A stretch of 62,832 nt of DNA, counting the filler. It is 6 parts of 6 records of this genome, joined end to end, with 100 filler letters (N's around TTAATTAATTAA, not from the genome) between each part and the next. Parts side by side here need not be neighbours in the genome. Positions count along the whole stretch, not along the records: positions 17,600 to 25,334 come from SRR31147125_5332; 5 more parts are not named here. One strand, given 5' to 3'. This document shows positions 1 through 62,832 of this stretch, piece after piece. Position 1 is the stretch's first letter; each line of letters opens with the position of its first letter. The position numbers and the translations under genes were made by a program. The notes under the pieces are model-generated. The model was given only the letters and a program-made list of their open reading frames with translations. It ran no database searches and had not been told where the DNA came from.

Positions 1-530
1 TTGATACTTTTAATTAACGTATCATAATCTCCTTTTGGGAGATCTGTTCTACCAATGCTTCCGTTAAACAGTACATCACCAACAATTATAAAATTGTCTT
101 CTTCAGAATAAAATGCCAGGCTTCCTGCCGAATGTCCCGGAACAGATAATACTTTTAACTCAGAATTCCCGAATGAGATTGTGCCTTCTTTAATTTCTTC
201 ATCAATAATGGGAGAATCTGGAATTGAAAAGCCGAAAATCATACCTTGTTGAGGTGCAGTTTCGAGCAAATAATTATCATCCGCTGATGCTGCAAAAGGA
301 ATGTTTAATTTTTTCTTCAATGGGTTGATACCTACAACATGGTCGATATGACAATGCGTATTTATTAGTTTTACAGGAGTTAGGTTGTTCGCATCAAGAT
401 ATTCGATTAGAGTATCAATCTCAGCTTCTTCATAACATCCTGCATCTATTATAATTGCTTCTCCAGTATCATCGGAAACAACAAATGTATTTTCTTGAAA
501 TGCATTAAATGCAAATGATTTTATTTTCAT
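1..530 (-). CDS. MBL-fold metallo-hydrolase (glyoxalase II-like), runs off window start
   Basis: Manual translation from ATG 530: MKIKSFAFNAFQENTFVV...NTHCHIDH (HxHxDH), later PGHSAGS and GDVLF motifs; absent from the ORF track because truncated. Confidence 0.9.
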   Translation of the reverse strand, partial: MKIKSFAFNAFQENTFVVSDDTGEAIIIDAGCYEEAEIDTLIEYLDANNLTPVKLINTHCHIDHVVGINPLKKKLNIPFAASADDNYLLETAPQQGMIFGFSIPDSPIIDEEIKEGTISFGNSELKVLSVPGHSAGSLAFYSEEDNFIIVGDVLFNGSIGRTDLPKGDYDTLIKSI

Positions 531-540
531 ATGGTAAAAA

Positions 541-1188
541 TTAATATGCTTTATCTCTTAAAAATGGTACAAACGCAAACAAACCATGATCGGTTATATC
601 AAGCTTGTTTTCACCCTTAACAATTAATTTCATGATTTGTTGTTCAGAAGAACCAACTGGTATTACCATTTTTCCTCCTGTTTTTAATTGTTTCAAAAGT
701 TCTTCAGGGATATCGTTTGCCCCTGCTGTTATTATTATTTTGTCAAATGGCCCATAAGTAGGGAGGCCTTTGTATCCATCACCATAAAATAATTGCGGCC
801 TGTAACCGAGTTTTGGTAATTTTTCCTGTGTTTTTAAAAATAACTCACGCTGCCTTTCTATGGAATAAACTTTAGCTCCCATTTCCAGTAAAACAGCAGC
901 CTGGTAGCCAGAACCAGTTCCAATTTCAAGCACCTTGTCCATCTTTTCAATTTGTAAAAGTTCTGTTTGAAAAGCAACTGTATAGGGTTGAGATATTGTT
1001 TGTCCGGCACCTATTGGAAAGGCTTTGTCTTTATAAGAAAAATTTATGAAGCTGCTATCCATAAATGCATGCCTGGGAACCCTTCCAATAGCTTCCAACA
1101 CTTTTTCGTCATTTATCCCCTTTTTTCTAACTTCTTCTACTAGCTTTGCTCTCAGTCCCTTATGTCTGTAGGTATCTGTCATTGTCAT
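541..1188 (-). CDS. pcm: Protein-L-isoaspartate O-methyltransferase
   Basis: VPRHAF, GQTISQP, VLEIGTGSGYQAA, GPFDKIIITAG motifs. Confidence 0.95.
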   Translation of the reverse strand: MTMTDTYRHKGLRAKLVEEVRKKGINDEKVLEAIGRVPRHAFMDSSFINFSYKDKAFPIGAGQTISQPYTVAFQTELLQIEKMDKVLEIGTGSGYQAAVLLEMGAKVYSIERQRELFLKTQEKLPKLGYRPQLFYGDGYKGLPTYGPFDKIIITAGANDIPEELLKQLKTGGKMVIPVGSSEQQIMKLIVKGENKLDITDHGLFAFVPFLRDKAY

Positions 1189-1294
1189 ATTTTATGGGGA
1201 CAAAAATATGGCTATCTCACAAAATGTTGAAAACTATTTATTAAAAAAATAATGTTGATTTCTATTTCAGATATTTTTACAAAAAACGAATTTA

Positions 1295-2179
1295 ATGGTC
1301 AAACTAGGTTTTGTAGGGGATAAGAATCATTTTTTGAAAGTGAATGAATCATTCAAAAATATGATAGGATTGAAAAATATTATTTTTTTCAATCACTTAA
1401 ATTCTGCAATTTTTGAAAATAATAAGCATAGAGAAAATCTGGACTACAATCAATTTTTGTCGAGATGTGATGCTTTGTACTTCTTTGAAGATCCATTGTT
1501 GAACTTTAATCTTGTTGAACAGGCTTTAAAGCAGACCAAGCATTGCTATCTGGAAAGCCCAAGATATTTTTCTAATGATGATGTAAAACGAATTAAAAAA
1601 ATTCAATTAGAGACAAAATCAACTCTTGTGGTTGGGGAAATATCTCACCTGTTGCTCAACAATCTAAATAAGGAGTTGCCATTAAAACCACCTTTTATTA
1701 TAAATATTACGCATTCAGGAGGCAGCGACCTAATGGAAATGTTGTTAACTGATATCGATTTTGTGGTGCATTTTCTCAATTCCGATTTAAGAAAAGTAGA
1801 AGCACTTGGGCTACCGTTTTCAAAAAATATGTTGAATGTTATCAACTCGAACCTGTATTTTAATAATGGTTCTGTAGTTTCTTTAATTATTCAAAACAAA
1901 GAATCTGAGCATCTTCATAAGATGGCAATATATTCTCAAAATGGCTATGCGAATCTTGATTTTATTAAAAAGAAAATTGAATTGAATGGCCAGGATTTTA
2001 AAGAATACAGTCATGAAATTGAAAATTTAAATACGAATTACCTTACCAAGAATATAAAATCATTCATCCAGAATGTGCTTGAAAATAGCAGAAATGAACT
2101 GCTGAACGAGAAAAATCTCTCTGCGATCCAAATAAAAGATTTGGTCAGTAATAAAATAAAGCGATCTTTATCAGCCTAA
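1295..2179 (+). CDS. Gfo/Idh/MocA-like oxidoreductase homologue, degenerate
   Basis: ALKQTKHCYLESP resembles the ...KHVxxEKP motif; DIDFV and FNNGSVVSL segments fit the family; divergent from pcm. Confidence 0.55.
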   Translation: MVKLGFVGDKNHFLKVNESFKNMIGLKNIIFFNHLNSAIFENNKHRENLDYNQFLSRCDALYFFEDPLLNFNLVEQALKQTKHCYLESPRYFSNDDVKRIKKIQLETKSTLVVGEISHLLLNNLNKELPLKPPFIINITHSGGSDLMEMLLTDIDFVVHFLNSDLRKVEALGLPFSKNMLNVINSNLYFNNGSVVSLIIQNKESEHLHKMAIYSQNGYANLDFIKKKIELNGQDFKEYSHEIENLNTNYLTKNIKSFIQNVLENSRNELLNEKNLSAIQIKDLVSNKIKRSLSA

Positions 2180-2245
2180 ATTTCTAAACTATTTAATAAT
2201 TTAGGAGTACAGGAAACGAAAAGAACAAACTGCTTATCCTGTTGG

Positions 2246-3663
2246 GTGATGAATAAAAGATTACAGGTCTTTAAATATTTATTGTTTGATTACTTAGCTG
2301 CCGCGATTGCCTGGGGCGGTCTGTTTTTCTATCGAAAGATTTTTATTGAGCCACAAAAGTATGGCCATGACATTGAGTTATTCCTCGATCGTAATTTTTA
2401 TATAGGTGTAATTGTAATCCCGATTATCTGGTTGATTTTTTATGCGGCTACAGGTTTTTATAAAAATATCTATAGAAAATCCCGATTAACAGATTTAGGG
2501 CAAACGATTCAAACGTCAATTGTTGGGGTAATAGTAATATTTTTTGCGCTCATCCTTGACGATCAAGTTAAATCCTATCAAAATTATTATTCTTTATTTT
2601 TTAACCTCCTGGGGTCGCATTTTACGCTTACCTATTTGCCCAGGTTAATATTAACATCCATAACAACGCATCGGGTACATACCCGAAAAATTGGTTTTAA
2701 AACGATTATTGTTGGAGGAAATGGAAAAGCACTGGAAACATATAAGGATATTCAGGAGCAGGAAAAAGCTTATGGAAATATAATTGTTGGGTTTATTAAG
2801 GTAAAAGAAAAGACCGGGAAGAAACTGGCAGAACATATTCCATGCTTAGGTGATATTGGTGATTTGCACCAAATTTTATACGACAATAAAATCGAAGAGG
2901 TGATAATCGCTATAGAAACCGAAGAGCAGGATAAAATTGGTAACATTATTAACCAACTGGCAGTTTATAATATTTCAATAAAAGCAATTCCAAGTATGTA
3001 TGATTTTTTAACCGGTAAGGTTAAAATGTCTGAAATTTTTGGAACCCCCTTATTGAAATCACGCACAAATTAATGCCTTACTGGCAAGAGCAGGTAAAAC
3101 GTGTTATCGATATTTTTGCATCAACCATTGCCATCATACTTACACTTCCTCTTTCTTTAGGATTGACGATAGGTATTAAACTAACATCAAAAGGCCCCGT
3201 GTTTTATAGTCATGAGAGGATGGGAAAATACGGAAAACCATTTCGGATACATAAATTTCGATCGATGTATGTTGATGCAGAAAAAAACGGACCCCAACTA
3301 TCAAGTAAAAATGATAGCAGAATTACCAAAATAGGCAGATTTATGAGGAAAATGCGACTTGATGAGATTCCTAATTTTATTAATGTCCTAATTGGGGATA
3401 TGTCGCTTGTCGGACCAAGGCCAGAAAGACCTTTCTACATAGACCAAATAATGAAAGTTGCCCCACACTATATTCATTTGCAAAAAGTGCGACCGGGCAT
3501 TACCTCGTGGGGTCAGGTTAAGTTTGGGTATGCATCAACTGTTGAGCAAATGGTTAGGAGGCTTAAATACGACATACTCTACATCGAGAATATGTCGCTA
3601 TATGTTGATTTTAAGATTATTATTTATACGTTAATAACAATTATAAAGGGAAAAGGAATGTAG
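2246..3663 (+). CDS. Polyprenyl-phosphate sugar transferase (WcaJ/WbaP-like), split by a frameshift near 3045-3055
   Basis: N-terminal TM and CoA-binding-like part (2246-3073) plus KRVIDI, KFRSM, RLDEIPNF, MSLVGPRP, PGITSWGQV (3073-3663); break at a C run. Confidence 0.88.
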
Positions 3664-3723
3664 CGACAATCCTTCGGCTGGAATTTTGTAAATTTAAAAT
3701 TCAAAAACCTTAAAGAATCAAAA

Positions 3724-4380
3724 ATGAATAATTCGAAAAAATTCGCTGTCGTTTTATCAGGTTGTGGAGTCTATGATGGCTCTGAAATTCATGAAGCAAC
3801 CCTCTCGATGTATGAAATAGCAAAAAGTGGTTGTTCGTACGAAATTTTTGCGCCAGATATAGATCAACATCATGTTATCAACCACCTCACCGGAAAAGAA
3901 ATGAACGAAACGCGTAACGTGTTGGTGGAGTCTGCAAGGATTGCAAGGGGCAAAATAAAACCACTATCTGAATTTGAGGCCAAAAATTTCGATATATTAT
4001 TTTTTCCGGGCGGTTTTGGCGCAGCAAAGAATCTTTCTAATTATGCTTTTAATGGTGCTGATTGTACTATAAACGAAGATGTTGAAAGTTCTGTTAAATC
4101 TATGATTGAGCTTAAGAAACCAGTCGGGGCATTATGTATCTCTCCTGTTATTTTAGGTAAATTATTAGAAGGTGTTAACGTAACAATTGGTAGCGACGAA
4201 GCAACCATTAACGAACTTAAAAAGATGGGGGCTAATCATAAGGATACAACCCATGGAGAAGTTGTTATTGATGAAAAATATAAAATTGTAACAACTCCTT
4301 GCTATATGCTGGATGCAACAATCGACCAAATTGGTGTTGGTGCAGAAAATGTTGTTAAGGCATTACTTGATATGGTATAG
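3724..4380 (+). CDS. elbB: ElbB/ES1 family glyoxalase (DJ-1/PfpI superfamily)
   Basis: LSGCGVYDGSEIHE, RNVLVESARIARG, PGGFGAAKNL, TTPCYM. Confidence 0.93.
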   Translation: MNNSKKFAVVLSGCGVYDGSEIHEATLSMYEIAKSGCSYEIFAPDIDQHHVINHLTGKEMNETRNVLVESARIARGKIKPLSEFEAKNFDILFFPGGFGAAKNLSNYAFNGADCTINEDVESSVKSMIELKKPVGALCISPVILGKLLEGVNVTIGSDEATINELKKMGANHKDTTHGEVVIDEKYKIVTTPCYMLDATIDQIGVGAENVVKALLDMV

Positions 4381-4995
4381 TTAAATCTGCCCGGACTCTA
4401 TCCGAACCACAATTTCTTCTATTAGCCAATCTTCGCCTTGCGGGTCGTATTCTGTTTTTAGGTTCGAGCCAAACAGGCGGGCTAAAGTTTGCCAAAAGAC
4501 TGCAGAAAAGGTTCCACGCAGCTCTTTTACCAGATCGTACGATGTGCTTCCGGTTTCTCTATCGATGAGCTTTATTAATAAGCGGCCTTGTGTGATAGTA
4601 AGTTTTTTTAACTCGTCTTCATATTCAATTCGAATGCTGTCTTCGATGCTCTTAAGGAATTTCTTTTGTTCTCTTTCATTCTCTAAATCCAACATTTCAG
4701 AATTAAGTTCTTCCAACATATTACCCGCTAAAACAGAATAAGGGTGTACCTTTTTAAGGTTTCTCACAAGTCGCCTATATTTTCTCTCTTTCCACCAGTT
4801 GTCAAATTCCAGGGGAGGATATACAAAAACTTCTTTTAAATCAGTCACAAAAATTGTGTCGCCATCAATAATTTCTCTTTGCAAAATATTGAGGTCGGCT
4901 AAAGAATCTTTAATTGTGCTATCCTGAGAATAACACGTTAAAGAATAGCTAAAGCTTACAAGCAAAATTATATGTAAAAGTATCTTAAACTTCAT
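4381..4995 (-). CDS. Secreted DUF4294-like Bacteroidota protein
   Basis: Signal peptide; YRRLVRNLKKVHPY, LKKLTITQGRLLIKLIDRETG, FWQTLARLFG. Confidence 0.8.
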   Translation of the reverse strand: MKFKILLHIILLVSFSYSLTCYSQDSTIKDSLADLNILQREIIDGDTIFVTDLKEVFVYPPLEFDNWWKERKYRRLVRNLKKVHPYSVLAGNMLEELNSEMLDLENEREQKKFLKSIEDSIRIEYEDELKKLTITQGRLLIKLIDRETGSTSYDLVKELRGTFSAVFWQTLARLFGSNLKTEYDPQGEDWLIEEIVVRIESGQI

Positions 4996-5121
4996 TTACA
5001 ATATTTTCATAGACATAAACAATATCCGTGCAAAAAAATTAAAGTCAATTTTTGTTAATTAAAATTATCTATTTTTAAACGATTAACACGGCTTGGTGGT
5101 TCTAAAAATATCTCAATATTT

Positions 5122-5481
5122 ATGTCAAGGCATATTAAAAAGTTTGCAGACAAAAGTATTTTAGAGTTCGACATTGGTAAATTCGATGATTGGTGTATCT
5201 ATCATAAGATTGTTGGAAAAGAACGTTATGCTCCCAAAGACATACAATATTTCACGAGATTGAGGAATCTATCTGATTTGTTTTCAGCTAATTTAATTTA
5301 TTCTGATTTCGTGTTGATTTATGAGAAAACCAATAAAAGAATAAATAAACCTTTGCTTGATGAAATTGAAAAATTATCAGAAAAGTATGAACAATATGCG
5401 TTGCAGATGGATATTATATTTACAATTCTTTATGCAGGAATGGTTGCTGAGGAGAATAAAGAAAAAGCTATCTTGAAAAAA
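5122..5481 (+). CDS. Hypothetical protein, truncated by contig end
   Basis: Open frame from ATG to the gap; conserved-looking FDxGKFDDWCIY and YAGMVAEENK segments. Confidence 0.7.
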
Positions 5482-5581
5482 NNNNNNNNNNNNNNNNNNN
5501 NNNNNNNNNNNNNNNNNNNNNNNNNTTAATTAATTAANNNNNNNNNNNNNNNNNNNNNNNNNNNNNNNNNNNNNNNNNNNN
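5482..5581. other. Artificial contig linker
   Basis: N44-TTAATTAATTAA-N44 (stops in all six frames); GC content jumps across it. Confidence 0.99.
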
Positions 5582-5779
5582 CGACAGCGGGCCAGCCGGA
5601 ATCGTCCCCTTGATAATCGGGTAGCTGAGCATGGAGAACATGACAGCGACGCCGACACGCATCTGCGGAGGGATCTGAGCGCCGCTGAAAACCGGAATCG
5701 CGGCAAACATCGACCCGACCCTGGCCAGGCAGATCAGGAAACCCTGAATCAGTGGAAGTGAAAATTCGGGCAGTTCCAT
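5582..5779 (-). CDS. fliR: Flagellar export protein FliR (N-terminal part, truncated)
   Basis: FLICLARVGSMFAAIPVFSG...IPPQMRV; follows fliQ. Confidence 0.9.
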
Positions 5780-5789
5780 GACGGCCTGC

Positions 5790-6059
5790 CTACTGGCCGA
5801 TCGTGGGAAGCTGGTTGAAAATTGAAGTCAGAAACGCGGAGGCCTTCTGTAGAATCCAGGGGGCAAAGATCAATAAAGTGACAAAGACTCCGACAATTTT
5901 CGGAATAAAGGTCATGGTCTGCTCATTGATCTGGGTTGCGGCCTGAAAAATACTGATCACCAGGCCGACCACCAGAGCGACGATCAACATCGGCGCCGCG
6001 CACATAAGCCCGGTCTCTATGGCTTGTCGGCCAATCGTGACCACAAATTCAGGCGTCAT
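5790..6059 (-). CDS. fliQ: Flagellar export protein FliQ
   Basis: GLVISIFQAATQINEQTMTFIPK; ATG at 6059 gives 89 aa. Confidence 0.95.
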   Translation of the reverse strand: MTPEFVVTIGRQAIETGLMCAAPMLIVALVVGLVISIFQAATQINEQTMTFIPKIVGVFVTLLIFAPWILQKASAFLTSIFNQLPTIGQ

Positions 6060-6082
6060 TTCTTCGACCTTTCCATCCAATA

Positions 6083-6204
6083 GAGCTCATCAAAAGGTTG
6101 CAGATGCAAGGCGGACGATCGACTGAAGATTGAGGCGTGGATAAAACCACGTCGAAAACTGAAGGCTGAGTCCAACACAGCAGATGCGAACTTTTCATGA
6201 GCTC
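6083..6204. repeat. ~122-bp palindromic MITE/RPE-like element between fliP and fliQ
   Basis: Imperfect terminal inverted repeats GAGCTCATCAAAAGGTTGCA / TGCGAACTTTTCATGAGCTC, central CGTGG-ATAAAA-CCACG hairpin. Confidence 0.65.
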
Positions 6205-6940
6205 ACCCAAAGCTCTGGACCAGGGAACCAATGACCAGAGACCAGCCATCAACCAGAACAAACAGCAGAATTTTAAACGGCAATGAAATGATGATCGGCG
6301 GTAGCATCATCATCCCCATCGCCATCAGGATCGACGCAACAATCATATCGATCATCAGAAACGGCACGAAAAGCAGAAACCCCATCTGAAAGGCCCGCTT
6401 CAGCTCCGACAGCATAAAGGCGGGAATCAGGGTCAGCATGGAGATGTCATCCTGGTTTTCCGGTTGAGGTGATTTTGAGATGTCGACCAGCAGCTGCAGA
6501 TCTTTTTCAGCCACCTGAGAGAACATGAACTGGCGCATCGGTTTGAGCGCCTGGTCGAGGGCCTGCTGCTGAGTGATCTGCTTGTCCATATAGGGCTGCA
6601 GCGCGTTGTCGTTGATCTCGGTGAACACCGGTGCCATAACGAAAAAGGTCAGGAACAGGGCCAGACCGATGACGATCTGATTCGACGGTGCCTGCTGGGT
6701 CCCCATCGCCTGGCGAACGAAGGACAAAACGATGACAATGCGGGTAAAGCCGGTCGTCATCAGCAGAATCGCCGGAGCGATGGAAAGAATGGTCAGAACA
6801 ATCAGGATCTGCAGCGCCGTCGAGACTTCCGACGGTTCTGTCGCTTCACCAATACCGAGTGTAATCGTCGGCAGCCCTTCCGCAAAGGCGACAGAAGGCA
6901 GAAGCAACAGGACAAGCATCAGCAGAGTTTTGAATCTCAT
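6203..6940 (-). CDS. fliP: Flagellar export protein FliP
   Basis: TGFTRIVIVLSFVRQAMGTQQAP, PAFMLSELKRAFQMG, MGMMMLPP, FVLVDGW. Confidence 0.97.
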   Translation of the reverse strand: MRFKTLLMLVLLLLPSVAFAEGLPTITLGIGEATEPSEVSTALQILIVLTILSIAPAILLMTTGFTRIVIVLSFVRQAMGTQQAPSNQIVIGLALFLTFFVMAPVFTEINDNALQPYMDKQITQQQALDQALKPMRQFMFSQVAEKDLQLLVDISKSPQPENQDDISMLTLIPAFMLSELKRAFQMGFLLFVPFLMIDMIVASILMAMGMMMLPPIIISLPFKILLFVLVDGWSLVIGSLVQSFG

Positions 6941-7308
6941 GAGGATTCCCCCTCAGCCTGCTGCAATGTTGTCGCAAAGTCTTCACCTGGAGGCAGCTTG
7001 GTCAGGCATTCAATGCGATCATTGCTGAGACCGAGCAACAGTTCTTCGTTGCGAACCTTGACCACGCAGAGAAACTTCCGTCCACCCAGAGGGCGCGTTT
7101 CAAGAACCTTGATCAGGCCTCCTTTTTTCTGTGGCAGGACACCAAATCCTTTACGGCTGGCGGCATAGATCAGTAATAGAATGCCGCAGATCACCGCCAA
7201 AGCGGCAACCATCTTGAGCGATGATCCCAGCAGGCTCGGTTCTGTCGCTGTTTCTGCAGCGATGACCGGCTGCGCGATCAGCAGAAAAAGAAAAACAAAA
7301 CGCATCAT
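6937..7308 (-). CDS. fliO: Flagellar protein FliO
   Basis: TM segment, IKVLETRPLGGRKFLCVVKV..EELLLG; lies between fliN and fliP. Confidence 0.88.
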   Translation of the reverse strand: MMRFVFLFLLIAQPVIAAETATEPSLLGSSLKMVAALAVICGILLLIYAASRKGFGVLPQKKGGLIKVLETRPLGGRKFLCVVKVRNEELLLGLSNDRIECLTKLPPGEDFATTLQQAEGESS

Positions 7309-7634
7309 CAGCCCAGATTCTCAATCCGCTCAGACGGGCTGACAACATCGGTCAGACGCAGGCCGAACTTGTCGTTCACGACAACCGCTTCCCCTCGGGC
7401 AATCAGGCGCGCGTTGACATACAGGTCAAGCGGTTCACCCGCAAGCTTATCCAGTTCAACCATCGATCCTTCCTGCAATTGCAAGAGGTCACGAACCAGA
7501 AGCCGCGAACGGCCGACTTCGACAGACACCTCAAGCGGAATATCCAGCAGCAGGTCGAGACCGCGATCATCGACGCCTTTGCCGGCACTTGTCTCCGCAA
7601 CAGGTTGTCCATTGTCCAATGTTTCATCACTCAT
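7308..7634 (-). CDS. fliN: Flagellar motor switch protein FliN
   Basis: LDLLLDIPLEVSVEVGR, LDKLAGEPLD, ARGEAVVVNDKFGLR. Confidence 0.96.
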   Translation of the reverse strand: MSDETLDNGQPVAETSAGKGVDDRGLDLLLDIPLEVSVEVGRSRLLVRDLLQLQEGSMVELDKLAGEPLDLYVNARLIARGEAVVVNDKFGLRLTDVVSPSERIENLG

Positions 7635-7637
7635 GAT

Positions 7638-8645
7638 CTATCCTCCATCGGGAATTCTTCCCATAACTCTGATCGCTTTTTTACCACCCTGAACTCCCGC
7701 CATGCCCAGGAACTTGGGGCGCTGCTCAACCATCACTTTGATCGGGATATCCGGCTTGCAGCCAAGATCGATCACATCCCCCACCTGAAAGTTGAGGATA
7801 TCGCGGACCCGCAGGGATAATGTTGCCAGGAGCGCTTCCAGCTCAACCTCCATATGATCGAGTTCCGTACAGACAACCGACCGCCACTTGGTATTCTGGG
7901 TCATACTCGGCGGAACAGCCTTGACCTGCTGCTTCTTCTGCAACGGGTCCAGAGCGGTATGAGGAATCACCAGGGTGATGTCTCCCTCAAGTGTGTCGAT
8001 CGTGACCTTAAAACGCGCTGCGACAACCCCGACTTCGGGTCCGACAAAATTCAGCAGACGCAGATTGCTGACCACCTCAACGAGAGATGACTCGATATCC
8101 TCCAGCTGCATGAAACCCTTGTCCAGCTCGGGACAGGCGCTCTTGATGACATCCTTGACCACGTTCAACTCGATGGCGCTCATGCCTCGATTCGGAATCA
8201 GCGTTTCGCTGTCGGACGAACCACCAAGAACCATCTCAACCAATGCGAAAGAGAGTTTTTCGTCAAAAATCAATAACCCACCGCCCGTCAGGGGCTCAAG
8301 CTGCAGAATGCCGATCGCTCCACGCCCGGATAACCGCTGAATCAGGCCGTCAAAAGCCATCGATTCCATCGCTTCCAGCTTGATATGCACCGAGCGCTGG
8401 AACCGTGTCGACATCGCCAGCGAATAGTTCCTGGCAAAGCTGTCGAGAATAAGGTCGTAGTTTTTAAGTTTCCAGCCTTCGGTTCCGTCGGACTTGAAAA
8501 GATTGCACAGCTCGGCTGACGCAGCGGTCCCCTTTTCATGAACCGCTGAACCAGGCTCCGCACCGACCGATTCGACATCGATATCGCCTTGCCTGACCGC
8601 CGACAGCAGGTCGGCAATTTCTTCTTTGCTGAGTATCTTTTCCAC
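7638..8645 (-). CDS. fliM: Flagellar motor switch protein FliM
   Basis: N-terminal ILSKEEIADLL, MVLGG middle domain, C-terminal SpoA domain (LNFQVGDVIDL). Confidence 0.93.
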   Translation of the reverse strand: MEKILSKEEIADLLSAVRQGDIDVESVGAEPGSAVHEKGTAASAELCNLFKSDGTEGWKLKNYDLILDSFARNYSLAMSTRFQRSVHIKLEAMESMAFDGLIQRLSGRGAIGILQLEPLTGGGLLIFDEKLSFALVEMVLGGSSDSETLIPNRGMSAIELNVVKDVIKSACPELDKGFMQLEDIESSLVEVVSNLRLLNFVGPEVGVVAARFKVTIDTLEGDITLVIPHTALDPLQKKQQVKAVPPSMTQNTKWRSVVCTELDHMEVELEALLATLSLRVRDILNFQVGDVIDLGCKPDIPIKVMVEQRPKFLGMAGVQGGKKAIRVMGRIPDGG

Positions 8646-8656
8646 GCGTTCGACCC

Positions 8657-9148
8657 CTACTGGACGACGAAATCGGTAAAGTAAATCCGCTTGACTTTCC
8701 CTTTGAGCAGGATGCTGTTCACCTTGTTGATCAGCTCGGCGCGCAGTTGAATCTTGCCCTGCAGATCACTCAGCTCAGAAAACGTCTTGTTGCCGATCAG
8801 GAGCAGGATCGCATCCTTGATCTGTGGCATCCTTTGAGTCAACTCCATCGATGTTTCTTCACCGTCAACCTCAAGCGTAATCGCTGCTTTCAGGTAGCGA
8901 CTCTCCGCATCATCAAGGATATTGACAATAAAGCTTTCAATGGTGACCATCGGCCCAACCTGTTTCGCCTGCATTTCCAGCTCGGCCTGTTCCTCTTCCG
9001 GTGAGAGTTTTTCCTCTTCTCCCCCCATCAGAAAAAATGCAGCCCCGCCACCACCGATCAGCAACACCAGAACTGCGGCAACAATGATGATCAGCTTCTT
9101 TTTCGATCCACCGCCCTCTTCAGGCTGCTCTGCTGCGTCTTTCGCCAT
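8657..9148 (-). CDS. fliL: Flagellar basal body protein FliL
   Basis: KKKLIIIV TM, FIVNI...RYLK, IYFTDFVVQ C-terminus. Confidence 0.95.
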   Translation of the reverse strand: MAKDAAEQPEEGGGSKKKLIIIVAAVLVLLIGGGGAAFFLMGGEEEKLSPEEEQAELEMQAKQVGPMVTIESFIVNILDDAESRYLKAAITLEVDGEETSMELTQRMPQIKDAILLLIGNKTFSELSDLQGKIQLRAELINKVNSILLKGKVKRIYFTDFVVQ

Positions 9149-9227
9149 CGATCTATCCTTTCATCTACTCCACGTTCAGCGGAGATTTCAGATTTACTAT
9201 TTCAAATCTTATTCTGATGACAGAGCA

Positions 9228-9959
9228 TCAGAATGGTGACTGTTCCTTGGCATCGATCAGGTAAGGAAGGTCCTGATTCGGGTCCCCCTGGCTCTCGAGG
9301 ACAAACTCGACCCGCCGATTCAATGCCATCTCTTCTTCACTGGCGTTCGGGAACAGAGGTTTCTGAGATCCATAGCCGGTCGCCGACATCCGCGTCAGCG
9401 GAATCAACTGATTCGTCGCCAAGAAGCGCAATACCGAAATCGAACGGTCAACAGACAGATCCCAGTTAACAATTTCATTGCCAAGATCGTCCGTATGTCC
9501 TTCGATTTTCAGGTTGAGGGGCAACGGACGGACCAGCTCAGCCACCTTACGCAAAATAGGTTCCGCTGCCGGTTCCAGAGCCGTGCTGTTTCTTTCAAAG
9601 AGAACAGCTTCGTCAACGCGTAACACAACCGCTCCACGATCCTTGGCCAGTTTAACTTTTTTATTCAGCTTCAATTCCCTGAGTTTGGTTCTTAAACGGC
9701 GATAGACCTGGGCATTAAAGTCATCGTTGACCGGAGAAAATGAGACCACCTGGGGAGGCGCGACCTCAGTTTTGTCCGCACTGCCGAGGACTCCAAACGC
9801 TCCCGCGAGAGAGTCACTTGCCTTGTTAAATTTAACCTTATCCATGTTCGCCATCGAGAGCAGCAGAACAAAGAAGGTGAGCAACAAAGTGACCAGGTCA
9901 CTGAATGTTGCCATCCACATTGGCGCGCCCGCTGGTGGGCATTTATGCTTTTTCGCCAT
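9228..9959 (-). CDS. motB: Flagellar stator MotB/PomB
   Basis: WMATFSDLVTLLLTFFVLL TM; OmpA domain IEGHTDD, NWDLS..R, NRRVE. Confidence 0.95.
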   Translation of the reverse strand: MAKKHKCPPAGAPMWMATFSDLVTLLLTFFVLLLSMANMDKVKFNKASDSLAGAFGVLGSADKTEVAPPQVVSFSPVNDDFNAQVYRRLRTKLRELKLNKKVKLAKDRGAVVLRVDEAVLFERNSTALEPAAEPILRKVAELVRPLPLNLKIEGHTDDLGNEIVNWDLSVDRSISVLRFLATNQLIPLTRMSATGYGSQKPLFPNASEEEMALNRRVEFVLESQGDPNQDLPYLIDAKEQSPF

Positions 9960-9971
9960 GGTCGGTCCCTT

Positions 9972-10736
9972 TTAGCCGAAGTTACTCTGACGCTCTTTGG
10001 GAGCAACAAAGGCATGCAGTCGCTGTTCCATGAGTCGTGGGTTTTCACCTTCGAGAATGGCTTTCATCCCTTCCGTGACCAGAGTCTTATTCAACACTTC
10101 GCTCGCGGACCGGAGTTTCAATTTACCCGACATCGGGTTCGCAACAACGTTCGCAATAACAGCGCCATAAAAGGTGGTCAACAGGGCAACAGCCATCGCC
10201 GGCCCGATTGAGGAGGGATCACTCATGTTCTGCAGCATCTGCACCAGACCGATCAGGGTTCCGATCATTCCCATGGCCGGTCCATAAGCTGCGATTGTGG
10301 CAAAAATATCAGCTCCCTTGTCATGACGTTCCATGACATATTCGATCTCTTTTTCCAGCATATCCTTCAGGGCTTCCGGCTCCTGACCATCGACCGCCAT
10401 CTGCAACCCCTTGAGGAAGAACTCGTCATCAATTTCCCCCATTACCGACTGGAGTGAAAGAATCCCCTCTTTACGTGCCTTGCCAGCGTAAGTAATCAGT
10501 TTTTCAATGATCTCAACAGGCGGCTGTGATTTGTGGAAAAAAGCCTTCCGGGCGACACTAAAGGCTCCAAGAACATCTCCCATAGGGAAATGAACAAGGA
10601 CAGTTCCTGTCACGCCTCCAAAAACAATAATCATCGAGGCAACATCGATGAACATCATCAGCGATCCACCTTGCAGGATTGCTGAAAGCATCAACCCAAA
10701 CGCTGCCACCATACCAATAATTGTCGCGAGATCCAT
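9972..10736 (-). CDS. motA: Flagellar stator MotA/PomA
   Basis: ARKEGILSL, FLKGLQMAVDG, PAMGMIGTLIGLVQML, MAVALLTTFYG. Confidence 0.96.
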   Translation of the reverse strand: MDLATIIGMVAAFGLMLSAILQGGSLMMFIDVASMIIVFGGVTGTVLVHFPMGDVLGAFSVARKAFFHKSQPPVEIIEKLITYAGKARKEGILSLQSVMGEIDDEFFLKGLQMAVDGQEPEALKDMLEKEIEYVMERHDKGADIFATIAAYGPAMGMIGTLIGLVQMLQNMSDPSSIGPAMAVALLTTFYGAVIANVVANPMSGKLKLRSASEVLNKTLVTEGMKAILEGENPRLMEQRLHAFVAPKERQSNFG

Positions 10737-10829
10737 ATCTGTCCTCTATCCCGTATTTAATCGTTCATCCGATGAACGCATTCAACATTGTGACGCTTTT
10801 ATGACAAACTTAGCTCCGCCTAACTGTAT

Positions 10830-10845
10830 AGCAGGGAGCATGCCA
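10830..10845 (-). promoter_or_regulatory. Sigma54 (-24/-12) promoter for motA-fliR
   Basis: Minus strand TGGCATGCTCCCTGCT = GG-N10-GC. Confidence 0.75.
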
Positions 10846-10910
10846 CTTTAATAAATAATTATAATTATTTTTTTATGTCGATTTTTCAAACAGTTACACA
10901 ATAGAAACAG

Positions 10911-10950
10911 ACAAAAAAACAATGCCGTCTCTGCATTGCAGGACGGCATT
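10911..10950 (-). terminator. Intrinsic terminator after flgE
   Basis: AATGCCGTC...GACGGCATT hairpin followed by a T run on the minus strand. Confidence 0.75.
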
Positions 10951-10984
10951 ATCTTGTGATGTCATGTTTTTGACTTAATCATGT

Positions 10985-12337
10985 CTAGCGCTTCAGGTTA
11001 ATAACTTCCGACAACATCTCGTCCGTCGTCGTGATCGTTTTCGAGTTGGCCGAAAAACCACGTTGGGTTGTAATCATCTTGACAAACTCCTGAGCCAGAT
11101 CGACGTTTGACAGTTCGAGAGAGTTGGTAAAAATCGACCCAACACCAGAACCGACCGTTCCGATGATCGGCACACCCGAGTTAGTACTCTGTTCGTACAT
11201 GTTATTGCCGATCTTATCGAGGGCATTCGGGTTGGTGAATTTAGCCAGAGCGAGTCGCATCAATTTCCGCGGGGTCCCGTTAGAAAAGTTGCCGATGATG
11301 TTTCCGAACTCATCAACACTGAGTTGAACCAGTGTTCCCGTCCCGTAACCATCCTGTTCCTGAGAAACAACCACCGACGGGCTGGCGTACTGACTGGTCT
11401 GCATGTCGATCTCAACCTGCTGGGTTTGAACCGCGGTATTAGCCCAAGCCAAAGCACCTGCAGTCGTCTGTGCTGTCGGGCGTGGTAACACCGGGTCACT
11501 GTCCGCGTCGCCCGGTGTCGAATGCAGAGAGGTTCCATCAATTGTAATTAACCGCCCGCTGGCATCAAACTCAAGCGTTCCGTTACCGACGATGGCCAGC
11601 TCACCGGAGACACCACTCCCCGTAATCCCGGCGACCGCATTGATCTCACCGCCATCAACGACAGTGTTGTATTGCCAGTTCAGATCGGACGTTTTGGTGA
11701 AATAGGTGGTCATCAAATGGGTACTACCGAGGCTGTCATACACCTGTATCGACGTTGCGTAACTCGATGTTCCGGTTGGATCGGTCCGGTCGAACCCCGC
11801 CGCAATAGCGGAAGAATCGGAATCGAGGTTCGTGTTCAGATCAATATTTGCCGTTGGCCCTGCTGCCGTAAACGACTGCGTGTTTGCCTGAATCGGAATC
11901 AGATCACCAACAGTATTACCATCAGCATCGAGCTCAAATCCCATCAGATTAAAACCCTCCGGATTGACCATATAGCCATCGGCATCAAAGCGGAAAGCCC
12001 CGGCTCGGGTGTAGTTATTCACTGAGTTGCCGCCGGAAGGATCGCTGACAATAAAAAAACCATCGCCTTCGACCGCGAGGTCGGTGTTAGTCTCGGTATT
12101 TTCAAAGGTGCCCTGGCTGAAAATATTATCGACGATCGACAGGCCGACACCACGACCCACCTGCGAGGTACCACCAGAGCCGGAAATCTGACTCGAAAGC
12201 AAATCACCAAAGATCGCCCGGCTCGATTTGAAGCCGATGGTGTTGGCGTTGGCGATGTTGTTACCGATAACGCTCATGGCGTTCCCGTTGGCATTCAGAC
12301 CACTGACACCACTGTATAAAGAACTGGATACTCCCAT
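10985..12337 (-). CDS. flgE: Flagellar hook protein FlgE
   Basis: GVSGL...VIGNNIANANTIGFK, YTRAGAF, LELSNVDLAQEFVKMITTQRGFSANSK. Confidence 0.96.
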   Translation of the reverse strand: MGVSSSLYSGVSGLNANGNAMSVIGNNIANANTIGFKSSRAIFGDLLSSQISGSGGTSQVGRGVGLSIVDNIFSQGTFENTETNTDLAVEGDGFFIVSDPSGGNSVNNYTRAGAFRFDADGYMVNPEGFNLMGFELDADGNTVGDLIPIQANTQSFTAAGPTANIDLNTNLDSDSSAIAAGFDRTDPTGTSSYATSIQVYDSLGSTHLMTTYFTKTSDLNWQYNTVVDGGEINAVAGITGSGVSGELAIVGNGTLEFDASGRLITIDGTSLHSTPGDADSDPVLPRPTAQTTAGALAWANTAVQTQQVEIDMQTSQYASPSVVVSQEQDGYGTGTLVQLSVDEFGNIIGNFSNGTPRKLMRLALAKFTNPNALDKIGNNMYEQSTNSGVPIIGTVGSGVGSIFTNSLELSNVDLAQEFVKMITTQRGFSANSKTITTTDEMLSEVINLKR

Positions 12338-12353
12338 TTTTGTCTCCTTGTCG

Positions 12354-12407
12354 GAGCCGCGTCAATCGGTCGGCGGCTCGCGAACCTCCTCAAAGAGGAC
12401 CGGTTCG
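12354..12407 (-). promoter_or_regulatory. Candidate structured RNA in the flgE leader (two hairpins)
   Basis: CGAACC-GG-UCCUC-UUU-GAGGA-GGUUCG followed by GAGCCGC-CGACCGAUUGAC-GCGGCUC, immediately before the flgE SD (AAGGAG). Confidence 0.55.
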
Positions 12408-12408
12408 G

Positions 12409-12792
12409 TTAGGCAATAACTGCGCTGTCTATATTGGTAAAAACGTTATTCTTTAACTGTGCCCTGTCAACGACGGTCACAACCGTATCGTTTTTGACAC
12501 TGACAACCAGGGCGGTGTCATCAAGCATCACCAGGGATTCCTTGCCACCCTTGGCATTGACCTGTGATACAGCCGTTTCCAATCTCTCGATCTGACTGGC
12601 GTTAAACGCGATTCCACGACTGCTCATGCGATCGGTCGCGTGCTTCGAAAATTTGACCTGCTGGCCCTGTTCAATCCGATTCTGGAGCAGCTGATCGAAA
12701 CTGCCGCTGACCGCAGTCGACTTCCTGGCTTGATGACCCTGCGGTTGCGGCGGGGTTATCGGTTGCGGGATAATCGTGATGCGATCACTCAT
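12409..12792 (-). CDS. TIGR02530 flagellar operon protein (Flagellar_put)
   Basis: KFSKHA..RM..RGI, KGGKESLV, VSVKNDTVVT, NVFTNIDSAVI; between flgD and flgE. Confidence 0.9.
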   Translation of the reverse strand: MSDRITIIPQPITPPQPQGHQARKSTAVSGSFDQLLQNRIEQGQQVKFSKHATDRMSSRGIAFNASQIERLETAVSQVNAKGGKESLVMLDDTALVVSVKNDTVVTVVDRAQLKNNVFTNIDSAVIA

Positions 12793-13451
12793 AACGTAGC
12801 CCCGGCTCTTTCAACTTTGGCCATGGAGAAAGAACCCGATGTGGTTTCCAACTCGGCCACAGAGCCGCTCATATCAACCGCTTGAACCTGGCCTTTGACC
12901 AGGGGTGAAGACTCCACCAGGCGATCTTCCTCATCAACCGCACGGATCACCAGTGAATAGTCGCCCGGCTCCAACGGCACGCCTAAATCGCTCATCCCGT
13001 CCCAGTTAACAAAATATTCACCAGTCGCAGTTTCCTGACCTGTAACCGTAGCCAACGTGGAGCCTGCCTCACTCAAAATGTACATTTTCACGTCATCGGC
13101 CGGAGCCTCCAGGCGATAACCCAGATCAATGGCTTCACCACTGAAATGGAAACTATCTGTCTGAGCGACAACATCCTGACCGATCAGGCCAAGCGCGGAC
13201 ATCCGCCCCATCTCCGTACTCATCGACGTCAAGCCTTCCAGGCCCGTATTGATATTAGTCAACTGTTCAAGCTGACTGAATTGAGCCAGCTGAGCGGTAA
13301 ACTCAGTTGGATCAGACGGGTTCATCGGGTCCTGGTTTTCAAGTTGAGCCACCAGAAGCAGAAGGAAATCTTCCTTGCCCATCGATACATCTTCTGTACC
13401 TGTGGACGTTGTCGTGGTGTACCCGGTATTGATTCCGCTGATTGCTGACAT
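12789..13451 (-). CDS. flgD: Hook capping protein FlgD
   Basis: MGKEDFLLLLVAQLENQDPMNP, AQLAQFSQLEQ, WDG Ig-like domain. Confidence 0.96.
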   Translation of the reverse strand: MSAISGINTGYTTTTSTGTEDVSMGKEDFLLLLVAQLENQDPMNPSDPTEFTAQLAQFSQLEQLTNINTGLEGLTSMSTEMGRMSALGLIGQDVVAQTDSFHFSGEAIDLGYRLEAPADDVKMYILSEAGSTLATVTGQETATGEYFVNWDGMSDLGVPLEPGDYSLVIRAVDEEDRLVESSPLVKGQVQAVDMSGSVAELETTSGSFSMAKVERAGATL

Positions 13452-13483
13452 TTAGACCATTCTCCTTTCTTAAGATTTTGGTC

Positions 13484-15088
13484 TTACACGTGGAGGCTGA
13501 TGCCCCCGCCACCATTCTGAATCAGGTGGGCTAACGGGATCGCGTTTTCTTCCTGATCCTGCGTTGACTGATGATCGTTTCCTGTCTGCTGGAAGTCATC
13601 TCTTGAATTTTCCTGCGCCAGTTGATCAAATTCACTGCCTTGCTGACGCTGATCGAGGCCGACCTGAAACTGGTCGATCTTCAATCCCTGTTCAGCCAGG
13701 GCATTGCGCAACTGCGGAAGGTTCCGTTCCAGAACTTCCTGAACCTGCAACGTTTGTGCATGTAGATTCGCTCTGACACGATCCCCCTCAACCATGAGAT
13801 CGAGCTTTAACGAACCAAGCTCCGCCGGCTGAAGCCGAAGAATCATCCGTCCCGATTCGCCATTGTTGCTGCCCGAGATATGGGTCACGACCTGGTCAAA
13901 AATCTGACTTTCTGCAACCTGATGACCACTTGGAAGTTGAACCATCGGAGTTTGAGGCATAACCTTGGCGGCACCATTTTGTCCGGCGGTCACGATTCCC
14001 TGAGTGGCCCCTTGAACCACCTGTGCCAGTCGCTCCATCCCTTTCGGCAGAGGATTCCCTTCAAGCAGCTCCTTCAAACCACTTCCGTCGGTCGGACTGG
14101 TCGCACCTTCTGCGTCCGGCAGATCAATCACTGCGCTTTCGCTCGATGTCACATTCTTCGCAGCACTCTTTGTTTCCACCTGCTGGCGGAGACTCTGTTG
14201 CGGCTGAGCCTGCTGTGCCCGTGGTTTCAGAAGCTGAGCAAACCGTGGATCCATGCCCTCGGTCATGTCATCGGCGATGACCACCTCTTCCGTTGCTGTT
14301 TCAGATGTGGCATTTTCCGTTGTTGCTGCGGCATTCGTCTGCTGCGATTGAACGGCGTTGATCGCCCGTTGCAGAATCTCGCGTGCCTGAGCCATCGCTC
14401 CGACCTTTGACGATGTTTCTGTTGAAACGGCCACTCCGTTGTCAACGGCAACAGTCAATGCCGCGGGAATCTCTTCCCCCGTAAGCGGCTGCTGTTCCAA
14501 CTGCTGTTCCAACTGCAGTGCCAGCTGATCCGCCAACTGTTCCAGTGAAACCTCATCACCATCGACGACCACCTGCTGCACCTGCTGCACCTGCGCAACC
14601 TGTTCCACCAGTGCCGACAGGTCTACACCCGCCAGAACCTGCTCACCATGCAGATCACTCTCTTCAAGCTGCACGACCAGTTGGTTCAAAAGCTCCTGAG
14701 TCTCCGTGTCAGACGATTCCTCTTGACCGGCAACAACCTTCATCAACGCCACAAGTGTCTGCTGAAGTTTTGGTTGTACCTGCAAAAGCTGATCGTCTTC
14801 GACCGCAACGGCCAGAGATTCCTGACTAACGACATCAGCGTCCTGCACTTGCATTGACTGGGATTCATTTCCGTCGCTCAGTCCTGCTTTTTCAGCGGGT
14901 TTCTGCTGTGCGGAAGCGTTCCCATCCAGCTTCTGACTGGCATTGAGATCACGTTTCTCTGGCTGCCCCTGCTCCTGCATCACCGTTTTGAACGGTTTGC
15001 CTTTCGGCTCCGTCGTTTGCGCGGGAATGACCGTATCCATCGTGTTCTTTCCTGTATCGATCATGGACAATGCTTGCATCTGTTTCAC
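13484..15088 (-). CDS. fliK: Hook-length control protein FliK
   Basis: Long Q/E/A-rich region; C-terminal LRLQPAELG...LERNLPQLRNALAEQGL; upstream of flgD. Confidence 0.9.
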   Translation of the reverse strand: MKQMQALSMIDTGKNTMDTVIPAQTTEPKGKPFKTVMQEQGQPEKRDLNASQKLDGNASAQQKPAEKAGLSDGNESQSMQVQDADVVSQESLAVAVEDDQLLQVQPKLQQTLVALMKVVAGQEESSDTETQELLNQLVVQLEESDLHGEQVLAGVDLSALVEQVAQVQQVQQVVVDGDEVSLEQLADQLALQLEQQLEQQPLTGEEIPAALTVAVDNGVAVSTETSSKVGAMAQAREILQRAINAVQSQQTNAAATTENATSETATEEVVIADDMTEGMDPRFAQLLKPRAQQAQPQQSLRQQVETKSAAKNVTSSESAVIDLPDAEGATSPTDGSGLKELLEGNPLPKGMERLAQVVQGATQGIVTAGQNGAAKVMPQTPMVQLPSGHQVAESQIFDQVVTHISGSNNGESGRMILRLQPAELGSLKLDLMVEGDRVRANLHAQTLQVQEVLERNLPQLRNALAEQGLKIDQFQVGLDQRQQGSEFDQLAQENSRDDFQQTGNDHQSTQDQEENAIPLAHLIQNGGGGISLHV

Positions 15089-15127
15089 CTCCTTTCCTTT
15101 GATTTTTTTGTCTTGGGGTTAATGCCC

Positions 15128-15631
15128 CTAGTTATCCTTCACCGGTATTTCGGTAAAAGCCTTGCTCAATTCGGTTGCGGTTCCTTCGTCGAGACTGTCA
15201 AGGATTTTGCCTGCAACTTTCTTCTTGATCCCCAACAACAGATCTACGGCCAGCTGTTCATCCAATTCCTTGATCAGTGCGGCCGCTTTTTGCGGGTTCA
15301 TCTTTTCATAAATCCGACTCAACTCGCCGACCCGTTCGTTCTCGGCATCGTCTTTGCGATCCAGCAGTTTGACCAGTTCATCTCTCAATTTCTGCATCGC
15401 CGCGAGCTTCTTATCGACCTCTGCTTCCAGGGTCTTTAGCTGCATTTCACGGGTTTCGATCTTGGTCACCTTTTCATCCAGCTTGGCGTACTCATCCTCG
15501 ATAGAAACGAGAATACGTCTTTCCTCGACCGACGAGATTTTGTCGTCCTCCATCAGACCCGGCGTTTCAGCACTGACCGACACCGACAGACAACAAAGGA
15601 TCAACATCAAAACCAGAGCTCCCCTTTTCAT
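15128..15631 (-). CDS. MotE/FlbB-like (MgtE_N-like) periplasmic flagellar protein
   Basis: Signal/TM, coiled coil, LSRIYEKMNPQKAAALI...AGKILD. Confidence 0.8.
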   Translation of the reverse strand: MKRGALVLMLILCCLSVSVSAETPGLMEDDKISSVEERRILVSIEDEYAKLDEKVTKIETREMQLKTLEAEVDKKLAAMQKLRDELVKLLDRKDDAENERVGELSRIYEKMNPQKAAALIKELDEQLAVDLLLGIKKKVAGKILDSLDEGTATELSKAFTEIPVKDN

Positions 15632-16067
15632 GAGCCATCCCCTTTAGTACGCAGGCTGATTTCATCCAACATGGCCCGTTCCTGGCGGGTCAGCTCCTGA
15701 CGAAATTCAGCATCTTTCTTTTCTTTGAGTTTCTCCATAATCTGCCGATCGCGGCAGCCTTCTGCAAGTCATCCCGTTCTTCGACAATCCTCTGATCCAG
15801 CAGCTCAAGCTTCGCCTGCAGTTGCACGATAACGCGGCGACAATGACCGATCTGAGATTCGAACAGATCGATTTCGGCAACCGTCAAACCATCCTTCTGG
15901 CGTTCCCGAAGTTCTGCGTCATAGTGGCTGAGAGCGTTGTTCTGCTTCTGGATATCGGCCTCCAGATCAGAGCGCTGCTGCATGCTGGCCGCGAGGACCT
16001 GCTGCGCCTGATCTTCGATCGACTGCCGATAGTTGAGCACCGATTGCAGTTTAAATCGCGCGGCCAT
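15628..16067 (-). CDS. fliJ: Flagellar export chaperone FliJ, frameshift near 15752
   Basis: FKLQSVLNYR start; second frame continues DRQIMEKLKEK...ERAMLDEISLR to TGA at 15628-15630; follows fliI. Confidence 0.88.
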
Positions 16068-16070
16068 CGA

Positions 16071-17393
16071 TTAACGCCCTCCCCGTCTGCGGTCCTGTAA
16101 CAGATCTGCCAGAGATTCCGTTGTCGCCTCCAGAGTGACGGCATCATTCATCCCCTGCTGCAAGAACTGAAGAATCGCATCCATCTGTGAAATGGCGTAA
16201 TCGATCTTGCCGTTACTGCCTTCAGCGTAAGCACCGATATTGATCAAGTCTTCCGCTTCCTTATAAGTCGCCATAATTTCTCTGACCCGACCATTCAACT
16301 GCAAATGTTCAGGGCTGACGATGTCACGCATAACCCGACTGGCAGAATTGAGAATATCGATCGAGGGATAATGATTCCTGGCAGCAAGATCGCGGGACAG
16401 GACAATGTGCCCGTCAAGGATTGAACGGACCGCATCGGCGACCGGCTCGTTCATGTCATCTCCTTCAACCAGCACCGTGTAAAGACCGGTGATACTCCCT
16501 TTGCCTTTGAAATTTCCAGCCCGCTCAAGCAGCTTGGGCAATGTGGCAAATACCGATGGGGTATACCCTTTGGTCGTCGGCGGTTCACCAATCGCCAGCC
16601 CCACCTCACGCATGGCCATGGCAAAGCGCGTCACCGAATCCATCAACAACAGGACATTCTTTCCCTGGTTACAAAAATATTCCGCAATCGTCGTCGCAAC
16701 AAAAGCACCGCGCATCCGCAGCAGCGGAGACTGATCCGACGTCGCGGTAATCACGACGGAACGTTTCAACCCTTCCGGACCCAGATCACGCTCAATAAAT
16801 TCGCGCACCTCGCGGCCCCGCTCCCCAATTAATGCGATAACGTTAATATCAGCCTGGGTGTGTTTGGCCATCATGCCAAGCAGAACACTCTTGCCGACAC
16901 CAGACCCAGCCATGATTCCCATCCGCTGCCCAGTACCACAAGTGAGCAGGCCATTGATCGCCTGGACCCCCAGATCGAGTGGGTGGAGGATCGGCTTACG
17001 TAACATCGGGCTGGGAGGCAAAGCATACAGAGGGCATTCCTGCTCACAAGAGCCCAGGGGCCGCTCGTCGAGCGGTTGACCCAGCGCATCGAGGACCCGC
17101 CCCAAGAGATGATCGCCCACCGGAATCGTCGCGCTGTCGCGCACGACCTGAATCAGACTGCCCGGACCGAGCCCACGGAGATCCCCAAGAGGCATCAGAA
17201 GAGCGCGCGAGTCACGGAAACCAACAACCTCGGCCGGAACCGGGTCTCCACCACCAAGAGGGATCAGCTGACAGAGCGTCCCGACGGTCGCCGTCGGGCA
17301 GTATCCTTCGACAACCAGACCAACGATCTGGATCACCTTCCCGCTCACCTTCAGAGGGTTAACTGCTTTGACACACTCGACGAGATCGATCAT
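16071..17393 (-). CDS. fliI: Flagellar export ATPase FliI
   Basis: AGSGVGKS Walker A, IGERGREV, LLLMDSVTR, GEPPTTKGY. Confidence 0.97.
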   Translation of the reverse strand: MIDLVECVKAVNPLKVSGKVIQIVGLVVEGYCPTATVGTLCQLIPLGGGDPVPAEVVGFRDSRALLMPLGDLRGLGPGSLIQVVRDSATIPVGDHLLGRVLDALGQPLDERPLGSCEQECPLYALPPSPMLRKPILHPLDLGVQAINGLLTCGTGQRMGIMAGSGVGKSVLLGMMAKHTQADINVIALIGERGREVREFIERDLGPEGLKRSVVITATSDQSPLLRMRGAFVATTIAEYFCNQGKNVLLLMDSVTRFAMAMREVGLAIGEPPTTKGYTPSVFATLPKLLERAGNFKGKGSITGLYTVLVEGDDMNEPVADAVRSILDGHIVLSRDLAARNHYPSIDILNSASRVMRDIVSPEHLQLNGRVREIMATYKEAEDLINIGAYAEGSNGKIDYAISQMDAILQFLQQGMNDAVTLEATTESLADLLQDRRRGGR

Positions 17394-17499
17394 TCGGCAT
17401 CCGTAATCGCTTCATTCAGCGCAATTTGAATTGCCTCAAGTTGGGTTTCTATGGTCGCATCAACTTCACCAAGATCCGAATCGACCCGACATCCCCCGG
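17390..17499 (-). CDS. fliH: FliH C-terminal fragment
   Basis: GGCRVDSDLGEVDATIETQL...; stop overlaps the fliI start (ATGA). Confidence 0.8.
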
Positions 17500-17599
17500 N
17501 NNNNNNNNNNNNNNNNNNNNNNNNNNNNNNNNNNNNNNNNNNNTTAATTAATTAANNNNNNNNNNNNNNNNNNNNNNNNNNNNNNNNNNNNNNNNNNNN
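17500..17599. other. Artificial contig linker
   Basis: N44-TTAATTAATTAA-N44. Confidence 0.99.
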
Positions 17600-17631
17600 T
17601 TTTGATAATTAAAGTTTATATAATTTTATTA

Positions 17632-19053
17632 TTATGCTTTGACTTTTCTAGTTCCTTGTTTAAACTTTCTAATGCCGATACCATCTCTATTCCATACTCC
17701 GATTCCTGTAATTGCTAATATTATTGCAAAAAGAGGAGTTAAATAATTTAAAAATGCATACGGAATATAACTAAGGTCTATTCCTAATACTGCTTGTATA
17801 AACAAACAAGCACCTCCCCATGGAATAATTGAATTTGTTAAGGTATTAACATCTTCCAGAGTTCTTGAAAGTACTTTTGGATGAATATCCATGTCTTCGT
17901 AAGCTGGCTTAAACGCTCTACCTACAAGCATACTACCAACAACCATGTTTCCAGTTGCAATTACTATGGCGTAGCTAGCTCCTATTGTAGATAAAATAAG
18001 ACCTGTATGTGAGTTAATTTTCTTTAACATTGCTTCAACTATTACGTCAAGTACTTTAGCTCTCTCTAATATTCCTCCAATTGAGACAGCTATAATGATA
18101 AGCATGATAGAACTCATCATCATATTCATTCCACCTCTTGATAATATCTTATCCATAATAGCTAAACCTGTATCAGCTTTATATCCGGAAACCGAAACTT
18201 TCATAAATGTTTTAAAAGTTGTGCCCTGGCTGATCATAGCAACGATATAACTAAATACTGAAACACTTGCAAGTGTAAGTAAAGCAGGAACTTTTTTCAT
18301 AGAAAATATAAGTAAAAGAAGTAAAGGTAGTATTGTCAGTATTGATATATTAAAGTTTCCATCCAATGTTTCCAGTATTGAATTGATATAAGTTATATCT
18401 ACAGAACCATTTGAATATTTAAGTCCTAAGAAGGTATATAGAGCAGTAGAAACTATAGCAGCAGGAACAGTTGTCCATAGCATAGAACCTATATGTTCAA
18501 AAAGATCTGCTCCAGCCATTGCAGGTGCAATATTGGTAGTGTCAGAGATAGGAGACATTTTATCTCCAAAGAATGCACCTGAAACTATTGCACCAACAGT
18601 CATTGCAGTTGGCATTCCCAGACTTTCACCAATTCCCAAACAAGCTATTCCAATAGTAGATATTGTTCCAAATGATGTTCCTGTAGCTAGTGAACTAAGG
18701 CAAGCTAAAATAAAAGTAAGAGGTAAGAAAAATGATGGTGAAATTATCTTAACTCCGTAATATATCAGGGTAGGAACTGCTCCTCCTGTTATCCATATAC
18801 CGACAAGAATTCCTGAAAACACTAGTATCATAATAATTATTGCAGAATTTCCTATTGCTGTAACAATGGAATCCTGAATATCTTTCCACTTGTTTCCTAA
18901 ATAAAATGCTAAACCTCCTGCCGTCATAGCGCCGAGCATTAAAGGCATTTGCATTCCCGCTTTTAGTCTGAGAGCAAATATAATTACACCAATGACTAGA
19001 GCGAAACCAAATATCGCTTCCATTAAACTTGGTTTTCTACTTTCTTTCATCAT
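17632..19053 (-). CDS. nhaC: NhaC-family transporter (Na+/H+ antiporter or amino-acid transporter)
   Basis: GTSFGT, GAIVSGAFFGDKMSPISDTT, LSRGGM, LSRTLED, IPW motifs; start is one of several adjacent ATGs after GGAGG. Confidence 0.9.
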   Translation of the reverse strand: MMKESRKPSLMEAIFGFALVIGVIIFALRLKAGMQMPLMLGAMTAGGLAFYLGNKWKDIQDSIVTAIGNSAIIIMILVFSGILVGIWITGGAVPTLIYYGVKIISPSFFLPLTFILACLSSLATGTSFGTISTIGIACLGIGESLGMPTAMTVGAIVSGAFFGDKMSPISDTTNIAPAMAGADLFEHIGSMLWTTVPAAIVSTALYTFLGLKYSNGSVDITYINSILETLDGNFNISILTILPLLLLLIFSMKKVPALLTLASVSVFSYIVAMISQGTTFKTFMKVSVSGYKADTGLAIMDKILSRGGMNMMMSSIMLIIIAVSIGGILERAKVLDVIVEAMLKKINSHTGLILSTIGASYAIVIATGNMVVGSMLVGRAFKPAYEDMDIHPKVLSRTLEDVNTLTNSIIPWGGACLFIQAVLGIDLSYIPYAFLNYLTPLFAIILAITGIGVWNRDGIGIRKFKQGTRKVKA

Positions 19054-19108
19054 CATCAACCTCCTAAGTTGTTATTTAATATATAAAATTTTTATATAAT
19101 TGAAAAAT

Positions 19109-19160
19109 AAAAAAAGTCGCACTACTTCCATTTTAAATTAAATGAAAGTAAAACGACTTT
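19109..19160 (-). terminator. Leader terminator (attenuator) upstream of nhaC
   Basis: AAAGUCG...UACUUUCAUUU/AAAUGGAAGUA...CGACUUU stem plus U run, between promoter and start codon. Confidence 0.7.
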
Positions 19161-19246
19161 ATACCTTAATAGGGAAAATAAAGTTAAGCTTTATTTTAAT
19201 CTATTAAGCTGCCCATTACTTCTAAGCATATTATTGTTGTATATGA

Positions 19247-19275
19247 ATTATAAACCATTAGATATATTATGTCAA
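19247..19275 (-). promoter_or_regulatory. Sigma70/sigmaA promoter for nhaC
   Basis: Perfect TTGACA-N17-TATAAT on the minus strand. Confidence 0.85.
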
Positions 19276-19351
19276 TAGTTTTTTTATAAAATAATTATAT
19301 ATTTATAAAATATTTATAAATATATAATTATTTTTTTGATTAGAATATAAG

Positions 19352-19388
19352 ACTCCCCTTGCAAAAATTATTAGTTTGCAAAGGGAGT
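19352..19388 (-). terminator. Terminator hairpin after the permease
   Basis: ACTCCCTTTGCAAA...TTTGCAAGGGGAGT on the minus strand, 18 nt after the stop. Confidence 0.65.
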
Positions 19389-19406
19389 AATTATTAATAT
19401 TTTAGT

Positions 19407-20965
19407 TTATACATAATCAAAATTTTCTTGTGCTTCAAGCCATTTACCATGACCACTATGAAGAATGAAACAAATAACAGCCATAATAAGGTATCCAATC
19501 ATAAATGGAGATTTAGGATAAATACCTAATTGTGCACTATGGATAAATCCAAAGAACGAAAGCGCAGCAGCGACAAGGATAACATATGCGGCCTTGTCTA
19601 AACGTCTGTCAATTATAAACACAACTAAAGTACCTAAGATAATACCAATTATAATTGCACCAGATTTTACAGCAGGAACACCATTCCACATTACTCCTGC
19701 AGCTAATAAATTATTTGTTATTTCTGGTCCATATCCTGATAAACCAGACGGAAGTGTTTCTGTCCAAACATTTGACAGACCTACAGCTCCTGTAACCTGT
19801 GTAAACATATAATCTGCTATTGGTGGTACCATGGCAATACCAACACCAGCGAAATGTTTTTTCTCACACTCTTTGAATGCTTGTGAAAGCATAATGATAG
19901 AGCACCATAGATAAGTAATCGCTGCAATTGCAGGCGGTACAAGTGAACTAAAGAATGTAAATAGACCAAAGATTCCTGATATTCCTAATAAAATTCCACC
20001 TAACCAAGAGAATCCTATGCCGGCACCAGCTTTTTTTAAACCTGCATGTCCTAACCAAACAGTGTTTGGCACAACTCCACCAAATAGAGCTGAAATCATC
20101 GTACAGATACCATCAGCGAACTGCGCATTTCTTACGTTATAATTATCTCCAGCAGCATTGGCAGATTCAACGTTATCCATTGTTTCGATGAAGTTATATA
20201 TTTCAATAGGGATAATGATCGAAAGGTATGGAGTAACAACAGCCAAACCATTAATCAAACCTTGGATCCCAGTAATAGGATTTGGGGCATAAAAGCCAAT
20301 ACCTGTGAAATCGACTTTTGTACGACCAATAACTAGAGCATAGATGATTCCTCCGATGATAGCAACAGCAAATGGTGGGATTTTTTTGGGAAAAGGTATC
20401 CCCCAAATACACCAACTAGTGCAACCATTAAGATTGGTAAACCGATTACAGGATCACTATATAAATCAAATACCCCTTGTGTAGCCATCCAGATAAACCC
20501 TATACCAGCTACTGTTCCAAGCAGGGCAGCTCTGGGAAGTTTTGCTTTTAGCCATGGACCAATAAATCCACCAATAAACTCAATTCCTCCACCGATAAAA
20601 GTAGCTGCAACCGCTGCCGACCATTCAAGTTCTGGGTTATCAAGAGCATAGTGTAGAGGCATAATAACACCGAATAGTATAACAAACATTGCAGGTGTAG
20701 AGACACCAGAAGGTAGCGCCGTAACATCATTTCGACCTTCTCTTTTATGCAATCTATATGCAATCAGTGCGTAATATAAACCACTTGCTAATAGTCCTAT
20801 TGACATCCCTGGAATAACTCTACCATAAACGATATGATCCGGCCATCCGAGTACTCCTGATAAAGTAGCGATAACGATGATGTAGTTAACAATATTATTT
20901 GCTAGGATATATGTCAAGCCACCTATGTCACCTTTATTAAAAATTGCTAATCTGTTTTTATTCAT
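19407..20965 (-). CDS. NCS2/AzgA-like nucleobase permease, frameshift near 20380-20390
   Basis: Two hydrophobic ORFs joined across a T run; GRNDVTALPSG, LPRAALLGTVAGI, NVESANAAGDNY; cotranscribed with the ade genes. Confidence 0.8.
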
Positions 20966-20997
20966 TATTATTCTCCTTAAAAGTTAATTATAAAAAA

Positions 20998-22731
20998 TTA
21001 TTCTGCTTCGATTGGTATAAACTCAAATTTAGTTACATCAAATAATCCGATATCAGTTAATTTAATCTCAGGAATAACAGCTAAAGACATAAAACATAGT
21101 GTCATAACAGGTTCAACGGTTTCATTTACCTGTAAAATATTGTGAGCCTTGTTATGTATGTCGGTAAGTTTCTTTTTAACCCACTCACCACTTTTATCAG
21201 TCATTAGTCCTGCTATTGGCATAGGCATGCTTTCAATTACCTGTTTATCTTTCACAAGCACTATACCTCCTTTTTGCTCAATTAATTGTTCAACAGCATA
21301 AGCCATATCTTCATCATTCACTCCAACAGCGATGATATTATGCGAGTCATGAGCAATCGAAAGAGCTATACTTCCTTCTTTTATTCCGTAACCTTTTAGC
21401 AAAGCTACAGCCACATTTCCGGTATTTTGATGCCGCTCTACCACAGCAACTTTTACAATATCTTTTGTAGGATCATAAATAAATTCGTTATTATTGTTTC
21501 GTTTGATTATATCCGTTTCTTTACTGGTAACCACTCCTCCAGGTAGGATATTAATGAGATTAGCCTTTTCTGAATTTATTTTAAGTTTTAATTTGTCAAT
21601 GTTGAACTCTTTTACATGAAAACTGCTTTCAGTTGCTGAAATATCATATCGATCAACATCTAATTCGTAGTTTCCATTTTGTGCAACCTGTTCTCCGTTT
21701 ATAAAAACTCTTTGCACATTAAACTCTTTTAAATTATCCATAAGGACAATATCAGCTTTTAAACCAGGAGCAATAGCACCTCTGTCTTTTAACCCAAAAC
21801 ATTCGGCAGCATTTAAACTTGCCATTTGAATAGAAAGAATTGGATCGATATTTTCTTCTGCACACATACGTAGGTGATTATCAAGGTGTCCAATGCTTAA
21901 AATGGTTTTGGGTTGGCAATCATCTGCACAAAATAGGCAACGTCTGCTGTTTCTCTCAGTTACTCCTTTTAGAAGTTCTTTGAGATTATGACAGGCTGAT
22001 CCTTGTCTTAGTAGTACATACATTCCTCTAGAGATTCTATCGTGCATCTCTTCAACAGTTGAACACTCATGGTCAGTTTGGATTCTAGCAGCAGCATATG
22101 CATTTAGCGCGTTACCAGTCACACCTGGGCTATGACCGTCAATCAATTTCCCAGCATTTTTTGCTACTAATAATTTGTCAAGTACAGCATCGTTAGCATT
22201 GATAACACCTGGGAAATCCATAAACTCTCCAAGTCCCAAGATTTCGTTATATTCAATAGGTTTTTCCATAGAGCTTGCATCTATTGTATCACCTGCATGC
22301 TCAAATGGAGTTGCAGGAACACAAGATGGTAGCATGAACTTTATATCAAGAGCAGTTCTTTTTGAAGCCCCGATCATATAATCCAACCCTTTAAGTCCGC
22401 AAACATTAGCTATCTCATGAGGATCAGCTATAATAGTTGTTGTACCGTGAGGAACAATAAGTCTGCCTAACTCCTCCGGACTTACATAAGATGACTCAAT
22501 ATGTATATGACTGTCAATAAAACCAGGAGCAGCATATTGTCCTTTGGCATCAATTACTTTGATACCTTTATACTCTCCAATTCCAGCGATTAATCCGTTA
22601 CATAAAGCGATATCACCTTCGATAATTGATGAGTTGTAAACATCTATAACTTTACAATTTTTAATAACAGTATCAGCGGGAATTCTTCCGGCTGCTACAT
22701 CAATTAGTTTTTTTAATCTATTTTTATCCAC
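20998..22731 (-). CDS. ade: Adenine deaminase (canonical)
   Basis: DSHIHIES, ADPHEIAN, GEFMD, DGHSP, DHEC, CADD, AHDSHN all present. Confidence 0.92.
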   Translation of the reverse strand: MDKNRLKKLIDVAAGRIPADTVIKNCKVIDVYNSSIIEGDIALCNGLIAGIGEYKGIKVIDAKGQYAAPGFIDSHIHIESSYVSPEELGRLIVPHGTTTIIADPHEIANVCGLKGLDYMIGASKRTALDIKFMLPSCVPATPFEHAGDTIDASSMEKPIEYNEILGLGEFMDFPGVINANDAVLDKLLVAKNAGKLIDGHSPGVTGNALNAYAAARIQTDHECSTVEEMHDRISRGMYVLLRQGSACHNLKELLKGVTERNSRRCLFCADDCQPKTILSIGHLDNHLRMCAEENIDPILSIQMASLNAAECFGLKDRGAIAPGLKADIVLMDNLKEFNVQRVFINGEQVAQNGNYELDVDRYDISATESSFHVKEFNIDKLKLKINSEKANLINILPGGVVTSKETDIIKRNNNNEFIYDPTKDIVKVAVVERHQNTGNVAVALLKGYGIKEGSIALSIAHDSHNIIAVGVNDEDMAYAVEQLIEQKGGIVLVKDKQVIESMPMPIAGLMTDKSGEWVKKKLTDIHNKAHNILQVNETVEPVMTLCFMSLAVIPEIKLTDIGLFDVTKFEFIPIEAE

Positions 22732-22751
22732 CTGTTCATTCCTCCTTATTC

Positions 22752-24530
22752 CTATTCCATAAGTTCAAGAATAGGATCAAAAGTAGTAAGTGAAATACAA
22801 TCAACTGGTCCAACATCTGTAATTGCATAATCTGGAATTGCAGTGATTGGCAGGAAGAACATGTACATTAATGGTTCTGGCAAGTCACATCCTAATTCAT
22901 TAGCGGCTTTTGTAAGCAGAGTTTCTCTGTGAGCAATCTCTTCAGCATCCAGATCACTTGCGATTCCACCAACAGGTAACGCTAAGAACTCTATTACTTT
23001 TCCATCAGCAACGATTACTTGTCCTCCACCATTTTCGATAAGGTGATTTACTGCAATAGACATATCAGCAGCATCTGCTCCCATTACAATGATATTATTA
23101 TCATCTGGTGCAGCTGATGATGCCATTGCACCTTTTTTTAGTTTCCATCCAGAGCAAAATGCTAGGGATTTATTACCATTTCTACCAAATCTTTCCAGAA
23201 CAGAAACCATTAGGATATCCTCTTCGATATCTGGTTGAACAATCGAATTTTTTACTTCAAGAACAGCATCTCTTCTTTTTCTAACAAAAGGACCCTCAAC
23301 ATTCATAGAAAGAACTTTTGCTTTTCCATTTTTAATATTTACTTTGTATTCAAAATCTTCTTTAGTTGTCATCTTACATTTTAAAGCACTGCTTAGAATA
23401 GCACTTCTTTTAGGGGCAACTAAATTATAGTTTAGTTGCTTGTTTTCAGCTACTAAACGACCATTTGTAATAACAGCTTCAACATTGAAATCAGTTGGGT
23501 TATCAACTAATAGAATATCAGCTATTTTACCTGGAGTAATTGAACCAATCATATGATCAATTCTGTATGCTTCAGCACTATTAATAGTAGCCATTTGAAT
23601 AGCCACCATTGGCGAAACACCTTCGTTAATAGCCAGACGTACAACATTATCAACATGTCCTTTGTTAAGGACATCTGTTGCTGTTACATCATCAGTACAG
23701 AAGCTAACTCTTCTTGCAAAAGCAGGATTTACTTCAGTAACTGCTCTTATATTTTCTTTTAGGAAATGAGTAACAGATGATTCTCTAATCAACATGTGCA
23801 TACCTTTTCTCATTTTCTCCACAACTTCTTCATGATCATAACTCTCATGATCAAGCCTTATTCCAGCACAAAGATAAGCATTTAGATCCTTGCCTCTTGC
23901 CATAGGAGCACAGCCAAATACCGGTAAACGATTTTTGAATGCTTCCTCAATAGCTCCAAGGGTATCTTCATCCTCAACCTGTACAAATTCTCTAACTGTT
24001 TCCCAAACGCCGTAGCATTCCGGCCAGTTTTGAACTTCTGCATGTACATTTTGGTTAAAATTAAAAGCAACCGTAGAGCTTGGGAAAGTATAAGGTGTTT
24101 TGAAAGGAGCTCCCCAAAAAACTTTAAGCGGACTTGCTTTAATTTCCTGGAATACTTCCTTTAAACCCTCTAATCCAGCGACAGAGATATATTCATCCAG
24201 TCCTGAGATTATACTTGTTGTTCCACAAGGCACTACGGCTTTTGCAAAGCTTGTTATACTTAGTTTACTACATTCACTATGAATATGTCCGTCAATAAGT
24301 CCAGGTACCAGATATTTGCCAGTGGCATTGATCTCTTTTGTCTCTGGTCCAATATAATCACTTACATCACCAATAGCAACAATAGTATCTCCATAGATAG
24401 CTACGTCAGCTGGATAGATCTCACTTGACATGACATTAACTAAGTTTCCATTACGAATGACAGTGTGTGCTGGAATGATTCCTCTTCCTGCACGAATAAG
24501 TTGTTTCAAGTTTTCTCTGTTTTTTTCCAT
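22752..24530 (-). CDS. Adenine-deaminase-family amidohydrolase, divergent paralogue
   Basis: DGHIH, DHES and FCTDD kept; DPHE->GLDE, GHSP->GCAP, AHDSHN->APDDNN. Confidence 0.85.
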   Translation of the reverse strand: MEKNRENLKQLIRAGRGIIPAHTVIRNGNLVNVMSSEIYPADVAIYGDTIVAIGDVSDYIGPETKEINATGKYLVPGLIDGHIHSECSKLSITSFAKAVVPCGTTSIISGLDEYISVAGLEGLKEVFQEIKASPLKVFWGAPFKTPYTFPSSTVAFNFNQNVHAEVQNWPECYGVWETVREFVQVEDEDTLGAIEEAFKNRLPVFGCAPMARGKDLNAYLCAGIRLDHESYDHEEVVEKMRKGMHMLIRESSVTHFLKENIRAVTEVNPAFARRVSFCTDDVTATDVLNKGHVDNVVRLAINEGVSPMVAIQMATINSAEAYRIDHMIGSITPGKIADILLVDNPTDFNVEAVITNGRLVAENKQLNYNLVAPKRSAILSSALKCKMTTKEDFEYKVNIKNGKAKVLSMNVEGPFVRKRRDAVLEVKNSIVQPDIEEDILMVSVLERFGRNGNKSLAFCSGWKLKKGAMASSAAPDDNNIIVMGADAADMSIAVNHLIENGGGQVIVADGKVIEFLALPVGGIASDLDAEEIAHRETLLTKAANELGCDLPEPLMYMFFLPITAIPDYAITDVGPVDCISLTTFDPILELME

Positions 24531-24540
24531 AAAAAAAAAC

Positions 24541-24634
24541 CTCCTATAAAAATTTTAGTTGGATAGACCGGCCATAAAAATGGCAAACCAGGTTTCCCGT
24601 CCTGCAGCACCTATCTCGACGAATTTTATATGAG
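24541..24634 (-). promoter_or_regulatory. Candidate riboswitch-like leader RNA of the deaminase/permease operon
   Basis: GC-rich three-way junction (GAUAGG/UCUAUC, CAGG/CCUG, GCCA/UGGC) on a long basal stem whose 3' arm contains the SD. Confidence 0.55.
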
Positions 24635-25119
24635 ATTAAATATTAAAAAAATATTTAAATACATATTAGCATAGAAATTCAAAAATTAAAACCCAATTTA
24701 TCATTAATCTAATAGATATTTTCAATGTTTAGTATATGCTTAATATATAATTGGCTGTATCGCAAGCATCTATTGGTGATAATATTAATTAAAAATTTAA
24801 TTTATATAGAGAAGCTATGAGAGTAATTGGAAAACATCATATGAAAAGAGAAAGAGAAAATCTAAGATATTTTTGATCGAGGACTTACACCGATTGAAAT
24901 GATTAATAAAATAGAACTTAATATATAAATAATTTGAATAGCTTAATATTTAAAAATCTACATATTTGACTTTGCTGGAAAATGGTGTTAAAATTTATAG
25001 TAATACAGAGAGTGTTTATAGCAAAAAATGTAGATGAATTTTATATGCAAACATGTGAAGTTGAGGAAGAAATAGGAAATTTTATTATATATAGAATTTA
25101 AAGAGGAGAACGATTATTT

Positions 25120-25334
25120 ATGAATAGAAAAGAGGATAAATTTTTCTTTTTAAATAAGGTATCTCGGTTAACTGAAGAAAATGGGGATTATAGCGTCTAC
25201 ACTATATATCCTGAATATGGAGAGGGAACATTTTCACTTTTTAGATTGACCAGAGAGATCTATCTGCTGGTTAATAAATTTAAGTTAAATAATAATGCAA
25301 TAACAAATGATGCAAGTGAATATGAGAAGTTTTT
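25120..25334 (+). CDS. Probable AraC-family regulator N-terminus, truncated
   Basis: GGAG SD; PEYGEGTFSLFRL..EIYLLVNKF resembles PchR-like AraC N-termini; HTH not visible. Confidence 0.45.
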
Positions 25335-25434
25335 NNNNNNNNNNNNNNNNNNNNNNNNNNNNNNNNNNNNNNNNNNNNTTAATTAATTAANNNNNNNNNN
25401 NNNNNNNNNNNNNNNNNNNNNNNNNNNNNNNNNN
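25335..25434. other. Artificial contig linker
   Basis: N44-TTAATTAATTAA-N44. Confidence 0.99.
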
Positions 25435-25768
25435 AAAAAAGTTGATCCGTATAATTATGTATTTTTAATAGTAATCGCTATGTGCGGTTTTGTTTTGATA
25501 GCTTCAGGAATTTCAAGAATTGGCAGATATAGCGAGAGAATCTCCAAGTTTTTACCCAGCACTATCAGTATTATTGACTCTAAAAAAGAATGATGTTGAA
25601 GATGTTGATAGTTACACAATTAGTTTTAACGAACAAGAGACGTTGGCGGAAGTTGCTAAACGACATGATATTTCTGTTGAAAGCCTATGTGCTTCACTTA
25701 ATATAGATAAAGATACAAACCCGAATATCAAATTATGTGAATTGTTTGATGGATGCATTTCAGATTAA
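25435..25768 (+). CDS. C-terminal fragment of a hypothetical membrane protein (probably frameshifted)
   Basis: TM-like frame at the contig start, then TLAEVAKRHDISVESL..SLNI helical motif. Confidence 0.4.
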
Positions 25769-25810
25769 TTCTATCAATTCTAAATAAATTTCCTTTGTAC
25801 AAAAAAATCA

Positions 25811-25840
25811 TTGCTTTTTATAATTGAACTATGTTATAAT
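25811..25840 (+). promoter_or_regulatory. SigmaA promoter of rpsB-tsf
   Basis: TTGCTT-N18-TATAAT with extended TG. Confidence 0.6.
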
Positions 25841-25852
25841 CTCGTCGGAATG

Positions 25853-25945
25853 TCGCACCATCGTTGATCTTTGAACTCGTGGCTATTAATAAATGATAGT
25901 TTTTTCAAAGAGAAGATGCGTTGGGAGGAATAAAACGAGGAGGTA
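25853..25945 (+). promoter_or_regulatory. rpsB (S2) autoregulatory leader RNA
   Basis: Position between promoter and rpsB; CATC/GATG and CTTTGAA/TTCAAAG stems typical of rpsB leaders. Confidence 0.55.
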
Positions 25946-25953
25946 TTATTGAC

Positions 25954-26712
25954 ATGTCTGTTATTTCAATGAAACAGCTATTAGAAGCTGGTGTTCACTT
26001 TGGTCACCAAACAAGAAGGTGGAACCCAAAGATGAAAAAATATATCTTTACTGAGAGAAAAGATATATATATTATCGATTTACAAAAAACACTAAGAAAA
26101 GTAGAAGAAGCATATTTCTTTGTACGCGATCAAATTGCTGAAGGTAAAACTATTCTTTTTGTAGGTACAAAAAAACAAGCTCAAGAAGCAGTTAGAACCG
26201 AAGCTGAACGTTGTGGTATGTACTATGTTAGCCATAGATGGCTTGGTGGTATGCTTACTAACTTTAAAACTATCAAAAAGAGAATTCAAAGATTAGAGCA
26301 AATTGAAAAGATGGAAGCTAGTGGTGAATTTGAGTTGCTTCCAAAAAAAGAAGTAATTAAATTAAGATTAGAGTATGCTAAACTTAATAGAAACTTAGCT
26401 GGGATTAGAGAGATGAATGACGTCCCTGGCGTTATGTTTGTGGTAGATCCTAAAAAAGAACATATCGCTATTGCTGAGGCAAGAAATCTTGGTATACCAA
26501 TCGTTGCTATAGTTGACACAAACTGCGATCCAGATGAAATTGATTATGTTATTCCTGGTAATGATGATGCTATTGGTGCAGTTAGATTGATTACAGGTAA
26601 AATGGCAGATGCTGTTTTAGAGGGTAATCAAGGTGAACAATTAAATGATGTGCAAGCTGATGCTGAAGTAAGCGCACCAGAAGCTGAAGAAGCGTCTGTA
26701 GCTGCACAATAA
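25954..26712 (+). CDS. rpsB: 30S ribosomal protein S2
   Basis: [30 protein letters not shown] before ATG 25954. Confidence 0.98.
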
Positions 26713-26741
26713 ATTTATAAATAATAAGGAGTACATTTATT

Positions 26742-27656
26742 ATGATTTCTGCAAAAGTTGTTAAAGAGTTGCGTGAATCTACTGGTGCTGGAATGATGGA
26801 TTGTAAAAAAGCACTTGTGGAAACAGATGGTGATTTAGAAAAGGCTTTAGACTATCTTCGTGAAAAAGGATTGTCTGCGGCTGCAAAAAAAGCTGGCAGA
26901 GTTGCTGCTGAAGGCGTTGTTTGTTCTTTCATTAATGATGATTTAAGAAAAGGTTCTCTAATAGAGATTAACTGTGAAACTGATTTTGTTGGTAAAACTG
27001 ACGAATTTAGAAAATTTGCTGAAGGTATTGCAAAAGATGTTATTGCTGGTTCTCCAAAAGATATGGATGAACTACTTGCGCTAAAATCTAGTGCAGATGC
27101 TTCTAAATCAGTTAAAGATTTAGTTACAGAGCAAGTTGCAACAATTGGCGAAAATATTTCTCCAAGAAGATTTGTTGAATATTCTACAGAAAACGGCGCT
27201 GTTGACGCTTATATACACATGGGTGGTAAAATTGGTGTTTTGGTTGAGTTTGCATGTGATGATGCTAAACTTACTGATGACAGCTTTAAAGCATTTATGC
27301 ATGATATAGCAATGCAAATTGCTGCTGCAAACCCTAAGTTTGTAGTGCCAGCTGAAGTTCCTTCTGATGAGATTGAAAAGGAAAAAGAAATTTTAAGAGC
27401 TCAGGCTCTTAACGAAGGCAAACCTGAAAAAATCGTTGAAAAAATGGTTGAAGGTAGAATCAATAAATACTACAACCAAGTTTGTCTGATGAATCAAGAA
27501 TTTGTTAAGGATTCTGATAAGAAGATTAAAGACGTTGTTAATGCTCAGGGTGCTGATGTTTCTATCGTTAAGTTTACAAGATACGAAATGGGCGAAGGCA
27601 TTGAAAAGCGAGAGGACGATTTTGTTGCTGAAGTTATGGGACAAGTTGGTAAATAA
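26742..27656 (+). CDS. tsf: Elongation factor Ts
   Basis: [28 protein letters not shown]. Confidence 0.98.
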
Positions 27657-27667
27657 GATAATTGTTT

Positions 27668-27696
27668 AAGGAAACACTTCGGTGTTTCCTTTTTTT
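27668..27696 (+). terminator. Intrinsic terminator after tsf
   Basis: AAGGAAACAC-TTCG-GTGTTTCCTT plus T run. Confidence 0.9.
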
Positions 27697-27971
27697 ATAT
27701 ATCAACAACGGTTATAAAATAAATCTTACGCTTTAATAGTAAAAAAATCATAAAAGGCGTTTATCATTTAATGCTGTTAAAAAGAAAAAGTCTGTAAATA
27801 CAATTTTAATATCGCGCTGACTTTTTAAAAGTTAAACCTGAAACTTATCACTTTACGCAAAAAAAATAATTTCTGTTTAGGTTATAAGTTTGAAGTTTAG
27901 CCAATATAAAGATGATTTAGCGATTTGATTTATTTTGTGCATAACATATGATATAAAGGATGGTCATGTTT

Positions 27972-28689
27972 ATGAAAAAAATACAAAAGAATTATTTTGA
28001 AGATTAGTGGGGAAGCACTTTCTGGTGGGAAAGGTGGAAAGGGACAAGCTTTTGACTTTGATATTATAGGTAAGTTTGCCGAGCAAATGAAAGTTGTCGT
28101 AGATATGGGCATTGAAGTTGGTATTATTGTTGGTGGAGGAAACATATGGCGCGGTCGTGAAGGCGGCAAAATGGATAGAACTACTGCGGACTATATGGGT
28201 ATGCTTGCAACAACAATAAATGCACTTGCAATTCAAGATTCTCTAGAAGCGATTGGGATACAAACAAGAGTTCAATCTGCAATCGAAATGCGCCAAATTG
28301 CAGAGCCATATATAAAAAGAAAAGCAGTAAGACATTTTGAAAAGGGTAGAGTTGTTATATTTGCTTGCGGTTCTGGTAATCCTTTCTTTTCTACAGACAC
28401 AGCGGCTGCGTTAAGAGCAGCTGAGATGGGTGCAGATGGTATACTACTTGCTAAGAATATTGATGGTGTATATTCTGCTGATCCAAAAATAGACCCAAGT
28501 GCTGAAAAGTATGAAAAGATTAGTTATTTAGATGTTATTAACAAAGGGTTAACAGTTATGGACACAACTGCAATTACACTTTGTATGGATAATGATATAC
28601 CGATAATTGTATTTGCATTAATGCACGAAGGTGCTATTATTGATGTTTTAAAGGGTAAAAATGTTGGAACGTTGGTTGGCGGTAAATAA
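27972..28689 (+). CDS. pyrH: UMP kinase; probable extra A in the A7 run at 27975-27981
   Basis: MKK(a)[40 protein letters not shown]. Confidence 0.96.
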
Positions 28690-28853
28690 AGCTATAATTT
28701 ATAAATTATCAACTAATAGATACTGTTTGTTGATATTATCCAATATAACACTTGAACAAAACACGTTTTTCTTATAAAATATAAAATAGATTTTTAAATT
28801 AGCAGGCTATTTTGCTTGTATTGATGTATAAATTATTTAAGGAGTGTTAATAA

Positions 28854-29422
28854 ATGAATATTATTGTTGAGCATGAAGGTTTGAATTTGGCAATGGAAAA
28901 AATGGATAAGACAATTTCTGTTTTAAAAAGTGAGTTATCGCATATAAGAGCTGGTCGTGCAAACCCACAACTTTTAGATAATATAAAAGTAGATTGTTAT
29001 GGAACAGTAACTCCGCTAGCACAACTTGGTAATATTTCTGCACCAGAACCTAGAATGCTTGTAATTTCTCTTTGGGATGCTAGTATTATTTCTGCTGTTG
29101 AAAAGGCAATAATGCAATCAGATCTTGGAATTAACCCATCAAACGATGGTAAGGTTATTAGACTGGTTATTCCTGAGCTTACAGAAGAAAGAAGAAAAGA
29201 CTTAGTTAAATTGATCAAAAAACCTGTGAAGATGCAAAAGTTGCAATCAGATCAGTTAGAAGAGAAGCGATTGATACGTTTAAAAAAGATCAAAAAGCTA
29301 GCGATATTACTGAAGATGACTTAAGAGATCTTGAAAAAGAGATTCAAGATACAACCAACGAACATGTAAAAACAATTGATTCGCTTTTGAAAGAAAAAGA
29401 AGCTGAGCTTTTGGAAGTTTAA
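28854..29422 (+). CDS. frr: Ribosome recycling factor, frameshift in the A run near 29217-29222
   Basis: [26 protein letters not shown]; second frame [10 protein letters not shown]...KEAELLEV*. Confidence 0.95.
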
Positions 29423-29643
29423 TGATCTCTTTATTAGGTTATGATATAAAAAAAGCTAAAAAGGAATGTGATAGTTTAGGATTTAAAGCTATTGTAGTTC
29501 CGTATTCTAGCCTAAAAGGTGTTAGGGATAGTGATAAAACAATTGTTGTTAGGCAAAAACTTGTTGATAACAAAACTATAGAGCTTATAGTATGTGATTT
29601 TAAAACAAAGCTTAACTTTGATGGTGATATTGAATTAAAGTAA
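29422..29643 (+). CDS. Small hypothetical protein (PASTA-like)
   Basis: Overlaps the frr stop; LLGYDIKKAKK...VVRQ pattern. Confidence 0.55.
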   Translation: MISLLGYDIKKAKKECDSLGFKAIVVPYSSLKGVRDSDKTIVVRQKLVDNKTIELIVCDFKTKLNFDGDIELK

Positions 29644-29651
29644 AAACTAAT

Positions 29652-29683
29652 AATCCCAAGGCTATATCCTTGGGATTGTTTTT
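29652..29683 (+). terminator. Intrinsic terminator
   Basis: AATCCCAAGG-N6-CCTTGGGATT plus GTTTTT. Confidence 0.8.
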
Positions 29684-29753
29684 GTAATTACTTATTGGTG
29701 TTTTATAGTTTGGTTATAGTAATAAGTAATTGTAAATAATAATTATATATTAG

Positions 29754-30527
29754 GTGAAAAAATTGAAGTTGTTTAATAAGATTTTTGAAAATAAAAAAGA
29801 AAGTGTTGATTATAATTGGCTGAAGAATGAAAAATTGCCAAGGCACGTTGCTTGTATTATGGATGGCAATGGAAGATGGGCAAAGAAGCGAAACTTACCA
29901 AGAACAGTAGGGCACAGAAACGGTGTTGAGCGTGTTAAGGACATCGTTAGGATGAGCTCTGATATTGGCATTGAGGTTCTTACGCTATATGCTTTTTCAA
30001 CAGAAAACTGGAAAAGACCAGCAAATGAAGTTAATGTTTTGATGGGATTGTTAATAGAATATTTAAAAAATGAGATTTCAGAGCTTCATCAAAACAATGT
30101 AAAGCTTTTGATAATTGGTGATTATTCCAAATTACCTCCAAAGGTAATTGAAGAAATTGAGCAATCTAAAATTAAAACTCAAAACAATACTGGAATGATA
30201 CTTAATATTGCTCTTAATTATGGATCAAGGGCTGAAATTGTTAGTGCTGTTAAAAGCATAGCAGAAGATATTAAGAAAAATGCGTTTGATGTTGATGATA
30301 TTGATGAAAACTTAATTTCGGATAGGTTAAATACTGGTGGTCAACCAGATCCAGATTTGCTTATAAGGACTAGTGGCGAAAAAAGACTTAGTAACTATAT
30401 GCTTTATCAGTTAGCATACGCAGAGATGGTTTTTGTGGATTGTTATTGGCCAGATTTTGGCTTTTTGGAATATGAAAAGGCTTTAAACGAGTATTTGAAC
30501 CGACAAAGAAGGTATGGAGGACTGTAG
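29754..30527 (+). CDS. uppS: Undecaprenyl diphosphate synthase
   Basis: HVACIMDGNGRWA, YAFSTENWKRP, DLLIRTSGEKRLSN. Confidence 0.97.
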   Translation: MKKLKLFNKIFENKKESVDYNWLKNEKLPRHVACIMDGNGRWAKKRNLPRTVGHRNGVERVKDIVRMSSDIGIEVLTLYAFSTENWKRPANEVNVLMGLLIEYLKNEISELHQNNVKLLIIGDYSKLPPKVIEEIEQSKIKTQNNTGMILNIALNYGSRAEIVSAVKSIAEDIKKNAFDVDDIDENLISDRLNTGGQPDPDLLIRTSGEKRLSNYMLYQLAYAEMVFVDCYWPDFGFLEYEKALNEYLNRQRRYGGL

Positions 30528-30528
30528 T

Positions 30529-31364
30529 TTGCTAAAAAAATCTTTTTTAACCAGAACTTTAGTTGCTGTACCAATATTTTTAACATTTTTGTTAATGGTG
30601 TTGTTTCAAAACTGGCTTTTTAAAATAGTGCTAGGCATACTATTAATTGTAAGCCAATTTGAAATAAACAGAGCGGTTAAAAACAGGAAGAAGAAATTTA
30701 ATACAGTAGTATCCTACATTTTAGATGTGTCTATATGTATTGTTTTCTTTTTTTCGATATTAAATATATACCAGTAATATATTTTTTGATGGTTTTTGTG
30801 TTAATGATTGAGATGGTGCTTAACAGAAAAAGAAGTGTCAAAAAGCTAATTTTCAGCATATTTGTTTTGGTATACCCTTCGCTATGTTTTATAGCATTGT
30901 TTGCAATCAACTATTGGTTTAACACAGAAACAAGCAGATTTTTAATATTCTATACAATATTTATATGCATGATAACGGACACAGCAGCTTATATATTTGG
31001 GTCGCTTTTTGGCAAGAAAAAGCTGTGCGAGCATATTAGCCCAAACAAATCAGTTGAGGGAGCTGTCAGTGGATTTGCCTTTGGTTTATTGGTAAGCCTG
31101 TTGATTGGTCTTTATTTACAAGGTATTTTTGGCGTGGATATTAGATTAATTCACTTCATTGTTTTAGGTATAATTTTACCTATCCTTTCGCAGATTGGCG
31201 ATTTATTTGCCTCTATGATAAAAAGATATTTTAAAATTAAAGACTTTGGCAATATATTTCCTGGGCACGGTGGTGCTTTGGATAGATTAGACAGTGCGTT
31301 ATTTATTGCTCCAATAGTTTGTTTATACTTTGTTTTAATTGTTAATTTTAATTTGATGATATAA
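30529..31364 (+). CDS. cdsA: Phosphatidate cytidylyltransferase, frameshift in the T runs near 30743-30754
   Basis: DTAAY..G..FGK, ISPNKSVEG, GDLFASMIKR..IKDFG..FPGHGGALDRLDS. Confidence 0.93.
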
Positions 31365-31381
31365 TAAAAAATGGTGAATAT

Positions 31382-32527
31382 ATGAAAAAGATTACTATAT
31401 TAGGATGTACAGGTTCGATAGGTACACAAACATTAGATATAATCGATAAAAATCCTCAAGAGTTTGAGGTATGTGCTCTTACAGCGAATGTAAATGTTGA
31501 TAAACTTATTAAACTTTGTAATAAATACAAGCCAAAAGCAGTTTGCTTATCTGGTGCAGAAAAATCTGATACATTAGAGCAAAATATATCTAGCGATATA
31601 AAAGTATATTATGGTAGCCAGGGTTTGCACAAAATATGTCTGGATACTGAGTCTGATATGGTCTTGCTTTCTGTTGTTGGCATTGCAGGATTATTAGCTT
31701 TGGAAACCTGTGTAAAAAACAATATTCCTGTTGCGCTTGCAAACAAGGAATCTATGGTTTGCGGAGGAAGCGTCATTAGATCTGCTATGGAAAAGCATCA
31801 AGCGATAGTTTATCCTGTTGATAGCGAGCTTTCTGCTATTTTCCAATGTTTAAATAATGGTTTTGAAACAAAAGATATAAAAAGAATAGTGCTTACGGCA
31901 TCTGGCGGTCCTTTTAGAAGGTTTGAAAAAAAAGATATTGAAAACGCTGATGTTAAAGCTGCTTTAATACATCCAAACTGGTCTATGGGAGATAAAATTA
32001 CGGTTGATTGTGCAACAATGATGAACAAAGGCCTTGAGATGATGGAAACAAGATGGCTTTTTGACGTTGATCCCGAAAAAATTGACGTATTTGTTCATGA
32101 AAATAGCATAGTTCACTCTATGGTTGAATATATTGATGGTAGTATATTGGCTCAATTAGGAGTAACAGATATGAAACAAGCAATTCAATATGCTCTTTCT
32201 TACCCTAATAGATACAATGCTCCTAGTGAGTATTTGGATTTAACCAAACATACTTTAGCTTTTTATAAACCGGATACTGATAAGTTTCCTTGTTTAAAGC
32301 TTGCTATGGATGTTTTGAAAAGCGATAATACTGCTATGGCAGTTGTTTTAAATGCAGCAAATGAGATAGCTGTATATAGATTTTTAGAAGATGAATATAG
32401 GATGGGTAAAATATCATATATCGTAGAAAAAAGCTTGGATGAATTTTCGAGCGAAAGCGTTAAAGATATAGATGATATTATGCAGCTTGATAAGAGAGTT
32501 AGGTTATTTGCGAAAAAAATACAATAG
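31382..32527 (+). CDS. dxr: 1-deoxy-D-xylulose-5-phosphate reductoisomerase
   Basis: LGCTGSIG, LANKES, PVDSE, LTASGGPF, HPNWSMG, NAANE. Confidence 0.97.
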   Translation: MKKITILGCTGSIGTQTLDIIDKNPQEFEVCALTANVNVDKLIKLCNKYKPKAVCLSGAEKSDTLEQNISSDIKVYYGSQGLHKICLDTESDMVLLSVVGIAGLLALETCVKNNIPVALANKESMVCGGSVIRSAMEKHQAIVYPVDSELSAIFQCLNNGFETKDIKRIVLTASGGPFRRFEKKDIENADVKAALIHPNWSMGDKITVDCATMMNKGLEMMETRWLFDVDPEKIDVFVHENSIVHSMVEYIDGSILAQLGVTDMKQAIQYALSYPNRYNAPSEYLDLTKHTLAFYKPDTDKFPCLKLAMDVLKSDNTAMAVVLNAANEIAVYRFLEDEYRMGKISYIVEKSLDEFSSESVKDIDDIMQLDKRVRLFAKKIQ

Positions 32528-32550
32528 TATGTTAGTGATTTGGAGGTAAA

Positions 32551-33585
32551 ATGTTTACTACAATTGTTGGAATAATAGGTGCACTTTTTGTAATAGCTTT
32601 TATGATTATTGCACATGAATGTGGTCACTTTTTTATGGGAAGATGGCTTGGTTTTGTTATAGATAAATTTGCAATAGGTTTTGGACCAAAGATTTTTGGA
32701 TGGAAGAAGAAAGGCACGGATTTTTCTTTAAGAGCGTTTCCGATTGGTGGTTATTGTTTGTTTAGAGGAGAAGATGAAAACAACAATGACCCAGATTCGT
32801 TTAACAACCAAAAAGCGTGGAAAAGATTTTTGGTTATTGTTGCGGGTGCTGTGGCAAACCTAATAAGTGCGTTAATATTAGCGATAGTTTTCCTATCAGC
32901 ATATGGTGATACGATACCTGTTGTTGAGGAAGTGATTGAAGGAAGACCTGCTTATGAATATGGGTTGCAACAAGGCGACATAATTAGAGAATATGAAGGC
33001 GAAAAAATAGACTTTGCTATAGAGATGTCATTTTTGTTATCAGAATCTGAAGATGATACTGTTATGAATTTAGCTGTAGAGCGTAACGGTGAACTGGTTA
33101 GTATTGATATTCCAAAAGAATACGTTGAGGAAGATGAAAGATATCTAGCAGGTTTTACCTATGTGCAAGAACCTGTAAGCTTCACTATATTTGAGTCTAT
33201 TGGTCTTAGTTTTAAATGGCTAAATCTAATAATTAAACAGATGTATTCTTACCTAGGTGGTTTGTTTATAGGGACTTCAAGCACAGCCGATGTTGGCGGT
33301 ATAGTTAGTGTTGTAGATGTTGTAAGCCAAGCGTTTGTGATTAGTTTTGGTCTTGTATTAGAATTAGCGGCTCTTTTAAGCGTTAACTTAGCTGTAATTA
33401 ATCTTTTACCGCTTCCAGCTTTAGATGGCGGAAGATTGGTTTTTATCGCTATTGAAGCTATATTTAAAAAACCTGTTCCAAGAGAAGTTGAAGGTACAAT
33501 CCACGCTGCTGGCATGTTCTTGTTGTTTGGACTTATGATTGTGCTTACATATAAAGATGTGGTTAGAATATTCTTTGGAGGATAA
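32551..33585 (+). CDS. rseP: RIP metalloprotease RseP/RasP
   Basis: HECGH, PDZ domain, NLLPLPALDGG. Confidence 0.93.
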   Translation: MFTTIVGIIGALFVIAFMIIAHECGHFFMGRWLGFVIDKFAIGFGPKIFGWKKKGTDFSLRAFPIGGYCLFRGEDENNNDPDSFNNQKAWKRFLVIVAGAVANLISALILAIVFLSAYGDTIPVVEEVIEGRPAYEYGLQQGDIIREYEGEKIDFAIEMSFLLSESEDDTVMNLAVERNGELVSIDIPKEYVEEDERYLAGFTYVQEPVSFTIFESIGLSFKWLNLIIKQMYSYLGGLFIGTSSTADVGGIVSVVDVVSQAFVISFGLVLELAALLSVNLAVINLLPLPALDGGRLVFIAIEAIFKKPVPREVEGTIHAAGMFLLFGLMIVLTYKDVVRIFFGG

Positions 33586-33588
33586 GCG

Positions 33589-34626
33589 TTGAGTAGACTT
33601 GTTAAAGTTGGAGATATTAGTGTAGGTGGCGGTAGTCCGATTGTTATTCAGTCTATGACAAATACCAAAACAAGTGATATCAAAAGTACTAAAAAACAGC
33701 TTTTAGCTTTGCAAGATGCAGGATGTGAGGTTGCTAGGCTTTCTGTGCCAGATAAAGAATCTGCTTTTGCGTTTTTGAAATACAAAAAAAGCGTTGATAT
33801 GCCGCTCGTTGCGGATATTCATTTTGACTATAAACTTGCGATTTTAGCTGTAGAGAATGGTGCTGACAAAATTAGAATAAACCCTGGTAATATTGGCTGT
33901 GAACAAAATATAAGAAAAGTAGTTGATGCTGTAAAGCAAAACGGTGCGGCAATTAGAGTTGGGGTTAATGGTGGATCTATTCAAAAGGATATATTGGATA
34001 AACACGGTAACACCGCACAAGCATTGGCGCTAAGCTGTATAGAAAACACAAAAATAGTAGAAAAATATGGCTTTAGTGATATAGTTTTATCTGTAAAATC
34101 TTCATCAGTATTTAAAACTATAGAATCGAATAGGATTGTTGCAAAAACTTTGGATTATCCAATCCATATTGGCGTTACTGAAGCTGGTACGTATGAAAAC
34201 TCAATGATCAAATCGGCTGGTGCTTTTGCTCCACTATTGATGGAGGGTATTGGAGATACCATAAGGATTTCGATTACAGGAGACCCTGTTTGCGAGGTTA
34301 CGGCTGCTAAAAAGATGTTAAACCTTTTTGGGGTTAGAAAGTTTGGCATTGAAGTTATATCTTGCCCTACATGTGCAAGGACATGTATAGATGTAGAAAA
34401 GCTTGCCGTACAGGTAGAAAAAGAGCTTTCTGGGCTTGATAAAAATATTAAGATCGCTGTTATGGGTTGTGCTGTTAATGGCCCTGGTGAAGCCAAGGAT
34501 GCCGATATTGGTGTTGCTGGTGGTAATGGTGAAGGATTGATATTTGTAAAAGGCAAAAAACTAAAAAAAGTAAGCCAAGATAGATTGCTTAGCGAGTTGA
34601 AAGAGCAGATTAGTATAAACTTTTAG
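33589..34626 (+). CDS. ispG: HMBPP synthase
   Basis: IQSMTNT, PLVADIHF, RINPGN, GDTIRIS, CPTCAR, MGCAVNGPGEA. Confidence 0.97.
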   Translation: MSRLVKVGDISVGGGSPIVIQSMTNTKTSDIKSTKKQLLALQDAGCEVARLSVPDKESAFAFLKYKKSVDMPLVADIHFDYKLAILAVENGADKIRINPGNIGCEQNIRKVVDAVKQNGAAIRVGVNGGSIQKDILDKHGNTAQALALSCIENTKIVEKYGFSDIVLSVKSSSVFKTIESNRIVAKTLDYPIHIGVTEAGTYENSMIKSAGAFAPLLMEGIGDTIRISITGDPVCEVTAAKKMLNLFGVRKFGIEVISCPTCARTCIDVEKLAVQVEKELSGLDKNIKIAVMGCAVNGPGEAKDADIGVAGGNGEGLIFVKGKKLKKVSQDRLLSELKEQISINF

Positions 34627-35680
34627 TTTTCTTTTTAAAAATAAATGAAAAAAGCACGATAGAAAAAATAAGTATTGGTAGATACATATAATAAAAACTT
34701 TGGTTTTTAATGATATGTGACGCTGTACTTGTTTTTGTTTTTATAGGAAATATAATTGTAAGCGAATAACATACGATATAGGATAGTGCGCCATGGATTG
34801 CTTTGTATAGTGTTAAACCTTTGGATTTTATACTGTTATTTTTAAGAATGGTCTTAGTTTGAGTTATTATACTGAGCCCACTAAAGCTTATTGCAAAACT
34901 TGTGAGGCATATTTTTGCAATAACAGATATATCTAAGTTGCTGATTTTTATGCTTGCTAGAGTCATTTCTAAAAGAGTAAAAAGTAAAACAGTAATATTT
35001 GAGTTTTCAATCGAAACTAATGTTGATAGCTGTTCTATTATAGAGGAAAAAGTATAAAACACAATAACTAAACTACAAATTAAGGATAGCGTTTTTATTG
35101 CGCTAAATATCGAAATGTTTAAGACTTCCGATAAACTATTATAGCTAGTATCGTTTGAATTTACTGGCATAATTTCTTTATTTTTTTTGTAAAGTAAAGT
35201 GTGGAACAAAATTAAAATAATCATTGATATATGATGTGAGGCTATTATATAGATAAAAGCACTTGGTATTTTTAAAAGCATAGTGCTTACAAAAACGATA
35301 AAGGCTGGACCAGTAACAGAAGTGAAAATTGCCATTCTTTCACTTTCACTAGTAGTGATTTTTTTATTATTTAAAAGCTCAGATGTAAGTTTTGCGCCGC
35401 ATGGGTACCCTGAAAGTGATGACATTAGATATATAAACAGAAAATTACCGCTAAGACCCAGTAATTTGCTACAAATAGGATGAAATAATTTCTGAAAAGG
35501 GGACAGAAGATTTGAATATATAAGCAAGTTTGAAACGATAAAAAATGGAAGCAACGAAGGGATAATTGTGTATATACAAATATCTATACCGGCTTTTGCG
35601 GCATTCATATAATTTTTCGGGAAAACAACAAAACATAATAAACTAACAACTATTATTGATAACAAAAAATATCTTTTCAT
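34610..35680 (-). CDS. ylbJ: YlbJ-like sporulation integral membrane protein
   Basis: IIPSLLPFF, SSLSGYPCGAK, LLEMT, SFSGLSIITQ. Confidence 0.8.
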   Translation of the reverse strand: MKRYFLLSIIVVSLLCFVVFPKNYMNAAKAGIDICIYTIIPSLLPFFIVSNLLIYSNLLSPFQKLFHPICSKLLGLSGNFLFIYLMSSLSGYPCGAKLTSELLNNKKITTSESERMAIFTSVTGPAFIVFVSTMLLKIPSAFIYIIASHHISMIILILFHTLLYKKNKEIMPVNSNDTSYNSLSEVLNISIFSAIKTLSLICSLVIVFYTFSSIIEQLSTLVSIENSNITVLLFTLLEMTLASIKISNLDISVIAKICLTSFAISFSGLSIITQTKTILKNNSIKSKGLTLYKAIHGALSYIVCYSLTIIFPIKTKTSTASHIIKNQSFYYMYLPILIFSIVLFSFIFKKKTKSLY

Positions 35681-35724
35681 AATATAATCATATTTTAGAT
35701 ATGCTAATAATATTCGTATAAGAC

Positions 35725-36776
35725 CTAAAGTGTTACGGTCTTTGTAGTATGATCTTGACCAGTACGGTAATGTTCATATAATTTTTGATTGCTTGCATAT
35801 ATATCAGTACATAAAATATCTTTGCCGATAAAAAAATCATCTTTAGAATTACAGCTGGAATGGATAAGTTGTATTGTGTCGTTTTTGCTAAAGTGAGATA
35901 AAAGGGTTGAACTTTCACTTTTCATTCCTAAAACTTTGATTTTAGAAATTTCTTTAGTCTTTGCCTTTTCAATATCTTGTTTCGTAATATCCAAAAGAAT
36001 ATTATTTAAAACTCTTTGAATTCTAGTTCTTGTGAATCTCTTTGTTTTAATATTTGAAACAAGCTCTTCATAGTTTTTGCTTATGATCTCCGAGCTTTGT
36101 ATTCTGTTTTCTAAACCTTCTACAACGTCAGCTACTTCAGATAATTTCTTAGTATCATATTTTCTTATTGAATAAACAAGTTTATCAAAAAAAGATTGAG
36201 ATTTTGTAGGGATAAAACCTTCTTCACTGGCTGCTTTAAAAGTTTGGTAAGCATCATAAGGCATGTTTTCCGAAAGTTGTCCATCAAAGCCATGTTCAAA
36301 TATATGTTTTCTTATAGCGGTTGCACTAGAAAGACTGTTCATCAAAGATGTATCGTTATAGTCGCTACCAATTCTTTTAACTGCAAACGGCTTGATTTTG
36401 CTTTCTAAAAACAAAAGGGCTTTTAAGTATTCTAGTGCTAAAATAGAATTAGAGCCGCTTATAATCTCCGCAATTTCTTTGCTTTTAGTATACCTTGCCA
36501 AAGCCTTTGATCTAGCAGAAGGAAACGATAAACCTTTTGAAATCTCTTCTTTTAAATATGCTCTATATTGGTATGGCTCGTCAACAAGTGTACGGGCGAT
36601 TTTGTTTAACGAATCTATATCTTCGCTTTCACTTCCAAAGGATAGGTAATCAACATTTAAGGTGTTAAGTATTTTAACAGCACCATAGGAAAAATTTTCG
36701 GCGCTAGAAGTTGCAAAGTATGTAGGAAGCTCTATGACCAAATCTGCCCCACCTAAAATAGCCGCTTTAGCTCTTT
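35725..36776 (-). CDS. tmcAL: tRNA(Met) cytidine acetate ligase (YlbM/TmcAL), N-terminus truncated
   Basis: GADLVIELP, SFGSE, NSILALEY, R.GSDY, SATAIR, KRFTRTRIQR. Confidence 0.88.
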
Positions 36777-36876
36777 NNNNNNNNNNNNNNNNNNNNNNNN
36801 NNNNNNNNNNNNNNNNNNNNTTAATTAATTAANNNNNNNNNNNNNNNNNNNNNNNNNNNNNNNNNNNNNNNNNNNN
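36777..36876. other. Artificial contig linker
   Basis: N44-TTAATTAATTAA-N44. Confidence 0.99.
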
Positions 36877-36877
36877 A

Positions 36878-37555
36878 AAAAGAATAATACCCTATTTTCA
36901 GCCTATTTATGAGAATAGAACTGGAGAAGTTAGCAAATATGAGGCTTTAATTAGAATAAAAGATAGCGATGATATGATACTAACACCAGGAAGTTTTATG
37001 CAATATTCTAAAAAATATCACTTAAGTAATTTGCTGACGAAAGAGATGTTGAATCATATAATGCATAGAATTATGAAACATGATTGCGAGATATCAATCA
37101 ATTTGGAGATTAGCGATATACTAGATTCTTCGATGAGAGATTATATATATGAAAAGTTAAAAGTTTTTCCAAAAGCTGATAAAGTTGTATTTGAAATACT
37201 AGAGTCAGAGGGGATAGATAATTACAACGAGATAGAGAGATTCATAAATCAATTCAAGAAAATTGGTTGCAAAATGGCCTTGGATGATTTCGGTTGTGGG
37301 TACTCTAATTTTTCTCACTTACTAAACTTACAAATTGATTATTTAAAAATAGATGCGTCTATTATAAAAAATATAGCAAATGATATGAAAGCACAAAAAA
37401 TAACTAAACTAATAGTTGAACTATCCAGAACCATAGGAGCTAAAACGGTTGCTGAATTTGTAGATTCAAAGCATGTATTTAGCAAAGTAAAGGAACTAGA
37501 AGTAGATTATTCTCAAGGTTATTACCTAGGTAAACCTCAGGAAAATTTGGTTTAA
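36878..37555 (+). CDS. EAL-domain c-di-GMP phosphodiesterase, C-terminal part
   Basis: Frame open from the contig start: PYFQPI...YEALIR, FEILESE, ALDDFGCGYS, LKID, VAEFV, SQGY. Confidence 0.92.
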   Translation, partial: KRIIPYFQPIYENRTGEVSKYEALIRIKDSDDMILTPGSFMQYSKKYHLSNLLTKEMLNHIMHRIMKHDCEISINLEISDILDSSMRDYIYEKLKVFPKADKVVFEILESEGIDNYNEIERFINQFKKIGCKMALDDFGCGYSNFSHLLNLQIDYLKIDASIIKNIANDMKAQKITKLIVELSRTIGAKTVAEFVDSKHVFSKVKELEVDYSQGYYLGKPQENLV

Positions 37556-37569
37556 ATATAGAGAAATAA

Positions 37570-37612
37570 AAAAAAGTCTTATTACACTTAATATGTGTAA
37601 TAAGACTTTTTT
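37570..37612. terminator. Bidirectional terminator
   Basis: AAAAAAGTCTTATTACAC...GTGTAATAAGACTTTTTT between convergent genes. Confidence 0.85.
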
Positions 37613-37616
37613 ATAG

Positions 37617-38519
37617 TTATAGCGAGTCATTAAATGTCCAAGCAAGAACTCTGCTGATTTTTTGTCCCTGACTCATCTCTAGTATCTCTATCTTTTTAGC
37701 TCCCAATTTATTTAGAAGCTTTTTCGTTGGTGTGATATTATCCTTATTAGAAACCAAACTTGTGAACCATGTTACCTGCGATGAAAAGCTTATACTCTCT
37801 TTTACCATCTTCTTCAGGAATAATCTCTCTCCTCCAGGACACCAAAGTTCAGCTTTCTGCCCACCAAAATTAAGTCCCTTTTGGATAGTTTTACTTTTCT
37901 TGTTTAGATTATTTACTTTTCTCTTATTAGCTTTCATAGCATCTTCTAATGAAGCATGAAAAGGTGGATTGCACATAGTGAGATCAAATATATCGTCTTT
38001 TCCTATTACTCCATCAAAGATTTTATTTCTATTTTTTTGAAGTTTTAGCTTAATTTTCCCCTTTAAATTATCGTTAGTATTAACTATGTTTTCAGCGTTT
38101 TTTATTGAGATAGGATCAATATCCGATGCTGTGAAATTCCAGTTATAACTTTGACTTCCTATTATCGGGTATATACAGTTAGCACCAGTTCCAATATCAA
38201 GTACATGGACATTTCCCTCTTTTTTCTTTCCTAGTAATTCTGCAATATAGTGTATATAGTCAGCTCGACCAGGGATAGGAGGACAAAGAAAACCTTGAGG
38301 AATATCCCAGTTCTCAACTCCGTAAAATGTTTTCAGCAGAGCTTTGTTAAGTAGAACAACAGCACCGTTATCACTGAAATTAATAGTATCTTCTCCTCGT
38401 GGATTCTTTATAATAAAGGGTTTTAGTTCAGGTAGATTTTTAGATAAAACTGTAAAATCATACTTCCCTTTATGTGAATTATTGGGGTGCAGTTCCCCTT
38501 TTTTCTTTATATTTTTCAA
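37617..38519 (-). CDS. rlmF: 23S rRNA m6A1618 methyltransferase
   Basis: LHPNN.H, LCPPIPGRADYIH, LDIGTGANCIYP, MCNPPF, ELWCPGGE; TTG start after GGAG. Confidence 0.95.
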   Translation of the reverse strand: MKNIKKKGELHPNNSHKGKYDFTVLSKNLPELKPFIIKNPRGEDTINFSDNGAVVLLNKALLKTFYGVENWDIPQGFLCPPIPGRADYIHYIAELLGKKKEGNVHVLDIGTGANCIYPIIGSQSYNWNFTASDIDPISIKNAENIVNTNDNLKGKIKLKLQKNRNKIFDGVIGKDDIFDLTMCNPPFHASLEDAMKANKRKVNNLNKKSKTIQKGLNFGGQKAELWCPGGERLFLKKMVKESISFSSQVTWFTSLVSNKDNITPTKKLLNKLGAKKIEILEMSQGQKISRVLAWTFNDSL

Positions 38520-38688
38520 TTTAAATCTCCTTTGATATATATCTGTAACTAGATTAAATTGTAACATGAGAGATAGTTTTAGTCTAGATTTTATATTAAT
38601 TATATAAGCTTACTATTAATATTATTATAAATTCCTCAATATTTAACAGAAGAATAGTTGTATGGCTAGTTACCATACAAAGTTATTG

Positions 38689-38717
38689 TTGACAGCTTTG
38701 GTAAAAAATGATAATAT
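38689..38717 (+). promoter_or_regulatory. Sigma70 promoter of the reductase operon
   Basis: TTGACA-N17-TAATAT with extended TG; palindrome TTGTATGG-N7-CCATACAA just upstream (38658-38680). Confidence 0.65.
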
Positions 38718-38795
38718 CACTTAACTCTAAAAACACTTTCTACACAGGGTAAGTGTAAAAAACGAGAGTTTAGTTTTATAAATAATAAATAGAAA

Positions 38796-38905
38796 ATTTT
38801 TTAAAACAAAGTTGTAAAGAAACATTGCAACTTAAAAAAATACTTAAAAGATTTTTTAAAACAAAGTTGTAAAAAAACACTACAACTTAAAAAAATACTT
38901 AGAAG
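38796..38905 (+). repeat. Two tandem 55-bp repeats, each with an inverted repeat AAGTTGTA-N9-TRCAACTT
   Basis: Copies 38796-38850 and 38851-38905 differ at 4 positions. Confidence 0.9.
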
Positions 38906-38916
38906 GGACTGGTAAA

Positions 38917-40578
38917 ATGTTAAAGATACCACAAACTGTAATAGCCGATGTAAAAAATTACAGAAATGAGATAGCAAAGTATGTAAGTGGAGAGTTAGAT
39001 AAAAATAATTTTAAGCCATATGGGGCTGCAATGGGCGTTTATGCAGAGAGAAGTGGTGAAACTTTCATGACCCGTCCTAGAATACCTTCTGGAGTTATAA
39101 CTTTAGAAGAGTTAAAGCGAATTAGTGAGATAGCAGAAAAATATTCACATGGAAAGATTCATTTTACGACTAGACAAGATGTACAGTTTCATGGAGTTAC
39201 ATTTGAGAAGACTGTGGAGATAATAGAGGATTTACTAGAGATAGGCATTGTCAGTAGAGGAACAGGTGGAAATACAGCCAGAAACGTTTCTTGCTCACCT
39301 CTTAGTGGAGTTGAAAAGGATGAAGTATTTGATGTAACACCATATGCACTTGCAGTGGGAGAGTTTCTGCTAAAAGATAGCAATAATTTCATTTTACCTA
39401 GAAAATACAAGATAGGATTTTCAAATAACGAAAAAGATGAAGGACATGCCAAAATATCTGATCTTGGATTTGTAGCTGTAAATGATGAAAAATTAGGAGA
39501 TGGTTTTAGAGTTTACGGTGGAGGAGGACTTGGAGGAGCACCAAAACCTGCAATAATTCTAAAAGAGTTTGCTGAAAAAGATGAGGTAATCTATCATGCA
39601 CAGGCTATGAAACTACTCTTTGAAGAACACGGTGATAGACAGAACAAAGCAAAAGCAAGAATCAGACATATAGTTAGACGATTTGGTGAGGAGAAATTCC
39701 TAGAGGAGTACAACAAATTTTATGAATTAGCTAAACAGGATAAAACAATAGATAACCAGGAGATAGAGAAGTTTACTGAACTTTATAGCTCTATAGCTGT
39801 TTCTGAAGCAGGAAAGGAATCGGTATCAATTAATTCATCGGCAGTAACAGAGTTAAATACCGCCAATAGATACTCAATTTATTTTCAACCTGAAAACGGA
39901 AATGTTTATATAGAGGATTTAAATAGCCTGATATCTGCTCTGGAAAAGTTAGACTATAAGTTCACACTGAGATTATCGTTAGCACAGGGAATTTATGTAA
40001 ACAACATAGATGGAAAAGACGTAGCGAAAATTATAGAAGCTGGAAAAAGCTTTTATTCACCTAACATTGTTGAGAGATCAACAGCGTGTACAGGTGCTTC
40101 AACTTGTCAACTGGGGATATGTAGAGCACAAGATTTGGCAAGTGCAATAAAAAGCAAATTTGCCAATGAAGCAAAGGAACTCCTAAATACACTACCGAAA
40201 TTTTATATTTCAGGTTGTCCAAACTCTTGTGGTCAACATCAGATAGGTGAGATAGGCTTGTTTGGAAAAGCTAAAAAAGAGGATGGAAATTTACTAGCGA
40301 TATATTCAGTAATGTTTGGAGGAAATTTAAACGGAGAAACAGCGGAGTTTGGAGAGATTCACGGGACACTGCCAGCAAAAGCCATTCCGGAATTTCTAAT
40401 AGAGTTAGCAAAATTAAAAGAAAAATCATCTGTAGAGGAGTTTAGCAAATTTGTACTTAATGAAAAAGAGGGTATAGATGCCTTGATAGAAACTTACTCA
40501 AAAATACCTTCAATTGAAGAGAACGCAGAGTTTTACAAAGACTTTGGAACAGATGAATTTTTCTCACTGAAAAGATAG
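38917..40578 (+). CDS. Siroheme nitrite/sulfite reductase (ferredoxin-dependent type)
   Basis: HFTTRQDVQ, RNV, LPRKYK, CTGASTC and GCPNSCG siroheme/[4Fe-4S] cysteines. Confidence 0.92.
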   Translation: MLKIPQTVIADVKNYRNEIAKYVSGELDKNNFKPYGAAMGVYAERSGETFMTRPRIPSGVITLEELKRISEIAEKYSHGKIHFTTRQDVQFHGVTFEKTVEIIEDLLEIGIVSRGTGGNTARNVSCSPLSGVEKDEVFDVTPYALAVGEFLLKDSNNFILPRKYKIGFSNNEKDEGHAKISDLGFVAVNDEKLGDGFRVYGGGGLGGAPKPAIILKEFAEKDEVIYHAQAMKLLFEEHGDRQNKAKARIRHIVRRFGEEKFLEEYNKFYELAKQDKTIDNQEIEKFTELYSSIAVSEAGKESVSINSSAVTELNTANRYSIYFQPENGNVYIEDLNSLISALEKLDYKFTLRLSLAQGIYVNNIDGKDVAKIIEAGKSFYSPNIVERSTACTGASTCQLGICRAQDLASAIKSKFANEAKELLNTLPKFYISGCPNSCGQHQIGEIGLFGKAKKEDGNLLAIYSVMFGGNLNGETAEFGEIHGTLPAKAIPEFLIELAKLKEKSSVEEFSKFVLNEKEGIDALIETYSKIPSIEENAEFYKDFGTDEFFSLKR

Positions 40579-40612
40579 TAGATATATTAACTGTCACGCA
40601 GGAGATGATAGT

Positions 40613-41271
40613 ATGATTGAATTTTTAATAGAAAATATAACTATAGATAGCAGGGAAAACAGAGAGAATTTTCTGGATAAACTGGAAGGTAAATTAGTAG
40701 AGGAAAAGCAGGAGTTTGTAATTTTAGAATCAAAAAAATTCGATTTTATCAAAACAAAGGAACTGGTAAATGAGATAAAAAAACATTTTGATATCTTCAT
40801 AATTTTGAAAACAGAGCTTCCAAAGAGAGTAAAAGAGCTTGAATACTTTTTTTCCACAGGAATTCACGGAATATTTTTTTGGATGAAGAAATAAAAGAGA
40901 ACAGCATAGAGATATTGCAACAAGCAGTAAGGATATTTTCCACAGGAACTGTATTTTATCAAACACCGATTGAGAATAAAAACTACATAAACGGTTTGAT
41001 AGAAAGTAATATAATTCCGGTAATTAAAAGTGGCGATGGCAAACTACTAGAGTTTATAGAGCTTAATTTAAATAAAAAGAAGAGTTTAAGAGGTTATTTA
41101 AAGTTTATTCCACTGATTGAAGAGTTTAGCGAAGATTACAGCTTTAACTTAATAAGGGAAAATGGGTTTAAAGAGAAAGTTGAGAAAAAGATTATATTGG
41201 AGTTAAACAATCTGAGACAAAAGTTGATGATTAAAGAGATAGAAGAGTCATTTAATTCGAGCTCATTATAG
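40613..41271 (+). CDS. Hypothetical protein (radical-SAM-like barrel remnant without CxxxCxxC), frameshift in the T run near 40874-40880
   Basis: ORFs 40613-40894 and 40879-41271 overlap at a T7 run; GGAG SD before 40613. Confidence 0.65.
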
Positions 41272-41308
41272 AAGAGCTTTGGCTAAAAAATAATCAAGGG
41301 GGAGGACT

Positions 41309-42739
41309 ATGAAAAACAAACAATTTATAGATAAAAGTCCTCTTTGGATACTTTTAATAAAAGAGTATAAAAATGCGATATTCCTATTAATAATATTTAC
41401 TCTGTTCTTTACTTTCATTAATCGAAACGACCTGTTATCCAGCTTGGATATACATGCTTACAGAGCGGTTATTATATTCATATTTGCAATTGTTTTATGG
41501 ATAAGCAACCTCATACCGCTATCTGTAACCTCCCTTATGATAATGGGTGTTCTTGCCACATATAATGTACTTGATACCAAGTCGATATATTCATTCTTTG
41601 GCAACTCATCAGTATTTTTTATAATAGGAGCCTTCATTATATCAGCTGGAGTTAGGCTTTCGGGCCTAAGTAAACGAAGCGCTTATTATATCTTAAGCCG
41701 TTTCGGAGATACACCTTCGAGCTTAATAATAACAGTGTTTTTATTAAGTGCAGGTTTATCACATATAATGCCGGAACATGCTGTAGCAGCACTTATGCTA
41801 CCAATTTTAATTGATATATGTTATGCAGCTAACATAAAAAAAGGCAGTGAGTTTGGGAAATATCTATTTCTGTCAATGGCATGGGGAGTTATTGTTGGAG
41901 GGGTAGTAACCTTCTTGGGAGGCGCCAGAAACCCGCTGGCAATAGGAATTTTAAATGAAATGACAGGTAAAAACATAGGTTTTATGGAGTGGATAATTGC
42001 TTCAGCACCGCCAGTATATGTACTGGGATTAGTTATAGTAATCTACTTTAAGATTAAAGTAAAAGATACAGAAAATATTAGTAATGTTGAGACAGCTGAT
42101 GAATTTTTGGTTTATAAACTTCACAGATTGGAAAAAATAAGCTTTAGAGAAGTTAAGGCAGGAATTATACTACTTATAACGATTTTCCTGTGGGTATTTT
42201 ATAACGAAAGAATAGGTATAGCAAATATTGCACTTATATGTGCGGCACTATATTTTATATTTAACGTACTTAGCTGGGAGGAAGCGAATAAAGAGATTAA
42301 TTGGGGAGTAATCTTCATGTATGGTGGTGCAATAGCGCTGGGAAAAGCACTTAATGAAGTGGGTGTGTTGTCATGGTTTGTAGAAAATCACCTCTCTGAT
42401 ATAAAGATTAATCCATATCTCATGCTCGTAATATTCTCATTTTTCTCATTAATGCTAACAGAGGCAATAACAAATGCAGCTGTAATAGTAGTTCTACTCC
42501 CTGTGGTAATAGAACTCACAACGAGAATAGGAGTGCCGAATGAGGTAGCAGTATTATCAGTTGCAATCCCGTCAGGTTTAGCATATATGTTACCTATGAG
42601 TACACCTGCAGTATCGATGATAATAGCCAGTGGTTATGTAGGGGCAAAAGATGTAGCTAAGAGTGGGATAGTGTTGAATATACTTTCTTGGTTATTGGTT
42701 GTTGTTGCAATGCTTACATATTGGAGGTTTTTGTATTAA
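41309..42739 (+). CDS. SLC13/DASS family anion:sodium symporter
   Basis: LWISNLIPLSVTSL, GGVVTFLGGARN, INWGVIFMYGG, LTEAITNAA, YMLPMSTP. Confidence 0.92.
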   Translation: MKNKQFIDKSPLWILLIKEYKNAIFLLIIFTLFFTFINRNDLLSSLDIHAYRAVIIFIFAIVLWISNLIPLSVTSLMIMGVLATYNVLDTKSIYSFFGNSSVFFIIGAFIISAGVRLSGLSKRSAYYILSRFGDTPSSLIITVFLLSAGLSHIMPEHAVAALMLPILIDICYAANIKKGSEFGKYLFLSMAWGVIVGGVVTFLGGARNPLAIGILNEMTGKNIGFMEWIIASAPPVYVLGLVIVIYFKIKVKDTENISNVETADEFLVYKLHRLEKISFREVKAGIILLITIFLWVFYNERIGIANIALICAALYFIFNVLSWEEANKEINWGVIFMYGGAIALGKALNEVGVLSWFVENHLSDIKINPYLMLVIFSFFSLMLTEAITNAAVIVVLLPVVIELTTRIGVPNEVAVLSVAIPSGLAYMLPMSTPAVSMIIASGYVGAKDVAKSGIVLNILSWLLVVVAMLTYWRFLY

Positions 42740-42789
42740 ATTTAAAAATTCAAAATCAGAATCCTTCATTTTTAGTGGAAAATATAATT

Positions 42790-42889
42790 NNNNNNNNNNN
42801 NNNNNNNNNNNNNNNNNNNNNNNNNNNNNNNNNTTAATTAATTAANNNNNNNNNNNNNNNNNNNNNNNNNNNNNNNNNNNNNNNNNNNN
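42790..42889. other. Artificial contig linker
   Basis: N44-TTAATTAATTAA-N44. Confidence 0.99.
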
Positions 42890-43063
42890 AGTTATGAGCA
42901 CTAAAAGGTATTCTTTTTTGATACTGCCAAAGCCTTTTATCTTTTGACACTTTTATTATACATTTTATTAATAGATTGGACAAGTTCCGATCTTTTTATT
43001 ATATTGTTGTTGGATTTTTTAGTTCACATTTGCTAGGCAATAATAGCACATTTTTTATTTTTC

Positions 43064-43104
43064 TTGACAAATTGACACCCTGTCAATTATAATATCTTTG
43101 ACAC
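43064..43104 (+). promoter_or_regulatory. Promoter with embedded TetR-type operator
   Basis: TTGACA-N18-TATAAT; palindrome AATTGACA-CCC-TGTCAATT (43070-43088) in the spacer; extra TTGACAC at 43098. Confidence 0.7.
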
Positions 43105-43122
43105 ACAAGGAGATCAAAAACC

Positions 43123-45264
43123 ATGAAAAAATATACAAATTTTATATTTTCACACAAAAAAGTTTTATTTATTTTATTTATGCTGTTAAACTTAACTGCA
43201 TTAATCGGTATCACACAAATTAAACTAGACACTAACTTTTCTAGTTTTTCACCAACCTCATCTATTTATCAAGATAGACTAGATGATTTAGAATCTATAT
43301 TTGGAGCATTAAATCAATTAGTTATTGTTACAGAGGTTAATGATTTAACTGATACTGTTTTAGAAGATGTACATGCCATTCAAAGTCAACTAAGTGCATT
43401 AGGCAGTGTAACTTATGTTGAAGGAGCTGCACCAGATGAATTATTAATTAATGGCACTTTAGTGCCTTATGCATCTCTATCAAAAGAACAAATCATTAAC
43501 TACTATACTGTATTTGAAGATTTTTCACCTTTAAAAATAGAAGGCGATCAATATACATACGTTTATACTCTATTTATTACTGATGATTTCACTGCAAGTG
43601 ATATTACTGCGATAGAGGATATCCTTGATACATATAGTTATGATTCATATATTTCTGGAGATACATATAATCAATTAAAAATTACGGATTATATCATTAA
43701 AATATTACTTCTACTGCCTCCACTTGCTCTTATCATTATCTTTTTAGTCTTTAGATGGCAAATGGGTGCCATAAAACCTACACTCTTAAGTGTCCTACCT
43801 GCAGGTATTGGTGCACTTTGGACATTTGGGATTATTGGATGGATTGGTAATGAGGTCTCTATATTAACTGCCATCGTTCCAATATTTATTATTGTGATTG
43901 GTAGTGCTGATGGACTTCACTTTATGTCTCATTATCAGGATTCAATGGCTGAAGGAAAACCAACTAAAGAAGCTTTATTATCTACACTTAAACTTGTTGG
44001 TATCCCTATGATAGTGACTACACTCACATCTATTGCTGGATTTTTATCACTACTTACCATTGACACTGAAAGTATCAAAGATTTAAGTGTTTATTCAGGT
44101 GTTGGTATTTTCCTAGCAGGTATGGCTACATGGTATGTCCTACCTCTCATATTATCTACTGGTATCAATATATCTAGAAAAAACAATAAAGAAGCAAAAT
44201 TTAATCCTGCTAAATCACTAAAAAAATTAATCGGGTTACCTTCTTTACTTCTTGTTTTAATTATTGTGATTGTGTCTTCATTAAATTATGGAAAAATCAA
44301 TAATGAGTTCAATATGCTAATGGTTTATAAAGATTCAACAATTGTTGCTAAAAATGCATCAAAGGTTGCTGAAGTCAATGGTGGAAGTATTCCACTTTAT
44401 GTCACCATAACGCCAGAATCAGACGTTTTAACGCTTGATGCATTAAATGAGGTTAACACTTTAGTCTTATCATTAAATCAACTTAATGACGTCTCTAAAA
44501 CAGTGAGCCCATATCATTTACTCAATATCATATCATCTAACAAACTACAACAAGAAATCAATAGTGATCAATCTGTTTCTATGATTTATCAAATGGTATC
44601 TATTGATGAAAATAGCACCATACATAATCTTATGGATATAGATTCTAATACAATTAGAATACTCGTATTTCCAACAGATTTAAATAATAGCACATTAGAA
44701 AACATCGAAGATACTGTAGATGCGATACATCTAGACACGAGTGTCACTGGTGTTCAATACTTAATGAAAGACTTAAATGATTCTATTTCGTTGATGCAAC
44801 TACAAAGTATCCTATTAGCTTTTGCAGTTGTCTTTATTATGTTGATCATTACACTTAAATCATTAAAAATTGCTTTTTATAGTTTAATACCTATTTTAGT
44901 CACAGTCTTAAGTTTATATGGATTCTTAGGTATATCACAAATACCTCTAAATATTACAACTGTGATTATATTCTCTATCACGATTGGTGTAGGCATCGAT
45001 TATGCTGTTCACTTTTCTAGTGTCTATAAAACATATCTAAGTAAAACACATGACAACAATCTCGCCATTAACGAAGCATACAGACATTCATCAAGACCGA
45101 TTATCGCAAACGCTCTTGGGATATCTCTTGGTTTAACTGCACTTATGTTTTCACCACTTACCATACATTTTAATGTGAGTATTCTTATGTGGGTAAGTAT
45201 GATTGTTAGTGTTATTTTAACACTAACATTATTACCATTTATCTTTAAGAAAAGAGGTCATTAA
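43123..45264 (+). CDS. MMPL/RND family transporter
   Basis: Duplicated TM halves, IGSADGLH and IGVGIDYAVH motifs. Confidence 0.9.
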   Translation: MKKYTNFIFSHKKVLFILFMLLNLTALIGITQIKLDTNFSSFSPTSSIYQDRLDDLESIFGALNQLVIVTEVNDLTDTVLEDVHAIQSQLSALGSVTYVEGAAPDELLINGTLVPYASLSKEQIINYYTVFEDFSPLKIEGDQYTYVYTLFITDDFTASDITAIEDILDTYSYDSYISGDTYNQLKITDYIIKILLLLPPLALIIIFLVFRWQMGAIKPTLLSVLPAGIGALWTFGIIGWIGNEVSILTAIVPIFIIVIGSADGLHFMSHYQDSMAEGKPTKEALLSTLKLVGIPMIVTTLTSIAGFLSLLTIDTESIKDLSVYSGVGIFLAGMATWYVLPLILSTGINISRKNNKEAKFNPAKSLKKLIGLPSLLLVLIIVIVSSLNYGKINNEFNMLMVYKDSTIVAKNASKVAEVNGGSIPLYVTITPESDVLTLDALNEVNTLVLSLNQLNDVSKTVSPYHLLNIISSNKLQQEINSDQSVSMIYQMVSIDENSTIHNLMDIDSNTIRILVFPTDLNNSTLENIEDTVDAIHLDTSVTGVQYLMKDLNDSISLMQLQSILLAFAVVFIMLIITLKSLKIAFYSLIPILVTVLSLYGFLGISQIPLNITTVIIFSITIGVGIDYAVHFSSVYKTYLSKTHDNNLAINEAYRHSSRPIIANALGISLGLTALMFSPLTIHFNVSILMWVSMIVSVILTLTLLPFIFKKRGH

Positions 45265-45885
45265 ATGCCAAAACCATTATTTTTTAATATTAGTGATGAT
45301 AAAAGAGAAAGATTTTTAAATGCTGCTAGAGCAGAATTTACTCATAAAGCTTTTATGGAAGTAAGTGTTAATACAATTGTTAAAAGAGCAGGTATTAGTC
45401 GAGGATCTTTTTATACCTACTTTGATAATTTAGATGCTTGTTTTACATATATCATAAAAGATCTTCGAGATAAGAGGATTCAGTATGCGATGACGTTATT
45501 AGAATCATGTGATAAGAATTTTTTTACATTAATTAGAAAAGTGTTTGCATATGATTATGATACCTTTCGTGAAAGTGGTAAGTATTCATTGTTCAAAAAC
45601 TATATATACTATCTTCAATCAAGCAAAGCAGGAAACTTTAAAGAAAACATGATCATTGATTTAATTAACAATTTAAAGCGTAAAGGTATCAACTTAATTG
45701 ACACATTGAATATAAAGTTATTAAACATTAATAAAGAAGAGTTTCTAGATTTAATTGAAGTCGTTCTTCTTTTGATGGTTAATACGTTCTTAAAAGCTGA
45801 ATCTGAAGGCTTAGATAAGCAAACAGTAGTCTCTCTCTTCAATAAAAGAATAGACTATATTGAGTTTGGTGTGAGAAAAGCATAA
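45265..45885 (+). CDS. TetR/AcrR family regulator
   Basis: MPKPLFFNI..DKR, SVNTIVKRAGISRGSFYTYF HTH. Confidence 0.92.
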   Translation: MPKPLFFNISDDKRERFLNAARAEFTHKAFMEVSVNTIVKRAGISRGSFYTYFDNLDACFTYIIKDLRDKRIQYAMTLLESCDKNFFTLIRKVFAYDYDTFRESGKYSLFKNYIYYLQSSKAGNFKENMIIDLINNLKRKGINLIDTLNIKLLNINKEEFLDLIEVVLLLMVNTFLKAESEGLDKQTVVSLFNKRIDYIEFGVRKA

Positions 45886-45974
45886 AAAACAAGAAACTTT
45901 TTATTACCTTTTTTCATTGTAATTTCATACGATATAAATGTAAATGCATTTATTGATATAGATCCAAATCACAA

Positions 45975-46005
45975 AAAAAGACCTTCAATTAGCGAGGGTC
46001 TTTTA
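45975..46005. terminator. Terminator hairpin
   Basis: AAAAGACCTTC-N6-GAGGGTCTTTT. Confidence 0.65.
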
Positions 46006-46103
46006 TTTCGTCTATAAAACATTACGTGACACATAAGATGATGATAAAGAGATTAAAATAGAGCTTTGGATTTCCATAACTCTATTTTTTTATACTCATG
46101 ATC

Positions 46104-47780
46104 TTAAGGACAATATTTTTCTCTAAGTAAATCTTCATCAATATAATGATCATCATCTTTTTTTGTAAAATAGAAGTATATGGGTAATATAATACCTACG
46201 ATGCCAATAAGTAAATAAAGCATAACATTTACTGTATAGACACGAACTATTAATAATAGATTATAAAAACCTATATTTAGATGCATATCTTTTTCAGAAA
46301 AACTTAGTTCATCTAAATCTATGATTGCTCTATTTTCTGTTAGAACTCCATTAATATATAAATCATTATCTTCTATGTAGTTAGAAGTCTTATATAATAA
46401 TTTCAATGAATCATATGAATTCACGCCTTGGAGATTAATCGTATTAAATCCTATATATTCAAATTGTTTATCAAACTTTAAAATTAAATAGACTAGACCT
46501 TCTGTACTTTGAATACTTGATATATTATGAGATAGAACATAATAATTTCCTAACTCATCTTTAACTGTATAATGACTAATTAAATAAATCATTTCATATT
46601 CTGTTCCTATGACAATATGATTATATTGATAAAGATATGTATCTTTAATTTCTCCTGTTTCTATATCAATACGCGAAACATTAATGTAGGCCACACTCCT
46701 CATGGAATCTCTTAGGCTAAATAAACTTTCTCTGACAACATAATCTTCTATGTTTTTACTTAATAAAACAATTTCATCATCGAATACATCAAATCCTGTT
46801 ATATAGTCATCATATGTATTTTCCCAAATCAATGTACCAAAGTTATCATATTTTTTTATTGCATCATCATTTAAAACATAATATGCATTATTTTTATATA
46901 CTAGTGTTTCCAAAAATCTTTCTTTTACATCAAAGTTCTCTTGATTTTCATCATTAATGACATCCCATTCATAAATGTAGTGTTCATTAAAATGAATCAT
47001 CACAGAACCATCGCTTCTTGTTCCATACTCAACTGTAAAACCATCCTCTGTACTTACAATCTCATGAGAATAATTTCCGCCCCATACACTAAATCCATAA
47101 TTAGAAATATCTAAATCTATAAGTTCAACCATCGTACCATGGATATCCAATATAACAATTGTTTGATAAACAATATTAGATGCTAGATCTATGGATAATC
47201 CAAATACAGCTATATTTCCATCATTTAAAAATTCAACTGCTCTTGCATCAAATAAATGATTATCATAAATAAGTTCATATTGATTGGGACTTGATGCTTG
47301 TGTGTCCCAAATGATTTGTTGTTGCTGATCAAATAAAATGATTTGTGAGTATATAGGAAAAGCTGTCGGCAACGCTTCGTTAACATTGCCATATCCATGT
47401 GAATCATCTGGAAACACAATAACAGACATGCCATCATCATTATAACTTACATCATAATCATAAAATGGTGTTTTTACATATTCATCACGGCCATCTGTAG
47501 CATCATAATCATTTATCTTTAATGTATAATATTGACTATTTTCTTCATTAACAACTATGTCTTTAATGTCTAGTATTGGGAAAATATTAATGATTATCGT
47601 TAGCATGAGTAATCCTGCTACACATATTAAAAAGAATTTTCTTGGATCAAGTATTGTAGAAGTTATATTATTTTTTAGTCTTAGATTTACTTCTTTTTCA
47701 TAATATCTGTTATATGCATAAGTTAACCCAAATAAAATCATCAATACAATTATTGATATGATCAAATAAGTTTTAAACAT
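46104..47780 (-). CDS. Membrane protein with a large extracellular beta-rich (propeller-like) domain
   Basis: Two N-terminal TMs, one C-terminal TM, repeated K[FY]D..G..IW-like motifs; directly downstream of the LytTR gene. Confidence 0.7.
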   Translation of the reverse strand: MFKTYLIISIIVLMILFGLTYAYNRYYEKEVNLRLKNNITSTILDPRKFFLICVAGLLMLTIIINIFPILDIKDIVVNEENSQYYTLKINDYDATDGRDEYVKTPFYDYDVSYNDDGMSVIVFPDDSHGYGNVNEALPTAFPIYSQIILFDQQQQIIWDTQASSPNQYELIYDNHLFDARAVEFLNDGNIAVFGLSIDLASNIVYQTIVILDIHGTMVELIDLDISNYGFSVWGGNYSHEIVSTEDGFTVEYGTRSDGSVMIHFNEHYIYEWDVINDENQENFDVKERFLETLVYKNNAYYVLNDDAIKKYDNFGTLIWENTYDDYITGFDVFDDEIVLLSKNIEDYVVRESLFSLRDSMRSVAYINVSRIDIETGEIKDTYLYQYNHIVIGTEYEMIYLISHYTVKDELGNYYVLSHNISSIQSTEGLVYLILKFDKQFEYIGFNTINLQGVNSYDSLKLLYKTSNYIEDNDLYINGVLTENRAIIDLDELSFSEKDMHLNIGFYNLLLIVRVYTVNVMLYLLIGIVGIILPIYFYFTKKDDDHYIDEDLLREKYCP

Positions 47781-47796
47781 TTAATAGTCCCCCTTT

Positions 47797-48240
47797 CTAA
47801 AAGCCTATAAAGGATTTAAAGTCATGACGATAACTTTTGGTAACAGTGACTTTTTCATCATTCATCATGACGAGATCAAATCTCCCATTAATGATAGATT
47901 TGATTTTCTTAATACCTTTTTTATTCACAATGACGGATTTACTTATTCTCAAAAAATTTAATCCTTCTAAAAATGATTCAACTTCATATAATCGTTTATT
48001 AATTTTAATGAATTTATCTATTGTATTTATATAAACATCTCTTCCATAACTTTCTATATATAAAATATCATGATATGGGATAGGAATTATCTCTTCTTTA
48101 TGAGTGCCTAAAAAATATGTATCTTTTCTGTTATCTTTAAGCACTAAATCTGCATCATCGGCAACTTCGAATCCACCTTTTTCAAGCATTTTTTTAAGTT
48201 TTGTATACTTCTCTTGATTTGTACTTAACTTAACCTTCAT
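47797..48240 (-). CDS. LytTR DNA-binding regulator without a receiver domain
   Basis: DILYIES, RLYEVE..L, FLRISKSVIVN, VTKSY. Confidence 0.9.
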   Translation of the reverse strand: MKVKLSTNQEKYTKLKKMLEKGGFEVADDADLVLKDNRKDTYFLGTHKEEIIPIPYHDILYIESYGRDVYINTIDKFIKINKRLYEVESFLEGLNFLRISKSVIVNKKGIKKIKSIINGRFDLVMMNDEKVTVTKSYRHDFKSFIGF

Positions 48241-48409
48241 GGATTCACCCCTTATGCTTTTAATATAAAAAAATTATAAGCTTGCATATATATGTCATAA
48301 GATACCTAAATATTGACATGAAATGTATTGACTTATTATTTAAGCTGTTTGTTATTTGATAGATTTGTATATGCTTTTAATTTATTTTTCAATTTCATTA
48401 ACATTTTAT

Positions 48410-48766
48410 TTATGATAGTTTAAAAGCTTTTTTCCATAAATCTTCATTAAATCCTACTAATACAAATTCATCACTAATAAGTAATGGTCTTTTCACAAGC
48501 ATACCATCAGATGCTAAAATGGAAAGTAGCTCATCAAGTGTTGCTGTTTTTATGATATCTTTAATACCTTGTTCTCTATAGAGTCTTCCACTGGTATTAA
48601 AAAGTTTATTGATGCTCATACCAGATTGTTGATGCCACTGTTTTAATTCATCAAAGCTCGGATTATCATCTTTGATGCTTCTTATATCAAATATCATTTG
48701 ATGATCTTTTAACCATTTTTTTGCTTTTTGACTTGTTGAACATTTTTCATAACCGATTAGTATCAT
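48410..48766 (-). CDS. ArsC/Spx (YffB-like) family protein
   Basis: YEKCSTSQKA..WL, FNTSG..YRE, LASDGMLVKRP. Confidence 0.88.
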   Translation of the reverse strand: MILIGYEKCSTSQKAKKWLKDHQMIFDIRSIKDDNPSFDELKQWHQQSGMSINKLFNTSGRLYREQGIKDIIKTATLDELLSILASDGMLVKRPLLISDEFVLVGFNEDLWKKAFKLS

Positions 48767-48962
48767 TTAATCTCACCTTTTAATCTACCTTATTGTTTTA
48801 ATTATATATATTTTAACATATATTTTGGCTCATCCTCGCCTTATATAAAGTATTTGGTTTTCCAAAAAACAACACAACATGATTCATTATTGATATACTT
48901 AAAGTGTGAACACTTATATATACAAATATAAATGATTGAAAATCAATCGATGGAGGAAAACT

Positions 48963-49859
48963 ATGAAATGGACAGAAAATAACATTGGCGATCTTAAAGG
49001 TAAAACAATTATCGTAACTGGTGGTAATAGTGGTCTAGGATTCGAAAGCTCTAGACTATATACCAAATATGGAGCAACTGTTATTTTAGCATCTAGAAAT
49101 GAAAGCCGCGGCACAAAAGCATTAAATCAAATTAAACAAGAATTCCCAAAAGGAAACATCGAATTAATGTTATTAGATTTAGGAAGCAAAAAGAGTATCG
49201 AACAGTTTGTTACAAATTTTAAACAATACTATAATCAATTAGATATCTTACTGAATAATGCTGGTATTATGGCACCACCATACGAAAGTACGACCGATGG
49301 ATTTGAATCTCAAATTGGTGTTAATTATTTAGGACATTTTTATTTGACTGGATTACTTTTTCCAATCATTAAGAAAACAAAAAATGCAAGAATTATAAAC
49401 ATTAGTAGTATCGCACATCGTTTTGGACAAATCGATCTTGATACTTTTGTCTATCAAAAAGAAAACACATATAATAAATCGAAAGCTTATGCACAATCAA
49501 AAATAGCAAATCTATTCTTTACAAAAGCATTAGCAAGAAGAATTGAAGCGCATCACCTAGATACACTTGTTTTATCTGCTCATCCCGGTATATCTAGAAC
49601 TAATTTATTTGGACCAACAAGTAGATTTAATTTGATGATGCTAATCTCTCAAAATCAATACAAAGGTTCTTTACCAGGTATAAGAGCAAGTATTGATCCA
49701 AATGCTAAATCAGGTGAGTATTATGGCCCTAGAGGTTTGTTTAGTTTTAAAGGTTTTCCTAAAAAAAGAACACCTAAAAAATTGGTTAATAACGAAGAGA
49801 TTTCTACAACACTTTGGAAAGAAAGTGAAAAACTTCTTCAGTTTGATTTTAAAATATAA
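48963..49859 (+). CDS. SDR oxidoreductase (retinol-dehydrogenase-like)
   Basis: TGGNSGLG, LLNNAGIM, YAQSK, AHPG; GGAGG SD before ATG 48963. Confidence 0.92.
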   Translation: MKWTENNIGDLKGKTIIVTGGNSGLGFESSRLYTKYGATVILASRNESRGTKALNQIKQEFPKGNIELMLLDLGSKKSIEQFVTNFKQYYNQLDILLNNAGIMAPPYESTTDGFESQIGVNYLGHFYLTGLLFPIIKKTKNARIINISSIAHRFGQIDLDTFVYQKENTYNKSKAYAQSKIANLFFTKALARRIEAHHLDTLVLSAHPGISRTNLFGPTSRFNLMMLISQNQYKGSLPGIRASIDPNAKSGEYYGPRGLFSFKGFPKKRTPKKLVNNEEISTTLWKESEKLLQFDFKI

Positions 49860-49897
49860 GTCTGATGTTACAACCATATACATGTAAGCATAATCAT

Positions 49898-49939
49898 ATA
49901 AAAACACCCTTTTTTATATATAAAAGAGGGTGTTTTTAT
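49898..49939. terminator. Bidirectional terminator
   Basis: ATAAAAACACCCT...AGGGTGTTTTTAT between convergent SDR and proC. Confidence 0.85.
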
Positions 49940-49943
49940 GTAT

Positions 49944-50744
49944 TTATTTTGTTTTTTTAGATTCATTTGCAGTCGCAACAAGTGTCTCCATCACGATTTC
50001 ATCAAATTTATATTTTTCTAGAACTTTTAATCCTGCTTCAGTCGTTCCACCTTTTGTTGCGATTTTATCAACAAGTTCCTTAGCTTTTAGATTTGATGAT
50101 TGTAACAATAAAGCTGAAGCAATCATTGATTCAGAAACCATATCCAATGCATCTTCATAACTAAACCCATTATTTAATCCATATTGAATCATTGTATGCA
50201 TCATTTCTAAATAAAATGCAGGTGATGAACCACATAAAGCTGTGAATTCATCAAACTTATCTTCTTTAATTTCTATGGCTTTACCAAATGCATTTAAAAA
50301 ACTATCGATAACATCTAACTCATAAGCACTTGGTTTTTTATTGATACAATAAGATGTCATCGATTTAGAAATCTTTGCACCTATATTTGGCATCGTTCTT
50401 ACAATCGTTAAATCTTTTTTAGCAAGTATGCCTAATTTATCTAAAGTAATACCCACTGCAATAGAAAATATCATTTGATTGGTTAATACTTTTGATAACT
50501 CTCTAAAAACAATGTCTAATTTATCCTGTGTAACACCAAGCACGATAACATCACTGTTTAATCCTAAATCTGTAATACTTTTTGATACATTTACATGATA
50601 TTGTTCTTTAAGTTTTTTTGTTTTATTTAAATCAATATCATAGATGTGTATTGATTTTGGTTGTTGATTGTTTTTTTCTACAAATGATTCAAATATGGCA
50701 CTTGCCATATTGCCGACACCAATAAATCCTATACTATAACTCAT
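49944..50744 (-). CDS. proC: Pyrroline-5-carboxylate reductase
   Basis: IGFIGVGNMA, RTMPN, TALCGSSPAF, ATKGGTTEAG. Confidence 0.93.
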   Translation of the reverse strand: MSYSIGFIGVGNMASAIFESFVEKNNQQPKSIHIYDIDLNKTKKLKEQYHVNVSKSITDLGLNSDVIVLGVTQDKLDIVFRELSKVLTNQMIFSIAVGITLDKLGILAKKDLTIVRTMPNIGAKISKSMTSYCINKKPSAYELDVIDSFLNAFGKAIEIKEDKFDEFTALCGSSPAFYLEMMHTMIQYGLNNGFSYEDALDMVSESMIASALLLQSSNLKAKELVDKIATKGGTTEAGLKVLEKYKFDEIVMETLVATANESKKTK

Positions 50745-50817
50745 ATGATCACCCTATTCTTATATTGTTTTTATTTTTTTAAGTATCCACTATCAATTAT
50801 TTTATATTAACTTTAAT

Positions 50818-51747
50818 TTATAAATAATTAATGATTAAAAAATTAATGATAAAAACAATCATCAACAATACATAAACTAAATGATGCGTTAAATCTCTAT
50901 ATTCAACTGTATGTGTTTGATAACTTTCATTAATACTAATTTTATCATATATCAGATAGTAAATTAAAATGATCAAAAATAAGATGCTTAATAAAATAAA
51001 AACATATCCGTTAATTAACATATGATAATTGATTTGATGAACTAATATACTTAGTTGAAAAGGCAGACGCATATAATTTGAAAAGATAATAACTAATAAA
51101 TTATAGATGAAATGCAACCAAATAAATTTTCTTGTGTTTTGCTCTTTTACATATAAAATATACATGAGATTTGCAAAAATAAATGCAGAAATAATTTGTA
51201 TAGGTCCTTGGTGAACAAGTGTAAAACAAACAACTACAATGATATACCGTGAGAACTTATGCATAGCAACTTTTGATAATATAGACTTATATAAAATTTC
51301 TTCTATTATAGCAGGAATTAAAGCATACACTAAAATCATAGCTGAAAAAGATAATAATGAAAAGTGTACTGCTTCTTCTACATGAACAACACCACTTTTT
51401 GCTCTTAACAATTCAACTATGTTTTTAATGATAAAAACAATCAAAAAAATAAAAATTGCATGTATCATTAAATTAATCTTCATTTTGCGATTAATTCTGT
51501 TGAAATCACTTTCAATCAAAAATATTGTTTTTCCTTGATAAATCGAAAATTTGAGTATTAAAATTATGGGTAAAATGTAGGTGAAAATCTGTGCTATTAA
51601 TAAAGCACTTATTTCATTTTTTGCAAAAATCATAACAAAAATTGGTGATATAGTATATGAGAACGCAAATGCAATCATCATCAATAATAATGAAATCACA
51701 ATAGGTCTTTTTATAAATTTAATCATGATTAAGTTCCTTATGTTCAT
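50818..51747 (-). CDS. CPBP/Abi (CAAX) intramembrane protease-like protein
   Basis: PAIIEEILYK, FTLVH, LHFIYN motifs; polytopic. Confidence 0.8.
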   Translation of the reverse strand: MNIRNLIMIKFIKRPIVISLLLMMIAFAFSYTISPIFVMIFAKNEISALLIAQIFTYILPIILILKFSIYQGKTIFLIESDFNRINRKMKINLMIHAIFIFLIVFIIKNIVELLRAKSGVVHVEEAVHFSLLSFSAMILVYALIPAIIEEILYKSILSKVAMHKFSRYIIVVVCFTLVHQGPIQIISAFIFANLMYILYVKEQNTRKFIWLHFIYNLLVIIFSNYMRLPFQLSILVHQINYHMLINGYVFILLSILFLIILIYYLIYDKISINESYQTHTVEYRDLTHHLVYVLLMIVFIINFLIINYL

Positions 51748-53014
51748 TTATGACCACTAAAATTGTTGAAATAATTATTATATAATAAGCAATAAAAAGT
51801 ACTCCAATAAATTTAATATATGAATGGAAAGACAAGCTAAACACATGATGTGTCAGTGTTGTATTTTCCACATACAGTGGTTTTAGCAACAAATCAATAC
51901 CATAAGTGATAAGAAATGATATCACAGTTGATACGACTAATGTTTTAAATAATATAAATGAATAATCTATCAAATAAAGTTTTATTAAATCCTTTTTATG
52001 ATAACCTATTGTTTTGAGTAATCTATTTAAATTTTTTTGATTGTTATGTTTTGTGAAAATTGCACTAATCAATAATAAAGATGATTGAAAAAATACAATA
52101 GTCAACAAGACCTTCATAACACGTGAGACTTGATTCAATCTCTCAATAAGAGTTAAAATTTGATCCATTTCTGATGTCAGTTCATTTTGAACCATTTTAC
52201 TGATTTCATCTTGTATGTCAATAACATGATGTATACTATCAGATTCAACAATTACTTCTCTTTGTGTTAATTCAAAATCAAACATTTCTGTAAGTTCCTC
52301 AAAGGCATCTTCTCCTAACACAAATGGATGTAACATAGTTTGATTATCAATGCCATTGGCGTTGATAATACTTTCTTTTATGGATTGATCAAAATAATCA
52401 TCTCCAACATATCCTGAATATACACCATCTATAGTAAAATCAATAGATTCATTATTGATGGTTAGTGTCATTTTAGAACCGATAACATCTTCGTAGTCAA
52501 AAATACCTGCATATAATAAAACTAACTCATTAATAATTGCGCCATCGGCACTTAATTTATGTCCTGCAATGATAGGATCAGCTATATCTTGTGATTGAAG
52601 CACTCCAGGATTAAATGGGTCGAATTGTGAATAGCTTACATATATGCTCGTATTTGCATATATATCATATTGATTAAGGTTTAACGTCTGATGAACACTT
52701 GGTGTTTCATAAAGATTATATATCGATACTACATTATCAATATGATTTATATTGATTAAATCGCTTTCTGTTAAATCACTTCTTTGGTATGCAAAATCTT
52801 GGAAATACCCATAAGATATTGATATTTGTCTTGTACTTATTTTGTTATCAACAAATGATGATAAAAAAGTGACCCCACCTCTGCTTAGACTACTGATGAC
52901 TAACCATACAATGGTTGAAAGCATAAGTAATACACTCACGGTTCTTGTTACGCTTTTATATCTTTTATAGTTGATTTTACCTAACTCATACATATTCATC
53001 ACCTGCTTTTTCAA
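51719..53014 (-). CDS. FtsX/MacB-like ABC permease
   Basis: TM1 plus large extracellular domain plus 3 TMs; LLKTIGY..KDL. Confidence 0.8.
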   Translation of the reverse strand: MKKQVMNMYELGKINYKRYKSVTRTVSVLLMLSTIVWLVISSLSRGGVTFLSSFVDNKISTRQISISYGYFQDFAYQRSDLTESDLININHIDNVVSIYNLYETPSVHQTLNLNQYDIYANTSIYVSYSQFDPFNPGVLQSQDIADPIIAGHKLSADGAIINELVLLYAGIFDYEDVIGSKMTLTINNESIDFTIDGVYSGYVGDDYFDQSIKESIINANGIDNQTMLHPFVLGEDAFEELTEMFDFELTQREVIVESDSIHHVIDIQDEISKMVQNELTSEMDQILTLIERLNQVSRVMKVLLTIVFFQSSLLLISAIFTKHNNQKNLNRLLKTIGYHKKDLIKLYLIDYSFILFKTLVVSTVISFLITYGIDLLLKPLYVENTTLTHHVFSLSFHSYIKFIGVLFIAYYIIIISTILVVINEHKELNHD

Positions 53015-54050
53015 TAAAAGAAAATGATTTTTTTGTCAAGATGTATATTGATATGATTATAAATATTAATACGATAAATATCGCTTTAATATGAATATTG
53101 CTAGAAAATATCGATTGATCAATTAATAAAGATATTTCTATCATATCTAATATCACGTAGTTGAATAAATAAACTAATCCTATGGATAATATGAATGCAA
53201 TAAAGTGATATATTGAGCATATTAAAATAAAGTTTTGATACAGTTCTATTTTTTTCATGCCTAAAAATTTTAACAAATAAAATAATGCTTTGTGATCATT
53301 CAATATGTTTTTAAATATTGAAAAGAAACTGATAAAGATAATCACAAAGAAAAAAATAGTAAGTGATAATGATATTAAAATAGCTACGTCTTTTAATAAA
53401 TCTATTTGCTTATATTCACTTCTATAATTGATTGTGTGATTTAAATCAAAATCCTCCAATGTCTGATAATCATTTAGTTCAACTGTTTTAATATCTATTT
53501 GATTTAAAACAGGGTTAAATACATAAATTTCAGGATAATTGCTTCTTAAATAAATACCATCATCCTCAATAATACCCGATACAGTTAAAGTCATGATATG
53601 ATTTCCTGTATCAATTTCTAATTCATCATTAATTTCTACACCTTGAAATGCACTTTTTAAAACAATGGCTTTTCCTTCCGATAAATCCATACTTCCAGTA
53701 AATGAAATATCATTTTCACTTTCTAAAAGAAAATAGGCACTATCTGTATAACCTATACGAAAAATATCAAAAATAATATGATTTTTTTCAACACTTTCAA
53801 TATACTCTATTTGAATGTTTCTACTCGTATAATTAGTATCTATATTTTCAAAATAAGTCACCGTTTTATAATAATCATGTTGTTCTAAATAAATATTGAA
53901 ATAAGAGACAGCATTAAACCCTAGAGATAAAAAAAACAATGACATGGATATATTAATTGACATCATTAAAACAATAATCAGTTGATATATTTTTTTAGAA
54001 AATATTTTTTTCGTTACTAGACTATAAATCATATTGAATCCTTTTGCCAT
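52986..54050 (-). CDS. FtsX/MacB-like ABC permease
   Basis: Same architecture; LLKFLGMKKIEL. Confidence 0.75.
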   Translation of the reverse strand: MAKGFNMIYSLVTKKIFSKKIYQLIIVLMMSINISMSLFFLSLGFNAVSYFNIYLEQHDYYKTVTYFENIDTNYTSRNIQIEYIESVEKNHIIFDIFRIGYTDSAYFLLESENDISFTGSMDLSEGKAIVLKSAFQGVEINDELEIDTGNHIMTLTVSGIIEDDGIYLRSNYPEIYVFNPVLNQIDIKTVELNDYQTLEDFDLNHTINYRSEYKQIDLLKDVAILISLSLTIFFFVIIFISFFSIFKNILNDHKALFYLLKFLGMKKIELYQNFILICSIYHFIAFILSIGLVYLFNYVILDMIEISLLIDQSIFSSNIHIKAIFIVLIFIIISIYILTKKSFSFIEKAGDEYV

Positions 54051-54684
54051 CTTTGATTTTTATTATCGACGAATATCGATTTGCAATATGTTGATTATGT
54101 GTCACTAAAAAAACTATTTTTTCCTGGCTGATTTCTTCTAAAATACTTATTATTTTTTCACTATTTTTTGAATCAAGATTTCCAGTAGGTTCATCTGCAA
54201 ATATAATATCTGGATTGTTAACTAATGCTCTTGCTACTGCAACCCTCTGCGCCTCTCCTCCAGAAAGAGTTTCTGCTAATTGATCTTTTTTATCTTCTAA
54301 CCCTACAGCTCTTAATGCATGCATAGCTTTATCAATCATTTCATTTTTAGCTAATTTTTTTTGAATATATAAAGGTAATAAAACATTCTCCAATGTTGAA
54401 AAAGACCCTTCTAAAAAATGGTCTTGGAAAATAAAACCTATATGATGATTTCTTAGTTCTGCACGCTCATCAAATGATAAATCGAATATGTTTTTATCAT
54501 TATAAAAAACATGACCGTTTGTCGGTGCTAAAAGTCCTGAAGCAACCTTTAACAAAGTTGTTTTACCACTTCCTGAAGCACCGACAATCGGATATATGCC
54601 TGGTTTGTCAATTTGCACAGTAAAATCATTTAAAACATATTTATGATGAAATTTTTTTGATAACGATTCTAATTTTATATTCAT
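54022..54684 (-). CDS. ABC ATP-binding protein (LolD/MacB type)
   Basis: GASGSGKT, LSGGEAQRVA, ADEPTGNLD, VTH. Confidence 0.95.
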   Translation of the reverse strand: MNIKLESLSKKFHHKYVLNDFTVQIDKPGIYPIVGASGSGKTTLLKVASGLLAPTNGHVFYNDKNIFDLSFDERAELRNHHIGFIFQDHFLEGSFSTLENVLLPLYIQKKLAKNEMIDKAMHALRAVGLEDKKDQLAETLSGGEAQRVAVARALVNNPDIIFADEPTGNLDSKNSEKIISILEEISQEKIVFLVTHNQHIANRYSSIIKIKDGKRIQYDL

Positions 54685-54696
54685 AAGCTTTCCTTG

Positions 54697-55485
54697 TTAT
54701 TCATTAATAAGTGACATCACATCTGATTCAGTTGATTCCACTAAATAATTAATTTGATCTAAATTTAATGTATACTCGTTTTGTTCGGATTTATAGTTGA
54801 TATATCCGTTAACAAGGACATAATCAACATCAAAAAAACTAGAACAATCGACTTCGATTTCAATACTTTGTTGTATGTCTAATGTTTGATTAATTTCAAC
54901 AGTTTGGCCAACTTTGATTTCTTGTAAATATATGGGATGATTTGAATTATTCAATATCTCAACCACATATTTTTGGTAGTTTTTTGAAGTCGGAATATCA
55001 GAAAAACTTGATATAGTTACTTGATAACCTTGTAAAGTTTGTTCGCTTTGTCTATTATTTTTTTGTAGTGTTAATAATCCGATTTCATATACTTGGTTTG
55101 ATGATTCTCTAAATTTAATTTTTGTTACATTAAATGATTCATACATTGTTAAATCTACTGGAATAACTATCATTTTTTTTGTATAAAACTCATAGGTGTC
55201 ACTTGTATGAATAGTATAATTCAAGTCATAAATTTCTTCTTCTTGGTCACTAATTAATGTTAATGTGTTGCTAAGTGTAGATTCATCAAAATTATTTATA
55301 TTGTAATAAAACAACTGAATGCTGCCATAGCCTGTCGAATCAATATTGATATATCCTTTAGTCTCAATAAACACGATTTGTGGTTCTACTTCTTGATTGT
55401 TTTGATTTATAAGTTTTATGCCAACTATAAATGAAGCGAAAAATCCGATAATAAGCATTGTTATAATCGTTACCTTTTTCATCAT
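54697..55485 (-). CDS. Membrane-anchored extracellular hypothetical protein
   Basis: Single N-terminal TM, beta-rich remainder; GGAG SD. Confidence 0.7.
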   Translation of the reverse strand: MMKKVTIITMLIIGFFASFIVGIKLINQNNQEVEPQIVFIETKGYINIDSTGYGSIQLFYYNINNFDESTLSNTLTLISDQEEEIYDLNYTIHTSDTYEFYTKKMIVIPVDLTMYESFNVTKIKFRESSNQVYEIGLLTLQKNNRQSEQTLQGYQVTISSFSDIPTSKNYQKYVVEILNNSNHPIYLQEIKVGQTVEINQTLDIQQSIEIEVDCSSFFDVDYVLVNGYINYKSEQNEYTLNLDQINYLVESTESDVMSLINE

Positions 55486-55527
55486 GATCTCCTGTAAAAT
55501 TACTAATATTTGATATGCTATATGATA

Positions 55528-56208
55528 CTAATAAGTCGTTACGATATCATATCCTGCACCATACGTTTTAACTGTTCCAGGAGTCGTTGACGACTCACCA
55601 TCAGACCACCAAAAGAATATCCTAGTTTGAATTGTTTGTTTGTGAGATGCATAATATATAATTGATTCAGCTTTGTATGTATACAAGGATTTAGCTTGTC
55701 CTGGATAACAAGTAAATGAGATAGTTTTTGTTGTTGTCTCGGACGAAGAAACTGATGCATCTATCGCTGCACCTAAAGAAGCAATATGCTCTTCACCAAT
55801 TGTAGCTTCTATTGAAGAAGAAATAGTTGATGTTATTGACGTTTCGATGCTTTCTGAAAAATAAAGACTGTTTCCAGTGTATGCACTCCAGTAATCAGAA
55901 AAATTGTCATAATCAGCGCGATTAATGACTGTATCTGTTAAATCCAAATGATATCTAAGTGTTCTATTGTATTTAGTCGTATTATAAGATGATTCTGATG
56001 AATCCTTTGAGATTTCATTTTTAACTCTTTGTCCGGTTGCTAAAGGTGAGAATATAATATTTCCCCAATATAACTGTAAAAAATTACTTGTGTAGTATAC
56101 TTGCGTAGTATCGTTTGTAGCTGCATGAACTGGTTTCGAAGGTAGTGCTATCATAAGCGCAAGTACGATAATAAAACTTAAAAATAACTTGTTTAATTTA
56201 TTTATCAT
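55528..56208 (-). CDS. Secreted protein with a Ser/Thr-rich amphipathic hairpin (aerolysin/ETX-MTX2-like candidate)
   Basis: Signal peptide ending VHA/A; SESIETSITSTISSSIEATIG...LGAAIDASVSSSETTTKTISF; CDS is secure, fold is inferred. Confidence 0.6.
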   Translation of the reverse strand: MINKLNKLFLSFIIVLALMIALPSKPVHAATNDTTQVYYTSNFLQLYWGNIIFSPLATGQRVKNEISKDSSESSYNTTKYNRTLRYHLDLTDTVINRADYDNFSDYWSAYTGNSLYFSESIETSITSTISSSIEATIGEEHIASLGAAIDASVSSSETTTKTISFTCYPGQAKSLYTYKAESIIYYASHKQTIQTRIFFWWSDGESSTTPGTVKTYGAGYDIVTTY

Positions 56209-56300
56209 TTTTAATCTCCTTTTTTTCTAAGAATTACTTATTCATTTTAATAATCTTAAAAATTAGCGTTCCCTTAAAAATCTTGAAGTAGTTTCTGTTT

Positions 56301-56390
56301 TTATGTCGTGATATTTGCTATGATGTTAATTATCGCTTTCCTATAATCTCCCCCTTTCTTTTTTATAAATGAGATCACTAAAATCATCAT
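56301..56390 (-). CDS. Putative 29-aa peptide MMILVISFIKKKGGDYRKAIINIIANITT
   Basis: AAGGAG SD and extended -10 TGATATAAT directly upstream. Confidence 0.3.
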   Translation of the reverse strand: MMILVISFIKKKGGDYRKAIINIIANITT

Positions 56391-56461
56391 AACTCTTATT
56401 TCTCCTTTATTATATCATTAGATTTTAGTCAAAAATAGGGCACATATGTCCTATTATTTAA

Positions 56462-56767
56462 TTATTTTGTATCTATCATATAAGAAATAACGATTAAAGA
56501 ATTAACGATAAATATACTTTTTACGCTGAATACAATAAAAAATCCACCCGATCTCTTAATGGATATAGGTGGATTACTTCCTAGTGATTTAATATATGAT
56601 AATTGAATTTTCTCTTCTAATTGTTCATCATGTTTTTTATTATCATCTTTTAAATATATTTTATTGAACTGCATAATAATTTGACTTGCTTGCTCACATA
56701 ACATGACTAATTCAGTTTCATTTACTAAAATAAGTTTTCCTTGTAACATACGTTCTTTTTTTGTCAT
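56462..56767 (-). pseudogene. Maltose/sugar O-acetyltransferase N-terminal (Mac) remnant
   Basis: MTKKERMLQGKL....TEL start typical of the Mac domain; no hexapeptide repeats follow. Confidence 0.5.
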
Positions 56768-56829
56768 AGATATTTCTACAATTTTCTTACATTGTCTATT
56801 TCTAATTATTTAACTCAATATTTTTTTAC

Positions 56830-57237
56830 TTAATATCCTGATTTATATGTCAAGAAATTATTGACACCATGCTCTATCATAATAACTCCATACAACACAT
56901 AATATACCCAAGTATATGGGTCACTTTCAGATAACCCAGCAAGTGATCGAAATCGCAATAAAGCAACAATCCCAAGAATTGGTATAGCAATCTCCATAAT
57001 CTTAATAACTGTATCATAATACTGAGCTGAATAAGCACGATTAAATATCGCATTTATTGGTACTATAATTAGAAAATACAGTAATGAAGCAAGTAAAAAA
57101 ATACCCCATTGACCCGAAAGAGATAATATATAATAATCATATATTTCTCCTCTTGCTATTGGTAAAAATAAAAATATGATATTAAAAAAACCAAATCCTA
57201 GTAAAATCCATTTTTTCTCACTGATTACATCTGACAT
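56830..57237 (-). CDS. Hypothetical 4-TM membrane protein
   Basis: GGGGG SD, four hydrophobic segments. Confidence 0.7.
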   Translation of the reverse strand: MSDVISEKKWILLGFGFFNIIFLFLPIARGEIYDYYILSLSGQWGIFLLASLLYFLIIVPINAIFNRAYSAQYYDTVIKIMEIAIPILGIVALLRFRSLAGLSESDPYTWVYYVLYGVIMIEHGVNNFLTYKSGY

Positions 57238-57255
57238 ATAAACCCCCTTGTAAGC

Positions 57256-58545
57256 TTATTTATTTAATTTTTCAAACTTTTCTTGCATCGTCGGATTATT
57301 CTTTGTAAGTTTTCTTACAGTTAAATGATCGGCTTTATTATTTGCTAGTCTTAAATTATTTTCACTAGATAATAACGCATCTTTTGTTTTTTGCAAATGA
57401 GAAATTGTTTTATCAATTTCATCAATTGCTGTTTTAAACTTTCTACTTGCAAGATCATAATTTCTTGCAAATCCAGTTTTAAATGCTTCTAAATCTTCTT
57501 CAAAATGGGTTATATCTATGTTTTGTTTTTTCATTAATGCCACTTCTTGTTTATAAGCAAGTGCATTAAGTGATGCATTTCGAAGAAGAGAAATAATAGG
57601 AACAAAAAACTGTGGACGAATCACAAACATTTTAGGATATTCATGTGACACATCAACGATACCTTCATTATATAAATCACTATCACTTTCAAGTAGTGAT
57701 ACTAATATCGCATATTCACAATTTTTTTGTTTTCTATCTTTATCAAGTTCTTTGAGGAAATCTCTGTTTTTCTTTTTGGTTGCTGTTGTATCATTTTCAT
57801 TTTTCATCTCAAACATGATTGAAATGATTTCATTTCCATTTTGATCAAGTTCTCTAAAAATATAATCACCTTTAGAGCCTGATGATGCATCGTTGTCTTT
57901 TCCAAAATAAGCATTTGGAAAAGCAACTGATCGGATTTTATTAAATTCATTTTCACAATGAAGTTCTAATGACTCACCAATCATCTTCGTTGATTGTTTC
58001 GCTTTAAAGTCTTTATAAAAAGCAATCGTTTCATCTTTAACTTTTAATTGATTTTTATAATTTTCTTCTAGATTTGCTTTTTCAAGTGCTTTTTGTTGTT
58101 TTTCTAAATCTATTTGTTTTTCTAAAGCAATGACTTCTTTTTCTTTTTCTGCTAAAACTTTAGCTTTCTCAAGTTCCATATCTTTACTTAACATATCAAG
58201 TTTAGCATTTAATCTTTCTATCATTAATGCTTTATTTGATAGTTCTTCTTTTAGTTTTGATTCAGCTTTAGCGATTTCTATTTGACGGTTATCATGAGTA
58301 CTTTCTAGTTTATTTTTTAATTGTGCTAGTTCTTGTTCCTTTTTAAGTAATTGTTCTTTATAGTTAGATGCTACTTTAAATGTCTCAATTTCTATATCTT
58401 TTTGATTTTGAGTTTTTAATTGCTCAAGTTGTTCATGTATTTCTGCATTAAATTCATGATTTCTCACTTGATGAACAATTTCTAAATAACTTGTTTCATC
58501 GATAGTAAATACTTCTCCACAATGTGGACATTTAATTTGATTCAT
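57256..58545 (-). CDS. DUF2130 family coiled-coil protein
   Basis: [53 protein letters not shown]. Confidence 0.88.
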
Positions 58546-59072
58546 ATATTTTCCTCCATTTTACTAAAATACTTTATGATGTGTTTCGCAATTTCTTGAG
58601 GTGTAATAGTATCTGTAGGTATACGCATCACATCGCTAAAATCTCTTTGCTGATTTAAACATAAATCTATATGATTCATACACCAGCATCCTTCTTCTTC
58701 ACCACGTGAAAGAATTCTATCATGAATTGTTTCATAATTAGCTTCTAATAACATATGTTTAATCTGAATACCTTGTTTCTTTAAGGGTTCTTCAATTTTT
58801 TGAAAAGAATCTTGATAAACCAATGTCATAGGCACATATATATCACCTTGATAAGATTGTTTAATAGATATTAATAATTTAACAATCATTTCAAACCATA
58901 GATCATAGTTTTCAAATATATACCCATTAAACAATTTTTGAGGAAGATTATCTCTAACTGCATTTCCCACAGCTTCAGCGTCAAAAATAAAACTATTACT
59001 ATTCATTTTATGGAGCGCTTTAGCAACAGTTGATTTGCCAACACCATATGCTCCATTTATCCAAATAATCAT
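58542..59072 (-). CDS. TmrB-like P-loop NTPase/kinase
   Basis: [27 protein letters not shown]. Confidence 0.8.
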
Positions 59073-59196
59073 ATATTTACCTTCCTACTTACATGATATT
59101 ATTTTGCTATAACAAGAAAATCATACTAAGATGACTACCCACCCTCGTAGTTATAATTGTTTATTTAATCATATTATATCATAGTTACTTATACGA

Positions 59197-59228
59197 AAAC
59201 CCCTACTCAATCATGACATAAGGGTTTT
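59197..59228 (-). terminator. Terminator hairpin
   Basis: AAAACCC...GGGTTTT stem just after the stop of 59242-59937. Confidence 0.5.
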
Positions 59229-59241
59229 AATCATTTTGTTT

Positions 59242-59937
59242 CTACTTTGTCTTACTAAATGAACTAAAAGGCATATATTTGATAACTAAAAATGTCGCAA
59301 CAATTATCTGTAAAGGTAATCTTAAAAATATATTTGCATCCACGCCACTATGTTGAACGATTAATAATCCAATGAGTGCGATGATTAACACGATACTTAA
59401 ATCTTTTCTGAAGATTTTAGTGACCAAAAAAGATAGGCCTATAAATATTAAAAAAGTAAAACCATAACTCATAATCCATGTTTCTACTGGTATATGATAA
59501 TTAGTAGGTACATGCACTTGAGTGAGCATAAAGAATATCAGTGTATATCCTAGAATTAATAGATTTTCAATTTGTCTAGCATTTCCATGTTTTTTAATAC
59601 GATTTAGAATAGTATGGAAAATAATAACTATGATTTGTGACATAAGTATTGTAAAAAGCATGATAATCAAAATGCCTAATCCAAAAGAATCAACAGAAGA
59701 TACATATCCATAAATATAGATTGCAGTCATTAATAGGAAATTAAAACCTATGAGTCCTAATTGAATGTAAGTTAATATCTTTATATCTAAAGTTTTATTT
59801 AGTAAATAAATCAAAAGAATACCTATGCTAACAAAAATAAATCCATAGTTTATAAAAGAACCTTCAAATTTAAATACTTGCCTAACCATTTCACTGATAA
59901 AAACAATCCCTAATAATGATAAAACAATTTTTCTCAT
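59242..59937 (-). CDS. Hypothetical polytopic membrane protein
   Basis: About 8 hydrophobic segments. Confidence 0.7.
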   Translation of the reverse strand: MRKIVLSLLGIVFISEMVRQVFKFEGSFINYGFIFVSIGILLIYLLNKTLDIKILTYIQLGLIGFNFLLMTAIYIYGYVSSVDSFGLGILIIMLFTILMSQIIVIIFHTILNRIKKHGNARQIENLLILGYTLIFFMLTQVHVPTNYHIPVETWIMSYGFTFLIFIGLSFLVTKIFRKDLSIVLIIALIGLLIVQHSGVDANIFLRLPLQIIVATFLVIKYMPFSSFSKTK

Positions 59938-59949
59938 ATCCTATGCCCC

Positions 59950-60377
59950 TTAATAAGTTGCTGCTATTAAGCTCAAAATAATAAATACAAATGATACAAA
60001 CCACATGATCAAGTTTTGTTTTACAAGACTCAATTTTTGTAGATACTTCCATTTCAACATCACAACAGCTAACAATGAGATCACACATGTCGCTAAAAAT
60101 AAGTATAAAATGCCTGAGATTACAGGAAAATCATCAATAATCAATATGGCAATAACAATTGAACTTAATATCGAAAATGAATATACATAAGCAATACGTT
60201 CAACGACATGTGTCATCTCTCGCCTACATATAAAATAAATGTTTGCTAAAAGTACACCTAAAAACATACCTATAAGTAATCTTATAGACATTGATGACGT
60301 AGATGCACCACTCCACAAACTTAGCATCATCATGATAAATGTTGCTACCACTAAAAATCTATATAAATCTTCTTCAT
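59950..60377 (-). CDS. Hypothetical membrane protein; probable start at ATG 60377 with a T-run frameshift
   Basis: ATG AAG AAG ATT TAT after a purine-rich SD joins the 59950-60351 frame if one T is added. Confidence 0.55.
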
Positions 60378-60448
60378 TCGCTTCTTCCCTTGTCTATATA
60401 AATAACTTTTTACCTTGGTATATCTTTTATGAAACCCATACTAAACAT

Positions 60449-60928
60449 TTAAACTAAATGTTTAGAAGGGTTATTTTGGTATCTTTCATCTTTAACAATT
60501 AATGTTGTAAATGGTGCTTTTGAATACTTATGAAATAATATATCATGTCCAACACATAGTGCCATCACAATATTTAAATCGGTATGTGCTTCATTAAGCA
60601 CTTCTGCTTGAAGTATTGGATTACATGATGAGCCAAATCCACTCCCAATAAGTTCAGTCTTAGGAACCATGCCTTCCTTACAAAAGACACGTTTAACTTC
60701 AAATGATTCTTTTAATATCTCTTCAAGTCTTCTTGCTTCTCTAGTTACTGATATGCAATGTGCAATACCTATTTTTTTATAACCTGCTTCTTTTGCAAAA
60801 GCAATGATCTCATCGACTCTACTTCTACCATATGTAAGAATATTTTGTGCATATGTCATGATGTCATGATCATCTTTATACAATGCTTTTATTTCTTCTT
60901 TTGTTAAATCTTTTATTTCTTTTTTCAT
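60449..60928 (-). CDS. DUF1847 family metal-binding protein
   Basis: SRVDEIIAFAK..GYKKIGIAHC, CNPILQA, LCVGHD, TTLIVKD. Confidence 0.85.
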   Translation of the reverse strand: MKKEIKDLTKEEIKALYKDDHDIMTYAQNILTYGRSRVDEIIAFAKEAGYKKIGIAHCISVTREARRLEEILKESFEVKRVFCKEGMVPKTELIGSGFGSSCNPILQAEVLNEAHTDLNIVMALCVGHDILFHKYSKAPFTTLIVKDERYQNNPSKHLV

Positions 60929-60935
60929 TGTTCTT

Positions 60936-61283
60936 TCATCCTATTAAAATATTATTTTTTTTAAATGAAAACGGTAGTAACGAAATGAGTATAAGTATAT
61001 ATCCAAAAATAAACATTTGATTAATATCAATCGAAAATATAATAATCTGATTAAGTGCTAAAAATATAAGTCCACTTATTGAAATAAATAGAACAAAATA
61101 ATCTCTAAATCCTTTATCATGTGTAAACTTAACACTTAATGATATAGAAAAAACGAGGGCTAGTAAAATGATATAGAGCATCATATCCGATATATTCAAC
61201 TTATTTAAATCATTGAAAGTATCTAGGATGAAATACCCAATTAATGCTATACAAAAAGATACATTGATTAATTTATGTTTCAT
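60936..61283 (-). CDS. Hypothetical membrane protein
   Basis: Four hydrophobic segments, AAAGG SD. Confidence 0.6.
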   Translation of the reverse strand: MKHKLINVSFCIALIGYFILDTFNDLNKLNISDMMLYIILLALVFSISLSVKFTHDKGFRDYFVLFISISGLIFLALNQIIIFSIDINQMFIFGYILILISLLPFSFKKNNILIG

Positions 61284-61449
61284 TTTTGTTACCTTTCATT
61301 CAGATATTCATCTTGTATAACAAAAAATCCTTATCAAAATATCAAAGGATGTCAACTTCATGTATATGATTTATCCCCCGATTTAAATAGTGTTTATGTT
61401 TAAGCATATTATATCATATTTTTAAGACTGTTCACAAAGACTAAAATAA

Positions 61450-61477
61450 AACAACGCATGAATATCATGCGTTGTTA
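61450..61477 (-). terminator. Terminator hairpin
   Basis: AACAACGCATGA-ATA-TCATGCGTTGTT followed by T-rich sequence on the minus strand. Confidence 0.7.
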
Positions 61478-61491
61478 TCGTCATTTAATAC

Positions 61492-62205
61492 TTAGTATTT
61501 CATTATTAAATCTTCAAGAATCTTTTTATCTTTTTCGTCTTCTACGACACTATCAATATATCGAATATATGCCATTAATGGTATGGCATTTAATATCTCA
61601 GTTTTTATATATCCTTTTTCAATCATTGCGTCTAAATACATCTGTGCATAATCTTTTGCGTAAACTAAAAAGATAATATAAGTGCTTGCAATATCCATCA
61701 CAGGATTACCTAGTTTTGCATTATTCCAATCAATGATATAAGGCTTGTCTTGATGATATATGATGTTTTCTGGATGATAGTCAAAATGACATAAATGAAG
61801 TGTTTTATTTATGTGATCAAGCGATGCTATCGCTTGATCCTTTAATGTTTGTCTGGCATTTGATTGATTTATTTGATACCTAAATACTTCATAAGCATTA
61901 GGGAGTGCTAAATCTTGATATTTAAATGTTTCAATCTGTAAATCAATAAAATCTGTATATGGTTTTATATCGCTATTTCTTACGAGTCTATCCGCTAAAT
62001 TTTCACCATCTAATAAAGTCATTTTTATCATATCGTTTTCCAATTCATATTGTGCTACATTCAAATCCGTTGATTGATAAATTTCATTTTGTATTTTTAT
62101 CTCATACAGCATATTTTTAGTATCATAACCTTCTTTATATGATTTATATGCATACCTACCATCAGATAAAATAATGGCAGTCATACCTTCTCCTATTTTC
62201 TTCAT
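61492..62205 (-). CDS. Aminoglycoside-phosphotransferase-like kinase
   Basis: IGEGMTA, LCHFDYHPENI, IIDW, GNPVMDIA. Confidence 0.85.
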   Translation of the reverse strand: MKKIGEGMTAIILSDGRYAYKSYKEGYDTKNMLYEIKIQNEIYQSTDLNVAQYELENDMIKMTLLDGENLADRLVRNSDIKPYTDFIDLQIETFKYQDLALPNAYEVFRYQINQSNARQTLKDQAIASLDHINKTLHLCHFDYHPENIIYHQDKPYIIDWNNAKLGNPVMDIASTYIIFLVYAKDYAQMYLDAMIEKGYIKTEILNAIPLMAYIRYIDSVVEDEKDKKILEDLIMKY

Positions 62206-62208
62206 ATA

Positions 62209-62832
62209 TTAAGATACCTTTATTGGTGTAATGACCTTTTTCATCATTAATCCAACAGCCATACCAATCTCACCAATTGTAACAAAAACCAATAATAATG
62301 ATGAAACAACATTTAATAGTGATATATCTAAATGTCCTAAGCTAATGATTGAATCAACTAAGTAACCAAGTGATCCCATAATTAATACTAGACCTAAATA
62401 TTTCCAACGGCTCACTTGATGTTTATAAAGCATAAAGCCTAATAAAAATACATGAACACTAAAAAATAATTGCCATACATATGTCCCATCTAAATGGTAT
62501 GAAATGTATGTAGATGCATTCGCATTTGTATTAACCAAAACAATGACTAAAAAGATCATATTAACTATCATCACAACAATCATCACCATACGAAAAATAA
62601 AAGCAATCATCGATAACTTCTTATCATATGTATTAAACAATTGAAGTAACCATATGGTTAACACTACTTCTATACCAATAATCAAAAAATCAACAAAAGC
62701 CCATAATGCGACTAACCCCATATGGGATGCTGCAAAATCATTAACATTTACGACGTTAAATTGTTCAGGTAATAATAAAAACCCCACAGGACCAATCACA
62801 GCAAGCGACACATATAATAAACCTGATAAAAA
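62209..62832 (-). CDS. DUF4386-like membrane protein, start lies outside the window
   Basis: Frame open to the window end; FFSVH..LLG, GSLGYLVDS, IGEI pattern. Confidence 0.65.
   Translation of the reverse strand, partial: FLSGLLYVSLAVIGPVGFLLLPEQFNVVNVNDFAASHMGLVALWAFVDFLIIGIEVVLTIWLLQLFNTYDKKLSMIAFIFRMVMIVVMIVNMIFLVIVLVNTNANASTYISYHLDGTYVWQLFFSVHVFLLGFMLYKHQVSRWKYLGLVLIMGSLGYLVDSIISLGHLDISLLNVVSSLLLVFVTIGEIGMAVGLMMKKVITPIKVS

Follow-up and report, generated by a model that had tools for sequence, protein, structure and literature searches.

The locus described here lies on the minus strand of the window, by which we mean the whole stretch of DNA that was analysed (62,832 nucleotides), and comprises a structured RNA element in the leader of three genes (Table 1). 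The first gene encodes a paralogue of adenine deaminase, the second a canonical adenine deaminase and the third an AzgA-like permease. The permease is split by a frame change near an A7 run (around 20381-20387), and tblastn with the intact orthologue places residues 4-197 in one frame and residues 194-521 in another. No Pfam or NCBIfam model matches this protein; among the named Atlas clusters the AGZA xanthine/uracil permease family lies nearest, and we take this as a lead only. The paralogue scores 385.8 bits against the TIGR01178 equivalog model, under the cut-off of 472.5 bits, and 244.7 bits against the PDB entry 3NQB. It retains the family motifs HxH, DHE and TDD, and has Cys in the sequence FGCAP where 3NQB and the canonical neighbour have His, a residue that is presumably a metal ligand. 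FGCAP is found in 80 of 80 paralogues (the best 80 of 156), and a crude check found DGH[SA]P in 57 of the 80 neighbours. The first-pass annotation of this DNA had called the enzyme an unusual deaminase, and its place below the TIGR01178 cut-off together with the FGCAP signature marks a distinct subfamily.

Table 1 Features of the RNA element and of the genes behind it (positions in the window)
Feature	Position	Strand	Basis
Motif core (5' box, P1, P2, P3)	24559..24627	minus	Covariance model R1, 74.8 bits, E 9.8e-16
5' box AAAAUUC	24621..24627	minus	AUUC near-invariant across the class; coordinates checked
P1 5' strand GAUAGG	24610..24615	minus	Pairs with 24562-24567; covariation and top mutual information
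P1 3' strand UCUAUC	24562..24567	minus	RNAfold minimum-energy fold and covariation
P2 hairpin CAGG-ACGGGAAA-CCUG	24589..24604	minus	CAGG 24604-24601, loop 24600-24593, CCUG 24592-24589
P3 hairpin GCCA-UUUUUA-UGGC	24571..24584	minus	GCCA 24584-24581, UGGC 24574-24571; 4/4 pairs covary
P0 5' strand CUCAUAUAAAAUU (anti-SD CUC plus UAUAAAAUU), overlapping the box	24622..24634	minus	Minimum-energy fold, duplex test
P0 3' strand AAUUUUUAUAGGAG, running into the Shine-Dalgarno	24541..24554	minus	Minimum-energy fold, duplex test
Shine-Dalgarno GGAGG of first gene	24540..24544	minus	Direct reading
Start codon AUG of first gene	24528..24530	minus	Direct reading
First gene, adenine-deaminase paralogue, 592 aa, FGCAP type	22752..24530	minus	Pfam Adenine_deam_C and Amidohydro_1
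Second gene, canonical adenine deaminase, 577 aa	20998..22731	minus	TIGR01178, 635 bits, above cut-off
Third gene, AzgA-like permease, two ORFs	19407..20965 (20333-20965 and 19407-20258)	minus	tblastn with intact 521-aa orthologue

The first-pass annotation had proposed a riboswitch-like three-way junction at 24541-24634, and direct reading of the letters confirms its sequence and coordinates. The three stems it named (P1, P2 and P3 in Table 1) are all present and coincide with the RNAfold minimum-energy (MFE) fold, and the element is indeed a GC-rich island in an AT-rich spacer, with a GC content of 0.48 over 24559-24627 against 0.22 in the rest of the spacer. The basal helix that it drew into the Shine-Dalgarno (SD) sequence appears in the MFE fold as an outer helix, P0, which covers the ribosome-binding site with moderate support: the helix has one bulge and one mismatch, and its duplex energy is −6.0 kcal/mol against −3.6 kcal/mol for shuffled sequences (p 0.09). 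In the ligand-free MFE fold three of four scored SD bases are paired, with a pair probability of 0.70. The predicted energy of the whole fold is −24.3 kcal/mol, compared with −23.35 ± 3.44 kcal/mol for shuffles (z −0.28), of which 79 of 200 fold as well, so that the single sequence proves nothing and the signal has to come from comparison. No consensus promoter was detected in a scan of the minus strand upstream of the element, nor any terminator between 24300 and 25200.

A search of all 62,832 bases with the 4227 families of Rfam 15 gave no match at the gathering threshold, in agreement with the earlier view that the element belongs to no recognised class. A local search of 24450-24800 (351 bases) at E ≤10 returned only snoRNA and miRNA noise (E ≥0.9) and no purine riboswitch (RF00167), and none of the junction strings of true purine aptamers is present, as the annotation had also observed. 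The same tool detects RF00167 at 53-64 bits (threshold 37 bits) in seven loci considered below, which serve as a positive control.

For the comparison, we collected 156 relatives of the first gene, from one genome per species, and kept the best 80 (74-86% identity). These 80 come from Anaerovoracaceae, Clostridium, Lachnospiraceae, Oscillospiraceae, Fusobacterium, Desulfoluna and Sphaerochaeta, that is, from four phyla. The motif lies on the coding strand in 64 of the 80 orthologous loci, 59-568 nt ahead of the gene; in 7 of the 16 loci that lack it the gene stands directly behind another gene and is therefore not first in its operon. A MAFFT alignment (A2) analysed with RNAalifold gave P2 and P3 only. 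Since MAFFT had put P1 out of register, P1 was supplied by hand to a covariance model (R1) built from 47 trimmed sequences, and the model was left to realign. When R1 was run on the 62.8-kb window with filters off, the element was found at 74.8 bits (E 9.8e-16), and the runner-up scored 13.3 bits (E 1). Across 99 sources R1 found 101 elements at E ≤0.01, with the same score for the copy in the window, and a second model (R2) was rebuilt from these 101 hits.

The hallmarks of the class are a 5' box AAAUUC, a closing helix P1, a hairpin P2 and an optional hairpin P3. The return strand of P1 closes the element, and the sequence of this helix differs from clade to clade yet remains paired. P2 has the consensus CAGG-ACGGGAAR-CCUG, a 4-bp stem with the loop ACGGGAAR; the stems UAGG/CCUA and CGGG/CCCG occur in other members. 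In the alignment of the 101 hits (A3), columns 4-7 (AUUC) are 99-100% conserved, and the heart of P2 (G38-A46) is 97-100% conserved, an invariance of the loop that is partly imposed by the search pattern. P3 is variable, with 81% of its cells paired, and is absent from some members. The distance between box and P2 ranges from 9 to 20 nt, and tandem arrays of three to four units are present at loci L016, L189 and L195 and in Sphaerochaeta. The basal helix of the first-pass annotation gains a refinement, namely that the invariant AAAUUC box lying inside it is itself an element of the core motif.

The alignment A3 is fitted to the model, which favours the model's structure, and the member sequences are related to one another; with this bias, 90.8% of the paired-position cells in 100 distinct sequences are paired, against 72.1% in shuffles, and 0 of 500 shuffles reach the observed value. 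Changes on both sides of a pair occur in 259 cells against 68.9 in the same 100 rows, and the covariation score is 0.429 against 0.145, with slid-partner controls at or below 0.089. Covariation is seen in 8/8 pairs of P1, 4/4 of P3 and 2/4 of P2, the remaining two P2 pairs never varying, and an independent ranking by mutual information also places P1 and P3 column pairs on top. Conservation and covariation in orthologous leaders, the check that the first-pass annotation had suggested, are therefore both found, and we regard it as practically certain that the element is a member of a conserved cis-regulatory RNA class. A pairing of the P2 loop with the pyrimidine-rich linker of members that lack P3 was considered and rejected, the longest complement averaging 4.73 against 4.29 for shuffled linkers in 33 cases. 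Mutual information gave no convincing partner for the variable base that follows AUUC, and a correlation between two J2/3 bases (A3 columns 53 and 56) stood out as odd.

A pattern scan made without regard to genes gave at least 119 stretches. Among the matches listed, R2 confirms 85 elements in 71 of the first 100 loci, and the unconfirmed loci fit our estimate of about 44 chance matches. In five whole genomes R2 finds 1, 1, 1, 2 and 1 copies, every one at the gene set of the regulon described next. The class is found in gut Lachnospiraceae, Clostridium, Fusobacterium, Desulfoluna and spirochaetes.

For 98 elements with a callable ORF, the first downstream gene encodes the deaminase paralogue in 87 cases, the ATPase of a Bmp-type ABC importer in eight and an MtmB-family protein in three; this overstates the share of the deaminase, since the deaminase protein was the route by which 49 of the 99 sources were selected (loci L001-L080 being protein-selected). 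The common operons combine the paralogue with adenine deaminase and either a permease of 520 aa (35 cases) or an ABC importer (6 cases), and the ABC-type operons encode the ATPase and two BPD_transp_2 permeases. The regulon is thus narrow (Cys-variant paralogue, canonical adenine deaminase, AzgA-like permease, Bmp-type ABC importer and the MtmB-family set) and purine-related, which bears out the link to purine genes made in the first-pass annotation.

The MtmB-family set belongs to spirochaetes, whose assemblies contain at least 11 stretches with a variant in which GAGG replaces CAGG. Nine spirochaete stretches were run against R2 and all pass (30-49 bits), as do L218 and L219, from a second pattern scan, with 45.6 and 43.7 bits. 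The first gene here encodes an MtmB-family protein of about 460 aa with no in-frame stop, which matches PF05369 over its full length with 311.9 and 323 bits (threshold 25 bits). It is followed either by an ECF-type importer (a PF09819 S component, a fused ATPase and CbiQ) or by a permease of the same family as in the deaminase operons, with 54% identity between the two contexts. Close relatives of the MtmB-like protein were found at 26 loci, with the motif ahead of the gene in ten (the spirochaete group) and no motif at the other 16, namely Spirochaetaceae L245 and 15 non-spirochaete loci from Desulfobacterales, Anaerolineae, Planctomycetota, Robinsoniella and others. The MtmB-like gene of Robinsoniella has a deaminase homologue as its neighbour. 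The neighbours at ten inspected loci are the permease (4), the ECF importer (4), a Bmp-type ABC importer (1) and none of these (1). One Oceanispirochaeta genome with the MtmB version contains the canonical adenine deaminase and lacks the paralogue. No corrinoid protein was found among ten flanking proteins scanned at four MtmB-like loci, so the protein may be no methyltransferase at all. The paralogue and the MtmB-like protein fill the same genomic slot, beside the same three transporter types (permease, ECF and Bmp-ABC), and this use of one slot and the same three importers by two unrelated enzymes is the strongest clue to one shared imported compound.

In seven of eight operons that begin with the ABC ATPase, the motif is preceded on the same strand, at a distance of 100-200 nt, by a purine riboswitch (RF00167, 53-64 bits against a gathering threshold of 37); at the eighth locus only about 310 nt of upstream sequence are present. 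Six deaminase-first loci scanned in the same way gave no RF00167. Between each of the tandem purine aptamers and the motif lie a hairpin and a U-run that belong to the aptamer, and each aptamer has C at the position aligned with the specificity base, which we take to be the mark of guanine-type sensors. Two different aptamers in series normally read two different ligands. The true purine riboswitch just upstream therefore argues for a second, different ligand, and its guanine type makes guanine unlikely as the ligand of the motif. Tandems of two classes, guanine-PRPP among them, in which a guanine-type aptamer and then a second, different element precede one operon, are described in a review (PMC9481103); in the present tandems each element has its own terminator and the second partner is an apparently undescribed motif. 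That review also records unnamed orphan partners without discussing them (PMC9481103), and our motif could be among these.

The expression platforms of 100 distinct members are about 40 terminators, about 40 of SD type and about 20 others. The script that assigned them gave 42 members with a U-run right after P1, 38 with an SD within 25 nt and 20 others, and two of its 42 terminators (the window and L195:5435) were moved to the SD type on inspection. The term translational, used in the first-pass annotation, thus holds for the element in the window and is too narrow for the class. In members of the SD type, the SD pairs with an anti-SD located a few bases 5' of the box, and the AAAU of the box pairs with an AUUU that adjoins the SD. 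The partners in anti-SD and SD flank change jointly between clades (UCCAAU with AUUGGA; CUCAUAU or CUUUUAU with AUAGGAG). Compared with shuffles, the P0 duplex has a mean z of −1.24 and is singly significant in 9 of 39 distinct SD-type leaders; in some SD-type leaders, such as L016, L117 and L189, P0 is absent. In spirochaetes, the box AAAUUCC pairs with a distal GGAAUU, and in two loci the distal copy duplicates the SD region.

In all of the 33 terminator types analysed, the MFE fold contains P1, which is also the terminator stem; its average advantage is 8.5 kcal/mol in a comparison that has no matched control set, and no shared alternative pairing that competes with P1 was seen in these 33. 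At least three SD bases are paired in the MFE fold of 38 of 40 SD types (mean pair probability 0.73, again with no matched control set). In the predicted ligand-free fold, expression is off by default. A switch needs two states, and as the ligand-free fold is already off, the ligand would be expected to turn expression on; if the element is a riboswitch, these folding predictions make an ON switch somewhat more probable than an OFF switch.

A conserved structured leader element with compensatory changes, varied expression platforms and a coherent regulon are what generally characterizes riboswitches. All are found here. Riboswitches moreover bind a small ligand directly and selectively, with an effect on fold and output; for the present element such binding is a prediction, and it is quite probably a direct metabolite sensor. 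Taken together, the observations are probably best explained by a new riboswitch class for an adenine-related compound other than guanine, acting here as an ON switch. Without ligand, P1 would stack on P0, and the box and the upstream anti-SD would pair with the SD region, so that the ribosome-binding site is buried. Binding of the ligand would give rise, around the P2 loop, to a structure that takes up the AAAUUC box, possibly through the UUC of the box and the GAA of the loop, three base pairs between invariant bases and hence beyond the reach of covariation. The box would then be drawn out of P0 and the SD freed, and the deaminase paralogue, the adenine deaminase and the purine-type permease would be expressed. 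In the pseudoknots of preQ1-I and SAM-II riboswitches, the ligand-bound hairpin loop likewise captures a single-stranded segment that is otherwise used by the expression platform. The proposed capture of the box resembles these, with the differences that the strand to be captured precedes the hairpin on its 5' side, that pairing would be limited to UUC/GAA and that the sequences are unrelated.

The alternative that survives best keeps the new class and reverses its direction. The three-way junction would be the aptamer, and the ligand, a sufficiency signal such as hypoxanthine, xanthine or an adenine nucleotide, would stabilize P1 (as the terminator stem or stacked on P0) and turn expression off. 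P1 and P3 covary and enclose a conserved junction, as in most junction riboswitches, and the usual reading of such a P1 is that the ligand stabilizes it, hence an OFF switch. In about 40 of 100 members the P1 3' strand also runs straight into a U-run, the partner purine riboswitch in the ABC operons looks like an OFF switch, so that a NOR gate is possible, and purine-salvage genes are often repressed by end products. Against this, the ligand-free fold already has the terminator (33/33) or a paired SD (38/40), and no shared antiterminator or anti-sequestor was seen that would give a ligand-free ON state. The spread of 9-20 nt between box and P2 is also difficult to reconcile with a fixed tertiary contact on the assumption of a rigid P1, and a guanine-type riboswitch would make a second sensor of a guanine-like product next to it superfluous. 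We therefore consider OFF control by a sufficiency signal unlikely.

A conserved RNA-binding regulator could also recognize the invariant hairpin loop and the box, much as PyrR does on pyr leaders, which likewise have repeated sites and terminators. Conservation in the motif is highest in a short hairpin (8-nt loop) and a single-stranded box, together about as large as protein sites typically are, and repeated units are present. On the other hand, no candidate regulator is consistently encoded in the operons, the element persists in four phyla, joined to terminators as well as to SD outputs, it stands in series with a purine riboswitch, and it forms a covarying multi-helix junction, all of which fit a self-contained sensor better and make a protein-binding leader very unlikely.

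Known classes share certain traits with the motif. Purine riboswitches have a three-way junction closed by P1, stand in leaders of purine salvage and transport genes, use terminator and SD platforms and may occur in multiples; they are defined by conserved junction letters and complementary L2-L3 loops. In the motif, P2 has 4 bp and an invariant loop of 8 nt where purine riboswitches have two kissing loops, P3 is dispensable, an additional invariant 5' box is present and the RF00167 model does not match; the loops in the window read ACGGGAAA in P2 and UUUUUA in P3, none of the junction strings of true purine aptamers is present, and in seven of eight ABC operons the motif follows a genuine RF00167 as a separate sensor. 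Xanthine-I is built of two stems around an internal loop and is mostly proteobacterial. This class, the NMT1 motif, is a former orphan linked to purine breakdown genes (PMC7373994). The motif differs from it in its gene set and has no Rfam hit. Guanidine-II (mini-ykkC) has two hairpins that kiss, each with an ACGR tetraloop. The short G-C-closed hairpin of the motif with a loop beginning ACGR is similar, but it is one hairpin inside a junction with an 8-nt instead of a 4-nt loop, its gene context is purine-related and not guanidine-related, and again there is no Rfam hit. That the element is a diverged purine, xanthine-I/NMT1 or guanidine-II riboswitch, as its junction and purine gene context or its ACGG loop start might suggest, is hardly credible, given that no Rfam 15 hit at gathering level occurs in the whole window and only noise locally at E ≤10, that six related loci have no Rfam hit on the motif while the same scan finds the purine riboswitch alongside (61.5 bits), and that the conserved letters are unlike any class known to us.

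As to the ligand of the proposed ON switch, the evidence favours a base or nucleoside of purine type other than guanine. Our leading guess, offered tentatively, is N6-methyladenine, also among the candidates of the first-pass annotation, or a different N6-substituted adenine. An N6-methylated adenine is favoured as the simplest compound that both enzyme families could dispose of and that purine-type importers could carry. Plain adenine is our second guess and a less likely one; other purine derivatives, taken together, are at least as likely as the leading guess, and something else altogether is improbable. The binuclear adenine-deaminase family includes enzymes annotated as N6-methyladenine deaminases, Bh0637 and Bsu06560 (YerA) (PMC8643624), and the regulated paralogue belongs to the same superfamily. 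It is closer to 3NQB, with Cys in FGCAP where 3NQB has His. Its score of 46 bits against the 201-aa chain of YerA (9jql), compared with 244.7 bits to 3NQB, counts against the ligand guess, and YerA was rejected as a model for the paralogue because the similarity is weak. For the second enzyme family, a non-pyrrolysine MtmB homologue has been tied to the demethylation of quaternary amines (PMC13044021).

A further possibility, less likely than not, is that this would be the first riboswitch class for a methylated nucleobase. N6-methyladenine from modified DNA or RNA would switch on its own uptake and disposal; either the Cys-variant paralogue would remove methylamine or the non-pyrrolysine MtmB-family protein would remove the methyl group, and in some operons the motif would form, with the guanine riboswitch, a gate that reads 'purine-starved AND substrate present'.

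We found no description of the motif in the openly available full texts searched, survey papers among them. The motif would represent a new class of a known kind of system, and there is a real chance that it sits unnamed in someone's list of candidates. Riboswitch classes with more than 100 members over several phyla are now rare finds, and each has pointed to metabolism that was not understood. The present class marks three protein families, the FGCAP deaminase paralogue, a permease without a Pfam model and a non-pyrrolysine MtmB homologue. If these handle one compound, finding the ligand would annotate all three at once and reveal the way in which an adenine derivative, perhaps N6-methyladenine, an epigenetic base, is recycled by anaerobes. 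The tandem of guanine riboswitch and motif would add a natural RNA logic gate with two inputs, and the aptamer, compact at about 65 nt, could find use as a sensor part.

Tandem arrangements of the motif, the conserved leader RNA of the deaminase/permease operons, were found in three loci from other genomes, each holding a four-copy array (see table). In all three arrays a U-run closes each upstream unit, while the final unit is of the SD type, with a Shine-Dalgarno sequence following the motif within 25 nt. A different arrangement is present in L088 (~3830-4030, minus strand) and L101, where GGUGGAAUU occurs in two copies 3' of the aptamer, one being a decoy and the other the SD immediately ahead of the AUG. 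The 5' box is complementary to both copies, and, judged from its sequence, the duplication looks like a relay-type expression platform.

Coordinates of the features described, along the joined stretch (window) or within the locus named
Feature	Location	Strand	Remark
Four-copy motif array	L016 3408-3978		spacing roughly 75-170 nt across the arrays
Four-copy motif array	L189 2078-2622	minus	spacing as above
Four-copy motif array	L195 5032-5500		spacing as above
Purine riboswitch ahead of the motif	L205 1656-1758	minus	counterparts in L188, L158, L113, L135, L161, L155
Permease gene of the operon, split	window 19407-20965	minus	break near 20381-20387
T3SS-type ATPase (flagellar export)	window 16071-17393	minus	inside GC-rich block 6001-17500
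FliJ	window 15690-16067	minus	inside GC-rich block
FliK-like gene	window 13484-15088	minus	inside GC-rich block

Within the motif alignment (A3), columns 53 and 56, both in the junction between P2 and P3, vary jointly as G..C, A..U or U..A in 79% of the rows. With only two nucleotides between them, the two columns lie too close for hairpin pairing, and their joint change may reflect either a tertiary contact or common descent.

The permease gene of the operon in the window is read as two ORFs of 210 and 283 aa, the orthologues without the break having ~521 aa. The reading frame shifts within or close to a stretch of seven A, and the break is either a homopolymer sequencing error or a true inactivation. 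Elsewhere in the window, a block of ~11 kb with flagellar genes has a GC content of 0.48-0.53, against 0.25-0.37 for the rest; it may stem from chimeric assembly, or it may be an island of foreign DNA.

Among the other neighbours of the motif, a conserved gene of 87-88 aa follows the permease in Sphaerochaeta operons (L023 3986-4249; also L049 and L162), and has no match in Pfam or NCBIfam. In a Tyzzerella MAG, a 6S RNA (RF00013, 67.6 bits; L075 3564-3742) lies ~150 nt upstream of the motif. At loci L220-L245, a non-pyrrolysine MtmB-family protein is fixed beside purine-type importers, in spirochaetes, Desulfobacterales, Anaerolineae, Planctomycetota, Chloroflexi and Robinsoniella. At four of these loci, a corrinoid protein was not found among 10 scanned neighbour proteins.

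In the seven purine riboswitches that precede the motif, J3/1 is unusual, with UACGCU in place of the GACU of the Rfam consensus, and L2 contains AAUAAGG or AAUACGG. On the basis of sequence, these riboswitches may represent a guanine-class variant with a different specificity.
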